Below the pieces are notes generated by a model. It was not told the origin of the DNA. It did not search any database and worked only from the letters and a program-made list of their open reading frames with translations. A stretch of DNA of 34,269 nt from an uncultured Planctomycetales bacterium (lineage in GTDB: Bacteria > Planctomycetota > Phycisphaerae > UBA1845 > PWPN01), in assembly GCA_964569525.1 (NCBI GenBank), contig CAZMVS010000138.1:1-34269 (forward strand). Reading direction: 5' to 3'. The position numbers and the translations under genes are program-made. This document shows positions 1-34,269 of the stretch, one piece after another. How positions within the stretch are numbered: the first letter of the stretch is position 1; every line of letters begins with the position of its first letter.

Positions 1-683
1 CGATCACCGCCCAAGCCACTACGATTGACCACTATGCCCATGGGCCGGTTCAGCGCACGACCGACATCGACAGCCATTTCCAGATCATGCAGGCCGAAAC
101 GGGTCGGTTCTGTGACGAGGCAGAGGAAGTCGCAGTCTTTAACTGCCTCTACGACTGGGCAACTGGTGCCCGGTGGTGCGTCGATGATGGTGATTTCTTT
201 GTTGTTTTTTCGACCACGTTGAATCAAATCCGCGATAACTGATACCGCCCGGATTTCACCAATTTTGAGAAATCCATGGGCAAAAGCCAGCTCGTCACAA
301 TGTCCTTCCTCGATGGTCCCGATTTCCCGCGGTTTTTCCGTAATGGCTGCCTGCTCGCAGACCAATGCGCATCCTCCACAAGAATGACATAGCTCAGGGA
401 AGACATCAATCTTGTTCGGCAGACAAATGATCGCACCATAAGCACACAGGCGGCTGCACTGGCCGCAGTAATTGCAACGTGATTCATCCACCGAGGGAAC
501 GAGGACTGTTACCGGTTCGTGCGAGGAAATGGTGGGTTTAAGGTATAGATGGCAGTCGGGTTCTTCCACGTCACAATCAAGCAACTGAGTTGAAACGCCT
601 TTTTGGGCGAAACTAAGTGCCAAGTTGACGGAGACAGTGGTTTTGCCGACGCCTCCTTTTCCACTGGCCAAAGCGATAAGCAT
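1..683 (-). CDS. MinD/ParA-superfamily P-loop ATPase with inserted 2x[4Fe-4S] ferredoxin module (N-terminus complete; C-terminus runs off the window)
   Basis: Absent from the ORF track because there is no stop codon in the window. My reverse-strand translation from ATG 683..681 reads [29 protein letters not shown] (deviant Walker A). It continues with [11 protein letters not shown] and [11 protein letters not shown] (two CxxCxxCxxxC motifs), then [11 protein letters not shown]. Confidence 0.85.
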
Positions 684-697
684 GGTTCACCAATGAT

Positions 698-1012
698 TCA
701 AGAAGAGGCATTAAATTTATCGACGGCTTCGCGGACTTTACCGGAAGCTTCTACGTAACGAATCCCCGCAGTTTGCAGGGCGTTTTCGGCCTTGGGACCC
801 AGCCGTCCGGAGAGGATAACCTCCGCTCCACGATTAGCGATTTCCTGGACGGCGGCAGGTCCTGCACCACCTGCCATTCCACTGGCAGGGTTGGAAAAGG
901 CCTCAAACTTGCCGGTTTCAGAGTCAATAATCAGGAAATAGCGACAACGTCCGAACTGTTCCGATATCTCTGCATCCATTGAACCACCGCTGGCGGCAAC
1001 TGCGATTTTCAT
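698..1012 (-). CDS. NifX/NifB-C-terminal-like (dinitrogenase FeMo-cofactor biosynthesis domain) small protein
   Basis: 104-aa ORF MKIAVAASGG...FGRCRYFLIID...GGAGPAAVQEIANRGAEVILSGRLGPKA has the typical layout of the NifB/NifX/NifY domain family. GAGGAG Shine-Dalgarno (SD) before the ATG. Starts 14 nt upstream of the MinD-like gene. Confidence 0.8.
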   Translation of the reverse strand: MKIAVAASGGSMDAEISEQFGRCRYFLIIDSETGKFEAFSNPASGMAGGAGPAAVQEIANRGAEVILSGRLGPKAENALQTAGIRYVEASGKVREAVDKFNASS

Positions 1013-1051
1013 GTCTAAACTCCTCTAAGGTTAAAAGAGATTCACCTTGTT

Positions 1052-1921
1052 TTATGCGCGCTTTACACCTTTATGATGGTGGACAACCATTTTCCCCACC
1101 TCACACTCAATGTGTCGGGCAATAACCGGGCATTTGGCCTTAAGTAGGAAAAAGATTTCACGATCCAGGTCGCTTAAGGTTTCATAATTGCCCTGCCCTT
1201 TGGAAATAACAAGGTCCGCTTGGTGAAAACGCTGCTGAAATTCCGGCGAGCACACTTCCAGGATCGTGCCCGGCGCGTCACAGCCGTTGTCGATAACCTC
1301 GGCGATTTCAGATAAACGTGCGGCCTCGGCATCTTCGCGGACTGCATCATTAATAACCGGTGCGCCTTTGACCGCCACAGTGACTTTTTTTGTCGGCAAA
1401 CGCTCGATCAGTAAACGGTCAAGGACAATTTCACCAGCGTTATCGGCAAGGTAAAGAATGTTGCCTGCGGACTCAGCGCTGGTTTTCAAGTCTTCGACGG
1501 CCCCTTCGTTGATAACAGCATCGGCGGCTTGCTCAAGAGATTCGTGGACGTCATCTTCGCTGACCTGGCTTTTGCAACCGAAATCGATAATGTTCCCTGC
1601 AATGGCCAAACGCAAGGCGGTATTGAATGGATCGTCGGATTGTTCCACCTCTTGTTGCAGACGAGGATACAAGTGCAACGCCAATTCGTTTGAGTGCTGT
1701 TTGACGGTTCGGTAGGGATCGATGTCACCGGTTAGCTCGCGCAGACGACGATGAATCTCCCTGCCAATTCGTGGCGGTGATTGATCCATGTCCATGTCAG
1801 CCGCCATCTGCAACGTAGCCCGCAGAATTTGCTCGTGAATTCGCGGTTCATTTGTTGCCAACCGGGCGGCATCCAAAGCCTGACGAACAAAACAGGGTAC
1901 ACAATCCAAGTACGTGCGCAC
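1052..1921 (-). CDS. DUF89/ARMT1-like (damage-control phosphatase family) protein
   Basis: 289 aa with an N-terminal CVPCFVRQ, plus LADNAGEIVLD and ISKGQGNYETL motifs characteristic of DUF89. GTG start lies 3 nt after the stop of the upstream gene. Confidence 0.8.
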   Translation of the reverse strand: MRTYLDCVPCFVRQALDAARLATNEPRIHEQILRATLQMAADMDMDQSPPRIGREIHRRLRELTGDIDPYRTVKQHSNELALHLYPRLQQEVEQSDDPFNTALRLAIAGNIIDFGCKSQVSEDDVHESLEQAADAVINEGAVEDLKTSAESAGNILYLADNAGEIVLDRLLIERLPTKKVTVAVKGAPVINDAVREDAEAARLSEIAEVIDNGCDAPGTILEVCSPEFQQRFHQADLVISKGQGNYETLSDLDREIFFLLKAKCPVIARHIECEVGKMVVHHHKGVKRA

Positions 1922-1924
1922 GCC

Positions 1925-2488
1925 TTAATCCGCCAACTCGATAGCGTCGCTTGGACATTCTTCTACACACAGGCCGCATCCCGTGCATTTCTCCTCGTCT
2001 ACCATCACCTGTTCGTTCATGGTGATCGCTTCCGTGGGGCAGACCTCTACACAAGCTCCACAAAGCACGCACTTTTCCTGATCGATTTTGGCTACCATCC
2101 GTGATCTCCCTGTTTTTGTTATCTGGTTTATTCGAGAGCGGATCTGCTGAAGCTGTTGCTCCATCATCTGCGCTTGTTGTTTGAGAGCCTCTAGTTCGCT
2201 TTCTCCGTTGGTGCCGGCCCGCGATTGGGGACCGGCGGGTGGAACTGGCTCCGACTCATCTTGCTCGCTACCGGGAGCCTGAGGTCCGGGCCAAGCTGGT
2301 CCAAATCCCGTTGCCCGACCTTGACCTTGTCCTCGGCCACGACCACCACGACTACCCCGGCCTTGACCTCGGCCTTGTCCACCGCCGCCGCGACCGCCGC
2401 CTTGACCGCCACCACCGCGGCTACGGCCGCCACCTTGTCCTCTACCTCGGCCTTTATCCGGAGGACCTGTTCGATCACCCCATGGCAT
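1925..2488 (-). CDS. DUF5320-like protein (MPxGDRTGP N-terminus, RGG-rich tract, coiled coil) fused to a 2x[4Fe-4S] ferredoxin domain
   Basis: 187 aa: MPWGDRTGPP, then a roughly 46-aa G/R/Q tract, then ELEALKQQAQMMEQQLQQI, then CVLCGACVEVCP and CTGCGLCVEECP. AAGGGAG SD upstream. Confidence 0.75.
   Translation of the reverse strand: MPWGDRTGPPDKGRGRGQGGGRSRGGGGQGGGRGGGGQGRGQGRGSRGGRGRGQGQGRATGFGPAWPGPQAPGSEQDESEPVPPAGPQSRAGTNGESELEALKQQAQMMEQQLQQIRSRINQITKTGRSRMVAKIDQEKCVLCGACVEVCPTEAITMNEQVMVDEEKCTGCGLCVEECPSDAIELAD
2315..2452 (-). repeat. Coding low-complexity RGG/RGQ tract
   Basis: GRGRGQGGGRSRGGGGQGGGRGGGGQGRGQGRGSRGGRGRGQGQGR, encoded by repetitive GC-rich ggc/cgg/cca DNA. This tract generates the spurious ORFs in the other frames. 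Confidence 0.9.
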
Positions 2489-2581
2489 GGGATTTACTCC
2501 CTTCTAAGTGGAAAGGGAAAAGTAAACTGCCACGAATTTACAATCTTCGGACAGTTTACCAAAATGGGTTTGCTCGAAAAA

Positions 2582-2971
2582 TTACTGCTTTTGTTGTTTT
2601 TCCGCTTCGAGTTCCTCGATTCGTTGCTTGATTTCCTGCAACGTGGATTCCATATCCTGAGCCTGTTGTTTCAGCATGGCCGCTTCTTGCTCCGGAGCTT
2701 GTGGAGCAGGATAACCCGGTTGGGCACCATAATAATAGGGATTGGGTGTTTGCGCATAGCCATAATCAGGCGCTCCCCAAGATCCTGCTCGCCAGCCACG
2801 ACCCCAGCCCCGGCCTAAACCGCGGCCTCGGCCCCAACCACGACCCCAACCCATACCACGTCCGGGTGCGGGATGCATGTATCCAGGAGCGGGATAACCA
2901 GCACAGTAACCTAGTCCACGACCAGTCATTGGCCCCATTCCCATCGGTCCAGTACGATCTCCAGCTGGCAT
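2582..2971 (-). CDS. DUF5320-like protein (paralogue of 1925..2488 without the ferredoxin domain)
   Basis: 129 aa: MPAGDRTGPMGMGPMTGRGLGYCAG, an RGW-rich tract, and a C-terminal coiled coil EAAMLKQQAQDMESTLQEIKQRIEELE that parallels the neighbouring paralogue. GGAGGTG SD upstream. Confidence 0.75.
   Translation of the reverse strand: MPAGDRTGPMGMGPMTGRGLGYCAGYPAPGYMHPAPGRGMGWGRGWGRGRGLGRGWGRGWRAGSWGAPDYGYAQTPNPYYYGAQPGYPAPQAPEQEAAMLKQQAQDMESTLQEIKQRIEELEAEKQQKQ
2774..2863 (-). repeat. Coding low-complexity RGW tract
   Basis: GRGMGWGRGWGRGRGLGRGWGRGWRAGSWG. Confidence 0.9.
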
Positions 2972-3034
2972 AATATCACCTCCGTATAAGTTAGTAGCCT
3001 GTTTGTTTCAGAAACCTATCCGCAGGTATTCATC

Positions 3035-3050
3035 TGCAGGAATCGTGCCA
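3035..3050 (-). promoter_or_regulatory. Sigma-54 (-24/-12) promoter candidate for the DUF5320...MinD-like cluster
   Basis: The minus strand reads TGGCACGATTCCTGCA against the consensus TGGCACG-N4-TTGCW. GG and GC have the correct spacing and there is one mismatch. It lies about 65 nt upstream of ATG 2971 and directly downstream of a sigma-54 activator gene. Confidence 0.6.
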
Positions 3051-3234
3051 ACCACCGCACATATGCGTAAGTTCTTAATACAAGGGAACTTATAAAATTT
3101 AAATGGCCGGAAAAAGGCCGACCCCTGTGTTTCTTAAATGTTACTATCATTATTATAATAATTATAAGTATTTAATTTATAAGAAATAATGGCGATTGAA
3201 CAGTATCCATGTAAGTAACATTTGTGAAACTGTG

Positions 3235-4593
3235 TTATTTTGGGGGGATATCAAGCTTACGCATTTTACGCCATAGGGTGGTGCGGCTGATGCCCAATTC
3301 TCGGCTGGCGGTGACTTTGTTCCAGTGGTGGCGTTTCAGAACCGCCTCGATGGCCTGTCGTTCTGACGCAGCGAGGATGGCCCTACCGCTTTCATCGGTA
3401 TTGTGAACCGGTTGATGGGCGCTTTGGGATATTTCTTCCGGTAGATGAGCTAGATTGATGGTCGGTTCCTTGACCATGACGAATGCGTGTTCGACGGCAT
3501 GCTCCAATTCTCGAACATTGCCAGGCCAATTATAGGTAACCAAGGCCCGCATGGCTTCACCGGAAACGTTTCGGACCTGCTTTCCCATCAGTTGGTTGAA
3601 TCGTTCGATAAAATGTTCGACCAATAGGGGAATATCTTCCGTACGTTCCCGTAGTGGTGGCAAGCTCAATCGTACGGTATTCAGACGATAAAAGAGGTCC
3701 TGCCGAAAACTTCCTTCCTCCACCAAGGCTCGTAAATTGCGATGAGTTGCAGCAAGTACCCGGGCATCGGTGGTTCGGGTGGTGCTTGATCCAACCGGTT
3801 CGAAAGCCCCTTCCTGGAGAACTCGCAAGAGCTTGACCTGCATCATGGGCGAGGTATCGCCGATTTCGTCCAAGAAGATGGTTCCGCCATGGGCCAGTTC
3901 AAAGCGGCCCTTGCGGTCCGCGCGGGCATCTGTAAACGCGCCGGCAACGTGGCCGAAAAGCTCTGATTCCAGCAGTGAATCAGGCAGGGCACCGCAATTG
4001 ACCTTCACAAAAGGCCCTTCGTGGCGGAGGCTTTCATTGTGAATGGCCCGGGCTAATAAGTCCTTGCCGGTCCCGGTTTCTCCTTCAATGAGTACTCCCG
4101 CATTGCTGGTCGCGATATCGGGGACCAGGGCGAAGATTTCCTGCATGCGGTGGTTTTTACTGAGTAGGTCGTGGAGCGAATACCGCCGGCGCATTTCACG
4201 CCGCAATCCTTCCACTGCGGTTAAATCGCGGAAGGTTTCCACGCCCCCGATCGCGTTGCCCGACTGATCATGCAGAACCGCAGTGGACACACTGATGGGA
4301 ATTTCCTCATTCCGGCGGTTGAGGATGGTGATCTCCAGGCCGGAAATCCTTCGTTCGGTACGCAGGGACTCATCAAGCAGGCAGCCGCCTTGGCAGACTG
4401 AGGAGCGAAAGATGTTGTAGCATTTTTGACCGATGGCTTCTTCAGCGGTGAAACCGGTGATTCGTTCCGCCGCCCGGTTGAAGCTGGTGATGACAAAATC
4501 CCGATCCACAGTAAAAACACCGTCAGCGATGGAATCCAGGATGGTAGCTACCTGTTCAGGTTCCAAGGTTGTTTTCGATGTTTGCGAAGCCAT
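3235..4593 (-). CDS. Sigma-54-dependent transcriptional activator (PAS sensor + AAA+ + Fis-type HTH)
   Basis: 452 aa with an N-terminal PAS-like region (ILDSIADGVFTVDRDFVITSFNRAAERITGF). Walker A is GETGTGKDLLA, the GAFTGA variant is GAFTDA, and IFLDEIGD is present. C-terminal HTH is ELGISRTTLWRKMRKL. Confidence 0.9.
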   Translation of the reverse strand: MASQTSKTTLEPEQVATILDSIADGVFTVDRDFVITSFNRAAERITGFTAEEAIGQKCYNIFRSSVCQGGCLLDESLRTERRISGLEITILNRRNEEIPISVSTAVLHDQSGNAIGGVETFRDLTAVEGLRREMRRRYSLHDLLSKNHRMQEIFALVPDIATSNAGVLIEGETGTGKDLLARAIHNESLRHEGPFVKVNCGALPDSLLESELFGHVAGAFTDARADRKGRFELAHGGTIFLDEIGDTSPMMQVKLLRVLQEGAFEPVGSSTTRTTDARVLAATHRNLRALVEEGSFRQDLFYRLNTVRLSLPPLRERTEDIPLLVEHFIERFNQLMGKQVRNVSGEAMRALVTYNWPGNVRELEHAVEHAFVMVKEPTINLAHLPEEISQSAHQPVHNTDESGRAILAASERQAIEAVLKRHHWNKVTASRELGISRTTLWRKMRKLDIPPK

Positions 4594-4842
4594 TTATCGC
4601 GATTATATCCAATGTGAGAGCTATTAGCTATGCGATGGCCTTGTTTTGCTGAGGTCGATTTTGTCAAAACGTCCTTTTGTGTTAATGCTCTTGGGAGTGG
4701 GTATATAAAAGTTGCAGCTGGAAGCCTGCTCGCTAGACTTATGCGTTTTACTAAAATTCCACGCTGGCGTATGTCATATTGAAACTTGGATATTGAGGGT
4801 AATATGCGGATGGGTTGGGTGTTTTGAGGTTGGAACGGTCTT

Positions 4843-5712
4843 ATGCGGATTGATTTGGAAAAAATTCGCCGAGAGAAACCTCTCCCGGACTTGTTGCAAT
4901 TTGCCTTGGTGAATATCAACAAGCCAAGCGGTCCGACTTCGTTCAAGGTCTCACAGGCGGTTCGCAAAATTCTCGGGCTGAAAAAGGGAGCCCACATGGG
5001 CACGCTTGATCCGGCGGTGACGGGGGTGCTGCCGGTGACTTTAGGTCGTGCTTGTCGGTTGGCGGAGTATTTCATGCATCGGGATAAATCCTACACGGGT
5101 ATCATGCGGCTGCACGGAGAGTTGACGGAGGAGGTGCTGTGGGAGGAAATGCAAAAATTTGTGGGCCGAATAACTCAGATTCCACCCCGCCGCTCGGCGG
5201 TTAAAAGAGCACCCCGGCAACGGGAAGTGAAGCGTTTCGAGCTGCTCGAAAAAAATGAGAGAGACGTGCTGTTTGTGGCGGAAGTCGAAGCGGGCACCTA
5301 TATCCGGACTTTGGTTCATGATCTTGGTCAAAAAACATGTGGTGCGCACATGCTCAAGTTGCATCGAACCAAGGCAGGTATTTTCGACGAATCCACCATG
5401 TGGGAATTTGATGAATTCCTTCAGCGTGTGGAGCGATATGAAAAAGGGGATGAAAAAGCGATTCGAGAGCTCCTGATTCCGGCGGAAATTGTTTCAACTT
5501 TATTACCTGTGGCATATGTGAAAGAAAATTCCGTTCAGAAGGCGTATTTTGGTCAGCCTTTAAGACAGGACGACTATGTCGAACTCCCTGATTTGGAAGA
5601 AAATACCCGTTTCTGCCTTTTCCATGGAGATACTTTCATCGCGGTGCAACGAAAAGTTATCCAAGACGATATTGTCGGGAAGTATGAATTTGTATTGACG
5701 CAGAATGTTTAA
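4843..5712 (+). CDS. truB: Pseudouridine synthase of the TruB family, archaeal/eukaryotic Cbf5-like subtype with a C-terminal PUA-like region
   Basis: 289 aa with NINKPSGPTSFKV, GTLDPAVTGVLPVTLGRA (catalytic Asp), KSYTGIMRLHG, IPPRRSAVKR, VEAGTYIRTLVHDLG and GAHMLKLHRTKAG. These blocks track archaeal Cbf5 as I remember it much more closely than E. coli-type TruB. Confidence 0.85.
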   Translation: MRIDLEKIRREKPLPDLLQFALVNINKPSGPTSFKVSQAVRKILGLKKGAHMGTLDPAVTGVLPVTLGRACRLAEYFMHRDKSYTGIMRLHGELTEEVLWEEMQKFVGRITQIPPRRSAVKRAPRQREVKRFELLEKNERDVLFVAEVEAGTYIRTLVHDLGQKTCGAHMLKLHRTKAGIFDESTMWEFDEFLQRVERYEKGDEKAIRELLIPAEIVSTLLPVAYVKENSVQKAYFGQPLRQDDYVELPDLEENTRFCLFHGDTFIAVQRKVIQDDIVGKYEFVLTQNV

Positions 5713-6806
5713 TTTTGGACGCTGTCCAGCATTCGCTGCAGGGCGATCCGAGCGTCATTTTTGGTTTGTTCATCTACGGTGATGCGGTTAACCATTCGGC
5801 CGGCGGCTAGTTCGTCCAGGCACCATAACAAGTGTGGCGTATCAATACGGAACATGGTGGTGCACAGACATTGGGGCCCACCTAACAGCTGAACTTTTTT
5901 CTGCCCCTCATACTGTTGCACCAGCCGATGTACCAGATTGATCTCCGTGCCAATTACCCAACTGGAACCTTCAGGGGCTTGCTCCAACGTTTTTATGATT
6001 TTTTCCGTGCTTCCGGTGAGGTCCGACTTCTGGACCACCTCCCAGTTGCATTCGGGGTGCACGATGATCTTGCAGCTAGGATCCATTCGGCGGGCCAGGT
6101 CGCAGTCTTCGGGGCGAAAGTATTGGTGCACGCTGCAGTGGCCTTTCCACAAGATGAATTTGGCGGAACGAAATTGTTCGTCGTTCAGGTCGTTATCGTC
6201 CGGGCCATAGAGAGCCATTGAATTCAGTGGATAGCCCATGGCGTAGGCGGTATTGCGGCCCAGATGTTGGTCGGGCAGGAATAAAATCTTGTCGCCTTGT
6301 CCCAGTGCCCATTCAAGGATCTGCCAAGCATTCCCGCTGGTGCAACAGGCCCCATCATGCCGGCCGCAGAAGGCTTTTATTTCCGCGAGACTGTTGACAT
6401 AAGTAATAGGAATGATTTTGTCGTTGTTGATATCGGTCAGGTAATCCCATGCCTCTTCCACCTGATTGAGGGTGGCCATGTCCGCCATTGTGCAGCCGGC
6501 GGAAAGGTCCGGCAGGATGACCGCCACTTTGTCTTCGGTCAAAATATCCGCTGATTCGGCCATGAATTCCACGCCGCAAAAGACCACGAATTCCGCTTGT
6601 TGTTGCTCGGCGGCCAATCGACTGAGCTTCAAGCTGTCTCCCGTTAAATCGGCGAACTGAATGATCTCGTCGCGTTGGTAATGATGTCCCAATATTAATA
6701 GGCGATCCCCGAAATTTCGCTTGTGCTCCCAGATGCGGGCCTCAATTTGCACGGGACTGAGCCGCCGATATTTATCCGGTAACGTTTGTTGAAAAACCAT
6801 GTTCAT
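5709..6806 (-). CDS. nadA: Quinolinate synthase
   Basis: 365 aa with ILGHHYQRDEIIQFAD..GDSLKLS, VFCGVEFMAESA, CTMADM, HPEC and CLCTTMFRI, the typical NadA blocks and Fe-S cysteines. Confidence 0.9.
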   Translation of the reverse strand: MNMVFQQTLPDKYRRLSPVQIEARIWEHKRNFGDRLLILGHHYQRDEIIQFADLTGDSLKLSRLAAEQQQAEFVVFCGVEFMAESADILTEDKVAVILPDLSAGCTMADMATLNQVEEAWDYLTDINNDKIIPITYVNSLAEIKAFCGRHDGACCTSGNAWQILEWALGQGDKILFLPDQHLGRNTAYAMGYPLNSMALYGPDDNDLNDEQFRSAKFILWKGHCSVHQYFRPEDCDLARRMDPSCKIIVHPECNWEVVQKSDLTGSTEKIIKTLEQAPEGSSWVIGTEINLVHRLVQQYEGQKKVQLLGGPQCLCTTMFRIDTPHLLWCLDELAAGRMVNRITVDEQTKNDARIALQRMLDSVQN

Positions 6807-7027
6807 CGGTCAGACCTGGTTGGTTAGGCATACGTTTCTTACGTTGTTGCCGTTATCGCTCGAAAACTTTTTACTGTAAAGAATACGCTCAATACATAAA
6901 TCCAAGTTCAGAATTATATTGTATTACACTATAGCTAATGATTCCTTACAAGGCGAATCGGCTTGTGGAAGGGTCGGGAAATATCGGCACATAATGGCGT
7001 GACAAGCCTGCACGGAAGAAGGGAATA

Positions 7028-7612
7028 TCAGGCGGGGGCGGTGACCAGGCGGGTCCGTGTGAGTTCCACGGTTACCGGATCGGTATCGTCTTCCGGGACA
7101 AACCTGTTTTCTTGTCTCGTAAGTTGGGTCTGGAAGGTTTGTTGGCCGGATGGAAATTCCATCGTCAGTTCAAGATCTAATTGGCCTCGATCCGGTTCAT
7201 ATTCGAGAATGCGCGCGTTGAGTAACCGGGCGTCTTGTGCGGGCGATTCCACGCCGAAAGGGGACAAAATAATTTGGGAATCGTCGAGCAGGAGATTCAA
7301 AGGGATAGTTTGTGGTGGACAATCGGCTTGTGCAGGCCAGATCTGGACGGCACCGATCCAGAGGCCGTCCAAAGGTTGATCCTCCGATTCCTCGTCCTCG
7401 GAATCCTGGTCGGGGACCAAGGCAAGGGGCAAACATAACCGGGACTTCTTGCCAGGCAGATAGTCGAGAAATTCACGAAGGGCGAGCAAGGAAATGGGCA
7501 AGGCTACCAGAACCCAACGGTAATCGCCGAGAGAGGCAGGTGCGAGAAGCGTATAAAGGGCAGCAAAAATCAGGATAAATGCCAGGATCAAGAAAAGCAG
7601 CAATTTACGCAT
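7028..7612 (-). CDS. Small membrane protein (two N-terminal TM helices, acidic linker, about 120-aa beta-rich C-terminal domain), function unknown
   Basis: I prefer the ATG at 7612..7610 (MRKLLLFLILAFILIFAALY...) over the track start at 7654. This ATG sits inside the last 8 nt of the giant upstream gene (ATGCGTAA), the classic arrangement for coupling. Confidence 0.55.
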   Translation of the reverse strand: MRKLLLFLILAFILIFAALYTLLAPASLGDYRWVLVALPISLLALREFLDYLPGKKSRLCLPLALVPDQDSEDEESEDQPLDGLWIGAVQIWPAQADCPPQTIPLNLLLDDSQIILSPFGVESPAQDARLLNARILEYEPDRGQLDLELTMEFPSGQQTFQTQLTRQENRFVPEDDTDPVTVELTRTRLVTAPA

Positions 7613-10600
7613 CAGGGGAGACCTCCACAGCGGTAAGCTGAGCCCGGTTATCATCAGCCCTGTCTGTACATCGGTGATTTATCGGGGAATCCGGGTTTGA
7701 TTGTTGCTCCGTCTCGCTTTGGTTTAGAGATTGAACGGCTTGTACGGCGCGTTGGGCAACACTTGCCGCTTTCGATGCCGGCTTGTTTTCTGCAGGTATT
7801 CTTTTTTGATCGTCGTATTTCTGAATAGTATTAACTTGGGTTTGTTGAGATTGCACCTGGCGACCAAGATCCCGCCGGAGAGTGGCGAGTTTTTTGGCGG
7901 CGGCTTCGGCGAGCACCCGCTCACGCAAAGCAGCTTTCCCTGCGGCCTCCGTGTCCCGGCGTGCTTGTTCGAGTGTTTGTAATTGTTCGTCCAGGTGGCC
8001 GGATAACTGCTGACCTCGATTTACCAGTCCTTCCAGGGTACCGAGACGTTGATCGGCCTGTTGGAGGCATTCATTTAATTCATCTGTATGTTTGCAGCTC
8101 TTTTGAGTGGTGAATTCCGCGTTTTGGCGGGCATGGTTTAATTCACAGCAGGCGTTTTGCGATTGCTCCAGTTGTTCACGAAGGATGTGCAGTTGATTGG
8201 CGGTTTTCTGATCCAGTTCTGTGGCTTCTTGTACACGTTCCGTTACTTTAGCTGAGGTGTTTTCCAGCGCGCGGCGGACCTGTTCACCTTGTTGGGTTGA
8301 TGCTTTCAAAGGATCTGCCAACGATTCCGCCAGCCGGTTGGCTTGGGTAAGTTTCTGGTGTTGTTGATTAACTTTCTCAAGAAGTTGATGAAATTGATCC
8401 TGCTTGTGATCCAGATCTTTCAGGATTGACGATTGGCAGAGTTGTTCGGCCTGTTTTTGCCGGTTGGTCAGTTGATCGCTGACGCCCTGGGCTTGCTCAA
8501 GATAGTTTTCCAGTAGGTGGATTTGCTGTTCGGATCGGCCGGTGTATTCTTCCGTCGCGTTTTGGGCCTGCTGGATGCAAACTTCCAGATTTTGTCGTTG
8601 TTTGTCCGCTTGGCTGTGCAAGTGCTGGGTGGATGATTCCAGCTGGGTAAATTGCTGTGCCGCAGTTTGAGTATGTTCCTTCAGCCGATGAATAAGTCCG
8701 TCGGTGGCGGATTGGGCTTCGCCAATTTTGTTTTCCAGCTGGCGGCCCTGTCGCAAGGAGGCCATGTTCAGCTCGCGGATGGATTCTTCGGCCTTTTTGA
8801 GACGGTGATCGAAATTCTCTTTCTTTTCATCTATCTCGATACAGAGCCTGTTGATCCCCTCGTCCGCGTGACTGATCATATCCCTAAGACTTTGAATTCG
8901 GTGTTCGGCAATCTCGCCGAGTTGGTTCTTGGTTTGATCGGCGCGCTCAATGTCGGCTTGTAATTGTTGTTGGCGGTCATCCAGGCGAATGGATAAATCA
9001 TCCGCTACCGAGCGAGCTTGCTCGACGTGTTGTTGGAGGAAAACCGCCTGTTTTTGCATATCTTCATTTAACTGCTGGGAGGCGGCATCGGCGGAATTGA
9101 TAATGTTGCCAAGTTCACCGATTCGCTGTTCGGCTTTTTGAGATAGTTGTTCAAGTTCGGTGAGCTGGGCGGCGCTGATGTCAGTCTGTTGTGTCAGGAC
9201 CTTTTGTAGTTGGTCCGACCGGCTAATGATTGATTCGAGGTCTTGTTTGGAATTTTCAGCCTCGGCGAGCTTGTCCGTGCAATTTTGCAGACACTGATGA
9301 GCTTCATCATGAAGGGCATTTTTTTCAGTGCGATGTTTTTTGTATATCTCCTGCAACGCTGCGTATTTCTCGGAAGCCTCAATGAGAGTTCGGTCAAGGT
9401 GGTCGTGGAGTTGGGCGGCTTGGGCGGACGATAGATTGATCTTATGGCTGATCGTTTCCATGGATTCAATCGCCTGGTGCGCCTTTTCGCACCGGCCAGT
9501 CAACTGTTTTAACAATTCGTCGAGTTGTTCACGTTTATTTTCGAGTTCTTTGATGGAATTTGGCCCGCAGCAGGTCTGAGCCCTCTGGTAAACATCGTCC
9601 AGCTGTTGCATGACCGTCCGGGCTTCTTCGAACACCTGGGACAAATTCTGCTGATGTTGCACAGCCTGGCTGGCCAGCTTTTTGGTAAAGGCCTGGCCGG
9701 CTTCGATTCGAGAATCGATGCCGCGGGTGTGATTTTGGATTAGTTCGGCAGCCTGATTGACCGCCTTATCCGCTTCTTGAATTCGCTCGGTAAGTGAAGC
9801 GGAGTTACGTTCGGCTTGCTCATCGAGCTGACGGGAAGCGTCGCTCACTTCCTGGAGTTTATTGTCCAGATGTTCCTGGTGTTGACGCATTTGTCCAACG
9901 ATACGCTGTGCGAGCAAATCTGCACGGTCGGCTTGTTCATGCAAGGAATGTTGCTGCTGTTGGACCTCGGCGGTTACCTGGTCGGTTACTAATCTTGCCT
10001 CGCGGAACAACTCTTGCAAAGCAGAGGATTGCTCTTCAATTTGATCGGTTAATTTGCCTGCTTGATGAATCTGGCCGCTGGCGGATTGGTTGCTTTGATC
10101 CAGTTCTTGGCGAATTTGCTCTGCGCGTTTGGACAAGTCACCCAGCCGTTCAACCTGTTGTTGCAGTTCAGTAAATCGTTGTTCGAGATTGTTGCTCCAC
10201 TGCCCATAAAGAATTTCATCCTGCGAGGCCTGTTGTCGCCAGTGGTCCCAACGCTTTTCCAATTCCTGGAATTGGTCTTGAATTTCTGAGGAGCAACGTT
10301 GGAGTTGTTCTTCGGTTGTAGTAGTTTTTTCTCGAAGATGAGTGAGCGAGTCTTCCACCTTATAGGCCTCTTCCACTCGGCTTTGTAAGTCTGTGGTCAC
10401 CTGTTGGGCTTGGGCGTTTTGGTCGGCCAGGACGGTGGATTGTTTTTCCGCCTGCTGGGTTGTTGCACAGAGCGTGTTTTGTTGTGTGGCGGCCTCCTGA
10501 ATCTCGGTTCGCAGTTCACCTTGCAGACGATTTGCATCTGTCATTAAAGATCGAAGTTGTTGGCCTGTCTCCGACAAGGCTTGGCTTTGCTGTTTACTTT

Positions 10601-13580
10601 CCTCAATTGCGGAGAAAAGATCGCTTAACCGATGTTCGGCATCGGCGCTCATCTCCACCAAGGCCTGATGCTTGTTGTCGCCTTTTTGAAGCGTGTCAGC
10701 CATTTGTTCACGAAGCGTTTTGGTCAATTCCAGGGCGGCGCTCAGACTGTCACATTGACCGGCCGCTTGTTCGACTAGCGATTCCAGTTTTTCACTATTG
10801 CTCTGCAGATTTTGAAAACGATCAGGGTGGCAGGCCTCTTGCGCAAGTTGATAAAGTTCGTTTAACTGAGAGGTGGCGAATTGGGCTTCCTCGATTTGCG
10901 AGGCCAACGCCTGTTGCTGCTCGCTGATACGATTTAGCAGTCTATGTGAATTATCGTTGACTGCCTCCATTTGCGAATCAAGCTGACCGGTCCAATCTTC
11001 TAGGTGTTCCTTCGATTTTTGATTAATTTGTTGTGTTTCATTAATCCGGTTTTGCAGATGTTCGGCCTGTTCCTTAACTTGTCCACCCAGTTCTCTGGCA
11101 GTAGACTCGGCGGCGGCGATACGCTCATTAAGCACATGAGATTGCTGCTCAATACGCTCGATAAGCTGCTCAGCTTTTCGCAGATCGACGTTTAATTCAT
11201 CATGTCTTTCCGTTGAGGCGGTTAAGGTTAACTGGACCTGATTCTGGACTTCATTCAGTTGGGTGATGGTGGATTCGCAATTACAAACAGCATCATTCAG
11301 GGCGTTTAGCTGTTGCTCGCTAAATTGATTGCTGTTTTTTAGTTGGTTAAGTTGCCCTTTGGAAAGTGACAAAGTCGATTGCGCGGAATCATGAGCTTCC
11401 TGTAGCTTGGAGATTAACGCTTCACATTCATCAGCACTCTTGTATAAAGTTTCCAGCCGTTGGTCAGTGGACTGGATTTGACCGGACAAGGTATCCGATT
11501 TTTGATCAGCGTCAGATAAATACGAATAGGCTTGGTTTTGGGCTTCTCGGATTTGAAGAATAACCGCCTGCGAGTTCTGCATCGCCTCGCGCAATGAATT
11601 GAGTTGTTCTTCAATTCGGCAGGCCAACTCCTGAGTTCGCGTGGATTGTTCGCAGGCAGTGGTGATGCTGGAACGGAGGCTTTCGTCCGTTTGTTGGCCC
11701 TGCTCAATGGAGGTTTGTACTTGTTGGTGGACCTGCTCAGCCTGGGCGGTGGCCGAGGACAGCTTTTGCAATTGCTCGGCAGCTTGACTCAAAATCTCCG
11801 ACTGTTTTCGCTCGATTTGTTCCACTGAGCGGTTAGCCTGTTCAATGCTGCCGGTCAGCGAAGCAGTGCAGCTCTGCCCTTTTTCAAGAAGCTTCTTAAG
11901 TTGGCAAATACAGTCATCGCCTTGCTCGAGGTTGTCTTGGATCCTGGCAGTTTCACGACGGAGCTGTTCGGTGTAATCGTCCGTTTCTTTTAGCTTTTGG
12001 CGCATTTCCTGCAGACTGGCTTCTTTGTGATGGGTTATCTGCTCGGTCGTCTGCGAAGCCCGCCTAACGCATTCTCGGAGTTCCGCTTGGGCATCACGAC
12101 TTGTGTCGCGTGAGTCTTCCCCTGCTTGGCGAAGCGCCTGTAAATGTTGTTCGATGTTGGTAATATTCTGAGTGAATTTTTTGTCCAGCTCTGCTGTTCG
12201 CTGATCCAGATCGGAAAGAAGTTGTGCTGCGTTGTTTTTCAATCCTGCCAGTCGTTCGGTAGTAGCCTGAGCTTCCTGCACCACTGCGGCAGCCTGTTTT
12301 TGGGAGTCTTGGAGTTCTTCGGATTTTTGGCGCAGATCGGTGAATTGATGGTCAGCTGCCGACTGGGCCTGCTTTTGCGCCTGGGCAAGCTGGTCATTTG
12401 TTTTGCCGGCTTCTTCGAGCAATTCATGGATTTGCCTGCGGGTAGCTTGGGCCAGCGAAGTGATTTCCCGCTTGGTGTGTTGCAGCTCTTCACCAAGCCT
12501 GGATATCTGCCCGAGTTTCCGGTCGATGTCTTCACTACCGCGATGGGCTTGGCGGTTGGCTTCTTCCAAGCGGCTGGCAGTCTCCCCCCCGCGCCGACTC
12601 GCATCGTCGATTTTCTGAATGGCCAAACGACTGGTCAAATCAATTTCAGCGACCGCTTGTTGTGTTAACGGTGCATAGGGGAAGTTTTGGGGGCCGCCCT
12701 GTAAATGGTTCAGCCCATTGTTCCTTTTTTCTCCCCATTCTAAAGTATTTTGATCTTCCGAATCCGACAACTGAACAGCCATCATGTCTTTGATACAGTT
12801 TGCTACCAGATTCCGATCGATCTGGCGGCGGTCGGCACTATACGCAGCCAACAAAACATTGTCCGCTATCTGGTTAATCGAACGCGGCAAACCCTGGCTC
12901 CGCTCGTGGATCAGGTCTATGGCTTCGGCAGTGAACAAATCGTTGTTATTACAGCCGGCGATCTGCAGACGGTGGCGGATGTAGTTACGCGTCTGATCAG
13001 GTTGGAAAGACTTTAATTCGCAGGAGCAAAACACGCGCTGACGCAGATGAAGCATTTGTGGAAGTTGAAGTTTATGAGCCAGCTCCGGTTGGCCAAGCAG
13101 GACAATCTGCAGCAGCTTGGCGGAGTCTTTTTCGAGATTGGTTAACATGCGCGCGTGTTCGAGCGCGTCTTTATTAAGCGATTGAGCCTCATCGATAACG
13201 GCCACTACGGGCCTGTTATCTACTACGCGCCCCTCGAGGAAGCGACGGATCCGATCGAAAAGCTCGCCGGTTGTATGCGAATGGCGGGAACGGATATTCA
13301 ATTCCCGGCAAAGCGTGATCAGCAAATCGTGTCCGTCGGCCGGTGTGTGGGCAATGGAAACGACATCTGCATCGCTACCTAGTGAGCGGGTCAGCATTAA
13401 ACCCAGAAGAGTCTTACCGGTGCCCGATTGCCCCGTAACAACGGTTATCCCTCGTCGTTGACTAATCCCATAGATTAGCGAGGCTAAAGCTTCTTCGTGA
13501 TCATCCGTCTTGAAGAAAAACCGGGGATCAGCGGTGTTTACAAAAGGCATGCATTGGAAGTTGAAGTACTCTCGGTACAT
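7605..13580 (-). CDS. Giant (1991 aa) protein: N-terminal ExeA/GspA-like AAA ATPase (AAA_22 type) fused to about 1700 aa of Q/E-rich coiled coil
   Basis: N-terminus is MYREYFNFQCMPFVNTADPRFFF...VVTGQSGTGKT (Walker A near 13410..13433), with VAVIDEAQSL (Walker B), LLGQPEL and GLPRSINQIADN, which match the ExeA/MshM-type layout. The remainder is an uninterrupted heptad-like Q/E/L/A-rich sequence. Strong AAGGAAGG SD upstream. Confidence 0.85.
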   Translation of the reverse strand: MYREYFNFQCMPFVNTADPRFFFKTDDHEEALASLIYGISQRRGITVVTGQSGTGKTLLGLMLTRSLGSDADVVSIAHTPADGHDLLITLCRELNIRSRHSHTTGELFDRIRRFLEGRVVDNRPVVAVIDEAQSLNKDALEHARMLTNLEKDSAKLLQIVLLGQPELAHKLQLPQMLHLRQRVFCSCELKSFQPDQTRNYIRHRLQIAGCNNNDLFTAEAIDLIHERSQGLPRSINQIADNVLLAAYSADRRQIDRNLVANCIKDMMAVQLSDSEDQNTLEWGEKRNNGLNHLQGGPQNFPYAPLTQQAVAEIDLTSRLAIQKIDDASRRGGETASRLEEANRQAHRGSEDIDRKLGQISRLGEELQHTKREITSLAQATRRQIHELLEEAGKTNDQLAQAQKQAQSAADHQFTDLRQKSEELQDSQKQAAAVVQEAQATTERLAGLKNNAAQLLSDLDQRTAELDKKFTQNITNIEQHLQALRQAGEDSRDTSRDAQAELRECVRRASQTTEQITHHKEASLQEMRQKLKETDDYTEQLRRETARIQDNLEQGDDCICQLKKLLEKGQSCTASLTGSIEQANRSVEQIERKQSEILSQAAEQLQKLSSATAQAEQVHQQVQTSIEQGQQTDESLRSSITTACEQSTRTQELACRIEEQLNSLREAMQNSQAVILQIREAQNQAYSYLSDADQKSDTLSGQIQSTDQRLETLYKSADECEALISKLQEAHDSAQSTLSLSKGQLNQLKNSNQFSEQQLNALNDAVCNCESTITQLNEVQNQVQLTLTASTERHDELNVDLRKAEQLIERIEQQSHVLNERIAAAESTARELGGQVKEQAEHLQNRINETQQINQKSKEHLEDWTGQLDSQMEAVNDNSHRLLNRISEQQQALASQIEEAQFATSQLNELYQLAQEACHPDRFQNLQSNSEKLESLVEQAAGQCDSLSAALELTKTLREQMADTLQKGDNKHQALVEMSADAEHRLSDLFSAIEESKQQSQALSETGQQLRSLMTDANRLQGELRTEIQEAATQQNTLCATTQQAEKQSTVLADQNAQAQQVTTDLQSRVEEAYKVEDSLTHLREKTTTTEEQLQRCSSEIQDQFQELEKRWDHWRQQASQDEILYGQWSNNLEQRFTELQQQVERLGDLSKRAEQIRQELDQSNQSASGQIHQAGKLTDQIEEQSSALQELFREARLVTDQVTAEVQQQQHSLHEQADRADLLAQRIVGQMRQHQEHLDNKLQEVSDASRQLDEQAERNSASLTERIQEADKAVNQAAELIQNHTRGIDSRIEAGQAFTKKLASQAVQHQQNLSQVFEEARTVMQQLDDVYQRAQTCCGPNSIKELENKREQLDELLKQLTGRCEKAHQAIESMETISHKINLSSAQAAQLHDHLDRTLIEASEKYAALQEIYKKHRTEKNALHDEAHQCLQNCTDKLAEAENSKQDLESIISRSDQLQKVLTQQTDISAAQLTELEQLSQKAEQRIGELGNIINSADAASQQLNEDMQKQAVFLQQHVEQARSVADDLSIRLDDRQQQLQADIERADQTKNQLGEIAEHRIQSLRDMISHADEGINRLCIEIDEKKENFDHRLKKAEESIRELNMASLRQGRQLENKIGEAQSATDGLIHRLKEHTQTAAQQFTQLESSTQHLHSQADKQRQNLEVCIQQAQNATEEYTGRSEQQIHLLENYLEQAQGVSDQLTNRQKQAEQLCQSSILKDLDHKQDQFHQLLEKVNQQHQKLTQANRLAESLADPLKASTQQGEQVRRALENTSAKVTERVQEATELDQKTANQLHILREQLEQSQNACCELNHARQNAEFTTQKSCKHTDELNECLQQADQRLGTLEGLVNRGQQLSGHLDEQLQTLEQARRDTEAAGKAALRERVLAEAAAKKLATLRRDLGRQVQSQQTQVNTIQKYDDQKRIPAENKPASKAASVAQRAVQAVQSLNQSETEQQSNPDSPINHRCTDRADDNRAQLTAVEVSPDA

Positions 13581-13885
13581 ATCTGCCTTCCTTTTTTTGC
13601 TGTTTGAGGACCGATATATTGATTGATCATCGGTTATTAAAGGGGGGGACCGAAGTTATTAGACCTTTTAAAACATGGCTCATATAGTGAGGGCGGATGG
13701 AAGCTACCCGAAGGCCCGATAAAATCAGCCATTTCAAGGACATTCCCATGATCGGCTGAACACTTTATAATGTGCACCAAGACATCTGTGGTAAATAGTT
13801 CGGCTGGGCGGTTATAGTCCATGTTTAGTTGGCCACGTAAACGCCGTCCCGAGCAAGTCCTATAAATCATGAAGGGAGAGTTCCG

Positions 13886-15208
13886 ATGAAAGACATCACC
13901 AGACGTCGCTTTCTTAATCAATCCCTGACCTCGGCGGCAGCGGTGGGAGGATTGGCAACTGCTGCCCGGGCGGCCGACTCCGCCGTCGGCGCTAATGAGC
14001 GGATGCGCTTTGCGGTTGTTGGAGCCGGAGGACAAGGGCGGGCAGATATCCGTGACTTCTTTCAAGCCAACGAAAACTTGGAATGTGCGGTGATTTGCGA
14101 TGTGGATGACGCCATGCTGGCGAAAACCGTCAAATTCCTGGCGGATATGGGCAAGAAAAAGCCGGAGACGGAAAAAGATTGGCGAAAGGTTGTCGATCGA
14201 AAGGACATCGATATCGTTTTGGTTGCGACGCCTGATCATTGGCATCCATTGCCGACCATCCACGCCTGCCAGGCGGGTAAAGATGTTTATTGCGAAAAGC
14301 CGTTGGCTAACAGTATCGGCGAGTGCCGGGTGATGGCTGACGCGATTCACAAAACCAAGCGCGTGGTACAGATGGGAACCCAATGGCGAGCCGGCAAGCA
14401 TTGGGGAGAGGCTGTCGAATTCGTGCACTCCGGCAAGCTGGGCAAAATTCGTCTGGTGCGATGCTGGACCTGCCTTGATTGGTATAAAACCCTCAAGCCG
14501 ATGCCGGACAAGGCTGTGCCTCCGGGAGTGGATTACGATATGTGGTTAGGCCCGGCACGTAAGCGGCCGTTTAATCCCACCCGCTTCCATTTTAATTTCC
14601 GTTGGTGGTGGGACTATGCAGGTGGACTGATGACAGACTGGGGTGTACACCTGTTGAATATTGCCTTATGGGGCATGAAAGCCAAGGCTCCGCGCTTCGT
14701 GAGTAGCACCGGCGGACATTACATTTCATCTGATTTCGCTGATGCCCCTGATACTCAATGCACCCTGTTTGAATTTCCCAAAGAGAAATTCACCTTGTGC
14801 TGGGAACATCATGCCGAAACAGGGAATCACCCCGAACCTTTGGGCAATGGCGTGGCCTTTTATGGCGTAAACGGCAAGCTGGTGGTCAACGATACCGGCT
14901 GGTGGGTGTATCCCGAAAAGGCGAAGAAGGACGAATTGCCCGCCTTGGAAAGGAAAAATCAAGGTGACAGCAGTCGGGTCAGCTTGATGAAGGATTTCTT
15001 CGAGTGCGTGCGCACCCGCAACGAACCGATGGAAAATGCCCAACTCGGGCAGTTCGTCAGTTCCGTTGCCCACTTGGGTAACCTCGCCCTGCGAACGGGC
15101 AAATCTCTGGAGTATGACCACGATAGCGGGAAGATCATTGGTAACGAAGAAGCCGCCAAGATGATCATGCCCGAGTATCGCGCACCGTGGGAACTGCCCA
15201 AGATTTAG
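13886..15208 (+). CDS. Gfo/Idh/MocA-family oxidoreductase with a twin-arginine (Tat) signal
   Basis: 440 aa with the Tat motif MKDITRRRFLNQSLTSAAAVGGLATAARAA, a Rossmann segment RFAVVGAGGQGRAD, and DIVLVATPDHWH and YCEKPL motifs. GAAGGGAGAG SD upstream. Confidence 0.9.
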   Translation: MKDITRRRFLNQSLTSAAAVGGLATAARAADSAVGANERMRFAVVGAGGQGRADIRDFFQANENLECAVICDVDDAMLAKTVKFLADMGKKKPETEKDWRKVVDRKDIDIVLVATPDHWHPLPTIHACQAGKDVYCEKPLANSIGECRVMADAIHKTKRVVQMGTQWRAGKHWGEAVEFVHSGKLGKIRLVRCWTCLDWYKTLKPMPDKAVPPGVDYDMWLGPARKRPFNPTRFHFNFRWWWDYAGGLMTDWGVHLLNIALWGMKAKAPRFVSSTGGHYISSDFADAPDTQCTLFEFPKEKFTLCWEHHAETGNHPEPLGNGVAFYGVNGKLVVNDTGWWVYPEKAKKDELPALERKNQGDSSRVSLMKDFFECVRTRNEPMENAQLGQFVSSVAHLGNLALRTGKSLEYDHDSGKIIGNEEAAKMIMPEYRAPWELPKI

Positions 15209-15227
15209 CTCACAACGTTACTTAAAA

Positions 15228-15548
15228 TCAACAACGCCCTACTGGAGATTGTTTAATCTTCGGCGGGGCGTTTGTTTTTCGCACTTTTAGTGTGCGCTTT
15301 TTAAGCATAATGCCTACTCCGTGATCTTCTATATGCAAAAAGATCGTCTTCAGGCGGGGATTGTCGGAAATTGTTTGCAGATGAATGTGCATTGGCCGAG
15401 CCGGACCACCGGTGTTGTGGACCAGGATCTCGCCGCCGGGTTTGACCAAGGGCAGCAGCTTGTTGAGGTAATCAATGTACCCCGTCTTGTCCGCATCTGG
15501 AAAAAGCACCCTCTCATCCTTCCCAGGGTGTTCAAAGTGTGTACATGA
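15228..15548 (-). pseudogene. Remnant of a class I SAM-dependent O-methyltransferase (family 3); only the C-terminal half survives
   Basis: The frame reads ...GKDERVLFPDADKTGYIDYLNKLLPLVKPGGEILVHN...IEDHGVGIMLKKR. This corresponds to the F-x-D-A-D-K block through the C-terminus of caffeoyl-CoA/YrrM-type O-methyltransferases. An in-frame TGA lies at 15549..15551, and no SAM-binding GxGxG half is visible in any frame of the AT-rich DNA upstream. Confidence 0.5.
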
Positions 15549-15983
15549 TCAAGGGCTTCTCATTCTGCAAGCTGGTCTTGCGACTAAAAAGAAATCCCTT
15601 TAAATCCCTTAAAAATAATAACTTATCAATCATAAGGAAGGAGGATGGCGGGAACATCCGGTTTTGATGACAAAGTGACGTATTAGAAACCTTTTAGCCT
15701 ACCTTTCATGGACAGATTGGCTTGTCGCCGCAAACGACGTGATTTTCTTGTTTTCGTCAGATTAATTTTTATGCAGTCTACTGTTATTTGGTGGGGGATA
15801 AGGGAGATTGTACTAAAGGCAACTCCTGGTCTCATTTATGGGCCTCATAAATCACTATAAATAAGAATGTTACGTGAATATGACCGCTTTGTGTGGTACT
15901 CGTGAATGGTTTATTTGCCCAACTGCCCAGCGATTGAAAAGGACATGAGAACTTTTTGGTCCATTTTTTTTCAGAATTTTTCT

Positions 15984-15999
15984 TGGCATTTGGCTTGCA
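15984..15999 (+). promoter_or_regulatory. Sigma-54 (-24/-12) promoter candidate upstream of the cytochrome c peroxidase gene
   Basis: TGGCATTTGGCTTGCA against TGGCACG-N4-TTGCW. The TGGCA and TTGCA cores are perfect and correctly spaced. It lies about 120 nt upstream of ATG 16118. Confidence 0.55.
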
Positions 16000-16117
16000 A
16001 CCTAAAAAGATCGAACGAGAAGGTCTTGCGCAGATAAGCTTATGCAGTAAATGTCGTATATGTACTTTATGCCTCACGGCGACAACCCACCAGTATATCT
16101 CCGAAGGAGAACCAGTC

Positions 16118-17554
16118 ATGTTCAATTGGCTTAAGCGAAATAAGGTATGGGGCGGCTTACCGATTGCGGCTCTGTGTGTTGTTGCGGTGGGTTTGGTTGT
16201 TGCGGCCGAGAAGCAGGAATCAACCATGATGATGAAAAAGTCGGCTGGCGGCCAGACGTATATGAAGGTCGTTATTGAAAAGACCACCGAGCAAATTATG
16301 AAGGAAGATCAGGTGGAAAAGCCCGCGGTGATGCGTCGCCAGCAGGAATTGCTCGAAAGGCGGTATGACCTGAGCGACAATCCATCTGACGTCATGATGT
16401 CGGCGGGGCGCAAACCTGTTCAAAAAGGTGTGCGCGTAAAACTGCCGGAGGGTGTGACTTGGGAAGACTTGTCAAACATGACCCCTGCAGAGATTAAGGA
16501 AAAGGATCTGTTTCCGATGGGATTTCGGCCGCTGCCTCACGTCAAACACGCTGTTGGCGGCCAGGTGTTTCCGGATACCCAGATTGAAGCGATTCGTGAG
16601 GCGGAAGGCCGCGAGCTGAAACGTTTTGATGTAGAGTTCGATTTGCCTGACCACCTGTTACCGGAATATCCCCCCCCGATATTTTTGACAACTCGGCCCG
16701 ACTTGGGCGATGTATCACAAGGTAAAACGCTGACAATCAAGAATTATTACGACCTCATGAAAGGCATCCTGACTCCGGTGCAGATGGAAGGATTGCGGCT
16801 TTTGTTAACGCCTTTCCCACAGCAACAGTTCAACCAGACGGAGGACCGCAAGGTCGAAGAACCCAGTCTGGGTGTAACCTGCCTTGATTGTCACGCAAAC
16901 GGACACACGAACGCCGCCTTCCATTTAAATCCGGATACCCGCCCACAGAATCATCGAATGCGTCTGGATACGGTGAGTTTGCGGGGAATGTATAACCAGC
17001 AGATTCATGGTTCGAAACGATCGCTACGTTCGATCGAGGATTTCACGGAATTCGAACAGCGCAGCGCTTACTTTGATGGCGACCATGTTATTGCCGCGAA
17101 GAAAGGTGTGCATTTGCCGGACCGGGCCAGCCAGGTAGCCATGATGGCCCAGATGCAGAACATTTTTGATTTCCCACCGGCGCCGAAATTGGATGAATAC
17201 GGCAAGCTGATTCCGGCCAAGGCGACGGAAATGGAAATGCTGGGCCAAGAAGTTTTCTTTGGCAAGGGAGGATGTGCCGCCTGCCATCCGGCACCGAGTT
17301 ATCTGAATAACGAGATGAATGATCTGCACCTGGGACGTTTTTACAAGCCTGAAATGATCAGCGATCATTACAGTATTCCGGATGGGCCTATCAAGACTTT
17401 CACGCTTCGAGGGATTAAGGATTCACCGCCATATCATCATGACGGTCGGTTGATGACTCTCGAGGACACAGTAGAGTTTTTCAACTTGGTCATGCAGTTA
17501 AATCTTACCGAAAAGGAGAAGGAGGCTCTGGTCCACTTTATGCGATGCCTCTAA
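16118..17554 (+). CDS. Di-haem cytochrome c peroxidase/MauG-family protein with an N-terminal membrane anchor
   Basis: Two CxxCH motifs (CLDCH, CAACH) and PPYHHDGRLMTLEDTVEFFN, the conserved CCP C-terminal block. The start is moved to ATG 16118 (MFNWLKRNK..., GAAGGAGA SD) because the track's TTG start at 15956 would cover the promoter-like element. Confidence 0.8.
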   Translation: MFNWLKRNKVWGGLPIAALCVVAVGLVVAAEKQESTMMMKKSAGGQTYMKVVIEKTTEQIMKEDQVEKPAVMRRQQELLERRYDLSDNPSDVMMSAGRKPVQKGVRVKLPEGVTWEDLSNMTPAEIKEKDLFPMGFRPLPHVKHAVGGQVFPDTQIEAIREAEGRELKRFDVEFDLPDHLLPEYPPPIFLTTRPDLGDVSQGKTLTIKNYYDLMKGILTPVQMEGLRLLLTPFPQQQFNQTEDRKVEEPSLGVTCLDCHANGHTNAAFHLNPDTRPQNHRMRLDTVSLRGMYNQQIHGSKRSLRSIEDFTEFEQRSAYFDGDHVIAAKKGVHLPDRASQVAMMAQMQNIFDFPPAPKLDEYGKLIPAKATEMEMLGQEVFFGKGGCAACHPAPSYLNNEMNDLHLGRFYKPEMISDHYSIPDGPIKTFTLRGIKDSPPYHHDGRLMTLEDTVEFFNLVMQLNLTEKEKEALVHFMRCL

Positions 17555-17630
17555 ACCGTCGGAGGTTTGTGATAAAGAGGGTGTGAGCGTATTTAGTTCT
17601 TTATTCTTTTTAAAAGGTCAGAGGATTGTA

Positions 17631-18446
17631 ATGAGCACAACCAAGACTTTAACAAAAACCCCCGTGGCACAGGCACGAACATCAAGGGATCACAAGTGGT
17701 ATTGTCCCGATGCGCGGATTCGCTCAGAGAAAGCCGCCCGACAGGCCCAACAAATTGCGCGATGGACATGGAGCGAGGACGGCCTGGAGGAGGAACCGAC
17801 GGAAGAAACACTTTTTCGAGCTTTGCACACCTGCGCGTATCGCGCAGAAAAATTGAGGCGAACAAACGGTGAGACTGGTGCAGAAAAAAAGAGATGGGAT
17901 CACTGTTGGGAGAGTATTCGCGAACACATTGTTAGGAAAAACACGGGCTTGGTTTATTCCATGATTAATCGCGTGGGGGCCAATACGCAAAACGAGGATG
18001 ACCTTATCAGTGAAGGCATGTACAGCTTGTCTCGAGCGGTGGAGCGATTTAATCCAACCAAAGGGTATCGGTTCAGCACCTATGCCTGTAATGCTATTGT
18101 TCGTTCCCTGCTCCGTCGTGGCCAGCGGGAAAACCGCTATCGACAGCGTTTTCCCGTGCAGTATGATGCGGAATTGGAGCGGCCGACAGATGATGATAGT
18201 GACGATTTTCAAACTGATTTATATGTGGAGCGGCTGCAAAAAGTATTGGACGGAAATTTGGCGGACCTGACCGAGTGTGAATGGCGGGTGCTTGCCAGGC
18301 GGTTTCCCCGCGACCAGAAGTCGCGAATGACTTTAAAGGAGATCGGCGAGCAGGTAGGCGTTAGCAAGGAGCGTGTTCGCCAGATCCAGACTAACGCCTT
18401 GGGCAAGTTGCGCATGGTTTTACGCCGGGATCCGATCCTGAAATAA
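17631..18446 (+). CDS. Sigma-70-family RNA polymerase sigma factor with an N-terminal extension of about 100 aa
   Basis: Region 2 is EDDLISEGMYSLSRAVERFNPTKGYRFSTYACNAIVRSL and region 4 HTH is LKEIGEQVGVSKERVRQIQTNALGKLR. ATG 17631 is preceded by GAGGA. Confidence 0.85.
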   Translation: MSTTKTLTKTPVAQARTSRDHKWYCPDARIRSEKAARQAQQIARWTWSEDGLEEEPTEETLFRALHTCAYRAEKLRRTNGETGAEKKRWDHCWESIREHIVRKNTGLVYSMINRVGANTQNEDDLISEGMYSLSRAVERFNPTKGYRFSTYACNAIVRSLLRRGQRENRYRQRFPVQYDAELERPTDDDSDDFQTDLYVERLQKVLDGNLADLTECEWRVLARRFPRDQKSRMTLKEIGEQVGVSKERVRQIQTNALGKLRMVLRRDPILK

Positions 18447-18505
18447 GGATGTGCTTTAATTTCGCGACGGAATCGGCCCGAAACATACAATTACATTCGG
18501 TTCCA

Positions 18506-18545
18506 CGCCCGCGTAGAAAATAAATTACGCGGGCGGTTATTTGTC
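18506..18545 (+). terminator. Rho-independent terminator candidate
   Basis: Perfect 10-bp stem cgcccgcgta / tacgcgggcg (18506..18515 and 18526..18535), a 10-nt loop, then gttatttgtc. It lies 60 nt after the sigma factor stop. Confidence 0.6.
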
Positions 18546-18607
18546 ACGGTCGAATCGATGCTTAAAGTTATAAAGATCAAAGTTTACAGGAAAATGGAGG
18601 TGAGCTG

Positions 18608-18952
18608 ATGAGTGCGGATAAATTGGCTGACAAAAAATGCGTACCTTGTAGCGGAGGTATTCCGCCGTTGAAAGGCGATGCTTTGGTCCAGATGCACAAG
18701 CAAGTTCATTCAGATTGGCAGGTGATCGACGAGCATCACCTTGTTCGGGTATTAAAATTCAACGATTTTGCCGAAGCCTTGGACTTTACCAATCAGATTG
18801 GCCGGTTGGCTGAAGAAGAGGGCCATCACCCGGATATTCTACTTTCCTATGGTCAGGTAAAGGTGACTTTGCTTACGCATAAGATTGATGGTTTGAGCGA
18901 AAGCGATTTTATCCTGGCCGCCAAGATCGATCAGCTTTATGGTGGGGCATAA
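18608..18952 (+). CDS. Pterin-4a-carbinolamine dehydratase (PCD/DCoH family), copy 1
   Basis: 114 aa with FNDFAEALDFTNQIGRLAEEEGHHPDILLSYGQVKVTLLTH and an N-terminal CVPC. GGAGGTGAG SD upstream. Confidence 0.85.
   Translation: MSADKLADKKCVPCSGGIPPLKGDALVQMHKQVHSDWQVIDEHHLVRVLKFNDFAEALDFTNQIGRLAEEEGHHPDILLSYGQVKVTLLTHKIDGLSESDFILAAKIDQLYGGA
18904..18931 (+). repeat. 28-nt stretch identical to 19875..19902
   Basis: cgattttatcctggccgccaagatcgat occurs in both PCD paralogues and encodes DFILAAKID. Confidence 0.95.
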
Positions 18953-19023
18953 CGTGCATTGTATTGAGCTTGGTATGATCGTGCGAGATCGAAAGACGCA
19001 ATTGCCATAAAAAAGGATCTGTC

Positions 19024-19473
19024 ATGAAACATGCATTTATAATATTGTCAGGTATCCTCCTGGTTATATTGCCGGCAGGTTGTGGTGTGATCGGTACTTT
19101 TTTGGATGTTTTCCAGCCGAATGAAACGACGGTAAACTTGGTGAACAATGCCGATTATCCGGTCAGGGTGTTGCTGTATTATGACGACGAACAGGATGCC
19201 CCTGAGGAATTTATAAAAGAGTTCGGAACCGAGCGGCAAATTACCATTGAGGCGGGTGCGCAACAAAGCTTTTCTCGCGACTGTGAAGAATTGCAAGCCA
19301 TTTTCATCGAAAATGCCGAGCTGCGCATTATAGGGGAAATCGGCCCAGAGGCGGCGACCGGCGTCCATCGCGACGGCGAGGATTTCAATTGTGGCGATAC
19401 GATCAATTTTACCTTTGACCATTCGGCTATACTTACAGACTTTGATGTAATAGTGGAAGTTGTCAACGGGTAA
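19024..19473 (+). CDS. Lipoprotein, function unknown
   Basis: 149 aa with the signal peptide plus lipobox MKHAFIILSGILLVILPAGC. Confidence 0.6.
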   Translation: MKHAFIILSGILLVILPAGCGVIGTFLDVFQPNETTVNLVNNADYPVRVLLYYDDEQDAPEEFIKEFGTERQITIEAGAQQSFSRDCEELQAIFIENAELRIIGEIGPEAATGVHRDGEDFNCGDTINFTFDHSAILTDFDVIVEVVNG

Positions 19474-19578
19474 GATACATCCGTCAGTGCCGTTGGTGCG
19501 CAAGCTTGTATGTTTTCCATGTATAAAATATCTGATTGTTTGATGGAGGTTTTCGGCGGAACCGAAAGGGAGTAATCT

Positions 19579-19914
19579 ATGAATACCGGAAATTTATCTG
19601 CAAACCAATGTACGCCATATACCGGGGGAGTTCCGCCGTTGCGGGGGGATGCGCTGGAAATGGTGCGTTGCCAGTTGGGCAAAGACTGGCAGGCCGTCAA
19701 CGAACATCACTTGGAAAAAGAGTTTACCTTTGATGATTTTGCCCAAGCCTTGGAGTTCACCAACAAAGTTGGGCAGCTGGCGGAGCAACAAAAGCATCAT
19801 CCCGATATCAAGCTTTCCTATGGCAAAGTTTTAATTCGGCTATGGACGCGCGCGGTAAATGGTATGACGGATAACGATTTTATCCTGGCCGCCAAGATCG
19901 ATGAATTAGAATAA
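19579..19914 (+). CDS. Pterin-4a-carbinolamine dehydratase (PCD/DCoH family), copy 2
   Basis: 111 aa with FDDFAQALEFTNKVGQLAEQQKHHPDIKLSYGKVLIRLWT. Roughly half the residues are identical to copy 1 by eye. The N-terminal CxxC is degenerated to CTPY. Confidence 0.85.
   Translation: MNTGNLSANQCTPYTGGVPPLRGDALEMVRCQLGKDWQAVNEHHLEKEFTFDDFAQALEFTNKVGQLAEQQKHHPDIKLSYGKVLIRLWTRAVNGMTDNDFILAAKIDELE
19875..19902 (+). repeat. 28-nt stretch identical to 18904..18931
   Basis: See 18904..18931. Confidence 0.95.
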
Positions 19915-19981
19915 TAGAAGATATTTGCTCGGCAAATGTCTGACCGGCCTAACAAATCACTTTCTGCACTAAATATTATCC

Positions 19982-20009
19982 ATGCACAGCTTGGAAACAA
20001 ACTGTGCAT
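19982..20009 (-). terminator. Hairpin between convergent genes (possible terminator of the five-gene operon)
   Basis: 8-bp stem atgcacag / ctgtgcat with a 12-nt loop, immediately after the stop at 20011..20013 on the minus strand. The following U-tract is only weak. Confidence 0.35.
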
Positions 20010-20010
20010 A

Positions 20011-21081
20011 CTAGATAATTCGGCTTTGCTTTTCGTCCACCATGCGAGTATCTGCCTGAATCCATGATCTAAAAATGTCAGCCAATCTGCCGCTTGAAAT
20101 TGGCGTAGCACCTTGCAAAAGTTGCATTTCGATTTTTTTATAAAAACGAGCTATTCTGTCGAGGCCCTCAATATCCAACCGGCGGTACAGCTCCGAGGTC
20201 AGCCGGACAATGCGCTCGGGTTGTTTTTGCTTCCAGAATTTTTTCAACAATTCGAACCATGCAGGCGCATGTTCGATGGGGCGGTCCGACAATGCATCTG
20301 TGTTTATAATGGTAATAGGCTGACCGGCAATTAGTCGCTGCAAGTTAGCCGGTTTTTCCGGCAGCCAGGTTACCTGCATTTGTCTTTGAGGCGAGTAATT
20401 TAAACCACAGGAGGCGGCGACTTGGGGGCGGATTTTTGCAGGCAACGCTAGCAAGGCCCATTGCAGTATATCGCGTGGATCATTTACTCCGATGATTAAC
20501 AGGGACTCACCTGCCAGCAGAAGATCCGCCAGTGACCAAATTGCCTCCGACATTATTCCGCTCGGCAAGTTACATTTTTCCGCCGGATCGATATCATATT
20601 CCGCGTCTTGTCCGCAAATGGAAAAAGGCTCGAAATATCTTTGTGGTTTGAGCAGTGGGCCCTGGTGGTTGATATGCGTATTAAGCAAGCGCCACAAGGC
20701 CAACGGATCCTCGCCGAGGCAGCGGTAAGTTTTAGGATCCACCAGCAAGAGATGCGAATAAACCCGCTGGCCGCCGCGGGAGGTGTGCTCTCTGCCGGCA
20801 TAACAGCTGCAGATAATAATTTGTCGGCCGGTAGAGGCTTGCCAAGTGGCAAAGCCTTTCGCTTCGGAGAAGTTTGAACTCAGTCCACCATGAGAAGGCG
20901 CCCGCCGTAGGATTTCCGCTTTTTCTTCAGGCGTAACACCTGCACTAGCGGCGATGATCCGGTAGCCCTCGCCGGTCGGCGAGCGCACCGAGGTGAACAC
21001 TGCCTGGTCGGCGGAAAGAGTCGGTGATTCCTTGCGGGTTAAGATTTCCGGACACGTGATTACAGCTGATTGATCGTCCAT
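20011..21081 (-). CDS. Hypothetical protein with a GAP1-like (GTPase-associated protein) N-terminal motif
   Basis: 356 aa. The start overlaps the GTPase gene by 22 nt. The N-terminal QAVFTSVRSPTGEGYRIIAASAGVTPEEK matches the [Q-x-h-F/Y-T-S ... G-x-G-aromatic-R/Q-h-h-A-x-S-x-G-h] signature I recall for GAP1 N-terminal domains. No signal peptide. Confidence 0.75.
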   Translation of the reverse strand: MDDQSAVITCPEILTRKESPTLSADQAVFTSVRSPTGEGYRIIAASAGVTPEEKAEILRRAPSHGGLSSNFSEAKGFATWQASTGRQIIICSCYAGREHTSRGGQRVYSHLLLVDPKTYRCLGEDPLALWRLLNTHINHQGPLLKPQRYFEPFSICGQDAEYDIDPAEKCNLPSGIMSEAIWSLADLLLAGESLLIIGVNDPRDILQWALLALPAKIRPQVAASCGLNYSPQRQMQVTWLPEKPANLQRLIAGQPITIINTDALSDRPIEHAPAWFELLKKFWKQKQPERIVRLTSELYRRLDIEGLDRIARFYKKIEMQLLQGATPISSGRLADIFRSWIQADTRMVDEKQSRII

Positions 21082-21947
21082 TGGAACGGCTCCAAAATGC
21101 CCTGCAACGCGGTATGCAGGGGAATGGGAGTGACGTAATCTTCCTGGGGCGAGGCGGCGTATCCCAATCCGCCGACCACGCTGCAGGCAAAGAACTCAAT
21201 GTTTGCAAAGCGGCTTTCACACAGGTTCCACAGGCGATGCAGATTGGCTTGGGCGAATCTCCGGGGATCATCAAAGCACTCTGGGCAATAATCCGCTTTG
21301 CAAAGCACGATTGCTAAAGGCATCTTAAGGCGTTGGTTTCGCTTGGAGGCATAGAGTGAGTCGATGTAGCTGAGCATCTTCACTCCGAAAAAGTCGGGCT
21401 GCGAGGAACCATTGGCCGCCAAGGCGGCATCTACCAGCAGCATGGAACCCGCGGAACGAAGCAGCAAGTCGCGAATCACTTTGAAGGTATTAGGTGCGGA
21501 CACCTCCGCCGCCAGGGACTCGCCGGCCATGTCGGGCATCAGCAGATCAATCCATTTGGCTTTGGGCGAACGTTGGTAGATCTGGTAATAAGCCCAATAC
21601 CACTGGTTCATTTCCATGGGCGTTTTGGGCGGAAAGCAGCGGTGGGCCATGTGGCTGATCACGTTTTGCTGCAACTCGATAGAGTAAGCGCCGCGAGGGA
21701 TGGCTTCATAATTGGCCACCCGTTGGGTGAGCATGTCCAACAGGAAGCCGAGATACACCGTTTTGCCGACGTTGCTCTCACCGATAATGCTGACGATTTG
21801 CGGCTCGCGTTGCTGGGCGACGATGTCACGGGCCAACGCCATGGGTGCCCCGCACTCAATGCAGACCGCCGCGTCGGACATGTTCTTGGTGCCACAAATT
21901 AGGCAGCTTGTTCCGGTTACAGTTGCAGTTTTGGCCGGACTCACCAT
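21060..21947 (-). CDS. Zinc-ribbon-fused P-loop GTPase (TRAFAC-like)
   Basis: 295 aa. Zinc ribbon CLIC...CIEC (near 21852..21905), G1 GESNVGKT (near 21759..21782), G3 DMAGE, a G4-like LCKAD, and a possible G5 FACSVV. AAAGGAGG SD upstream. Confidence 0.8.
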   Translation of the reverse strand: MVSPAKTATVTGTSCLICGTKNMSDAAVCIECGAPMALARDIVAQQREPQIVSIIGESNVGKTVYLGFLLDMLTQRVANYEAIPRGAYSIELQQNVISHMAHRCFPPKTPMEMNQWYWAYYQIYQRSPKAKWIDLLMPDMAGESLAAEVSAPNTFKVIRDLLLRSAGSMLLVDAALAANGSSQPDFFGVKMLSYIDSLYASKRNQRLKMPLAIVLCKADYCPECFDDPRRFAQANLHRLWNLCESRFANIEFFACSVVGGLGYAASPQEDYVTPIPLHTALQGILEPFQWTINQL

Positions 21948-21959
21948 AAGCCTCCTTTA

Positions 21960-22964
21960 TCAAGCAGAACCGGCGTTCAATGCACAACGAAAACCGACGT
22001 TGTGAGACCGCGTCAGGCTGGGCAGCCCGGTACGGAAATAACTGGTGGCCTGGTTTGGGAAGTAAGTATCGAAGCCCCCCCCGCGAATACTCTTGAGCAG
22101 CATATCGCCGACCACGGGCCGACCCTCGTCGTCCGTTACCTGGAAATCCGCAGCCGTCCATTCCCATACGTTCCCGATTAATTGCAGGACACCGTTGGGG
22201 GCGGCTCCGGAAGGATAGGCATCGACCGGCGCGGTGCCGCAAAGTCCCGAGGCCCAGATGTTGCATCGCTCGGTATCCAGGGCATCACCCCACGGATAAC
22301 GGCGGAGTATTTGAGCGGAACTGCGGATCCGCCAACTGGCCGCCATTTGCCATTCTGCTTCGCTGGGTAAACGGTAACCGGCCCAGCGGGCATAGGCGGC
22401 GGCTTCGTAATAGCAGATACCCACGACGGGATGATGGGCAAGGCGGTGATCATGTCGGCCCTGTCGCCAGAAACGCGGGCCGGGATTGCCCGTTTGATCC
22501 ACGAAATCGATCAAGTGCGGCCAAATTTCCTTGGGCCAAAGTTCGAGTTGTTCATAAGCGCCGTCGTCCACAAAGTGTTGAAACTGTTGGCAGGTAACCG
22601 CGCAGCGAGCGAGCAGAAAGGGTTCGGTCTCACTATTCGTTTCTGAACAGCCCGGCTCGTCGTTGACCGTCTGCGGCAGGGAGACGAATCCCTCCGGGAC
22701 CAGGGCGAAGCGTTCGTCGATGGTCTCGAAAGAAGAACGAACGATTTGCTGCCCCTTGGCGTGGTTTTTCCATTGTTGTGGATCAGCGGCAATCAATCCG
22801 TAACGTTCTTGGTGGAAATAACGGCTTAATTCATCATCGGGAAACTTGATATTACGTGCGGGTTGATAGTTTCTTGGATCCCAATGCGAGGCGAATGGTT
22901 GAGACTTGCCGCCAGCGGTAGATTTGCGTTGTTTCTTCTTTTTAGACAAAAGACCCAGAGGCAT
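21960..22964 (-). CDS. FGE/SUMF1-fold (formylglycine-generating-enzyme-like) domain protein, cytoplasmic, lacking the catalytic cysteine pair
   Basis: 334 aa with YYEAAAYARWAGYRLPSEAEWQMAA, GNVWEWTAADF, IRGGGF and NVGFRCA, which are the family blocks. No signal peptide. GGAAGGGAGA SD upstream. Confidence 0.85.
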   Translation of the reverse strand: MPLGLLSKKKKQRKSTAGGKSQPFASHWDPRNYQPARNIKFPDDELSRYFHQERYGLIAADPQQWKNHAKGQQIVRSSFETIDERFALVPEGFVSLPQTVNDEPGCSETNSETEPFLLARCAVTCQQFQHFVDDGAYEQLELWPKEIWPHLIDFVDQTGNPGPRFWRQGRHDHRLAHHPVVGICYYEAAAYARWAGYRLPSEAEWQMAASWRIRSSAQILRRYPWGDALDTERCNIWASGLCGTAPVDAYPSGAAPNGVLQLIGNVWEWTAADFQVTDDEGRPVVGDMLLKSIRGGGFDTYFPNQATSYFRTGLPSLTRSHNVGFRCALNAGSA

Positions 22965-22999
22965 CAGGCTTTCTCCCTTCCATATTCAGCGGGTGGTTA

Positions 23000-24001
23000 T
23001 CAGGCACCGATGGCCCGACGCTTGGCATCCCGACACAGTTTCTGAAATCGTTGCAGGGAACTGCGGGCTTGTTCGTCTTCGATGCGGGGGACGTCCTTGT
23101 CTGCGGATTGTCCATCGCCCGAAGAATTCCCGCTGGCACCGTATTTGGGCAGTAATTCGCTTTTCTGTTCGGAAACCTTTTCCAACTCGTCTTTGAGCTG
23201 ATTCTGCAGGCTGGTAAGGTTGTCTTTGGCGGCGTTCAATTCCTCCATGCGAGCGGACCATTCCTGCTTCATCTGTTCTAATTCCGATCGATCCTGCTGG
23301 ATGGTTTGTTCCTGTTGTTTGAGCGAGTCGGCCAACTCCGCCAATTCTTTTTCCTTGCCTTGGAGTAGTTCTCGCTGTTCCTCGAGGGTAAATTGGGCTT
23401 CTTCCAGTTGCCGGCGCTGTTCAGCCAGGGAAGACTGTTCCGATTCATAAGCGGTTTGCTGTTTTTCGAAGCGGCTGGCTTCGTCTTGAATGGCTTCACG
23501 CTTTTGCTGTAACTGGTGATCCTGCTCGTCGAGTTCGGATCGGCGGGGTTTCAATTCCTCTTGCTGACTGTCAATGTCCTCCTGCAATTGGAGAACCTCA
23601 TTTTCACGGCTTTGAAGGTTGTCTTCTCTTTGTTGGAGTTCGTTTTCCTGTGCGAGCAGCTGGTCGGATCGCTGTTGCAGATCGCTTTCCCGGTCGGCCC
23701 GCTGCTGTTCAGTTTCTTCCACTTTCTGTTCTCGACGGGCGACTTCCTGTTCCCTGGATTCCAGCGTCTGGCATAATTCGTTTTCGTATTGGCTAAGCTC
23801 CTCGCGTTCCTGGATCAATTGTTGATGGTGGGTTTCGAGGGCCGTTCGGCAGGATTCCAAAGCCTCGGCCCGCGCCTGCAGCAGTTCCCGCACGTCCTGC
23901 ATTACGGTGATAATGTCTTTCCCTAAACTTTCCATTTGATCCACCGGAGGCAGATCGACCGTCTCCAATTCCAGGTTTTGTTGTGCAATCTGGTTCATCA
24001 T
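23000..24001 (-). CDS. Q/E-rich coiled-coil protein
   Basis: I prefer ATG 24001..23999 (MMNQIAQQN...), which overlaps the upstream stop as ATGA and follows AAGGGGA. About 250 aa are heptad-like (LQQRSDQLLAQENELQQREDNLQSRENEVLQLQ...). Basic C-terminus QRFQKLCRDAKRRAIGA. Confidence 0.7.
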   Translation of the reverse strand: MMNQIAQQNLELETVDLPPVDQMESLGKDIITVMQDVRELLQARAEALESCRTALETHHQQLIQEREELSQYENELCQTLESREQEVARREQKVEETEQQRADRESDLQQRSDQLLAQENELQQREDNLQSRENEVLQLQEDIDSQQEELKPRRSELDEQDHQLQQKREAIQDEASRFEKQQTAYESEQSSLAEQRRQLEEAQFTLEEQRELLQGKEKELAELADSLKQQEQTIQQDRSELEQMKQEWSARMEELNAAKDNLTSLQNQLKDELEKVSEQKSELLPKYGASGNSSGDGQSADKDVPRIEDEQARSSLQRFQKLCRDAKRRAIGA

Positions 24002-24732
24002 TTCCCCTTTCGACGGAACCACGATTTTTTGCGGGGTTGTTGCTTTTCAGTCTGTTGTTGGTTTTGTTGGACTTCTTTAATGATTGTGTGAATATTTTTT
24101 CTTTCCGGTGATAACCGGCGGATGATGCGGACTTGTTTAGCGATTTGTTCATCCAGGGTGGCCAATAAGGTTTCTTCATCGTCCAGTGCGCTTTCCTGGG
24201 TTTGTTCGGCTAAGCTATTTTGTGCTTGTGTATCGGCGATGTGTATTGATGCCATCGCGTTATCTGTGTTATTGGCGATGGGTTTTTGCTGTTCCGCGAA
24301 GGCTGACTCGGTTTGGATGTCATTTGTGTCGGATGAAGCTACTGGCTGGTTGGTGCTGCCCGCGGCATCGCTGTGCTCGGATGACATCTCGCACGATGTC
24401 GCGTTGTCCAAATCTGTGGAAGAATCGCTTTTCGCTTGGACAGTTAGGTCCATGCCTTCCGACGAAGAGGCTGACTCATTCGTTTCGACAATTTGATTTT
24501 CAAAATTATCAGTTTTCGGAGAAGATTTTTGTCGTGCCTTCGCTTTATCGGGCGCATGTTCCAAGTGGCGGATCTGGCGCAATTGCTGGAAGACCCGTTC
24601 CATAGCCGACGTCCAGGTGGATAACTTGTGATCCAAGTCGGCCAAGGCGCTGCCAATCGCCTCGTTTTCAGGCGGAATACAAATGCTCGTGATGTCCGGT
24701 GTCGTGTTATCCATCATTTCAACATAAGGCAT
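23998..24732 (-). CDS. Acidic S/T/D/E/N/Q-rich, predicted disordered protein with short structured ends and a basic tail
   Basis: 244 aa with the C-terminal tail QQPRKKSWFRRKGK. The stop is coupled to the next gene through an ATGA overlap, which supports real translation. No obvious SD upstream. Confidence 0.6.
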   Translation of the reverse strand: MPYVEMMDNTTPDITSICIPPENEAIGSALADLDHKLSTWTSAMERVFQQLRQIRHLEHAPDKAKARQKSSPKTDNFENQIVETNESASSSEGMDLTVQAKSDSSTDLDNATSCEMSSEHSDAAGSTNQPVASSDTNDIQTESAFAEQQKPIANNTDNAMASIHIADTQAQNSLAEQTQESALDDEETLLATLDEQIAKQVRIIRRLSPERKNIHTIIKEVQQNQQQTEKQQPRKKSWFRRKGK

Positions 24733-25082
24733 TTACTTAAACGGGTTCGTTATGATCCGAGCTTTTAGTCAAGGGCCAAGCTTTGAGAATATACAATTTA
24801 TTTGTGGGGTGAAGGCAAATGATTTCCCAAAAATTTACCGACATTCGACATTCATGACCATTTTGGTTCAGCTCATCTCGGATTTCGCATCCGTACGTAG
24901 TCCGTCCCATAAGACGGAACGAGTAAAGCTGAAGAATAACAAGGTTCGATTTGCCTTTGTGTTGATTTAAATCGTAGTTGTGTAAGCGATGCGCCTCCGT
25001 GGAGGGCATTTATTTACCGGACGAACAACGTTAACGGATGCTTAGGATTCGTATAGTACATCAATTACCAAGGGGAAGCAGA

Positions 25083-25517
25083 ATGAACGAATGGCAGGAA
25101 CGTTTCGCCAACAAAATGAATCTAATCCGTGAGCAGTCCGCAGAGCAGTTCAAGCGGTACTCCCAGGACGTTCTTACGCCCGTGTTCCAAAATCTGGCGG
25201 AATTTGTCGCCCAGTGGGACATGCAGGCGACTTCACCGCAGGATCAAAGCGACCGCAGAACTTTCAAGTTTGCCTTGGCTGAAGATTCTTACGTTTTGGT
25301 CGGGTTTCGGCTCCACGGGTTGGAAACGGTCGAGTGTGGTTATGAATGCTGGATTCCCAGTGTAGGCCGACAGACAGGTGGGAACACGCATATTGGTTTG
25401 GACGAAGCGGACCGTGCTTGGGCTGAATCCTGTTTCCAAGCCTGTTTGGATCACTTGGCCAATAAATATGCCGAAAACGGCAGCACCGAGGAATCCGTTG
25501 CCTCGGTAATGGCCTGA
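25083..25517 (+). CDS. Hypothetical protein
   Basis: The ORF begins at ATG 25083 (MNEWQERF...), preceded by AAGGGGA. I recognise no motifs. Confidence 0.5.
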   Translation: MNEWQERFANKMNLIREQSAEQFKRYSQDVLTPVFQNLAEFVAQWDMQATSPQDQSDRRTFKFALAEDSYVLVGFRLHGLETVECGYECWIPSVGRQTGGNTHIGLDEADRAWAESCFQACLDHLANKYAENGSTEESVASVMA

Positions 25518-25714
25518 TATGCCGAGCGCGGCCTGTTCGCAGAAAAGACATAACTTCCGGCTGGTAAACATCGGTAATCATAAGCTGTCGATGTCCCCTG
25601 CGCCCCTTGTCTGCTGAAATCGTTTTGCATGGTTACGCTTATTCGGTATCTTTCAAAAAGACGATTATACTGTGCGCGGTAAAGGTGGGCGCTTGAAAGG
25701 GAAAGGATGGGACA

Positions 25715-26107
25715 ATGAGGAATGGAGCATTTGCAGCGGCGATTAATTGCATGGACGGTAGGGTCATTGAGCCGGTTATGCATTGGATGCGCGAGCAGCT
25801 GGGGGTTGATTATGTAGATATGATAACCGAGGCGGGCCCGGATCTGGTTTTGAATAATGGCAGTCCCCATCAAGTTGAGAATATCAAACGCCGGGTTCTT
25901 GTATCCGTGGACAAGCATCGGGCCCAAACGGTCGCCATTGTCGCTCACCACGATTGTGCCGGTAATCCGGTATCTCTCACAGAACATCTCAAATTAGTGC
26001 AGCAAGGGATGGATGTCATCAGGGATTGGGTGCCCGGTACGCAGATAATAGGTTTGTGGGTAGATAAAGATGGGGTCGTGAAACGTATAGAGGAACTCGA
26101 AGACTGA
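25715..26107 (+). CDS. Small beta-carbonic-anhydrase-like protein (CxDxR ... HxxC zinc motif)
   Basis: 130 aa with AAINCMDGRV and IVAHHDCAGNP, arranged like the beta-CA zinc ligands. GAAAGGATGGGA SD upstream. Confidence 0.55.
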   Translation: MRNGAFAAAINCMDGRVIEPVMHWMREQLGVDYVDMITEAGPDLVLNNGSPHQVENIKRRVLVSVDKHRAQTVAIVAHHDCAGNPVSLTEHLKLVQQGMDVIRDWVPGTQIIGLWVDKDGVVKRIEELED

Positions 26108-26190
26108 TACCATAATCCCATCGATATTTTGCCGGTTGGAGAATTACACCTATGTTTTCGTGGTTGTAGGAAGGAGCTTCGCAGTAATTT

Positions 26191-26958
26191 TTACTGGTTC
26201 GACTCGTTCAGCAGGGCATCGAGTTGATCGCGAAAACGGGCGGCATCCTCGTAGCGCTCCTCTTTCAAAGCGCGGCTGAGTTTACGCTTCAACTTGCGAA
26301 CCGGATCCACGGGTAGGTATTGGCGGATTTCTTTGCGGAGCGTTTTCAAGACTTTTACTTCCCCGCTCATCTTGTAAGCCTTGGGAACACCGAATTTATC
26401 GAAGAAATCCCTGATTAGCCGCAGACCGTTCTCCACGTGTGTCATGGCCGTTCGAAAGGCGCCTTTTTCCAAAGCGATCAAGGCCTTACTGCGGACGTTC
26501 ATCATCACCAGGTAGGGTCGATACTGTTCCATCGCAAGCTGGTCGGTCTCATCAGCGGCGAACTTGACGCAAAAATCAAGTGCGTTTAGATTTCGCTGAG
26601 TGTCGCGAATAACCGCCTCGTAATCTTCCAGAACGAAGTTCGCGAGGTAGCGTTTATAATATTGGACAGCCTCTTCCCGGATAGCCTTGCATTCTTCTAT
26701 TTCAAGGAAAAATCCTAAGTCACTCCCGTTTTTTTCTTTGTAATTTTTAGCCTGTTTCTGATAGTAATCCAGGTAGGACTCGCAATTATGCGGCCGAAGA
26801 CCGTCCGGGCGGCCTTCCATTTCCATTTGCAGAACACCCAGGTCAACCCGCATTTGGATTTTCAATCGGTTGTTGCCACCACGAATTTTACGGACATTGA
26901 TTTGTCCACTTTCGTGGGGCCAGTGTTCGATTATTTTTTGAATATCCCGGGAAGACAT
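26191..26958 (-). CDS. UVR (UvrB/UvrC motif) domain-containing protein
   Basis: 255 aa with a C-terminal LKEERYEDAARFRDQLDALL, the classic UVR motif. Confidence 0.7.
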   Translation of the reverse strand: MSSRDIQKIIEHWPHESGQINVRKIRGGNNRLKIQMRVDLGVLQMEMEGRPDGLRPHNCESYLDYYQKQAKNYKEKNGSDLGFFLEIEECKAIREEAVQYYKRYLANFVLEDYEAVIRDTQRNLNALDFCVKFAADETDQLAMEQYRPYLVMMNVRSKALIALEKGAFRTAMTHVENGLRLIRDFFDKFGVPKAYKMSGEVKVLKTLRKEIRQYLPVDPVRKLKRKLSRALKEERYEDAARFRDQLDALLNESNQ

Positions 26959-27350
26959 AATAGTTTTCTTACCCCCTCCTTGAATTTGGTTCGTAGCCCC
27001 CCTTTAAAGGATTGGGCATTTATAACCCCTCTTAAAATGATAAACCATTACAGGTTGGGTTCCAAGAGCTTATTACCTTCCTTATGGAAAATGTTGACGA
27101 AATTTCTACCCTCTTTTATCGGAGATCAGGGAAAAATTAGCAAGACTATTTTTGGGCCAAAATTTGACATTGGTTCCACAAGTGAACATAGCTTTTTGTG
27201 GCAGAGGGACCTACAAAATAAAAAAAGTTTTTCTCACGCAGAGTAACAAATCGGGGACACTAAGCACGTTTTTGTGCATAAAGTATTTGTTTATGAGTTC
27301 TAGTCTTCTTCAATTCACAGCTCTTGAAGACCTGATGAAAGGAGAGCCTG

Positions 27351-27956
27351 ATGAAAACGAAAACTCTTGTAACTGGTGTATTCACCGTATTTACGATGTT
27401 TTTGGTATATGCTCAGCTGGGGGCGGCCTCCGCAAAGAAGAGCGAACCGGTGGCCAAAGTTGGGGCCGATGCCCCCAACTTCGAATTAAAGGACGTGTAT
27501 GGCAAAATTTTCAAACTGTCAGAATTTCAGGACAAAATTGTCGTTCTGGAATGGCTCAACAAAGACTGCCCCATCAGCAGAGGCGCTCACAAAAAGGAAA
27601 TTATGCAGGAAACTTATAAAAAGTTTGCTGACAAGGACGTTGTCTGGGTGGGTGTCGATACCACTCGGGGGAGAAAACCCGAACAAAACCGCGTATATGC
27701 TGCTCAGATGAAACTTGCTTACCCCATTTTGCATGATAAAAAGGGTAAAGTTGGTCGAATGTACGGAGCCAAGACCACCCCCCACATGTACATAATCGAT
27801 AAAAAAGGCAAACTTGTTTACAACGGGGCTATTGATGATCGAGATAAGACCAATTATGTCGAAGAAGCTCTCAAAGCCCTACTGGCGGAGAAAAAAATCG
27901 CCAAGCCCCGTACCGAACCATACGGGTGTAGTGTCAAGTATCCATCGGCGGAATGA
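27351..27956 (+). CDS. Exported redoxin/AhpC-TSA-type thioredoxin-fold protein
   Basis: 201 aa with a signal peptide (MKTKTLVTGVFTVFTMFLVYAQLGAASA). Also APNFELKDVYGKIFKLSEFQDKIVVLEWLNKDCPIS, and TPHMYIIDKKGKLVYNGAID. AAAGGAGAG SD upstream. Confidence 0.8.
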   Translation: MKTKTLVTGVFTVFTMFLVYAQLGAASAKKSEPVAKVGADAPNFELKDVYGKIFKLSEFQDKIVVLEWLNKDCPISRGAHKKEIMQETYKKFADKDVVWVGVDTTRGRKPEQNRVYAAQMKLAYPILHDKKGKVGRMYGAKTTPHMYIIDKKGKLVYNGAIDDRDKTNYVEEALKALLAEKKIAKPRTEPYGCSVKYPSAE

Positions 27957-28130
27957 TCGCCTTTGTCTTACGAATGGGAACCGAGCAGAGATAGATTGAA
28001 AATAAATAAATTTAGCCTTTCAAAAATTTGAAAATCCAAGCTTTCCTGGTTATTGGTCTTGTGTTAATCTCATCCGAACTGAAATACCTGGACCATCAAA
28101 ATGTAAGAAATCCCAAGAGGTTAAGGAAGC

Positions 28131-29138
28131 ATGCGTCTGGCTTGGAGTGTTCATCTTTATTACATGGTATCGTTGGCAGGCCTGATTCAGCTTGTTGCCA
28201 TTGTGGGATGTCAACACAATCAGTTGAATAAGGCCTGCCCTGAGAGTCCCGCTTATTACCCCGCCTTTGTTTATCCTCCGCATCCGCCGATAGTAGATCG
28301 CCAGAAGTTGGAACAACTGATGGCTCGGTTGGATGGGGAGATAACCATCCTCTGGGTCATGGGACGAGACTGGGAAAAGGTCCGCTCAACAGCTGAGGTT
28401 TTGTCTCGTAATCGCCATGCCGTTCAACAATTTGGAGGCCAAATCATCGGTTTGTACACCGGGCAATCCAGAGATTGGACGCCGCAGGTGGTTCCTGCTC
28501 TCAAATCCGCAGGGGGCAATTTCCCCTGTGCGGTTTTAGCTCCGCCAGCCAAGGCGGGGATGGCGGCCTGGCTGACCGGAGATCCCCGGCAGATTCGGCC
28601 GGGCTTATATGTGGTGGATCGGCTACAGCGAGTTGTTTGTTCCTACCGGCCGGATAGTCAGGCAGTGAAAACCCTTATCGAAGATTTAACCAAAGGCGGG
28701 ATTCTTGAGAAACTTCGCCGACAGGAAGTTTTTTGCATACGTGCTCGATTGATCCGCCTGGCGGATGGGAAAGTGCTCGCGAACGCCGTATCAGAAGCGG
28801 ATAAAACGGATATTTTAGCGAGTGATCTGGCCGGCCAACTGACCGGCGCGGTTTCGAATCCAGGTGTGGTGGCTTTAATACCTTTCCGGCGTATCGGGCA
28901 TGATGGAGGACAATGGCGAGCGATCTGGTCAACATTCGCCATTGAGTTAACTGAACTTTTACAAGCCAATGGTTGGCCTGCGATTGTGGAAGGCCGACCT
29001 GTACAAAAAGTCTTGGCCCAGCGGGGTTTAACTGCCATGAGTGTGGAGTTTGATCCTTCCCGCCTGGCCACTCGAGTATCTTGGCGGGCTATTCTTGTTG
29101 GTTCTATTGAGCAGCGAAAACTGGCAGGCGACCAATGA
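28131..29138 (+). CDS. Lipoprotein, function unknown (the N-terminal part is possibly a thioredoxin-like fold without CxxC)
   Basis: 335 aa with the lipobox LVAIVGC. Confidence 0.55.
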   Translation: MRLAWSVHLYYMVSLAGLIQLVAIVGCQHNQLNKACPESPAYYPAFVYPPHPPIVDRQKLEQLMARLDGEITILWVMGRDWEKVRSTAEVLSRNRHAVQQFGGQIIGLYTGQSRDWTPQVVPALKSAGGNFPCAVLAPPAKAGMAAWLTGDPRQIRPGLYVVDRLQRVVCSYRPDSQAVKTLIEDLTKGGILEKLRRQEVFCIRARLIRLADGKVLANAVSEADKTDILASDLAGQLTGAVSNPGVVALIPFRRIGHDGGQWRAIWSTFAIELTELLQANGWPAIVEGRPVQKVLAQRGLTAMSVEFDPSRLATRVSWRAILVGSIEQRKLAGDQ

Positions 29139-29281
29139 AACCCCCTGATGCACCGAAGGGTGCCTTGGCGTATAATAAGTATCCGGAGGTGGTCACCCCG
29201 GGCGTGACAAGCGATAATGAGGATTAACTTGCCAGCTTGCCGATGGGAAGATACATTGAGAAGCCCAGAAAGGGGTTAAAA

Positions 29282-29932
29282 ATGGAGGAAAAATCAACAA
29301 GAACCATATATGACGTCTGGGCTCATTTTTACGACCTGATTTGGCTGCCCATTGTCCATCGCCGTAGCCGGAAAGCCTTTGAGCATATGGAGCTTCAGCC
29401 GCATGATAAGGTCCTTGATATAGGGATAGGGACAGGTTTGGCCTTGGCGACTTATCCAAGCTACGTCTCGGTCACCGGGGTCGATCTGAGCGAGGGCATG
29501 TTGCAAAAGGCCCGCAAACGGATGCAAGATCAAGGAATGAACTGGGTGCATTTGGCTTTGGCTAACGCCTTGGAACTGCCTTTTGAAGAGAATAGCTTTG
29601 ATCACGTCGTGCTCAGTCACGTGGTGACCGTGGTGAGTGATCCAGTTGAGTTAATTAAGGAAACCCAACGGGTTACCCGCCCCGGAGGCAAGATTGTCAT
29701 CATCAATCACTTCCAATCCAGCAATCGTTTTTTCGCGATGTTGGAAAAATGGATTTGCCCCATTACGGAGCACTTGGGCTGGAAAAGTGATCTGTGTTTG
29801 GACGATCTTATCCGGGATACCGGCCTGGAAGTAGATTATCGATACAAACTGGACCAGGTCGATCTGTTCCAGACGGTTTTCATTACTAATCGGCCGAACG
29901 ATGAGCAGGTCCAGCACGTGGTAGCCGCTTGA
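29282..29932 (+). CDS. Class I SAM-dependent methyltransferase (Methyltransf_11-like)
   Basis: VLDIGIGTGLAL (motif I), LPFEENSFDHVVLSHVV and RPGGKIVIINH. The start is set at ATG 29282 (MEEKSTRTIYDVWAHFYD). Confidence 0.8.
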   Translation: MEEKSTRTIYDVWAHFYDLIWLPIVHRRSRKAFEHMELQPHDKVLDIGIGTGLALATYPSYVSVTGVDLSEGMLQKARKRMQDQGMNWVHLALANALELPFEENSFDHVVLSHVVTVVSDPVELIKETQRVTRPGGKIVIINHFQSSNRFFAMLEKWICPITEHLGWKSDLCLDDLIRDTGLEVDYRYKLDQVDLFQTVFITNRPNDEQVQHVVAA

Positions 29933-29992
29933 ATATCCACAGGTTGACTTTCCTTAAAATTGAGAAAAACACTTTTGCGCAATCTGAAAAGG

Positions 29993-30472
29993 ATGGACAG
30001 TTTCAAAATGTGTAGCCATGGTTTCAAATGGTGGCGCTACGGTGCGCTTTTCTGTGTGCTGGTATTGGCTAGCGGTTGCCACTCTTATAATTGGGTGTTG
30101 GATTATTCGCAGTTTGCCCAAGCGGAACAACGAGCCCGCGAAAAAGATAAACATATGTTTGTCTTTTACAAATGCTGGACAGACGAAGCTTCCAATCGCA
30201 TGCTCGGCAGCGAGGTCCTCTCTGATCCGGATGTTGAATCTTTGTTCCAGGATACGATTAACCTATTGGTGGAAGAGGCTGGTGGGCCGAAATACGTTGC
30301 CTACATGAATAAATACGGCGTTTCCCACTGTCCCGCCAGTGTAATTGTGGCTCCGGACGGTACCTATCAAGTGCGTTCCGGTTTTGTGCCTAAGGAGGAG
30401 TTTGTTGAGTTTGCAAAAAAGACATTAAATGCTTCATCTGCGAAAGACAAGCAACGGGCTAATGAACCTTAA
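29993..30472 (+). CDS. Thioredoxin-fold lipoprotein (Thioredoxin_7/DUF255-like)
   Basis: Lipobox VLASGC, then KHMFVFYKCWTDEASNRM ... CPASVIVAPDGTY. The start is uncertain: TTG 29960, ATG 29993 or ATG 30008. Confidence 0.55.
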   Translation: MDSFKMCSHGFKWWRYGALFCVLVLASGCHSYNWVLDYSQFAQAEQRAREKDKHMFVFYKCWTDEASNRMLGSEVLSDPDVESLFQDTINLLVEEAGGPKYVAYMNKYGVSHCPASVIVAPDGTYQVRSGFVPKEEFVEFAKKTLNASSAKDKQRANEP

Positions 30473-30595
30473 AAGCTGCCCGGAATTAAACCGCCAAGTT
30501 TACATCCCAAACAACACTAAAAGATATGTAAAGGCATAACAAATGGCGTCCGAACGCCCTCGGGTTCTCCGATTGTGACAATGATCGAATGGATT

Positions 30596-31153
30596 TCAAT
30601 CCGCCGGTACCCAGCGACCGTTGGCATTTCGTCGCAGCGACAGATATTTTTGCTCGCGAGGGCGCGTGATTTCCATAGACTGTTGATCAATGTGCAGAAT
30701 GGTCCGTTTACCTTTGCGTAGGGGTAAAAAACCTATGTTGATGCGGATTTGTTTGACGTTCTCGGTTTCCAGTTCCAGGACATTCTGCGATGGAAAGGTC
30801 CCTATCGCGCGGGCGGAACCCTCTTTGATCAACTGCCGAACAGCCAACCACCCCGGCTGTTTGTCTTGCGGATCATTCACGTAAAGTTTGACCGTGTAGG
30901 GCGGACGGGGGTCGAAAGAAGAAGCGGGCTGGGTATCCGTCGGTTTAGGCTTTTCTTCTTCAGTCGGTTGAGTCGCCGGCTGAGACTCCGACGGCGAAGG
31001 CTTCGCCGCTTCTTTTTGTTTCGGCGCGGTAGTTACCGGCTGTGTTTCCATCGGCTGGGGGGGCGGCTCTTTCTTGCAACCTGCAACAGCCACTAAAAAT
31101 ATGGCGGATATAAGCCCCGTGATATATTGCTTGCGACCTGAAAAGGCAGACAT
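30596..31153 (-). CDS. Proline-rich lipoprotein, function unknown
   Basis: 185 aa with the lipobox LVAVAGC, followed by a P/T/E/K-rich linker and a C-terminal domain of about 100 aa. Confidence 0.6.
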   Translation of the reverse strand: MSAFSGRKQYITGLISAIFLVAVAGCKKEPPPQPMETQPVTTAPKQKEAAKPSPSESQPATQPTEEEKPKPTDTQPASSFDPRPPYTVKLYVNDPQDKQPGWLAVRQLIKEGSARAIGTFPSQNVLELETENVKQIRINIGFLPLRKGKRTILHIDQQSMEITRPREQKYLSLRRNANGRWVPAD

Positions 31154-31319
31154 GTTTGCCTCCCGATTGTTTAATTTGAAGTGTCTTCCTACTAATTATA
31201 ATAAACTTCCTGCGTTTAAGTTGCGAGTTTATACATCTGCTTGCGTAAAAATGGTGATTTTGCTACGGTCGGTACTTACAGAGGCAATACCCGACTTGAC
31301 CGAATGGGAGACGAATATA

Positions 31320-31865
31320 ATGGATAAAAATCGACTAAAGACCCGCAGCACGACCATATTGGCTGTTCGCCGCGAAGGCCAGGTGGCCATGGGCGGGGAT
31401 GGTCAGGTGACCTTGGGGCAAACGGCGGTTAAGCACGACACGAATAAAATTCGACGCCTGTGTGAAGGGAAAGTGCTCTGCGGCTTCGCTGGGACTGCTG
31501 CAGATGCTTTCGCCCTCTTGGATCGTTTCGACGATCGCCTGCAACAGTATAAAGGGAATATGCGCCGGGCGGCCATTGAGCTAGCCAAGGATTGGCGGAC
31601 CGACAAGGTCTTGCGCCGATTGGAATCTCTGTTAGCGGCCGTTGATACGGAAGCCTCCTTGATCATCGGCGGTAACGGTGATGTCATCGAGTGTACCGAT
31701 GGTATTATTGGGATTGGTTCAGGAGGTATGTACGCGACTGCTGCCGCCCGAGTCTTGTTGAAACATTCGCAATTATCGGCCGCCGAAATTGTGAGGGAAT
31801 CCTTGCTGGTGACGGCGGATATCTGTATCTATACCAACAACAATTTGACGGTGGAAAGTTTGTAA
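31320..31865 (+). CDS. hslV: ATP-dependent protease subunit HslV
   Basis: MDKNRLKTRSTTILAVRREGQVAMGGDGQVTLG...GFAGTAADAF...GSGG. The start is ATG 31320 with a GGGAGA SD; the track's longer ORF from 31074 overlaps the divergent lipoprotein gene. Confidence 0.9.
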   Translation: MDKNRLKTRSTTILAVRREGQVAMGGDGQVTLGQTAVKHDTNKIRRLCEGKVLCGFAGTAADAFALLDRFDDRLQQYKGNMRRAAIELAKDWRTDKVLRRLESLLAAVDTEASLIIGGNGDVIECTDGIIGIGSGGMYATAAARVLLKHSQLSAAEIVRESLLVTADICIYTNNNLTVESL

Positions 31866-31967
31866 TATTTTCTACCTTTACCAGCATAACAACCTGAAAA
31901 AAGCTTGGTGAATGTGTAAGCTATTTGACCTTTTTAATATTGGGAACAAAAACCGAAAGCTAAAAAG

Positions 31968-33335
31968 ATGTCCAACCAGAAAACAAGAGAATTAACACCT
32001 AAAGAGATTGTTGAGGCCTTAGATAAATACATCATCGGCCAAAACGAAGCCAAGCGGGCGGTCGCCGTGGCGGTTCGCAATCGCTGGCGCCGCCAACAGC
32101 TGCCCGAAAATATGCGGGCCGAAGTGGGACCTAAAAATATTCTCATGATGGGACCGACCGGAGTGGGAAAAACCGAAATCGCCCGCCGACTGGCCAAGCT
32201 GGTCAACGCTCCATTCTGCAAAGTTGAAGCAACCAAGTTTACCGAGGTGGGTTACCATGGCCGGGATGTCGAAAGTATCGTCCGTGACCTGGTCGACTTG
32301 GCCGTGCACATGGTCCGCCAGGAACAAACCGAAGTGGTTCGCCAGGAAGCGGAACGCCTCACTGAAGAGCGCTTGCTGGATGCTTTGCTTCCCGGTTCGC
32401 AACAAAGCGCTACTTATTACGACGATTCCCAGTCGGAAAGCGAGGACGGCCAGAAGCGGCAACGGACTCGGGATAAATTCCGCCAGCGCCTGCGCGACGG
32501 CGAACTCGAGGATCGGGATGTAGAGATCACTGCTGAAGAAAAATCAATGCCCGTGGGTATGATGGCGACCATCGGGATGGACCAGATGGATCCAGAAGTA
32601 CAAAACTTTTTTGATAAGCTTATACCATCACAAGCGAAAAGCCGTCGAATGCCCATCCGTGAAGCTCGTAAGGTGCTCTTCGACCAAACTTGCGATCAGC
32701 TCATCGATCGGGAAAAAGTCACGGAGATGGCCATCAATCGGGCCGAAAATAACGGGATCGTGTTCCTTGATGAGATCGACAAGGTGGCTGCTACCGGCAA
32801 GGCCCATGGCCCGGACGTTTCCCGCCAAGGCGTGCAGCGTGATTTACTGCCCATTATCGAAGGCTGCGCGGTAAACACCCGCCATGGTGTAGTGCGTACC
32901 GATCATATTCTTTTTATTGCTGCGGGTGCTTTCACATCCAGTAAACCCTCGGACTTGATGCCTGAATTACAAGGTCGGCTACCCATTCGCGTGGAGCTGA
33001 ACGATCTGACCAAGGACGATTTCGTACGCATCTTGACCGAACCGCAAAACGCTTTGACCCGTCAGCATGTCTCTTTAATGGCTACCGAGGGAGTATTCGT
33101 GGAATTTACCGAAGACGCCGTCAAAGCCATGGCGGAAATCGCTTCCGAGGTCAATCGTAACATGATGAACATTGGAGCCCGGCGACTTTATACCATTATG
33201 GAAAAGGTCTTGGAAGAATTGTCCTTTAACGCTCCGGACCACCACGGGGAAACCATTACAGTTGATGAAAACCATGTCCGCGAACAACTGTTGGCCATTT
33301 ACAAGGACGAGGATCTGAGTCGCTTTATCCTTTAA
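31968..33335 (+). CDS. hslU: ATP-dependent protease ATPase subunit HslU
   Basis: LTPKEIVEALDKYIIGQNEAKRAVAVAVRNRWRR, Walker A GPTGVGKTEIARRLA, and IVFLDEIDKV. Confidence 0.95.
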   Translation: MSNQKTRELTPKEIVEALDKYIIGQNEAKRAVAVAVRNRWRRQQLPENMRAEVGPKNILMMGPTGVGKTEIARRLAKLVNAPFCKVEATKFTEVGYHGRDVESIVRDLVDLAVHMVRQEQTEVVRQEAERLTEERLLDALLPGSQQSATYYDDSQSESEDGQKRQRTRDKFRQRLRDGELEDRDVEITAEEKSMPVGMMATIGMDQMDPEVQNFFDKLIPSQAKSRRMPIREARKVLFDQTCDQLIDREKVTEMAINRAENNGIVFLDEIDKVAATGKAHGPDVSRQGVQRDLLPIIEGCAVNTRHGVVRTDHILFIAAGAFTSSKPSDLMPELQGRLPIRVELNDLTKDDFVRILTEPQNALTRQHVSLMATEGVFVEFTEDAVKAMAEIASEVNRNMMNIGARRLYTIMEKVLEELSFNAPDHHGETITVDENHVREQLLAIYKDEDLSRFIL

Positions 33336-33371
33336 TCTCTTGGTAGCCGCTCACAAAACACTTGGTGGACG

Positions 33372-34269
33372 ATGTTGCAAAAATCCCGGTACAGTAGGCT
33401 GATCTTCATAGTAATGATTGGTGCAAGTCTTCTGATGTTGTCCGCCGGGTGCCGGGATAGTACCGGTCCTCAGACCGCCCAGCATGCCCGCGAAGTCATG
33501 GGTACCTTGGCGGAAATCACAGCGGTGGCTGATGACCAAGATACTGCCAGCCATGCCGTACAGACCGCTTATCAACGCCTCGATCAGCTTGAGCAACTGA
33601 TGAGCACTTATAAACCGAATAGTGAGATCAGCCGTCTGAATCGCCTCTCCGCCGGCCAATCCATGAAGCTGTCTTCGGATACTTTTCGTGTCCTTCAAAA
33701 ATCGCTGTGCGTGGCCGAACAGAGTGGCGGTGCCTTCGATATTACTTGCCGACCATTGCTCAATCTATGGAAAGAGGCGGCGCAAAATGACCATCTTCCC
33801 GATAAATATAAATTGAAACAGACCTTGGAACACATCGGCTCGCATTATTTGCGATTAAACCCTGAAGATCAATCGGTCACCGTGATGATCGACGGACTTC
33901 AGGTTGATTTGGGCGGCATCGCCAAAGGTTATGGACTGGACGCCGCGGCCGAAACCATGCAAAAAGTCGGAGCGACCAGCGGATTGGTCAATGTGGGAGG
34001 TGACGTTTTAGCTTTTGGCCGGCGGTCGGACGGCCGACATTGGACAATTGGTATTCGCAATGCTTTCGGTCCCGGCCTGATGGGTAAACTGAAGGTAACC
34101 AATCGGGCCGTTACCACTTCCGGTATTCAACAACGTTTTTATAACATCAAGGGGGAAAGGTATTCCCATATCATTGATCCGCGTACGGGCCTGTCTGCTG
34201 AACAGGCTCCCAGTGTGACGGTCATTGCTGACCAGGCGATTGACGCCGACGCATGGGCCACGGTGTTCA
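33372..34269 (+). CDS. apbE: FAD:protein FMN transferase (ApbE family) lipoprotein; the 3' end runs off the window
   Basis: Absent from the ORF track because there is no stop codon in the window. My translation from ATG 33372 reads MLQKSRYSRLIFIVMIGASLLMLSAGC..., with MGTLAEI, GGAFDIT, LGGIAKGYGLD, TTSGIQQRF and SHIIDPRTG. Confidence 0.85.
   Translation, partial: MLQKSRYSRLIFIVMIGASLLMLSAGCRDSTGPQTAQHAREVMGTLAEITAVADDQDTASHAVQTAYQRLDQLEQLMSTYKPNSEISRLNRLSAGQSMKLSSDTFRVLQKSLCVAEQSGGAFDITCRPLLNLWKEAAQNDHLPDKYKLKQTLEHIGSHYLRLNPEDQSVTVMIDGLQVDLGGIAKGYGLDAAAETMQKVGATSGLVNVGGDVLAFGRRSDGRHWTIGIRNAFGPGLMGKLKVTNRAVTTSGIQQRFYNIKGERYSHIIDPRTGLSAEQAPSVTVIADQAIDADAWATVF

Follow-up and report, generated by a model that had tools for sequence, protein, structure and literature searches.

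The window, a 34,269-nucleotide stretch of DNA from an uncultured Planctomycetales bacterium, begins at base 1 of contig C138. Its first part carries six genes, all on the minus strand in the list of translated open reading frames, leading from a sigma-54 enhancer-binding protein (EBP) to an ATPase whose reading frame (683..3 in the Pfam analysis) is truncated by the contig end (Table 1). The five structural genes are separated by 93, 3, 39 and 14 nt, which agrees with an earlier note describing co-directional genes with junctions of 3-93 nt, and a gap of 263 nt lies between the activator and DUF5320 genes. Pfam likewise bore out all six domain assignments of that note, including DUF5320 as PF17253. 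The DUF5320 protein has 4742 homologues. The DUF5320 head of the ferredoxin fusion is a weak match in Pfam (3.8e-5, under the cut-off), and fusions of this type are also carried by three related loci (L079, L080 and L085).

Table 1. Features of the locus in the window and on contig C427.
Feature	Position	Strand	Basis or remark
OrpR-like sigma-54 EBP, 452 aa	3235..4593	-	Pfam: PAS, Sigma54_activat (9e-68), AAA_lid_14, HTH_8
PAS cysteine triad C58-x8-C67-x3-C71	4381..4422	-	Translation
GAFTDA variant of sigma-54 contact loop, residues 218-223	3925..3942	-	Alignment of 46 EBPs
Weak sigma-70-like promoter match TTAACA-16-CAAAAT, with TG, upstream of activator gene	4658..4685	-	Consensus scan only; not above chance
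Conserved element GTTTCAcAAaTGtTAC, candidate activator binding site	3215..3230	-	5 nt past activator stop; ~-200 from predicted start
GAAAC then GGCC-TTTTTCC-GGCC	3104..3133	-	Centre 3112, ~-88
IHF-like site TATTAAGAACTTA	3068..3080	-	8/9 specified positions of WATCARNNNNTTR; centre ~-50
Sigma-54 -24/-12 promoter TGGCACGATTCCTGCA	3035..3050	-	Pattern TGGCACN5YTGCW
Conserved 5'-UTR element TTTCTGAAACA	3004..3014	-	+11 to +21
Shine-Dalgarno GGAGG of DUF5320 gene	2983..2979	-	
DUF5320 protein, 129 aa, probable Orp5 counterpart	2582..2971	-	Pfam DUF5320/PF17253, 4.6e-25
DUF5320-like head + 2x[4Fe-4S] ferredoxin fusion, 187 aa	1925..2488	-	Pfam
DUF89/ARMT1-like metal-dependent phosphatase homologue, subfamily I type, 289 aa	1052..1921	-	Pfam, 1.7e-76
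Orange-protein (Orp8)-like PF02579 protein, 104 aa	698..1012	-	Pfam Nitro_FeMo-Co/PF02579, 2.9e-21
MinD/ParA-type ATPase with 2x[4Fe-4S] insert (Orp3/Orp4-like), first 227 residues	1..683	-	Pfam ParA/CbiA P-loop, two Fer4 motifs
Second MinD-ferredoxin ATPase	C427 163-1068		
PF02579 protein, stand-alone homologue of MrpORP C-terminal domain	C427 1194-1532		NCBIfam MrpORP positions 265-365, 1.9e-31
TrmO_N protein	C427 1569-2060		

The cluster had been predicted to run past the left edge of the window, and leftward extension led to contig C427 from the same genome, which carries the missing part. C427 opens with the final 54 codons of the truncated MinD-ferredoxin gene (C427:2-163); judged against six homologues, ~3 codons are missing at the join. 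The predicted operon would encode, in order, DUF5320, the DUF5320-ferredoxin fusion, DUF89, the Orp8-like PF02579 protein, two MinD-ferredoxin ATPases, the MrpORP C-terminal homologue and TrmO_N, and a single sigma-54 promoter probably drives all eight genes, of which the last 2.2 are found on C427.

This promoter, the near-consensus -24/-12 element already described in front of the first structural gene, is the sole match to its pattern across the window's 34 kb, where chance would give 0.03. A distance of 64 nt separates it from the DUF5320 ATG downstream, and transcription is predicted to start near 3024. Its GG/GC elements are kept in the metagenome contigs L123 and L124, similar sigma-54 promoters precede orp-type genes at related loci, and rpoN is located on contig C125 of the same genome. 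Further, GTTTCAcAAaTGtTAC is retained in L123/L124 within an otherwise diverged spacer. GTTTCA/TGAAAC is the top-ranked hexamer in four intergenic regions from the activator subclade discussed below (group A), with 0 of 20000 shuffles reaching the observed count, and TGAAAC is a candidate half-site of the activator; the candidate binding sites rest on one close relative (L123/L124) together with this hexamer statistic. The element at 3104..3133 is in part conserved as GCCTnTTnnnGGCCA in L123/L124 and also scored as terminator-like, and may serve the activator as a second site or, alternatively, end transcription of the activator gene as a weak terminator. The IHF-like site is kept as TATAAACCACTTA in L123/L124, and the genome has two HU/IHF-family genes.

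In Desulfovibrio vulgaris Hildenborough (DvH), the orp genes (ORP complex) comprise DVU2103-2105 and DVU2107-2109, with DVU2106 encoding the activator OrpR (PMC8359166, PMC6345978, PMC3897727), a system under study since 2011 (Fievet 2011 J Bacteriol, as cited in PMC3897727). Compared via published descriptions, both clusters encode two MinD-type ATPases that are paralogues of each other and carry 2x[4Fe-4S] motifs (cf. Orp3/Orp4), along with a PF02579 protein resembling the orange protein, a small protein starting MPxGD whose gene comes first after a sigma-54 promoter, and a Di-Nase domain resembling that of Orp9. In both, an IHF-like site lies between the promoter and the activator site, the latter being a candidate here. 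The first gene product of the DvH orp2 operon starts MPYGD, like DUF5320, which most likely corresponds to Orp5; the orp2 activator site likewise lies at -88 with a T-rich centre, and its IHF site lies at -43 (PMC3897727). However, DvH has two divergent operons where a single co-directional operon is found here, Orp7 is not recognisable, the Di-Nase domain stands alone in place of the Mrp/NBP35-Di-Nase fusion (Orp9), genes for DUF5320-ferredoxin, DUF89 and TrmO_N have been added, and the host is a planctomycete rather than a deltaproteobacterium. New with respect to known orp systems are the phylum, the single operon and the DUF89 and DUF5320-ferredoxin genes. The earlier note had held that such gene combinations recur in anaerobes with no assigned function; the recurrence stands, whereas the latter statement is out of date because the combination is the orp/ORP-complex system. 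We consider it likely that this uncultured, anaerobic planctomycete carries an orp-type (orange protein complex) operon in this region, with OrpR-family redox control and metal-sulfur-handling products.

The Orp8-like protein matches the solved stand-alone PF02579 proteins MTH1175 (1eo1, 8e-16), TM1816 (1rdu, 6e-15) and D. gigas ORP (2wfb, 1.2e-14), which share its size and domain. Mo-Cu-S cluster binding is a feature of D. gigas ORP, to which the window protein is likened by sequence. The PF02579 domain is also common to NifX, NafY and the NifB C-terminus (Pfam; PMC6345978), and the cluster might alternatively be left over from, or accessory to, synthesis of the nitrogenase FeMo-cofactor, its PF02579 proteins being carriers of this kind. 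Such an origin is extremely improbable: the closest solved relatives are the three proteins above and not NifX, the four PF02579 genes of the genome are all small stand-alone ORFs, and no PF00148 nitrogenase component was found in this 88%-complete genome, in keeping with the non-nif context reported before.

The DUF89 protein aligns over its full length with AF1104 (2ffj, 4e-47) and PH1575 (2g8l, 3e-43), DUF89 subfamily I "damage-control phosphatases", with the GNIIDF, DNAGE, INDA and KGQGNYE motifs aligned and the Asp-Asn, Asp and Lys motif positions matching. In contrast to these proteins, it falls under the NCBIfam equivalog cut-offs (198 vs 440) and its gene sits within an Fe-S/PF02579 operon, an association for which no paper was found in the literature searched. 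The addition of DUF89 had been called notable, but the gene abuts DUF5320 in 17 of the 201 genomes of the class searched and is thus a recurrent accessory gene rather than a one-off.

The activator shares with OrpR, a [4Fe-4S] PAS redox sensor, the PAS-AAA+-HTH_8 architecture, a CX8CX3C triad, the GAFTDA loop (listed for DVU2106 in PMC4641369) and adjacency to orp genes. By comparison with the published description, the triad spacing equals that of C52/C61/C65 of DvH OrpR, which are required for redox control (PMC8359166). In DvH, too, the orp genes come with a PAS sigma-54 activator of their own, and the activator singled out as notable is therefore the known OrpR arrangement; as the cluster and activator would be a planctomycete version of orp/OrpR, their regulation is already understood in outline. 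OrpR is seemingly confined to delta-Proteobacteria, and its homologues carry Asp/Glu two residues past the first cysteine, the proposed fourth cluster ligand (PMC8359166), where the window activator has Asn60 (alignment of 46 EBPs). Further, the OrpR palindrome GGGCGYRTTTTGCGCCC is absent here, with TGAAAC taking its place as candidate half-site. These two differences, and the lack of an Orp9 fusion in the cluster, speak against the orp-type reading. In the tree, the activator groups inside the cysteine-triad EBP clade but in a separate four-member subclade (group A, 100/100 support), and its position outside the clade of most orp-linked activators of the class likewise speaks against that reading. 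New with respect to known OrpR are this subclade, in which Asn occupies the proposed fourth ligand position, and the candidate TGAAAC half-site.

It could be argued that the adjacent activator is a group-A paralogue with another target and that a different EBP serves the sigma-54 promoter. The other group-A members (L003, L115 and L116) adjoin no full orp cluster, having ApbE, an SBP_bac_11-DsrE fusion and a PF02579-like gene as neighbours, at least 13 further EBP-like loci are present in the genome, and in the same-genus genome G064 the EBP paired with the orp genes comes from another clade. However, L123/L124 retain the activator-promoter-DUF5320-DUF89 layout at 70-91% protein identity (91% in the PAS domain; P0180/P0181), the GTTTCA/TGAAAC motifs common to group-A intergenic regions flank the promoter, and the usual target of an EBP is the promoter beside its gene (Kazakov 2015, as quoted in PMC8359166). 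A search of the genome, which is 88% complete, likewise turned up no further cysteine-triad EBP (next PAS match, 29% identity), and we regard a different target as distinctly unlikely.

OrpR-type PAS domains gave 46 matches in the 201 genomes of the class, which is probably Phycisphaerae, and 32 of these lie within ~5 kb of a DUF5320 gene. Orp synteny with full-length EBPs is seen at L079, L080, L083-L086, L117, L118, L120 and L121, with L079 and L080 showing a divergent layout resembling DvH. In other lineages, a FUR gene is followed by DUF5320, two PF02579, two MinD-ferredoxin genes and either TrmO_N (L046, which additionally has NifU_N, a ZIP transporter and EncFtn) or DUF89 (L048). Judging from their gene content, these FUR-preceded modules form a metal link in other lineages, and they count against the view that the complex serves mainly cell division or septum positioning, with the MinD-like ATPases as spatial regulators and the Fe-S clusters merely as redox inputs. 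Both ATPases do show the deviant Walker A motif of MinD/ParA proteins, and in DvH, OrpR inactivation leads to morphological defects, MrpORP is polar and a septum-positioning role has been proposed (PMC8359166, PMC6345978, PMC3897727). However, PMC8359166 itself terms the cell-division idea a hypothesis, the core partners here are PF02579 cluster-binding proteins and ferredoxin domains, and no cell-division genes lie nearby in the window or on C427. A primary role in division therefore appears unlikely.

We hypothesize that the orp-type operon is controlled by the OrpR-family EBP encoded immediately upstream, acting on its sigma-54 promoter. By analogy with D. vulgaris OrpR, the C58/C67/C71 triad of the PAS domain would ligate a [4Fe-4S] cluster that responds to redox potential. 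At low redox potential, the activator would spend ATP to open the sigma-54 promoter complex, assisted by a DNA bend at the IHF-like site near -50, and rising potential would cause the PAS domain to turn it off; synthesis of the oxygen-labile Fe-S proteins would thus be restricted, on this proposal, to reducing conditions. The products may form a cytoplasmic multi-protein machine that holds or passes on metal-sulfur clusters and is neither nitrogenase-related nor primarily devoted to cell division. The metal or Fe-S cluster handling suggested earlier is plausible. The 5'-UTR element of the DUF5320 transcript has a near-identical counterpart, CCTGAAACAAAC, in the L116 leader.

The gene cluster at the left end of the contig is a planctomycete version of the already described orp system and extends known biology. 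The ORP complex, which unites Fe-S and metal-cluster proteins and is anaerobe-specific and widespread, was described more than ten years ago, and the statement in the earlier note that such clusters have no assigned function therefore did not stand, so that its interpretation is only partly supported. Its account of the genes fared better. The six-gene anatomy and the domain calls are each backed by Pfam, with all genes on the minus strand, and the reported junctions of 3-93 nt agree with the measured spacings between the structural genes (93, 3, 39 and 14 nt), the gap between the activator and DUF5320 genes being 263 nt. The absence of nitrogenase genes was likewise confirmed, as no PF00148 component is found in the genome, which is 88% complete and consists of 473 contigs. 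A nif connection through NifX/NafY/NifB-C-type carriers was rejected on this basis; all PF02579 genes in the genome, checked as possible nitrogenase-cofactor carriers, are small and stand-alone. New here are the phylum, the single operon, a stand-alone Di-Nase domain, the added DUF89 and DUF5320-ferredoxin genes and a distinct activator subclade.

Coordinates of the operon genes, of genes continuing the operon on contig C427 of the same genome, and of elements in the regulatory region (L123 and L124, related loci on other contigs)
Feature	Position	Strand	Basis
Sigma-54 activator, 452 aa: PAS + Sigma54_activat (9e-68) + AAA_lid_14 + HTH_8	4593..3235	-	Pfam
DUF5320	2971..2582	-	Pfam, 4.6e-25
Weak DUF5320 head fused to 2x[4Fe-4S] ferredoxin	2488..1925	-	Pfam
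ARMT1-like/DUF89	1921..1052	-	Pfam, 1.7e-76
Nitro_FeMo-Co (PF02579) protein	1012..698	-	Pfam, 2.9e-21
ParA/CbiA P-loop ATPase, two CxxCxxCxxxC motifs, cut by contig end	683..3	-	Pfam
Second PF02579 protein, after second ATPase	C427:1194-1532		
TrmO_N protein, after second PF02579 protein	C427:1569-2060		
GTTTCAnAAnTGnTAC, just past stop codon; GTTTCA at 3230-3225	3230..3215	-	Conserved island, L123/L124
GAAAC, then GCCTnTTnnnGGCCA	3133..3104	-	Conserved island, L123/L124
IHF-like TATWAAnnnnCTTACG	3080..3066	-	Conserved island, L123/L124
IHF-like site sequence TATTAAGAACTTA	3080-3068	-	
Sigma-54 promoter TGGCACGATTCCTGCA, GG-N10-GC spacing (GG/GC at 3049/3037)	3050..3035	-	Pattern match
Leader TTTnTGAAACA	3014..3004	-	Conserved island, L123/L124

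The gene combination corresponds to a locus of Desulfovibrio vulgaris Hildenborough (DvH) described in the orp papers. In DvH, DVU2103-2105 (orp3-5) and DVU2107-2109 (orp7-9) form two divergent sigma-54 operons, with OrpR (DVU2106) and IHF acting jointly in their activation (PMC3897727). Orp3 and Orp4 are paralogous ATPases with two [4Fe-4S] motifs each, Orp8 is the orange protein, whose D. gigas version holds a Mo-Cu-S cluster, and Orp5 has homology to a small [2Fe-2S] protein (PMC3897727, PMC6345978). Orp9 (MrpORP) is a fusion of Mrp/NBP35 and Di-Nase that can hand Fe-S clusters to Orp3, Orp4 and Orp8 (PMC6345978). The Orp8 homologue of the window is the first PF02579 protein, which matches D. 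gigas ORP (2wfb, 1.2e-14) alongside MTH1175 and TM1816, and the Orp3/Orp4 pair is mirrored by two paralogous P-loop ATPases with two [4Fe-4S] motifs each (window 683..3 joined to C427:2-163, and C427:163-1068). The second PF02579 protein matches the Di-Nase C-terminal part of the NCBIfam MrpORP model (NF041136, positions 265-365) at 1.9e-31, with a whole-protein score far under the cut-off of that model; in contrast to MrpORP, the planctomycete cluster contains only this stand-alone Di-Nase homologue and lacks the Mrp/NBP35 fusion. The published DvH orp2 promoter sequence terminates in ATGCCATACGGAGATG (MPYGD), and the DUF5320-type proteins of the window begin with MPAGD and MPWGD. An N-terminus of the MPYGD type is typical of DUF5320. 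DUF5320 heads the window operon, and the product of the leading gene in DvH orp2 likewise begins with MPYGD. Based on the agreement of these five residues and of gene position, DUF5320 is probably the counterpart of Orp5. The layouts differ, however, the window having one co-directional operon and DvH two divergent operons around the activator gene; the divergent arrangement is seen in two related loci (L079 and L080). RpoN and two HU/IHF-family proteins are also encoded in the genome of the window, and the operon products are predicted to form an ORP-type complex.

The cluster had been expected to run past the left edge of the window, and it could be joined at the protein level to C427. Leftward extension inside the contig is impossible, its first base being also that of the window, and blastn found no overlapping contig end. 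Searching the genome by tblastn located a MinD-ferredoxin paralogue where C427 begins; there, frame 2 of positions 2-163 reads QFCREKNIPLLAEIPDD...QQVLA*, a C-terminus typical of the MinD-ferredoxin ATPase family. When the ATPase fragment of the window and this piece are aligned with six full-length homologues, a gap of only about 3 residues separates them, which argues that the two contigs abut. The stop codon of this first ATPase gene overlaps the ATG of the second MinD-ferredoxin ATPase gene. A B12-radical SAM and a PCMT gene on C427 were considered as cluster members and rejected, given a 450-nt gap and no synteny in 16 related loci. TrmO_N was also rejected as a core member, being clustered in just 4 of the 59 genomes that carry it.

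The activator, a sigma-54 enhancer-binding protein (EBP), has the PAS domain, AAA+ sigma-54 interaction domain and Fis-type HTH that the OrpR type demands (Pfam), and it adjoins orp genes carrying a -24/-12 promoter. The redox potential is sensed in OrpR by a [4Fe-4S] cluster that the PAS domain holds; C52, C61 and C65 are needed for control, and removal of the PAS domain or replacement of the cysteines results in constitutive expression (PMC8359166). C58, C67 and C71 of the window activator are spaced in the same way (CX8CX3C), and in an alignment this triad is kept in 40 related EBPs and missing from outgroups. As in OrpR, GAFTDA replaces GAFTGA, a variant listed for DVU2106 by Kazakov et al. 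(PMC4641369). A possible fourth ligand has been proposed in the acidic residue at position 54 of the DvH protein, two residues past the first cysteine (PMC8359166). Here the window activator differs, with Asn60 in place of Asp/Glu; this Asn is common to the window and the related loci L003 and L115, D/E being found in most other family members. We predict that the PAS domain of the window activator holds a redox-sensitive [4Fe-4S] cluster and that the protein is active only at low potential. If the regulatory logic of DvH OrpR carries over, as conserved sequence features and gene linkage suggest, the neighboring Fe-S PAS activator would open the sigma-54 promoter of the operon only when the redox potential is low.

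In a maximum-likelihood tree of 46 EBPs (DvH OrpR sequence not included), the cysteine-triad EBPs form one clade with 98/96 support that includes the window activator. Together with the activators of L003, L115 and L116 it makes up a four-member subclade (100/100), from now on referred to as group A, which branches separately from the remaining cysteine-triad EBPs. Most activators linked to orp genes in the class, that of the same-genus locus L079 among them, form a different clade. The group-A relatives neighbor ApbE (L003), an SBP_bac_11-DsrE fusion and an Fe-S protein (L115) and a PF02579-like gene (L116). L003, from a Phycisphaerae MAG, is the closest named relative of the window activator (72% identity). 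In L003:3870-4278, a good sigma-54 promoter (TGGCACAACACATGCT) is followed by an ORF-less leader of about 210 nt and the ApbE flavin-transferase gene, and an inverted repeat, GCGCCAT-N19-ATGGCGC, lies upstream of the promoter; with ApbE downstream and no orp linkage, this locus was rejected as a footprinting partner. In L115:3335-7701, the group-A activator (65% identity) is followed by three genes, which encode a 152-aa protein without a Pfam match, a fusion of an SBP_bac_11 (ModA-type) solute-binding domain with DsrE, and a 4Fe-4S protein with a Tat signal, and the spacer contains a perfect palindrome (GCAGTTTCAGTGTGAAACTGC). The L115 neighbors hint at a link between the group-A sensor subclade and Mo/W or sulfur handling.

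Linkage of such activators to orp genes was analyzed in a sample of 201 genomes from the class to which the window belongs; a Phycisphaerae MAG is the nearest named relative. DUF5320 is found in 68 of these genomes and the PAS domain of the window has 46 strong matches (at least 113 bits, with a clear gap to the next at 72 bits or less). Comparison of coordinates showed that 32 of the 46 have a DUF5320 gene no more than about 5 kb away, and three further matches adjoin an orp-type DUF89 gene. With larger flanks, tblastn identified full-length EBPs of 49-54% identity beside ORP-like, DUF89, PF02579 and both MinD-ferredoxin ATPase genes in many loci, and in several of these loci a sigma-54 promoter stands before the first structural gene. 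OrpR has been said to seem restricted to delta-Proteobacteria (PMC8359166), a view that needs widening because the linkage is found in the window's class. The pairing of OrpR and orp is common in Planctomycetota of this class, which broadens the comparative base. The named best PAS matches are Desulfobacterota lineages, and in a second phylum such PAS domains occur in 186 of 301 genomes, with orp-type neighbors at no fewer than 8 of 25 short loci.

The activator-operon pairing of the window is stable, given that the metagenome contigs L123 and L124 share its gene order: TruB-like gene, activator (PAS 91%), DUF5320 (70%), ferredoxin and DUF89 (77%). The same-genus locus L079 (G064:C240) instead has a divergent DvH-like layout, and its cluster proteins are just about 50-62% identical to those of the window, which speaks against simple vertical orthology of the two clusters; they look like different lineages of the orp system within one genus. 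Upstream of the activator, window 4843-5712 (+) encodes a divergent pseudouridine synthase with Cbf5-like (archaeal/eukaryotic) sequence blocks, the counterparts of which in L123 and L124 are annotated as TruB_N + TruB_C_2. Between this gene and the activator gene lies a 50-codon ORF without a Pfam match (4630-4782, +), called at the equivalent place in L123 and L124, which could be either a genuine small gene or an artefact repeated by the gene caller.

The -24/-12 promoter that the earlier note placed before the first structural gene is the sole pattern match in 34 kb (TGGCACN5YTGCW, 0.03 expected). The ATG at 2971, with GGAGG before it, lies 64 nt downstream of this promoter. Alignment of the spacer with L123 and L124 revealed conserved islands amid diverged DNA, including the -24/-12 elements and the Shine-Dalgarno sequence. 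GTTTCA/TGAAAC ranks top of all hexamers in four independent group-A spacers, with nine occurrences spread over all four, a total attained in 0 of 20000 shuffles, and we propose it as a candidate half-site of group-A activators. Similar paired ATTTCAnnnTGAAAT-like palindromes are found in some orp-linked loci of the second phylum. The DvH OrpR palindrome GGGCGYRTTTTGCGCCC, located upstream of the promoter there, is absent from the window, which offers only a look-alike, GGCC-TTTTTCC-GGCC (3119-3105), at -88, the position of the DvH orp2 site, with a T-rich centre in both. This element also scores as a weak terminator-like hairpin and may be either an activator site or a terminator. An AT-rich perfect palindrome (TTATAAT-T-ATTATAA, 3153-3167) was rejected as activator site, not being kept in L123/L124. 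Near-identical leader elements occur 3' of the sigma-54 promoters in two group-A loci (GTTTCTGAAACAAAC, window 3004-3014; GTTCCTGAAACAAAC, L116:10776-10790) and could represent an operator or an RNA element.

Two types of PF01937 match are seen in the class, one of 290 aa with scores over 200 bits, which the window protein resembles, and one that is longer and scores lower. In 17 genomes from several families, the 290-aa type lies no more than 2 kb from DUF5320; no match of the longer type in the class does so. On an unrelated metagenome contig (L048), the gene order is FUR, DUF5320, 2xPF02579, 2xMinD-ferredoxin and DUF89. Based on this proximity and on its presence in L048, DUF89 is a recurrent accessory gene of orp-type clusters. 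The window protein is a full-length ARMT1-like protein (Pfam positions 2-310 of 311) that aligns over its full length with AF1104 (2ffj) and PH1575 (2g8l), with the GNIIDF, DNAGE, INDA and KGQGNYE motifs in place; however, it stays below the NCBIfam cut-offs for the DUF89 subfamily I equivalogs (198 bits vs 440 and 188 vs 500). In fission-yeast Duf8901, the corresponding residues have catalytic roles (PMC9062747), which would map onto the Asp-Asn, Asp and Lys positions of the subfamily I motifs. As the only predicted enzyme in the module, DUF89 offers a biochemical entry point.

The module thus delineated has a core of DUF5320, two PF02579 proteins and two MinD-ferredoxin ATPases, with recurrent DUF89 and occasional TrmO_N as accessories. 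Its regulators would be OrpR-like activators in the window and probably FUR-family proteins in other lineages. A primary role in cell division would be one reading of its function, yet all core proteins are predicted to bind clusters, MrpORP passes clusters to Orp proteins in vitro, a FUR-family regulator gene directly precedes the module in other lineages, one of which (L046, another metagenome contig) has TrmO_N, NifU_N, ZIP and EncFtn in the same neighborhood, and no division genes are nearby. For these reasons we favour metal-sulfur cluster handling, for example carrying, storage or delivery. A broader joint reading, which we regard as rather unlikely to hold in all its parts, is that DUF89 is a genuine working part of ORP machines in many anaerobes, that cysteine-triad PAS activators are an extensive family of Fe-S redox sensors that spans several phyla and recognizes TGAAAC-type half-sites, and that the Asn-at-C+2 subclade is a functionally distinct sensor recruited to an orp operon. 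Were DUF89 such a working part, the substrate of the complex would be a metal-sulfur cofactor intermediate, for instance a Mo/W-S species, that is phosphorylated or linked to a nucleotide.

In L046:7464-16503 and L048:3813-11458, the DUF5320/2xPF02579/2xMinD-ferredoxin module lies behind the FUR-family regulator, with no sigma-54 activator in that place; DnaJ, methyltransferase and metallo-beta-lactamase genes are near in both, as is thioredoxin in L048. Two further stand-alone PF02579 genes were seen in G000, one beside putative genes for large Fe-S proteins (C75:8611-8949) and one next to an ORF that by eye resembles the metallo-beta-lactamase-fold genes of L046 and L048 (C26:2334-2708).

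Follow-up and report, generated by a model that had tools for sequence, protein, structure and literature searches.

Related ATPases and coiled-coil proteins

The described systems closest to the locus reported here are those of MshM, TIGR03015 and GspA/ExeA. MshM is encoded in the MSHA cluster of Aeromonas caviae (L090, 6001–6888) between the secretin MshL, the TPR protein MshN and the ATPase MshE; its 295 aa finish with a hydrophobic segment. TIGR03015 describes the XrtA/PEP-CTERM ATPase, for which no established function was found in the literature, so that descent from it transfers little mechanism; the members encountered here in proteobacteria are ~290 aa long and stand alone. GspA of E. 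coli K-12 (gspAB, L089) has an N-terminal AAA_22 head and, in the same kind of scan as was used here, GspA_C39-like and PG_binding_1 domains, and its gene is followed by that of a small membrane protein. Very long coiled coils joined to a P-loop NTPase are found in proteins of the SMC, Rad50 and MukB type (including JetC and LmuB). Heptad-periodic rods in an end-rod-end layout, like that described below, also occur in crescentin, FilP and Scy, which lack an NTPase head, and in eukaryotic proteins with an N-terminal motor, long rod and C-terminal tail, in which the head has a different fold. We know of no crescentin, FilP, Scy or eukaryotic motor protein with a two-TM partner of the kind reported here.

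A two-gene locus

The window, which is the whole stretch of 34,269 nt that was analysed, contains on its minus strand a gene for a protein of 1991 aa (hereafter, the giant) and a gene for a 194 aa membrane protein (hereafter, the partner):

7605..13580, minus strand: giant gene, 1991 aa, stop codon included (ORF list and translation)
13586..13592, minus strand: ribosome-binding site AGGAAGG, 5 nt 5' of the giant ATG (read from sequence)
12771..13580, minus strand: MshM/ExeA/TIGR03015-type AAA+ ATPase head, residues 1–270 (Pfam, TIGR03015, MshM identity, alignment)
12396..12770, minus strand: neck, residues 271–395, a Pro/Gly-containing linker (271–306) and the first rod helices (BLASTP, composition)
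7956..12395, minus strand: Q/E/L/A-rich alpha-helical rod, residues 396–1875 (composition, periodicity, self-alignment, AlphaFold)
7719..7955, minus strand: conserved C-terminal module (C-module), residues 1876–1954 (C-terminus alignment, module HMM)
7608..7718, minus strand: variable acidic tail, residues 1955–1991, predicted to be non-helical (AlphaFold, alignment)
7622..7626, minus strand: ribosome-binding site GGAGG of the partner, in the final codons of the giant gene, 9 nt 5' of the partner ATG (read from sequence)
7028..7612, minus strand: partner gene, 194 aa (sequence, orthologue synteny, AlphaFold)

The 1991-codon reading frame reported in the first-pass annotation was confirmed. Its start codon, the ATG at 13580, is supported by the AGGAAGG site and by the N-terminus (MYxxxFxxxxMPF), which lines up with the family consensus at position 1. 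The giant gene is present with 100% identity over 11,178 nt on a JGI metagenome contig (MLSed_10002619, L005), where the gene call is likewise 1991 aa. As the sequence of that contig differs from the window outside the shared stretch, it represents a separate assembly, and the identity speaks against a frameshift or chimera. The giant lacks a TM segment, since the best 19-residue Kyte–Doolittle mean anywhere in the chain does not exceed 1.06, and no Pfam domain was found in it beyond the head. It is a cytoplasmic protein. No publication was found that assigns a function to this architecture, and the pair of giant and partner is conserved and without described function.

The ATPase head

Assignment of the first ~270 residues to the ExeA/MshM-type ATPases, initially proposed from four motifs, is borne out by profile searches. 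Pfam AAA_22 matches residues 41–171 (E 1.3e-23), and the 269-position TIGR03015 profile is aligned over its whole length to residues 1–266 (E 5e-68 to 5e-70), with a score of 230–236 bits that lies below the family cutoff of 324.5 bits. All four motifs are in place (GQSGTGKT, 50–57; VIDEAQSL, 127–134; LLGQPEL, 161–167; GLPRSIN, 230–236). Walker A corresponds to G50–T57 and Walker B to D130–E131, the conserved Q181/R182 and R233 are kept, and the catalytic residues are invariant columns across the family alignment (A3).

The head is 39% identical to MshM over 265 residues (E 2e-39). The two have in common the N-terminal MYxxxFGL..PF, the Walker motifs and the GIPRLIN motif, and MshM scores 233 bits against TIGR03015, the same as the giant head. 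The hydrophobic end of MshM and its neighbours MshL, MshN and MshE have no counterpart in or beside the giant. Similarity between the head and E. coli K-12 GspA is not significant by BLASTP (E 0.73). Stand-alone ATPases of ~290 aa from plasmid EPS clusters are 33–37% identical to the head. Judged by sequence, its nearest curated relative is the branch of the XrtA/PEP-CTERM-associated ATPase and MshM, and all near relatives belong to envelope systems (MSHA pilus, EPS/PEP-CTERM loci). The nearest solved structure by sequence is a chain of 8xvb, an AAA_22 'ATP-dependent target DNA activator B' (E 1.5e-7), which we take to be MuB of phage Mu; MuB polymerises with ATP. Matches of the head to nSTAND3 were weak.

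Rod and C-terminal module

The neck is kept within the clade of giants that are accompanied by a partner (hereafter, the partner clade), BLASTP alignments to its members reaching residues 350–396 with 44–50% identity. Q makes up 15.4%, E 11.0%, L 11.2%, A 10.3% and P only 0.2% of residues 331–1900, and the hydrophobic residues of the rod recur at a main spacing of 3.56 residues (~3.5 in the majority of local windows; power 5.8–9.1 versus ≤1.7 in shuffles). An ancient repeat of ~420 residues is present, the best self-alignment being at offset 421. The long Q/E-rich coiled coil of the first-pass annotation stands, although it is not strictly uninterrupted as had been described. Three prolines occur in the rod (919, 1340 and 1757), and the AlphaFold model of residues 792–1991, which is of low confidence (pLDDT 56), predicts 11 helices of 32–157 residues (mostly 50–160) with breaks of 2–14 residues, the modelled rod being helical up to residue 1911 except at these short breaks. 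Because of these predicted breaks, both the continuity of the rod and its proposed reach of ~200 nm are upper bounds, and the latter would be attained only with all helices collinear.

Family matches along the rod are confined to the coiled-coil stretches of SMC, Rad50, LmuB and JetC, at 30–75 bits and far below the cutoffs. In contrast to the ABC head of SMC-type proteins, which is split between the two ends, the head of the giant is AAA+ (AAA_22) and wholly N-terminal, and no hinge was detected.

An alignment of C-termini revealed a conserved module of ~80 residues near the end of the giant, a feature overlooked previously, with the consensus …RERVLAEAAxKKLxxLRR… followed by …VAxRAVxAVxSL…. 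Among the proteins searched, an HMM of this module matches only partner-clade members (646–1991 aa, most of them in the training set), in which it sits 15–116 residues from the protein end; it was not found in other planctomycetal clades. The tail that follows shows no conservation in the same alignment and is predicted to be without secondary structure (pLDDT ~30). A non-helical end of ~60 aa had been proposed; such an end is present in the AlphaFold model, where it comprises ~80 residues (1912–1991) and falls partly within the C-module.

The partner and its conservation

The translationally coupled partner gene was likewise overlooked by the first-pass annotation. Its ATG overlaps the stop codon of the giant by 8 nt (ATGCGTAA). 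The product consists of a TM hairpin (helices 2–23 and 32–51), an acidic linker (~52–82) and a beta-rich domain (83–191), modelled by AlphaFold with a pLDDT of 74. Positive residues flank the hairpin on both the N-terminal and the post-TM2 sides, from which a cytoplasmic location of the beta-domain is predicted. No known family for the partner was found in Pfam, NCBIfam or PADLOC, and Foldseek returned no significant structural neighbour of the beta-domain (best E 0.019, TM ≤0.32).

Orthologues of the giant occur in Phycisphaerae MAGs; those encoded in genome loci measure 674–2267 aa, and the longest in the protein database reaches 2523 aa. Each has head and neck at one end and the C-module near the other, while rod length differs about five-fold. 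One of them (P0002, 2265 aa) aligns end to end with the giant (query residues 1–1831 and 874–1880). The partner, 34–66% identical between orthologues, follows the giant without an intervening gene in each complete clade locus (the window, L001, L011, L002, L006, L013, L014, L016 and L018). An all-against-all comparison of flanking ORFs found giant and partner to be the only gene families common to these loci, the other flanking genes being different in every lineage. Uncultured Phycisphaerae (Planctomycetota) thus possess the pair as a conserved module of two genes. The family is rare: 19 partner clusters turned up among 5.8 billion proteins, and 8 loci in metagenomes.

Sister clades in exopolysaccharide export loci

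In neighbour-joining analysis of the heads, two clades, with proteins of ~510–670 aa and ~960–1940 aa, come out as sister to the partner clade. These sister clades adjoin a TIGR03027-like export protein in 58 loci and a TIGR03018-like tyrosine autokinase in 53 loci, and many of the loci also contain a chain-length determinant, FemAB (TIGR03019) and a glycosyltransferase (TIGR03087), the last two above cutoff. Their heads are 41–47% identical to that of the giant and, in Planctomycetota, they too bear coiled-coil tails beside XrtA/PEP-CTERM exopolysaccharide genes, a setting that had gone unnoticed. The fusion of ATPase and coiled coil is real and is not a one-off, as tails of 250–2200 residues are the rule for planctomycetal members of this ATPase family. 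The giant differs from these relatives in that its clade forms a branch of its own with a private two-TM partner and a private C-module, and in that the scanned ORFs of the window include no EPS, exosortase or PEP-CTERM gene. In one of ~9 partner-clade lineages the pair adjoins exosortase EpsH, EpsI and three PEP-CTERM proteins. In two MAGs a partner-clade gene coexists with an EPS-locus gene (L013 with L028, and L016 with L029), which points to paralogy.

A possible membrane-anchored scaffold

The reading that we favour, with somewhat less than even confidence, is that the pair forms a membrane-anchored, ATP-gated coiled-coil scaffold which is derived from an EPS-export ATPase and serves envelope export or assembly. 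The first gene would supply a cytoplasmic protein with an MshM/ExeA-type AAA+ head, a neck, a segmented heptad-periodic rod and the C-module; the second, coupled gene would supply a small protein of the inner membrane, its TM hairpin oriented N-in/C-in and its beta-domain cytoplasmic. The partner could fasten the rod by its C-terminus to the inner membrane, on the cytoplasmic side. Co-distribution of C-module and partner suggests a possible contact between the two. Charge complementarity between them is inconsistent, given that the net charge of the module ranges from -7 to +6 and the partner is always acidic. At the other end of the rod the heads may associate when ATP is bound, as in other AAA_22 proteins, and heads, rod and partner together would make a scaffold or tether that has a defined reach and is gated by nucleotide. 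The module would have split as a paralogue from the coiled-coil-tailed ATPases of XrtA/PEP-CTERM EPS export loci in the same phylum; given such a derivation, it most likely organises the export or assembly of envelope polysaccharide or surface proteins, by a process that would be distinct from secretin assembly through peptidoglycan binding. The lack of EPS, exosortase and PEP-CTERM genes among the scanned ORFs of the window, and the restriction of an adjoining exosortase to a single lineage, count against this reading.

Alternative readings

A cytoskeletal or positioning element, which would build filaments or long tethers that serve cell shape, division or chromosome/membrane attachment and would have no particular link with polysaccharide export, is unlikely. 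The long heptad-periodic rod with the head as the only enzymatic domain, the resemblance of the head to the putative MuB chain, the lack of EPS genes nearby in the window and a membrane partner that could serve as a cortical anchor would all suit such a role. The near relatives of the head, however, are all in envelope systems, the SMC, Rad50 and JetC matches involve coiled coil only, with neither ABC head nor hinge, and the rarity of the family would be unexpected for a core cytoskeletal component.

Less plausible still is a two-gene conflict or defence cassette, in which the NTPase-coiled coil would sense or switch and the small TM protein would be the effector that disrupts membranes. The pair is indeed self-contained amid flanking genes that change with lineage, the head has its weak nSTAND3 matches, and one orthologous locus (L001) has a HEPN/nucleotidyltransferase pair 3 kb upstream. 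The operon at 20011–24732, ~6.4 kb from the pair, could be counted on the same side. It had been noted as a second NTPase-plus-coiled-coil arrangement, and proves to be a GAP1-N2/double-GTPase system, of a kind that Pfam describes as GTPase-associated systems; its family is unrelated to the giant and the pairing is without demonstrated meaning. Against a defence role, PADLOC gave no match to head or partner, the LmuB and JetC hits being coiled-coil noise, and there is no nuclease, protease or other effector domain. The G+C content of the locus is the same as that of its flanks, the sister clades lie within biosynthetic EPS loci and not defence islands, and the partner, with its predicted folded cytoplasmic domain and acidic linker, does not resemble a simple pore-forming peptide.

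An equivalent of ExeA/GspA or MshM that assembles an outer-membrane secretin or pilus, with the partner in the role of GspB/ExeB, is very improbable. Head and MshM share an ATPase branch, and an ATPase with a small membrane protein formally resembles gspAB, but the evidence weighs heavily against this reading: the giant has no TM segment, peptidoglycan-binding or C39-like domain, comparison with GspB by hhalign (probability 0.05%) shows the partner to be unrelated, the predicted location of the partner's soluble domain is the cytoplasm, and the orthologous loci share only the two families of the pair. The earlier observation that secretin and pilus genes are absent nearby holds, as the Pfam scan of window ORFs found no secretin, pilin or T2SS/T4P gene.

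That the reading frame results from faulty assembly or a frameshift, or joins two genes in a chimera, has a negligible probability: nothing was found in its favour beyond the odd absence of the giant as a self-match in the first homology search, and it is countered by the identical gene on the separately assembled contig, the end-to-end alignment of P0002, the retention of head and C-module at the two ends of all orthologues, and a hydrophobic periodicity that runs continuously along the rod.

An intact giant ATPase gene and its overlapping partner

The giant ATPase gene begins with an ATG codon placed 5 nt downstream of an AGGAAGG ribosome-binding site, and its last codons contain the start of a second gene that was missed in the first-pass annotation. 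The two genes are as follows.

7605-13580, minus strand: giant protein of 1991 residues, with an ATPase head (residues 1-270), a coiled-coil rod and a module close to the C-terminus (C-module)
7028-7612, minus strand: partner, a 194-residue membrane protein

The genes overlap by 8 nt (ATGCGTAA), and the ATG of the partner, at 7612, is preceded at a distance of 9 nt by a GGAGG site. The family consensus, MYxxxFxLxxMPFxNTxDPxFF, is matched by the N-terminus of the giant from the first position on, and the G+C content of the gene is similar to that of its flanks. The same gene, also called at 1991 aa, is present in a JGI metagenome contig (MLSed_10002619, locus L005) with 100% identity over 11,178 nt, and an orthologue of 2265 aa (P0002) aligns with the giant from end to end. 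From these two matches the ORF is real, intact and not chimeric, and the likelihood that it is an artefact is negligible.

The JGI contig and the window represent two separate assemblies, as indicated by indels in two neighbouring genes. A 72-nt indel lies in nadA (window ~6363-6435; 365 aa against 341 aa), and an indel of ~17 nt in truB (window within 4843-5712) results in two ORFs in the JGI contig. These differences reflect either population variation or assembly. A word-indexed homology search returned the partner at 100% identity but did not return the giant as its own best match, even though the gene call of the source exists. This is probably an effect of low-complexity words, and negatives from that search for coiled-coil queries are read with care.

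No sigma-54 promoter, as would be expected for proteobacterial PEP-CTERM genes, was found in the region upstream of the giant (13581-13885), and scans for sigma-70 promoters and terminators gave matches at chance level. Elsewhere in the window, a sigma-54-type -24/-12 element (TGGCACGATTCCTGCA; 3035-3050, minus strand) with one mismatch to the consensus lies upstream of a DUF5320 / 4Fe-4S ferredoxin / ARMT1-like operon (2971 down to 1052) and adjoins the gene for a PAS sigma-54 activator (3235-4593). As sigma-54-type matches occur at chance level across the window, only the position of this element is suggestive.

The ATPase head

Residues 41-171 of the giant match Pfam AAA_22 (E 1.3e-23), and residues 1-266 span the entire TIGR03015 profile ('XrtA/PEP-CTERM system-associated ATPase') with E-values of 5e-68 to 5e-70. 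The corresponding scores of 230-236 bits do not reach the curated cutoff of 324.5 bits. Even planctomycetal ATPases from genuine PEP-CTERM-type loci reach only 258-270 bits, so that no member of the phylum passes the cutoff; MshM, at 233 bits, cannot be told apart from the giant by score.

A tblastn search of plasmid records yielded 104 matching records. The best match, with 39% identity over 265 residues, was to a 295-aa gene of Aeromonas caviae that is flanked by a secretin-like gene, a TPR gene and a T2SSE-type ATPase, and which is MshM of the MSHA pilus cluster. Further matches at 33-37% identity were to stand-alone genes of ~290 aa, annotated 'ExeA / AAA family / XrtA-PEP-CTERM ATPase', in exopolysaccharide (EPS) clusters such as that of Rhodovulum. 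GspA from E. coli K-12 was too divergent to serve as a reference (BLASTP E 0.73, not significant), and Aeromonas MshM was used in its place. Among solved structures, the closest in sequence is an AAA_22 chain, 'ATP-dependent target DNA activator B' (PDB code: 8xvb; E 1.5e-7).

The ExeA/MshM-type assignment of the head in the first-pass annotation is thus borne out, and the four motifs on which it was based (GQSGTGKT, VIDEAQSL, LLGQPEL and GLPRSIN) are found at residues 50-57, 127-134, 161-167 and 230-236. Across an alignment of 17 family members, no variation is seen at K56 (Walker A), D130 (Walker B), Q181 or R233 and almost none at R182, from which the head looks catalytically competent. Judged by its sequence, the head belongs to the broad branch of MshM/ExeA/TIGR03015 ATPases and would be expected to work like them.

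The coiled-coil rod

Residues 331-1900 are composed of 15.4% Q, 11.0% E, 11.2% L and 10.3% A, with 0.2% P. The dominant hydrophobic period is 3.56 residues over the whole of this region and 3.48-3.58 in local windows, with a power of 5.8-9.1 compared to at most 1.7 in shuffled sequences. The highest 19-residue Kyte-Doolittle mean anywhere in the giant is 1.06 and falls inside the P-loop region, and the protein therefore has no transmembrane (TM) segment.

An AlphaFold model of residues 792-1991, calculated from a 7-sequence alignment and of low confidence (pLDDT 56), shows 11 helices, each 32-157 residues long, with intervening breaks of 2-14 residues; the chain is helical from 793 to 1911 apart from these breaks and has no structure beyond residue 1911. 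The earlier description of a long, heptad-periodic helical rod holds, but 'uninterrupted' is too strong given the predicted breaks. Similarly, the length first put at about 200 nm becomes ~230 nm (1570 × 0.15 nm), and this only if all helices are collinear. The three prolines of the rod at 919, 1340 and 1757 are spaced by 421 and 417 residues, and the best internal self-alignment is at an offset of 421, which together suggest an ancient duplication of ~420 residues. Other internal repeats were mostly compositional self-matches obtained without composition correction, with the offset of ~421 as the sole standout.

The only families matched by the rod are SMC, Rad50, LmuB and JetC, in their coiled-coil stretches and well short of the cutoffs. 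Proteins of the SMC/Rad50/MukB type have an ABC head assembled from the N- and C-terminal halves, with a hinge or zinc hook in the middle of the rod, whereas the head of the giant is AAA_22; their profiles match only internal coiled-coil stretches of the giant, with 34-75 bits against cutoffs of 567-1087 bits.

A conserved pair with two conserved ends

Orthologues of the giant were identified in metagenome-assembled genomes (MAGs) of Phycisphaerae and other Planctomycetota, and the carrier organisms are known here from such genomes only. In every locus of the close clade whose contig continues, an orthologue of the partner lies directly downstream of the giant (the window and loci L001/L009, L011, L002-4, L006-8/L015, L013, L014, L016 and L018). 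At one extreme of spacing the two genes share a short start/stop overlap and at the other they are 28 nt apart, and the giants of these loci have lengths of 674, 980, 1063, 1121, 1235, 1812, 1991, 2265 and 2267 aa. When all flanking ORFs were compared with one another, no gene family besides the giant and the partner was common to the orthologous loci.

Conservation of the giants is concentrated at the two ends. The head and neck, to residue ~395, share 44-50% identity within the close clade. The C-module comprises ~80 residues (1876-1954 of the giant), with the pattern …RERVLAEAAxKKLxxLRR… followed by …VAxRAVxAVxSL…. Among the proteins searched, matches to an HMM of this module, most of them training sequences, are confined to the clade with the partner and always lie 15-116 residues from the C-terminus regardless of protein length. 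Two functional ends joined by a spacer that varies freely in length are what one would expect of a tether, ruler or scaffold.

The partner is composed of two hydrophobic helices (residues 2-23 and 32-51) joined via a conserved loop, PAxLGDYRW, and followed by an acidic linker and a domain of ~110 residues with nine predicted beta-strands (AlphaFold pLDDT 74). Positively charged residues at the N-terminus and following the second helix predict an N-in/C-in hairpin with a cytoplasmic beta-domain. The partner matches no Pfam, NCBIfam or PADLOC family, and Pfam scans of all 18 partner sequences were likewise negative. A Foldseek comparison with the PDB gave only weak, non-significant matches to lipocalin- or PilZ-like beta-barrels (best E 0.019, TM score at most 0.32), from which nothing was concluded about its fold. 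Only 19 partner clusters are found among 5.8 billion database proteins. Searching metagenomes with the partner profile contributed just 8 loci, of which most were short or had been found before. One lineage of the pair (1140 aa/211 aa) is encountered repeatedly in anaerobic digesters, on at least 22 contigs. The charge of the C-module does not consistently complement that of the acidic partner among orthologues.

In public databases the pair is annotated as 'AAA family ATPase' and 'hypothetical protein'. Our literature search found no paper on the architecture of the giant, on the partner or on the C-module.

Relatives in exopolysaccharide loci

With the head alone as query, 28,833 representative proteins were retrieved at E ≤ 0.001, of which 7,509 had E ≤ 1e-30. 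Among the best 150, 38 exceed 1000 aa and most others have 500-700 aa, and almost none contains a hydrophobic segment. A scan of species-representative genomes gave 80 loci, nearly all from MAGs of Phycisphaerae or other Planctomycetota. In a neighbour-joining tree of the heads, which is only a rough distance tree, three planctomycetal clades are seen: the partner clade, one of ~960-1940 aa and one of ~510-670 aa.

Members of the two sister clades have, in divergent orientation, a gene for a polysaccharide export protein as neighbour in 58 loci and one for a tyrosine autokinase in 53. Many of these loci also encode glycosyltransferases, a FemAB protein and a chain-length determinant. Compared with the XrtA/PEP-CTERM models, these neighbours fall below the cutoffs of TIGR03027, TIGR03018 and TIGR03007 and exceed those of TIGR03019 (283 bits) and TIGR03087 (397 bits). 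Since the sister clades are also coiled-coil-tailed, such a tail is the normal form of this ATPase in Planctomycetota.

The sister-clade loci (L020-L088; for example L072 2192-3358, L051 3671-5002, L041 7887-8804 and L087 5139-5975) present a conserved planctomycetal EPS layout of XrtA/PEP-CTERM type, in which the export protein and autokinase are divergently upstream of the coiled-coil-tailed ExeA-like ATPase. Each tail class (~510-670 aa and ~960-1940 aa) has its own conserved C-terminal motif, …RLAxQVExLLxLVE… or …QKLNEWLKE….

The giant gene of the window belongs to a paralogous offshoot of the EPS-locus ATPases. Both kinds of gene, from the partner clade and from an EPS locus, occur in two MAGs (L013 with L028, and L016 with L029). 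The partner clade never adjoins EPS genes. In one of its lineages (L002-L004; L002 1100-9103) the pair is directly preceded by the exosortase EpsH, EpsI and three PEP-CTERM proteins, which in L002 have canonical tails with VPEP/VPAP-TM-RRR sorting signals; in another (L006 868-2376) a PEP-CTERM LRR protein is encoded 4 kb upstream. Exosortase adjacency, present in a single lineage, was not retained as a conserved feature of the clade, and no exosortase/EPS locus is found around the giant among the window ORFs scanned. As an equivalog of TIGR03015 the giant therefore fails on score and on locus. Literature searches on TIGR03015/COG3267/PEP-CTERM ATPases, on ExeA/GspA in Planctomycetes and on AAA_22 with coiled coil found no functional study, and the 2006 PEP-CTERM paper makes no mention of the ATPase.

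A model for the pair

The giant is a cytoplasmic protein with an intact AAA+ head, and its lineage descended from ATPases of EPS/PEP-CTERM export loci. It is always accompanied by the translationally coupled membrane protein, and combines a heptad rod of variable length with a clade-specific C-module. We propose that the partner could anchor the C-terminal end of the giant at the inner membrane, that ATP might govern association of the heads, and that the resulting complex may provide the scaffold or spacer for some process of envelope export or assembly. The pair itself is a solid conserved module and the mechanism is plausible; the model as a whole is tentative, and we judge its likelihood to be somewhat less than even.

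ATPases of the ExeA/MshM/PEP-CTERM type are widespread as accessory factors in envelope assembly, and how they act is, to our knowledge, poorly understood even for model bacteria. Planctomycetota routinely carry the head fused to a coiled coil of hundreds or thousands of residues, and one branch has left the polysaccharide loci and gained its own membrane adaptor; together these features suggest that the family has a structural or spacing role, which is not apparent from the short proteobacterial proteins. If correct, the anchored-scaffold model would offer a handle on the cytoplasmic-side organization of exopolysaccharide and PEP-CTERM export, add an NTPase-headed class to the bacterial coiled-coil scaffolds, and supply two family definitions (partner and C-module) for genes now annotated without them. 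Should it be wrong, a clean, conserved two-gene module in an uncultured lineage would still stand.

Heptad periodicity over a long alpha-helical region, as in coiled-coil-rich structural proteins, was found in the giant, and a generic cytoskeletal or positioning element is an alternative that we consider unlikely. A more specific proposal, about equally unlikely, is that the pair forms a previously unrecognized intracellular tether or cytoskeletal element of bacteria, with an ATP-polymerized or ring-assembled AAA+ head, a spacer of species-specific length up to ~230 nm and a 2-TM inner-membrane adaptor; such an element could position envelope machines or membranes in the unusually organized cells of Phycisphaerae. 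A sensor/effector defence cassette is likewise unlikely. The pair is self-contained, occurs in variable contexts and lies 6.4 kb from a GAP1/double-GTPase operon, but the sister clades are biosynthetic and PADLOC lends no support: in PADLOC-DB 2.0 the giant matches LmuB, JetC and DndD by coiled coil only, and the partner has no match.

A true ExeA/GspA-like secretin-assembly factor is highly improbable, as the N-terminal AAA_22 ATPase is shared but four of the five defining features are absent: there is no TM segment after the ATPase domain, no match to the peptidoglycan-binding domain PF01471 or the GspA C39-like domain PF21327 (both detected in E. coli GspA with the same Pfam library), no GspB-like partner (probability 0.05% for E. 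coli GspB when aligned with the partner profile by hhalign), and neither the scanned window ORFs nor the families common to the orthologous loci include a secretin or T2SS gene. The initial remarks that a TM segment, a peptidoglycan-binding domain and nearby secretin or pilus genes are lacking agree with these results. MshM likewise differs, being a ~290-aa protein within an mshL/mshN/mshE pilus cluster, a context seen neither in the window nor in the orthologous loci.

Other features of the window

The GTPase operon had been described as a second unit combining an NTPase with coiled coil. It does contain double-GTPase and coiled-coil genes but is unrelated to the AAA_22 giant. The operon resembles GTPase-centred systems for which Pfam defined its domains, and has no PADLOC match.

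Genes of the five-gene operon at 20011-24732
20011-21081, minus strand: GAP1-N2 protein
21060-21947, minus strand: double-GTPase DO-GTPase1/2 protein, with a possible zinc ribbon
21960-22964, minus strand: FGE-sulfatase-domain protein
23000-24022, minus strand: 340-aa coiled-coil protein
23998-24732, minus strand: 244-aa orphan

Two pterin-4a-carbinolamine dehydratase genes (18608-18952 and 19579-19914, both plus strand; Pfam E about 1e-28 for each) enclose a 149-aa ORF of no family (19024-19473). A 532-aa ORF (15956-17554, plus strand) matches no Pfam family; its product has a hydrophobic segment in the N-terminal part and two haem-binding motifs of CxxCH type (CLDCH and CAACH), and may be a divergent di-haem protein resembling cytochrome c peroxidase.

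Follow-up and report, generated by a model that had tools for sequence, protein, structure and literature searches.

The DO-GTPases have been placed in the TRAFAC class (Kaur et al., 2020). The same study explicitly mentions planctomycete GAP1-N2 systems with FGS domains and assigns the wider family to the conflict systems. No experimental work on the GTPase/GAP1 family was found in the literature searched. The kind of system analysed here is already known, from computational description only. An earlier note on this DNA had considered the five-gene composition to be uncharacterised, which is only partly right, since a computational description of the core dates from 2020. New are the conservation pattern, the slow evolution, the fold of the GAP1 protein, a wider core, and a link to chemotaxis.

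The window (the whole stretch of DNA that was analysed, 34,269 nt) carries five minus-strand ORFs at 20011-24732, here called g1 to g5, which are packed and positioned as the earlier note had listed them. The features of the locus are as follows (coordinates, strand, description).

25038..25517, plus strand: protein of 159 aa without a Pfam family, divergent from g1, a possible sixth partner
24733..25037, strand not applicable: divergent intergenic region of 305 nt ahead of g1, presumed to hold the promoter
23998..24732, minus strand: g1, ORF of 244 aa, polar, acidic protein
24001..24183, minus strand: conserved C-terminal region of g1 (residues 184-244), DEALLASLDPETAKAIRV.RRL...KSVRELL...KKSWWRR
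23000..24001, minus strand: g2, 333 aa counted from the ATG, highly charged coiled-coil protein
23003..23053, minus strand: C-terminal docking-type motif of g2, QRFQKLCRDAKRRAIGA, with the general form QFxxLxR[DE]xx[KR]
21960..22964, minus strand: g3, 334 aa, cytoplasmic protein of the FGE-sulfatase fold (C-type-lectin-like)
21060..21947, minus strand: g4, 295 aa, zinc-ribbon DO-GTPase (TRAFAC class)
21852..21905, minus strand: single N-terminal zinc ribbon of g4, CxxC...CxxC (C15, C18, C29, C32)
20011..21081, minus strand: g5, 356 aa, GAP1-N2 protein
20770..20790, minus strand: loop E98-H-T-S-R102-G-G of g5, joining strands beta4 and beta5 in the longin-like domain
19981..20010, minus strand: terminator-like 13-bp hairpin with a T-rich tract behind it, directly after the g5 stop codon

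The junctions are of the coupling type, each as described in the earlier note. Genes g1 and g2 have a common ATGA (24001-23998) with AAAGGGG ahead of it, g2 and g3 are separated by 35 nt with GGAAGGGAGA ahead of the g3 ATG, g3 and g4 are separated by 12 nt with AAAGGAGG, and g4 and g5 overlap by 22 nt. The longest ORF for g2 begins at a GTG (24022). A consensus sigma-70 site was looked for in the presumed promoter region and none was found. Across g1 to g5, hydrophobicity stays below a TM-like level in every 19-residue window but for one segment of g5 that is buried inside a confident AF2 model.

Pfam confirmed the family assignments of the earlier note for g3, g4, and g5 (FGE-sulfatase, DO-GTPase1/2, and GAP1-N2). 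The zinc-ribbon P-loop GTPase claimed for g4 is well founded: besides its one zinc ribbon, g4 has the motifs G1 to G4 (G56ESNVGKT63, FPPKT109, D139MAGE143, and CK217AD219) and matches DO-GTPase1 (3.9e-9) and DO-GTPase2 (2.1e-8), both above the 27-bit cut-off. All four zinc-ribbon cysteines are invariant in alignment A1, as are the corresponding four in the Planctomycetia-type alignment A3. The DxxGE Walker B motif and [CT]KxD are invariant in the g4-type and the Planctomycetia-type alignments. The AF2 model of g4 (pLDDT 77.7) finds generic TRAFAC GTPases in Foldseek searches.

For g3, an FGE/SUMF1 fold devoid of catalytic cysteines had been proposed. The protein matches FGE-sulfatase (PF03781, 2.1e-38), and the PDB alignment places no cysteines at the positions of the Cu-binding catalytic pair of FGE. 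One public annotation calls g3 a 'gamma-glutamyl hercynylcysteine S-oxide synthase', in NCBIfam and the PDB it best matches the C-terminal domains of EgtB, SenA, and OvsA, and P-loop GTPases often mature metalloenzymes. These points speak for an enzymatic pathway in which g3 is an active EgtB/OvoA/FGE-like oxidase and the zinc-ribbon GTPase its metallochaperone or maturation factor, a reading that we consider highly improbable. The match to the EgtB NCBIfam model reaches 108.9 bits where the cut-off is 360, and it is partial, spanning no more than positions 200-353 of the 413 in the model. The PDB alignment begins at EgtB residue 176, so that g3 is without the DinB-type iron-binding domain, and the best full-length match in the PDB alignments is SUMF2, an inactive paralogue. 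The operon holds neither ergothioneine/ovothiol genes nor sulfatases. Also, we take the DO-GTPases to be outside the G3E metallochaperone family. Their placement in the TRAFAC class (Kaur et al., 2020) likewise argues against the enzymatic pathway. Because g3 lacks both the FGE cysteine pair and the DinB/iron domain of EgtB, it is, judged from its sequence, probably a binding module.

The GAP1-like N-terminus claimed for g5 is supported by a match to GAP1-N2 (PF20013, 2e-9, 38 bits, cut-off 24). In the AF2 model (pLDDT 86.9, pTM 0.84), residues 21-140 form a longin-like N domain, residues 153-265 an alpha/beta M domain, and residues 273-355 a helical C domain; the topology is beta-beta-alpha-beta-beta-beta-alpha-alpha. 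The top Foldseek matches are folliculin, TagF, C9orf72-SMCR8, GATOR1 subunits, and the Lst4 longin domain. The match to FLCN has an E-value of 3.6e-6 and a Foldseek probability of 0.99, with a low whole-chain TM-score (0.18-0.19, rmsd about 30 A); that to TagF has a modest whole-chain TM-score (0.33-0.35). No link to any solved structure was found for g5 at the sequence level. The g5 model resembles folliculin and TagF in joining a longin-like domain to an alpha/beta domain of the DENN-like kind. Among 84 GAP1 sequences drawn from the three clades (see below), E98 and R102 show 100% conservation, whereas the other arginines are clade-specific in this set. R102 is a candidate arginine finger; in eukaryotic longin GAPs the arginine finger sits in the longin domain (PMC12290439). 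The 'GP motif' of the eukaryotic longin GAPs is absent as such from g5, whose corresponding loop carries an invariant G39-Y40.

The description of g1 as acidic and disordered and of g2 as a coiled coil of about 330 aa agrees with the polar, acidic g1 (pI 4.9) and the charged g2. Protein g1 matched no Pfam family. In a profile over 55 orthologues, both ends of g1 are conserved, as a helix motif near the N-terminus (about residues 20-45) and as a helical C-terminal region whose last residues form a basic-Trp tail (KKSWF/WRR), and the acidic linker between them is variable. Its true start may be M6/M7. By BLAST, g1 was found upstream of g2 in 54 of the 81 related loci. Among 76 orthologues of g2, the N-terminal region (about residues 25-85) and the C-terminal tail are conserved, and the central rod is variable. 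Family searches with g2 gave only matches of the coiled-coil type (SMC, HmpF, and the N-terminal region of RNase Y), all below their cut-offs. The docking-type motif of g2 recurs, in all three Planctomycetota clades, in the protein whose gene directly precedes the FGE-like gene.

As checked outside the source genome, the five genes recur as a unit. Strict peptide patterns recovered 111 species genomes, all of them MAGs. After removal of duplicates, with one locus per genome and mostly Phycisphaerae MAGs, the order g1-g2-g3-g4-g5 is collinear and on one strand at 81 of 81 loci from other genomes, so the arrangement is far beyond chance. The four-gene core, consisting of a coiled coil with a QFxxLxR[DE] tail, the FGE-like protein, the GTPase, and GAP1, was found in the three clades of Planctomycetota that were sampled; the locus represents this phylum-wide cytoplasmic GTPase module in its Phycisphaerae-type form.

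The reading that the earlier note put first was a system for NTP-dependent conflict or defence, containing sensor or adaptor modules. In a system of the Kaur et al. (2020) type, acting against phages or by abortive infection, the DO-GTPase and GAP1 would form a threshold-setting switch, the FGS-fold protein would sense or bind a molecule of the invader, and the coiled-coil proteins would build an effector superstructure. Membership in the DO-GTPase and GAP1-N2 families fits, as the defining paper reads these families as conflict systems, mentions planctomycete FGS variants, and names inactive enzyme-like domains and multimerising scaffolds as typical effectors. It is also consistent that g2 and g5 diverge faster than g3 and g4. 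However, g3 and g4 are as slow-evolving as housekeeping enzymes: for the same genome pairs, identity is 57% for HisRS compared to 78% for g4 and 67% for g3, and 80% for chorismate synthase compared to 80% for g4 and 75% for g3. Between loci of different species, the putative sensor/effector g3 keeps an identity of 48-72%. The cassette is single-copy with a fixed order, and it is flanked in the window by housekeeping genes (TruB, NadA, sigma factors, HslU-like). The flanks in other genomes are also housekeeping rather than defence islands, and no flanking gene family recurs at more than 9 loci. The distribution is not of the patchy kind that the earlier note had suggested looking for; it looks clade-wide and order-conserved. 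Cassette relatives were absent from the IMG/VR viral collection and from a plasmid collection, PADLOC gave no match for g3 to g5, and the window has neither a DGR-type template/variable repeat pair nor a reverse transcriptase. No toxic effector domain is recognisable in the cassette, and it has no FNIII or TM component. We therefore consider a conflict system unlikely.

A further point against it comes from Planctomycetia, where the module is embedded in a chemosensory operon. At 13 of the 14 loci with enough flank, the FGE-like/GTPase/GAP1 trio lies downstream of chemosensory genes on the same strand, in the order CheW, MCP, hybrid CheA, REC/PATAN, FHA/coiled coil, and small coiled coil; the FHA protein is visible at a further nine, shorter loci. 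The basic-Trp tail of the FHA/coiled-coil proteins (SRL.KLWKRLEG) weakly resembles that of g1. This linkage is confined to the Planctomycetia clade (Che or FHA genes occur within 8 kb at 0 of 84 loci from the window's own clade) and its GTPase shares about 35% identity with g4, so that a transfer of function rests on orthology of the four-gene core. PATAN proteins recurrently adjoin MglA/MglB (PMC4316618), and in cyanobacteria pilus polarity is under the control of a coiled-coil protein whose gene lies next to a PATAN chemosensory system (PMC12288463).

The alternative of a cytoskeletal or cell-biological GTPase module, also raised earlier, comes nearer to the reading favoured here, especially through this linkage. 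In its structural form, a GTPase and long coiled coils would build or constrict a structure, for example in FtsZ-less division. To our knowledge, planctomycetes lack FtsZ. The coiled-coil partners are conserved and reach 730-1334 aa in one metagenomic subclade, and high conservation in single copy would also suit such a machine. Kaur et al. (2020) link GAP1-N2 systems found elsewhere to tubulin and to 'complexes akin to cytoskeletal structures'. Yet g4 is small, a G domain plus a zinc ribbon without stalk, paddle, TM segment, or amphipathic membrane-binding element, and its top Foldseek matches are the G domains of translation factors and of Ras-like proteins, with neither dynamins nor septins among them. 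The longin-type regulator and the chemosensory linkage indicate a switch. A structural machine is thus rather improbable.

We lean towards a cytoplasmic GTPase module for signalling or polarity, not a diversifying conflict system. Such a cellular switch is likelier than anti-virus defence because of the housekeeping-slow evolution and the chemotaxis-type operon end in relatives. For this module we infer a GAP activity, protein contacts, and a cellular role along the following lines. Protein g4 would be a GTP/GDP switch on which g5 docks, setting its nucleotide state, most likely as a GAP inserting the invariant R102. The elongated g1 and g2 would serve as scaffolds or adaptors, with their terminal conserved motifs holding the globular partners, and would place the complex in the cell; g1, with two conserved helical ends and a variable acidic linker, is a fifth protein added in the Phycisphaerae-type clade. 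The target of g3 would be a conserved ligand or partner within the cell, not an invader that varies. The task of the module would most likely be a housekeeping one in signalling or polarity, for instance to put a polar machine (pili, flagellum, holdfast, or growth zone) in place or to switch it on, by analogy with Frz-RomR-MglA/MglB of Myxococcus and with Hmp-HmpF of cyanobacteria.

The 159-aa protein is possibly a lineage-specific sixth partner of the cassette; it may reflect plain synteny, since homologues occur at only 9 of the 81 loci. In 8 related loci the homologue is encoded divergently upstream of g1, and in locus L042 it lies directly downstream of g5.

Five closely packed genes, g1 to g5, lie on the minus strand, and the ORFs and junctions described in the earlier note were recovered at the same positions when the sequence was read directly.

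Genes of the cassette (positions in the window)
23998-24732, minus strand: g1, ORF for an acidic protein
23000-24001, minus strand: g2, ORF for a coiled-coil protein
21960-22964, minus strand: g3, ORF for an FGE-like protein
21060-21947, minus strand: g4, ORF for a DO-GTPase
20011-21081, minus strand: g5, ORF for a GAP1-N2 protein

The g1 stop and the g2 start have the sequence ATGA in common. Genes g2 and g3 are spaced by 35 nt, with GGAAGGGAGA ahead of the g3 ATG, and g3 and g4 by 12 nt, with AAAGGAGG. Gene g5 follows directly downstream of the GTPase gene, overlapping the g4 stop by 22 nt. Directly 3' of the g5 stop lies a 13-bp hairpin, the tail of which is rich in T, and between g1 and a divergent gene there are 305 nt. 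When the window was scanned for Rfam families and tRNAs, no matches were obtained.

Protein g4 matches the Pfam families DO-GTPase1 (3.9e-9) and DO-GTPase2 (2.1e-8) above the gathering score (36.6 and 34.5 bits for PF19975 and PF19993, cut-off 27). Homologues form 636 clusters at 90% identity in a large protein collection; in the best 120 of these, both families are detected without exception (120/120), and all are about 295 aa long with 65-91% identity. The nearest relatives are from Phycisphaerae and Planctomycetota MAGs, from which the host is probably a member of the Phycisphaerae. An alignment of 29 orthologues has a mean column identity of 74% and displays the motifs G56ESNVGKT63, an invariant FPPKT109, D139MAGE143 and CK217AD219. 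The Walker B glutamate is thus present (D139-M-A-G-E143), its D, G and E being invariant or nearly so in the window-type as well as in the Planctomycetia-type alignments. A single CxxC...CxxC zinc ribbon (C15, C18, C29, C32) is encoded; a second ribbon is absent. The structure model of g4 (pLDDT 77.7) retrieved only generic TRAFAC G domains with Foldseek (EF-Tu/eEF1A, Rab27, RABL3, Arl2 and an Asgard Rag-like protein), among which no specific subfamily can be named. A GTPase profile search of PDB sequences found no relevant solved relative, and Ras, MglA and Robl_LC7 have no Pfam match in g4 or g5.

For g5, the match is to GAP1-N2 (PF20013; 2e-9, 38.1 bits against a cut-off of 24), and for g3 to FGE-sulfatase (PF03781; 2.1e-38 over residues 89-328). 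Pfam thus confirms the earlier note as regards the families of g3 to g5. This also means that the five-gene composition, put forward there as uncharacterised, is of a kind already known computationally. The DO-GTPase and GAP1 are the constant parts of the "GTPase-centric" conflict systems described by Kaur, Burroughs, Iyer and Aravind (2020; eLife 9:e52696). According to these authors, DO-GTPases belong to the TRAFAC class, have a Walker B glutamate and often carry one or two zinc ribbons (60% of the family); GAP1 is encoded downstream of the GTPase, has three domains and occurs in the subtypes N1 and N2; and N2 systems include an FNIII protein that evolves rapidly and, as a rule, two zinc ribbons (Kaur et al., 2020).

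The planctomycete FGS variant of Kaur et al. resembles our locus in its DO-GTPase with a DxxGE Walker B and an N-terminal zinc ribbon, in an overlapping GAP1-N2 gene downstream, in an FGS/FGE-fold protein and in its planctomycete host. The single ribbon of g4 fits the range of the DO-GTPase family but not the two-ribbon pattern usual for N2 systems. Further differences are that there is one GTPase rather than a paralogous pair, and that an FNIII-repeat protein and TM components are lacking; no fn3 match was obtained in g1 to g5 or in 20 flanking proteins scanned. Neither the coiled-coil and g1 partners nor longin, DENN, TagF, roadblock, chemotaxis, CheA or PatA are mentioned by Kaur et al. (2020), whose supplement has no Phycisphaerae or GAP1-N2 entries as text. 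The literature searched contained no experimental paper on DO-GTPase/GAP1 systems.

In one public source, g3 is named "gamma-glutamyl hercynylcysteine S-oxide synthase" (EgtB), and the alignments that score best are to EgtB and OvsA, in each case to the C-terminal domain; over its full length, g3 aligns best with SUMF2, the inactive paralogue of FGE. The PDB alignment begins at EgtB residue 176, so that the iron-binding DinB domain is absent from g3. The EgtB model TIGR03440 is matched with 108.9 bits against a cut-off of 360, at model positions 200-353 of 413. Because of the missing DinB/iron domain and a score of 109 bits against 360, the ergothioneine-enzyme name appears to be a misannotation or over-annotation, and it is likely to spread. 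At the catalytic copper-binding Cys pair, where FGE (6muj) reads "ylChdsyC", g3 has a gap and "dtyfpnq". Lacking both the DinB domain and the Cys pair, g3 was rejected as an active EgtB or FGE enzyme. That the cassette represents an enzyme-plus-chaperone pathway, as the public name of g3 might suggest, is in our view very improbable. SUMF2/pFGE (1y4j) is the only solved structure aligning with g3 as far as its C-terminus that likewise lacks the catalytic Cys pair. It is a secreted metazoan ER protein, whereas g3 is cytoplasmic, is encoded in a GTPase operon and has an additional N-terminal region of about 90 residues. Diversification of the FGS fold of g3 by a DGR was considered and rejected: there is no template/variable repeat (g3 has no repeats beyond 30-31-nt chance-level matches), the g3 C-terminus is highly conserved, and no reverse transcriptase is encoded among the window proteins scanned.

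Protein g1 has no Pfam family, and g2 has only below-threshold matches of coiled-coil type (SMC, the N-terminal region of RNase Y, HmpF). Homology of g2 to HmpF was set aside, as the match (NF038350, 9.4e-8, 31 bits against a cut-off of 200) probably reflects coiled-coil composition. TM-like segments were not found in g1 to g5; the single hydrophobic maximum, in g5, corresponds to a buried helix-strand of a confident model.

The distribution of the cassette was analyzed by scanning one genome per GTDB species. Relatives were found in 111 genomes, and 80 of their loci were examined; g1 to g5 were compared by BLAST with the ORFs of these and of four earlier loci, which left 81 non-duplicate loci. 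The earlier note had proposed checking the gene order in other genomes, and in all 81 loci the detected genes are collinear and on one strand. All five genes were detected in 49 of the loci; the remaining 32 are mostly contigs that end too soon on one side or cases in which the fast-evolving g1 escapes BLAST. Identity to the window is highest for g4 (58-77%) and g3 (48-72%), and lower for g5 (27-42%), g2 (25-40%) and g1 (23-53%, often over short motifs only). There is one cassette locus per genome in this species scan. Outside g1 to g5, no flanking gene family recurs in more than nine loci, and the cassette is thus a discrete unit placed in varying housekeeping surroundings. In the window, it is flanked by genes for TruB, NadA, a sigma-54 activator, a sigma-70 factor, two pterin dehydratases, carbonic anhydrase, AhpC and an HslU-like ATPase; elsewhere, the flanks include poly(A) polymerase, HisRS, purE, kynurenine-pathway and radical-SAM/PKS genes.

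The gene divergent from g1 (25038-25517, plus strand) codes for a 159-aa protein without a Pfam family. Homologues occupy the same divergent position in eight loci from other genomes (L006-L009, L013, L017, L023, L028) and, in locus L042, a position directly downstream of g5. This protein could be a lineage-specific sixth partner, or the arrangement could be plain synteny. Seven collinear loci with a GTPase identity of 62-64% come from MAGs labelled Alphaproteobacteria, Binatia/Binatota or Myxococcales. In three of them (L053, L056, L069) all of g1 to g5 were detected; in the other four (L071, L074, L077, L078) g1 was not detected by BLAST. These labels reflect either mis-binning or mislabelling, or transfer outside Planctomycetota.

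The earlier note had read the locus as a candidate conflict or defence system, as the filing of the DO-GTPase/GAP1 family by Kaur et al. would suggest. The accompanying genes of those systems are variable, whereas those of the cassette are strongly conserved. Evolutionary rates were compared in genome pairs which share a flanking housekeeping gene, using mean identities. For pairs sharing HisRS (n=15), these are 57% for HisRS, 78% for g4 and 67% for g3; for pairs sharing chorismate synthase (AroC), they are 80% for AroC, 80% for g4 and 75% for g3; and for pairs sharing the kynurenine pathway, they are 79-91% for the enzymes, 97% for g4 and 91% for g3. These same-pair identities indicate that the FGS-fold protein g3, which would be the sensor or effector of a conflict system, is under purifying selection of housekeeping grade and is not diversifying. 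Carriage of the cassette by phages or plasmids was rejected, as no relatives were found on IMG/VR viral contigs or on PLSDB plasmids. In PADLOC-DB v2, g3, g4 and g5 are without match, and g2 matches only the coiled-coil regions of JetC, LmuB and ZorA, which we consider noise. No nuclease, protease, pore-former or TM protein is encoded among the cassette proteins. Variable effectors and mobile neighbourhoods, which are hallmarks of conflict systems, were thus looked for and not encountered, and the flanks are of housekeeping type. This argues against the conflict reading without proving a non-defence role. With g3 and g4 evolving at housekeeping rate, a fixed order in 81 loci and no viral or plasmid copies, we regard a conflict system as unlikely; if it were one after all, its strong conservation and lack of mobility would be unusual for a defence system and would also deserve attention.

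Modelled with AlphaFold2 on the basis of 32 homologues (pLDDT 86.9, pTM 0.84), g5 has three domains, at residues 21-140, 153-265 (alpha/beta) and 273-355 (helical), and thus shows the N/M/C build of GAP1, even though the Pfam models of the GAP1 M and C domains have no match to g5 at E<=1. According to DSSP of the model, residues 21-140 have the longin topology beta-beta-alpha-beta-beta-beta-alpha-alpha (E21-34, E37-46, H51-60, E75-81, E87-97, E105-114, H116-121, H126-140; pLDDT mostly >90). In a Foldseek comparison with PDB, folliculin (FLCN) ranked first (6nzd_H, E 3.6e-6, probability 0.99; also 8dhb_J and 6ulg_L), with about 400 aligned columns and a whole-chain TM of only 0.18-0.19, which is low because the domain orientations differ. 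TagF was matched as well (9t0n, E 6e-4, TM 0.33-0.35; also 6iz8), and consistent lower-ranked matches were obtained to C9orf72-SMCR8, GATOR1 subunits, the Lst4 longin domain and BLOC-3. The matches are therefore to longin or longin-DENN partners of small GTPases, plus one bacterial look-alike, TagF. At the sequence level, Pfam longin and DENN models do not match g5 at E<=1, and a GAP1 profile search of PDB sequences found nothing relevant. No report in the literature searched connects GAP1 or TagF with longin or DENN.

When 84 GAP1 N domains, drawn from three clades, were aligned, ten residues proved to be universally conserved: Q26, S31, G39, Y40, S46, G48, P62, L67, E98 and R102. R102 is the sole arginine conserved in all 84 sequences; the loop in which it lies, E-x-[ST]-x-R-G-G, connects strand 4 with strand 5. 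The eukaryotic longin GAPs FLCN, NPRL2 and SMCR8 use an arginine finger in their longin domain (PMC12290439, from which the definitions of the finger and of the GP motif were also taken). Since longin GAPs employ such a finger and R102 is invariant, we infer, short of proof, that GAP1 regulates the GTPase directly, with R102 as the candidate finger; alternatively, GAP1 may serve as a GEF or as a platform. The loop ahead of strand 2 in g5 contains the invariant G39-Y40 and no GP, so the GP motif of the eukaryotic longin GAPs is absent, and the GAP role of g5 is putative.

The best structural matches of the g5 model are FLCN-FNIP (RagC/D GAP), the NPRL2/3 subunits of GATOR1 (RagA/B GAP) and C9orf72-SMCR8 (Arf GAP). 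As judged from the model, g5 has in common with these regulators an N domain of longin topology with an alpha/beta domain after it, a GTPase partner and one invariant arginine in the longin or longin-like domain. It differs from them in that there is no detectable sequence similarity and the global TM-scores are low; moreover, FLCN, GATOR1 and SMCR8 function at membranes, where two longin-DENN subunits form a heterodimer that acts on Rag or Arf GTPases. TagF, a post-translational repressor of T6SS that binds Fha, is a bacterial protein and has, in the model comparison, the most similar overall fold. We know of no GTPase partner of TagF. TagF acts by binding an FHA protein (PMC5995506), and a parallel to the TagF-Fha pairing is seen in Planctomycetia, where the GAP1 gene is located three genes downstream of an FHA gene; unlike in the TagF case, there are no T6SS genes here, sequence similarity is absent, and the window's clade has no FHA protein.

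An exhaustive phmmer search of 1.84 billion representatives returned only 255 GTPase clusters at E<=1e-3. One full-length cluster represents the window's clade (clade A, Phycisphaerae-type), a few have an identity of 38-45%, and a larger set of about 30-36%, all of about 300 aa. The set at about 35% belongs to Planctomycetia (clade B; labels Planctomycetaceae or Pirellulaceae), with the cultured Maioricimonas rarisocia Mal4 (CP036275.1, around Mal4_47980) among its members. Clade B has a trio consisting of an FGE-like protein (~320 aa), the DO-GTPase and a short GAP1-N2 protein (~240 aa). The trio is encoded on the same strand as, and directly downstream of, genes for CheW, an MCP, a hybrid CheA (Hpt-HATPase_c-CheW-REC), a REC/PATAN response regulator (PatA_N, DUF4388), an FHA/coiled-coil protein (~500 aa) and a small coiled-coil protein (~180 aa). 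In a metagenome scan with the Planctomycetia-type alignment, 80 more loci were examined. The chemosensory genes are present in this order in 13 of the 14 clade-B loci with enough upstream sequence, nine shorter loci have the FHA protein upstream, and an independent Pfam scan of one locus (L098) confirmed every domain of the operon. The exception is L092, on a 140-kb metagenome contig (9291-11672), which has ample flanking sequence devoid of upstream chemosensory, FHA and coiled-coil genes and a short FGE-like ORF (~238 aa); this trio might be a copy that is in decay or has been relocated. In the 84 clade-A loci, no Che or FHA homologues are present within 8 kb on either side of the genes, and there are none in the window. 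No account of a planctomycete Che-FHA-FGE-GTPase operon was encountered in the literature searched.

The Planctomycetia operon agrees with the window in the three downstream genes and their order, in a QFxxLxR[DE] coiled-coil tail and in the invariant GAP1 residues including R102. The GTPases are about 35% and the FGE-like proteins about 43% identical; the Planctomycetia GAP1 is short, without the C domain, and an FHA/coiled-coil protein takes the place of g1. A third clade, C, has a coiled coil, an FGE-like protein, the GTPase and a long GAP1 in variable flanks. It comprises a subset of the metagenome loci L126-L169 (for example L161, 7250-12212, and L163, 5024-9011), with the trio about 40% identical to clades A and B. 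The clade-C FGE-like ORF is often longer (up to 461 aa, in L161), GAP1 reaches about 570 aa, and a coiled-coil gene is found upstream; g1 and Che genes are both absent.

In all three clades, the upstream neighbour of the FGE-like gene is a coiled coil with a common C-terminal motif.

C-terminal motif of the coiled-coil protein
Clade A: [DE]QFRKLRRDAKRKAIGV
Clade B: LQFQQLRREMQKH..RR
Clade C: MAQFEMLQKDIARRR

The common motif and position make g2 part of a conserved four-gene core. On this basis only, g2 would be the counterpart of the small coiled coils of Planctomycetia; profile HMMs of g1 and g2 retrieved nothing from the Planctomycetia small proteins at E<=0.01. The g1 tail KKSWWRR bears a weak resemblance to the tail SRL.KLWKRLEG of the clade-B FHA/coiled-coil protein. 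In a clade-A metagenome subclade (L128-L168), giant coiled coils of 730-1334 aa, mostly encoded divergently, adjoin the cassette (for example L155, 4517-8521, minus strand, and L136, 2710-6084, plus strand). A g1-like C-terminal region is present in those of L136 (E 2e-12) and L128 (1.5e-7), so that fusions of g1 with very long coiled coils can occur.

The cassette is a conserved, single-copy, cytoplasmic module of four or five proteins. At its centre are a GTPase and a partner whose N domain is longin-like and whose predicted fold resembles those of folliculin and TagF; in one clade, the module makes up the 3' portion of a chemosensory operon of the PATAN type. We incline, with some reserve, to the view that it is a cellular GTPase signalling or polarity module. 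In such a module, g4 would act as the switch and would be regulated by g5 in the manner of a GAP, g2 and g1 would be elongated scaffolds that dock via their conserved ends, and g3 would serve to bind some conserved target in the cell. The output would be a decision on polarity, motility or positioning, and in Phycisphaerae the input might be encoded elsewhere in the genome. More tentatively, and as a possibility to which we give less credence, GAP1 would be a longin-DENN-type regulator acting as a GAP through the invariant R102, and the core would be the output switch of a PATAN chemosensory system that sets polarity in Planctomycetota, with pili, flagellum, holdfast, or the budding or division site as targets. 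A structural cytoskeletal or division machine, to which the long coiled coils might lend themselves, was akin to an alternative in the earlier note; with the chemosensory linkage and the predicted regulator fold at hand, we hold it to be quite improbable. Planctomycetota have, to our knowledge, no FtsZ, and their polarity and division machinery is largely unknown.

Several known systems can be compared with the signalling module which we favour. PATAN proteins recur beside mglA and mglB genes (PMC4316618), and in Myxococcus xanthus the Frz chemosensory system sets polarity via RomR and MglA/MglB (PMC3441718). MglA/MglB (with RomR-RomX and Frz) resembles the cassette in combining a small GTPase with a dedicated regulator, predicted in the case of g5, of the longin/roadblock class, and resembles the Planctomycetia relatives in its coupling to chemosensory proteins and a response regulator, which is functional in Myxococcus and consists of gene linkage only in Planctomycetia. 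Unlike MglA/MglB, g4 is not of the MglA family, g5 is by sequence not a roadblock protein and is much larger, with three domains, an FGE-fold protein and coiled-coil partners are encoded in the operon, and the cassette is known from genes alone. Cyanobacterial PATAN chemosensory systems polarise type IV pili via an adjacent coiled coil, HmpF, which relocalises and is reported to be exclusive to cyanobacteria (PMC12288463). These Hmp/Tax-type systems have the PATAN regulator, CheW, MCP, hybrid CheA and adjacent coiled coil in common with the Planctomycetia relatives; unlike the cassette, they are without GTPase, GAP1 and FGE-like protein (PMC12288463).

DO-GTPase/GAP1 systems are known from one comparative-genomics paper, where they are filed with conflict systems. 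The present analysis adds evidence that this branch behaves as a cellular signalling module: the predicted folliculin/TagF-like fold with its invariant arginine, the core of four genes that extends across Planctomycetota, and the linkage to chemosensory genes. The window locus, more than 80 orthologous loci and the Planctomycetia relatives indicate that at least this branch acts like a conserved cellular module, and a specific mechanism can be offered, namely that a longin/DENN-like partner with one invariant arginine acts on the GTPase with its zinc ribbon, the input being chemosensory in one clade. The hypothesis is concrete and can be tested in cultured planctomycetes. If true, bacteria would have a second, independent polarity system of a small GTPase and a longin-class regulator besides MglA/MglB, the folliculin/TagF-like architecture of a GTPase partner would exist in bacteria, and at least this branch of the DO-GTPase "conflict systems" would be functionally misassigned.

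Two further features of the window were recorded. A 1991-aa ORF (7605-13580, minus strand) has an N-terminal AAA_22/AAA_16 P-loop and a weak HTH_5 match, the remainder being without Pfam match; it may code for a STAND-like NTPase whose long tail consists of repeats or helices. The AT skew is strongly negative (-0.25 to -0.35) at 8-13 kb. The two pterin-4a-carbinolamine dehydratase genes (18608-18952 and 19579-19914, both plus strand) are paralogous; between them lies a 149-aa ORF (19024-19473) that belongs to no Pfam family and whose N-terminus is hydrophobic and resembles that of a lipoprotein. This pair has a spacing of 971 nt and a 44-nt stretch in common at 89% identity.
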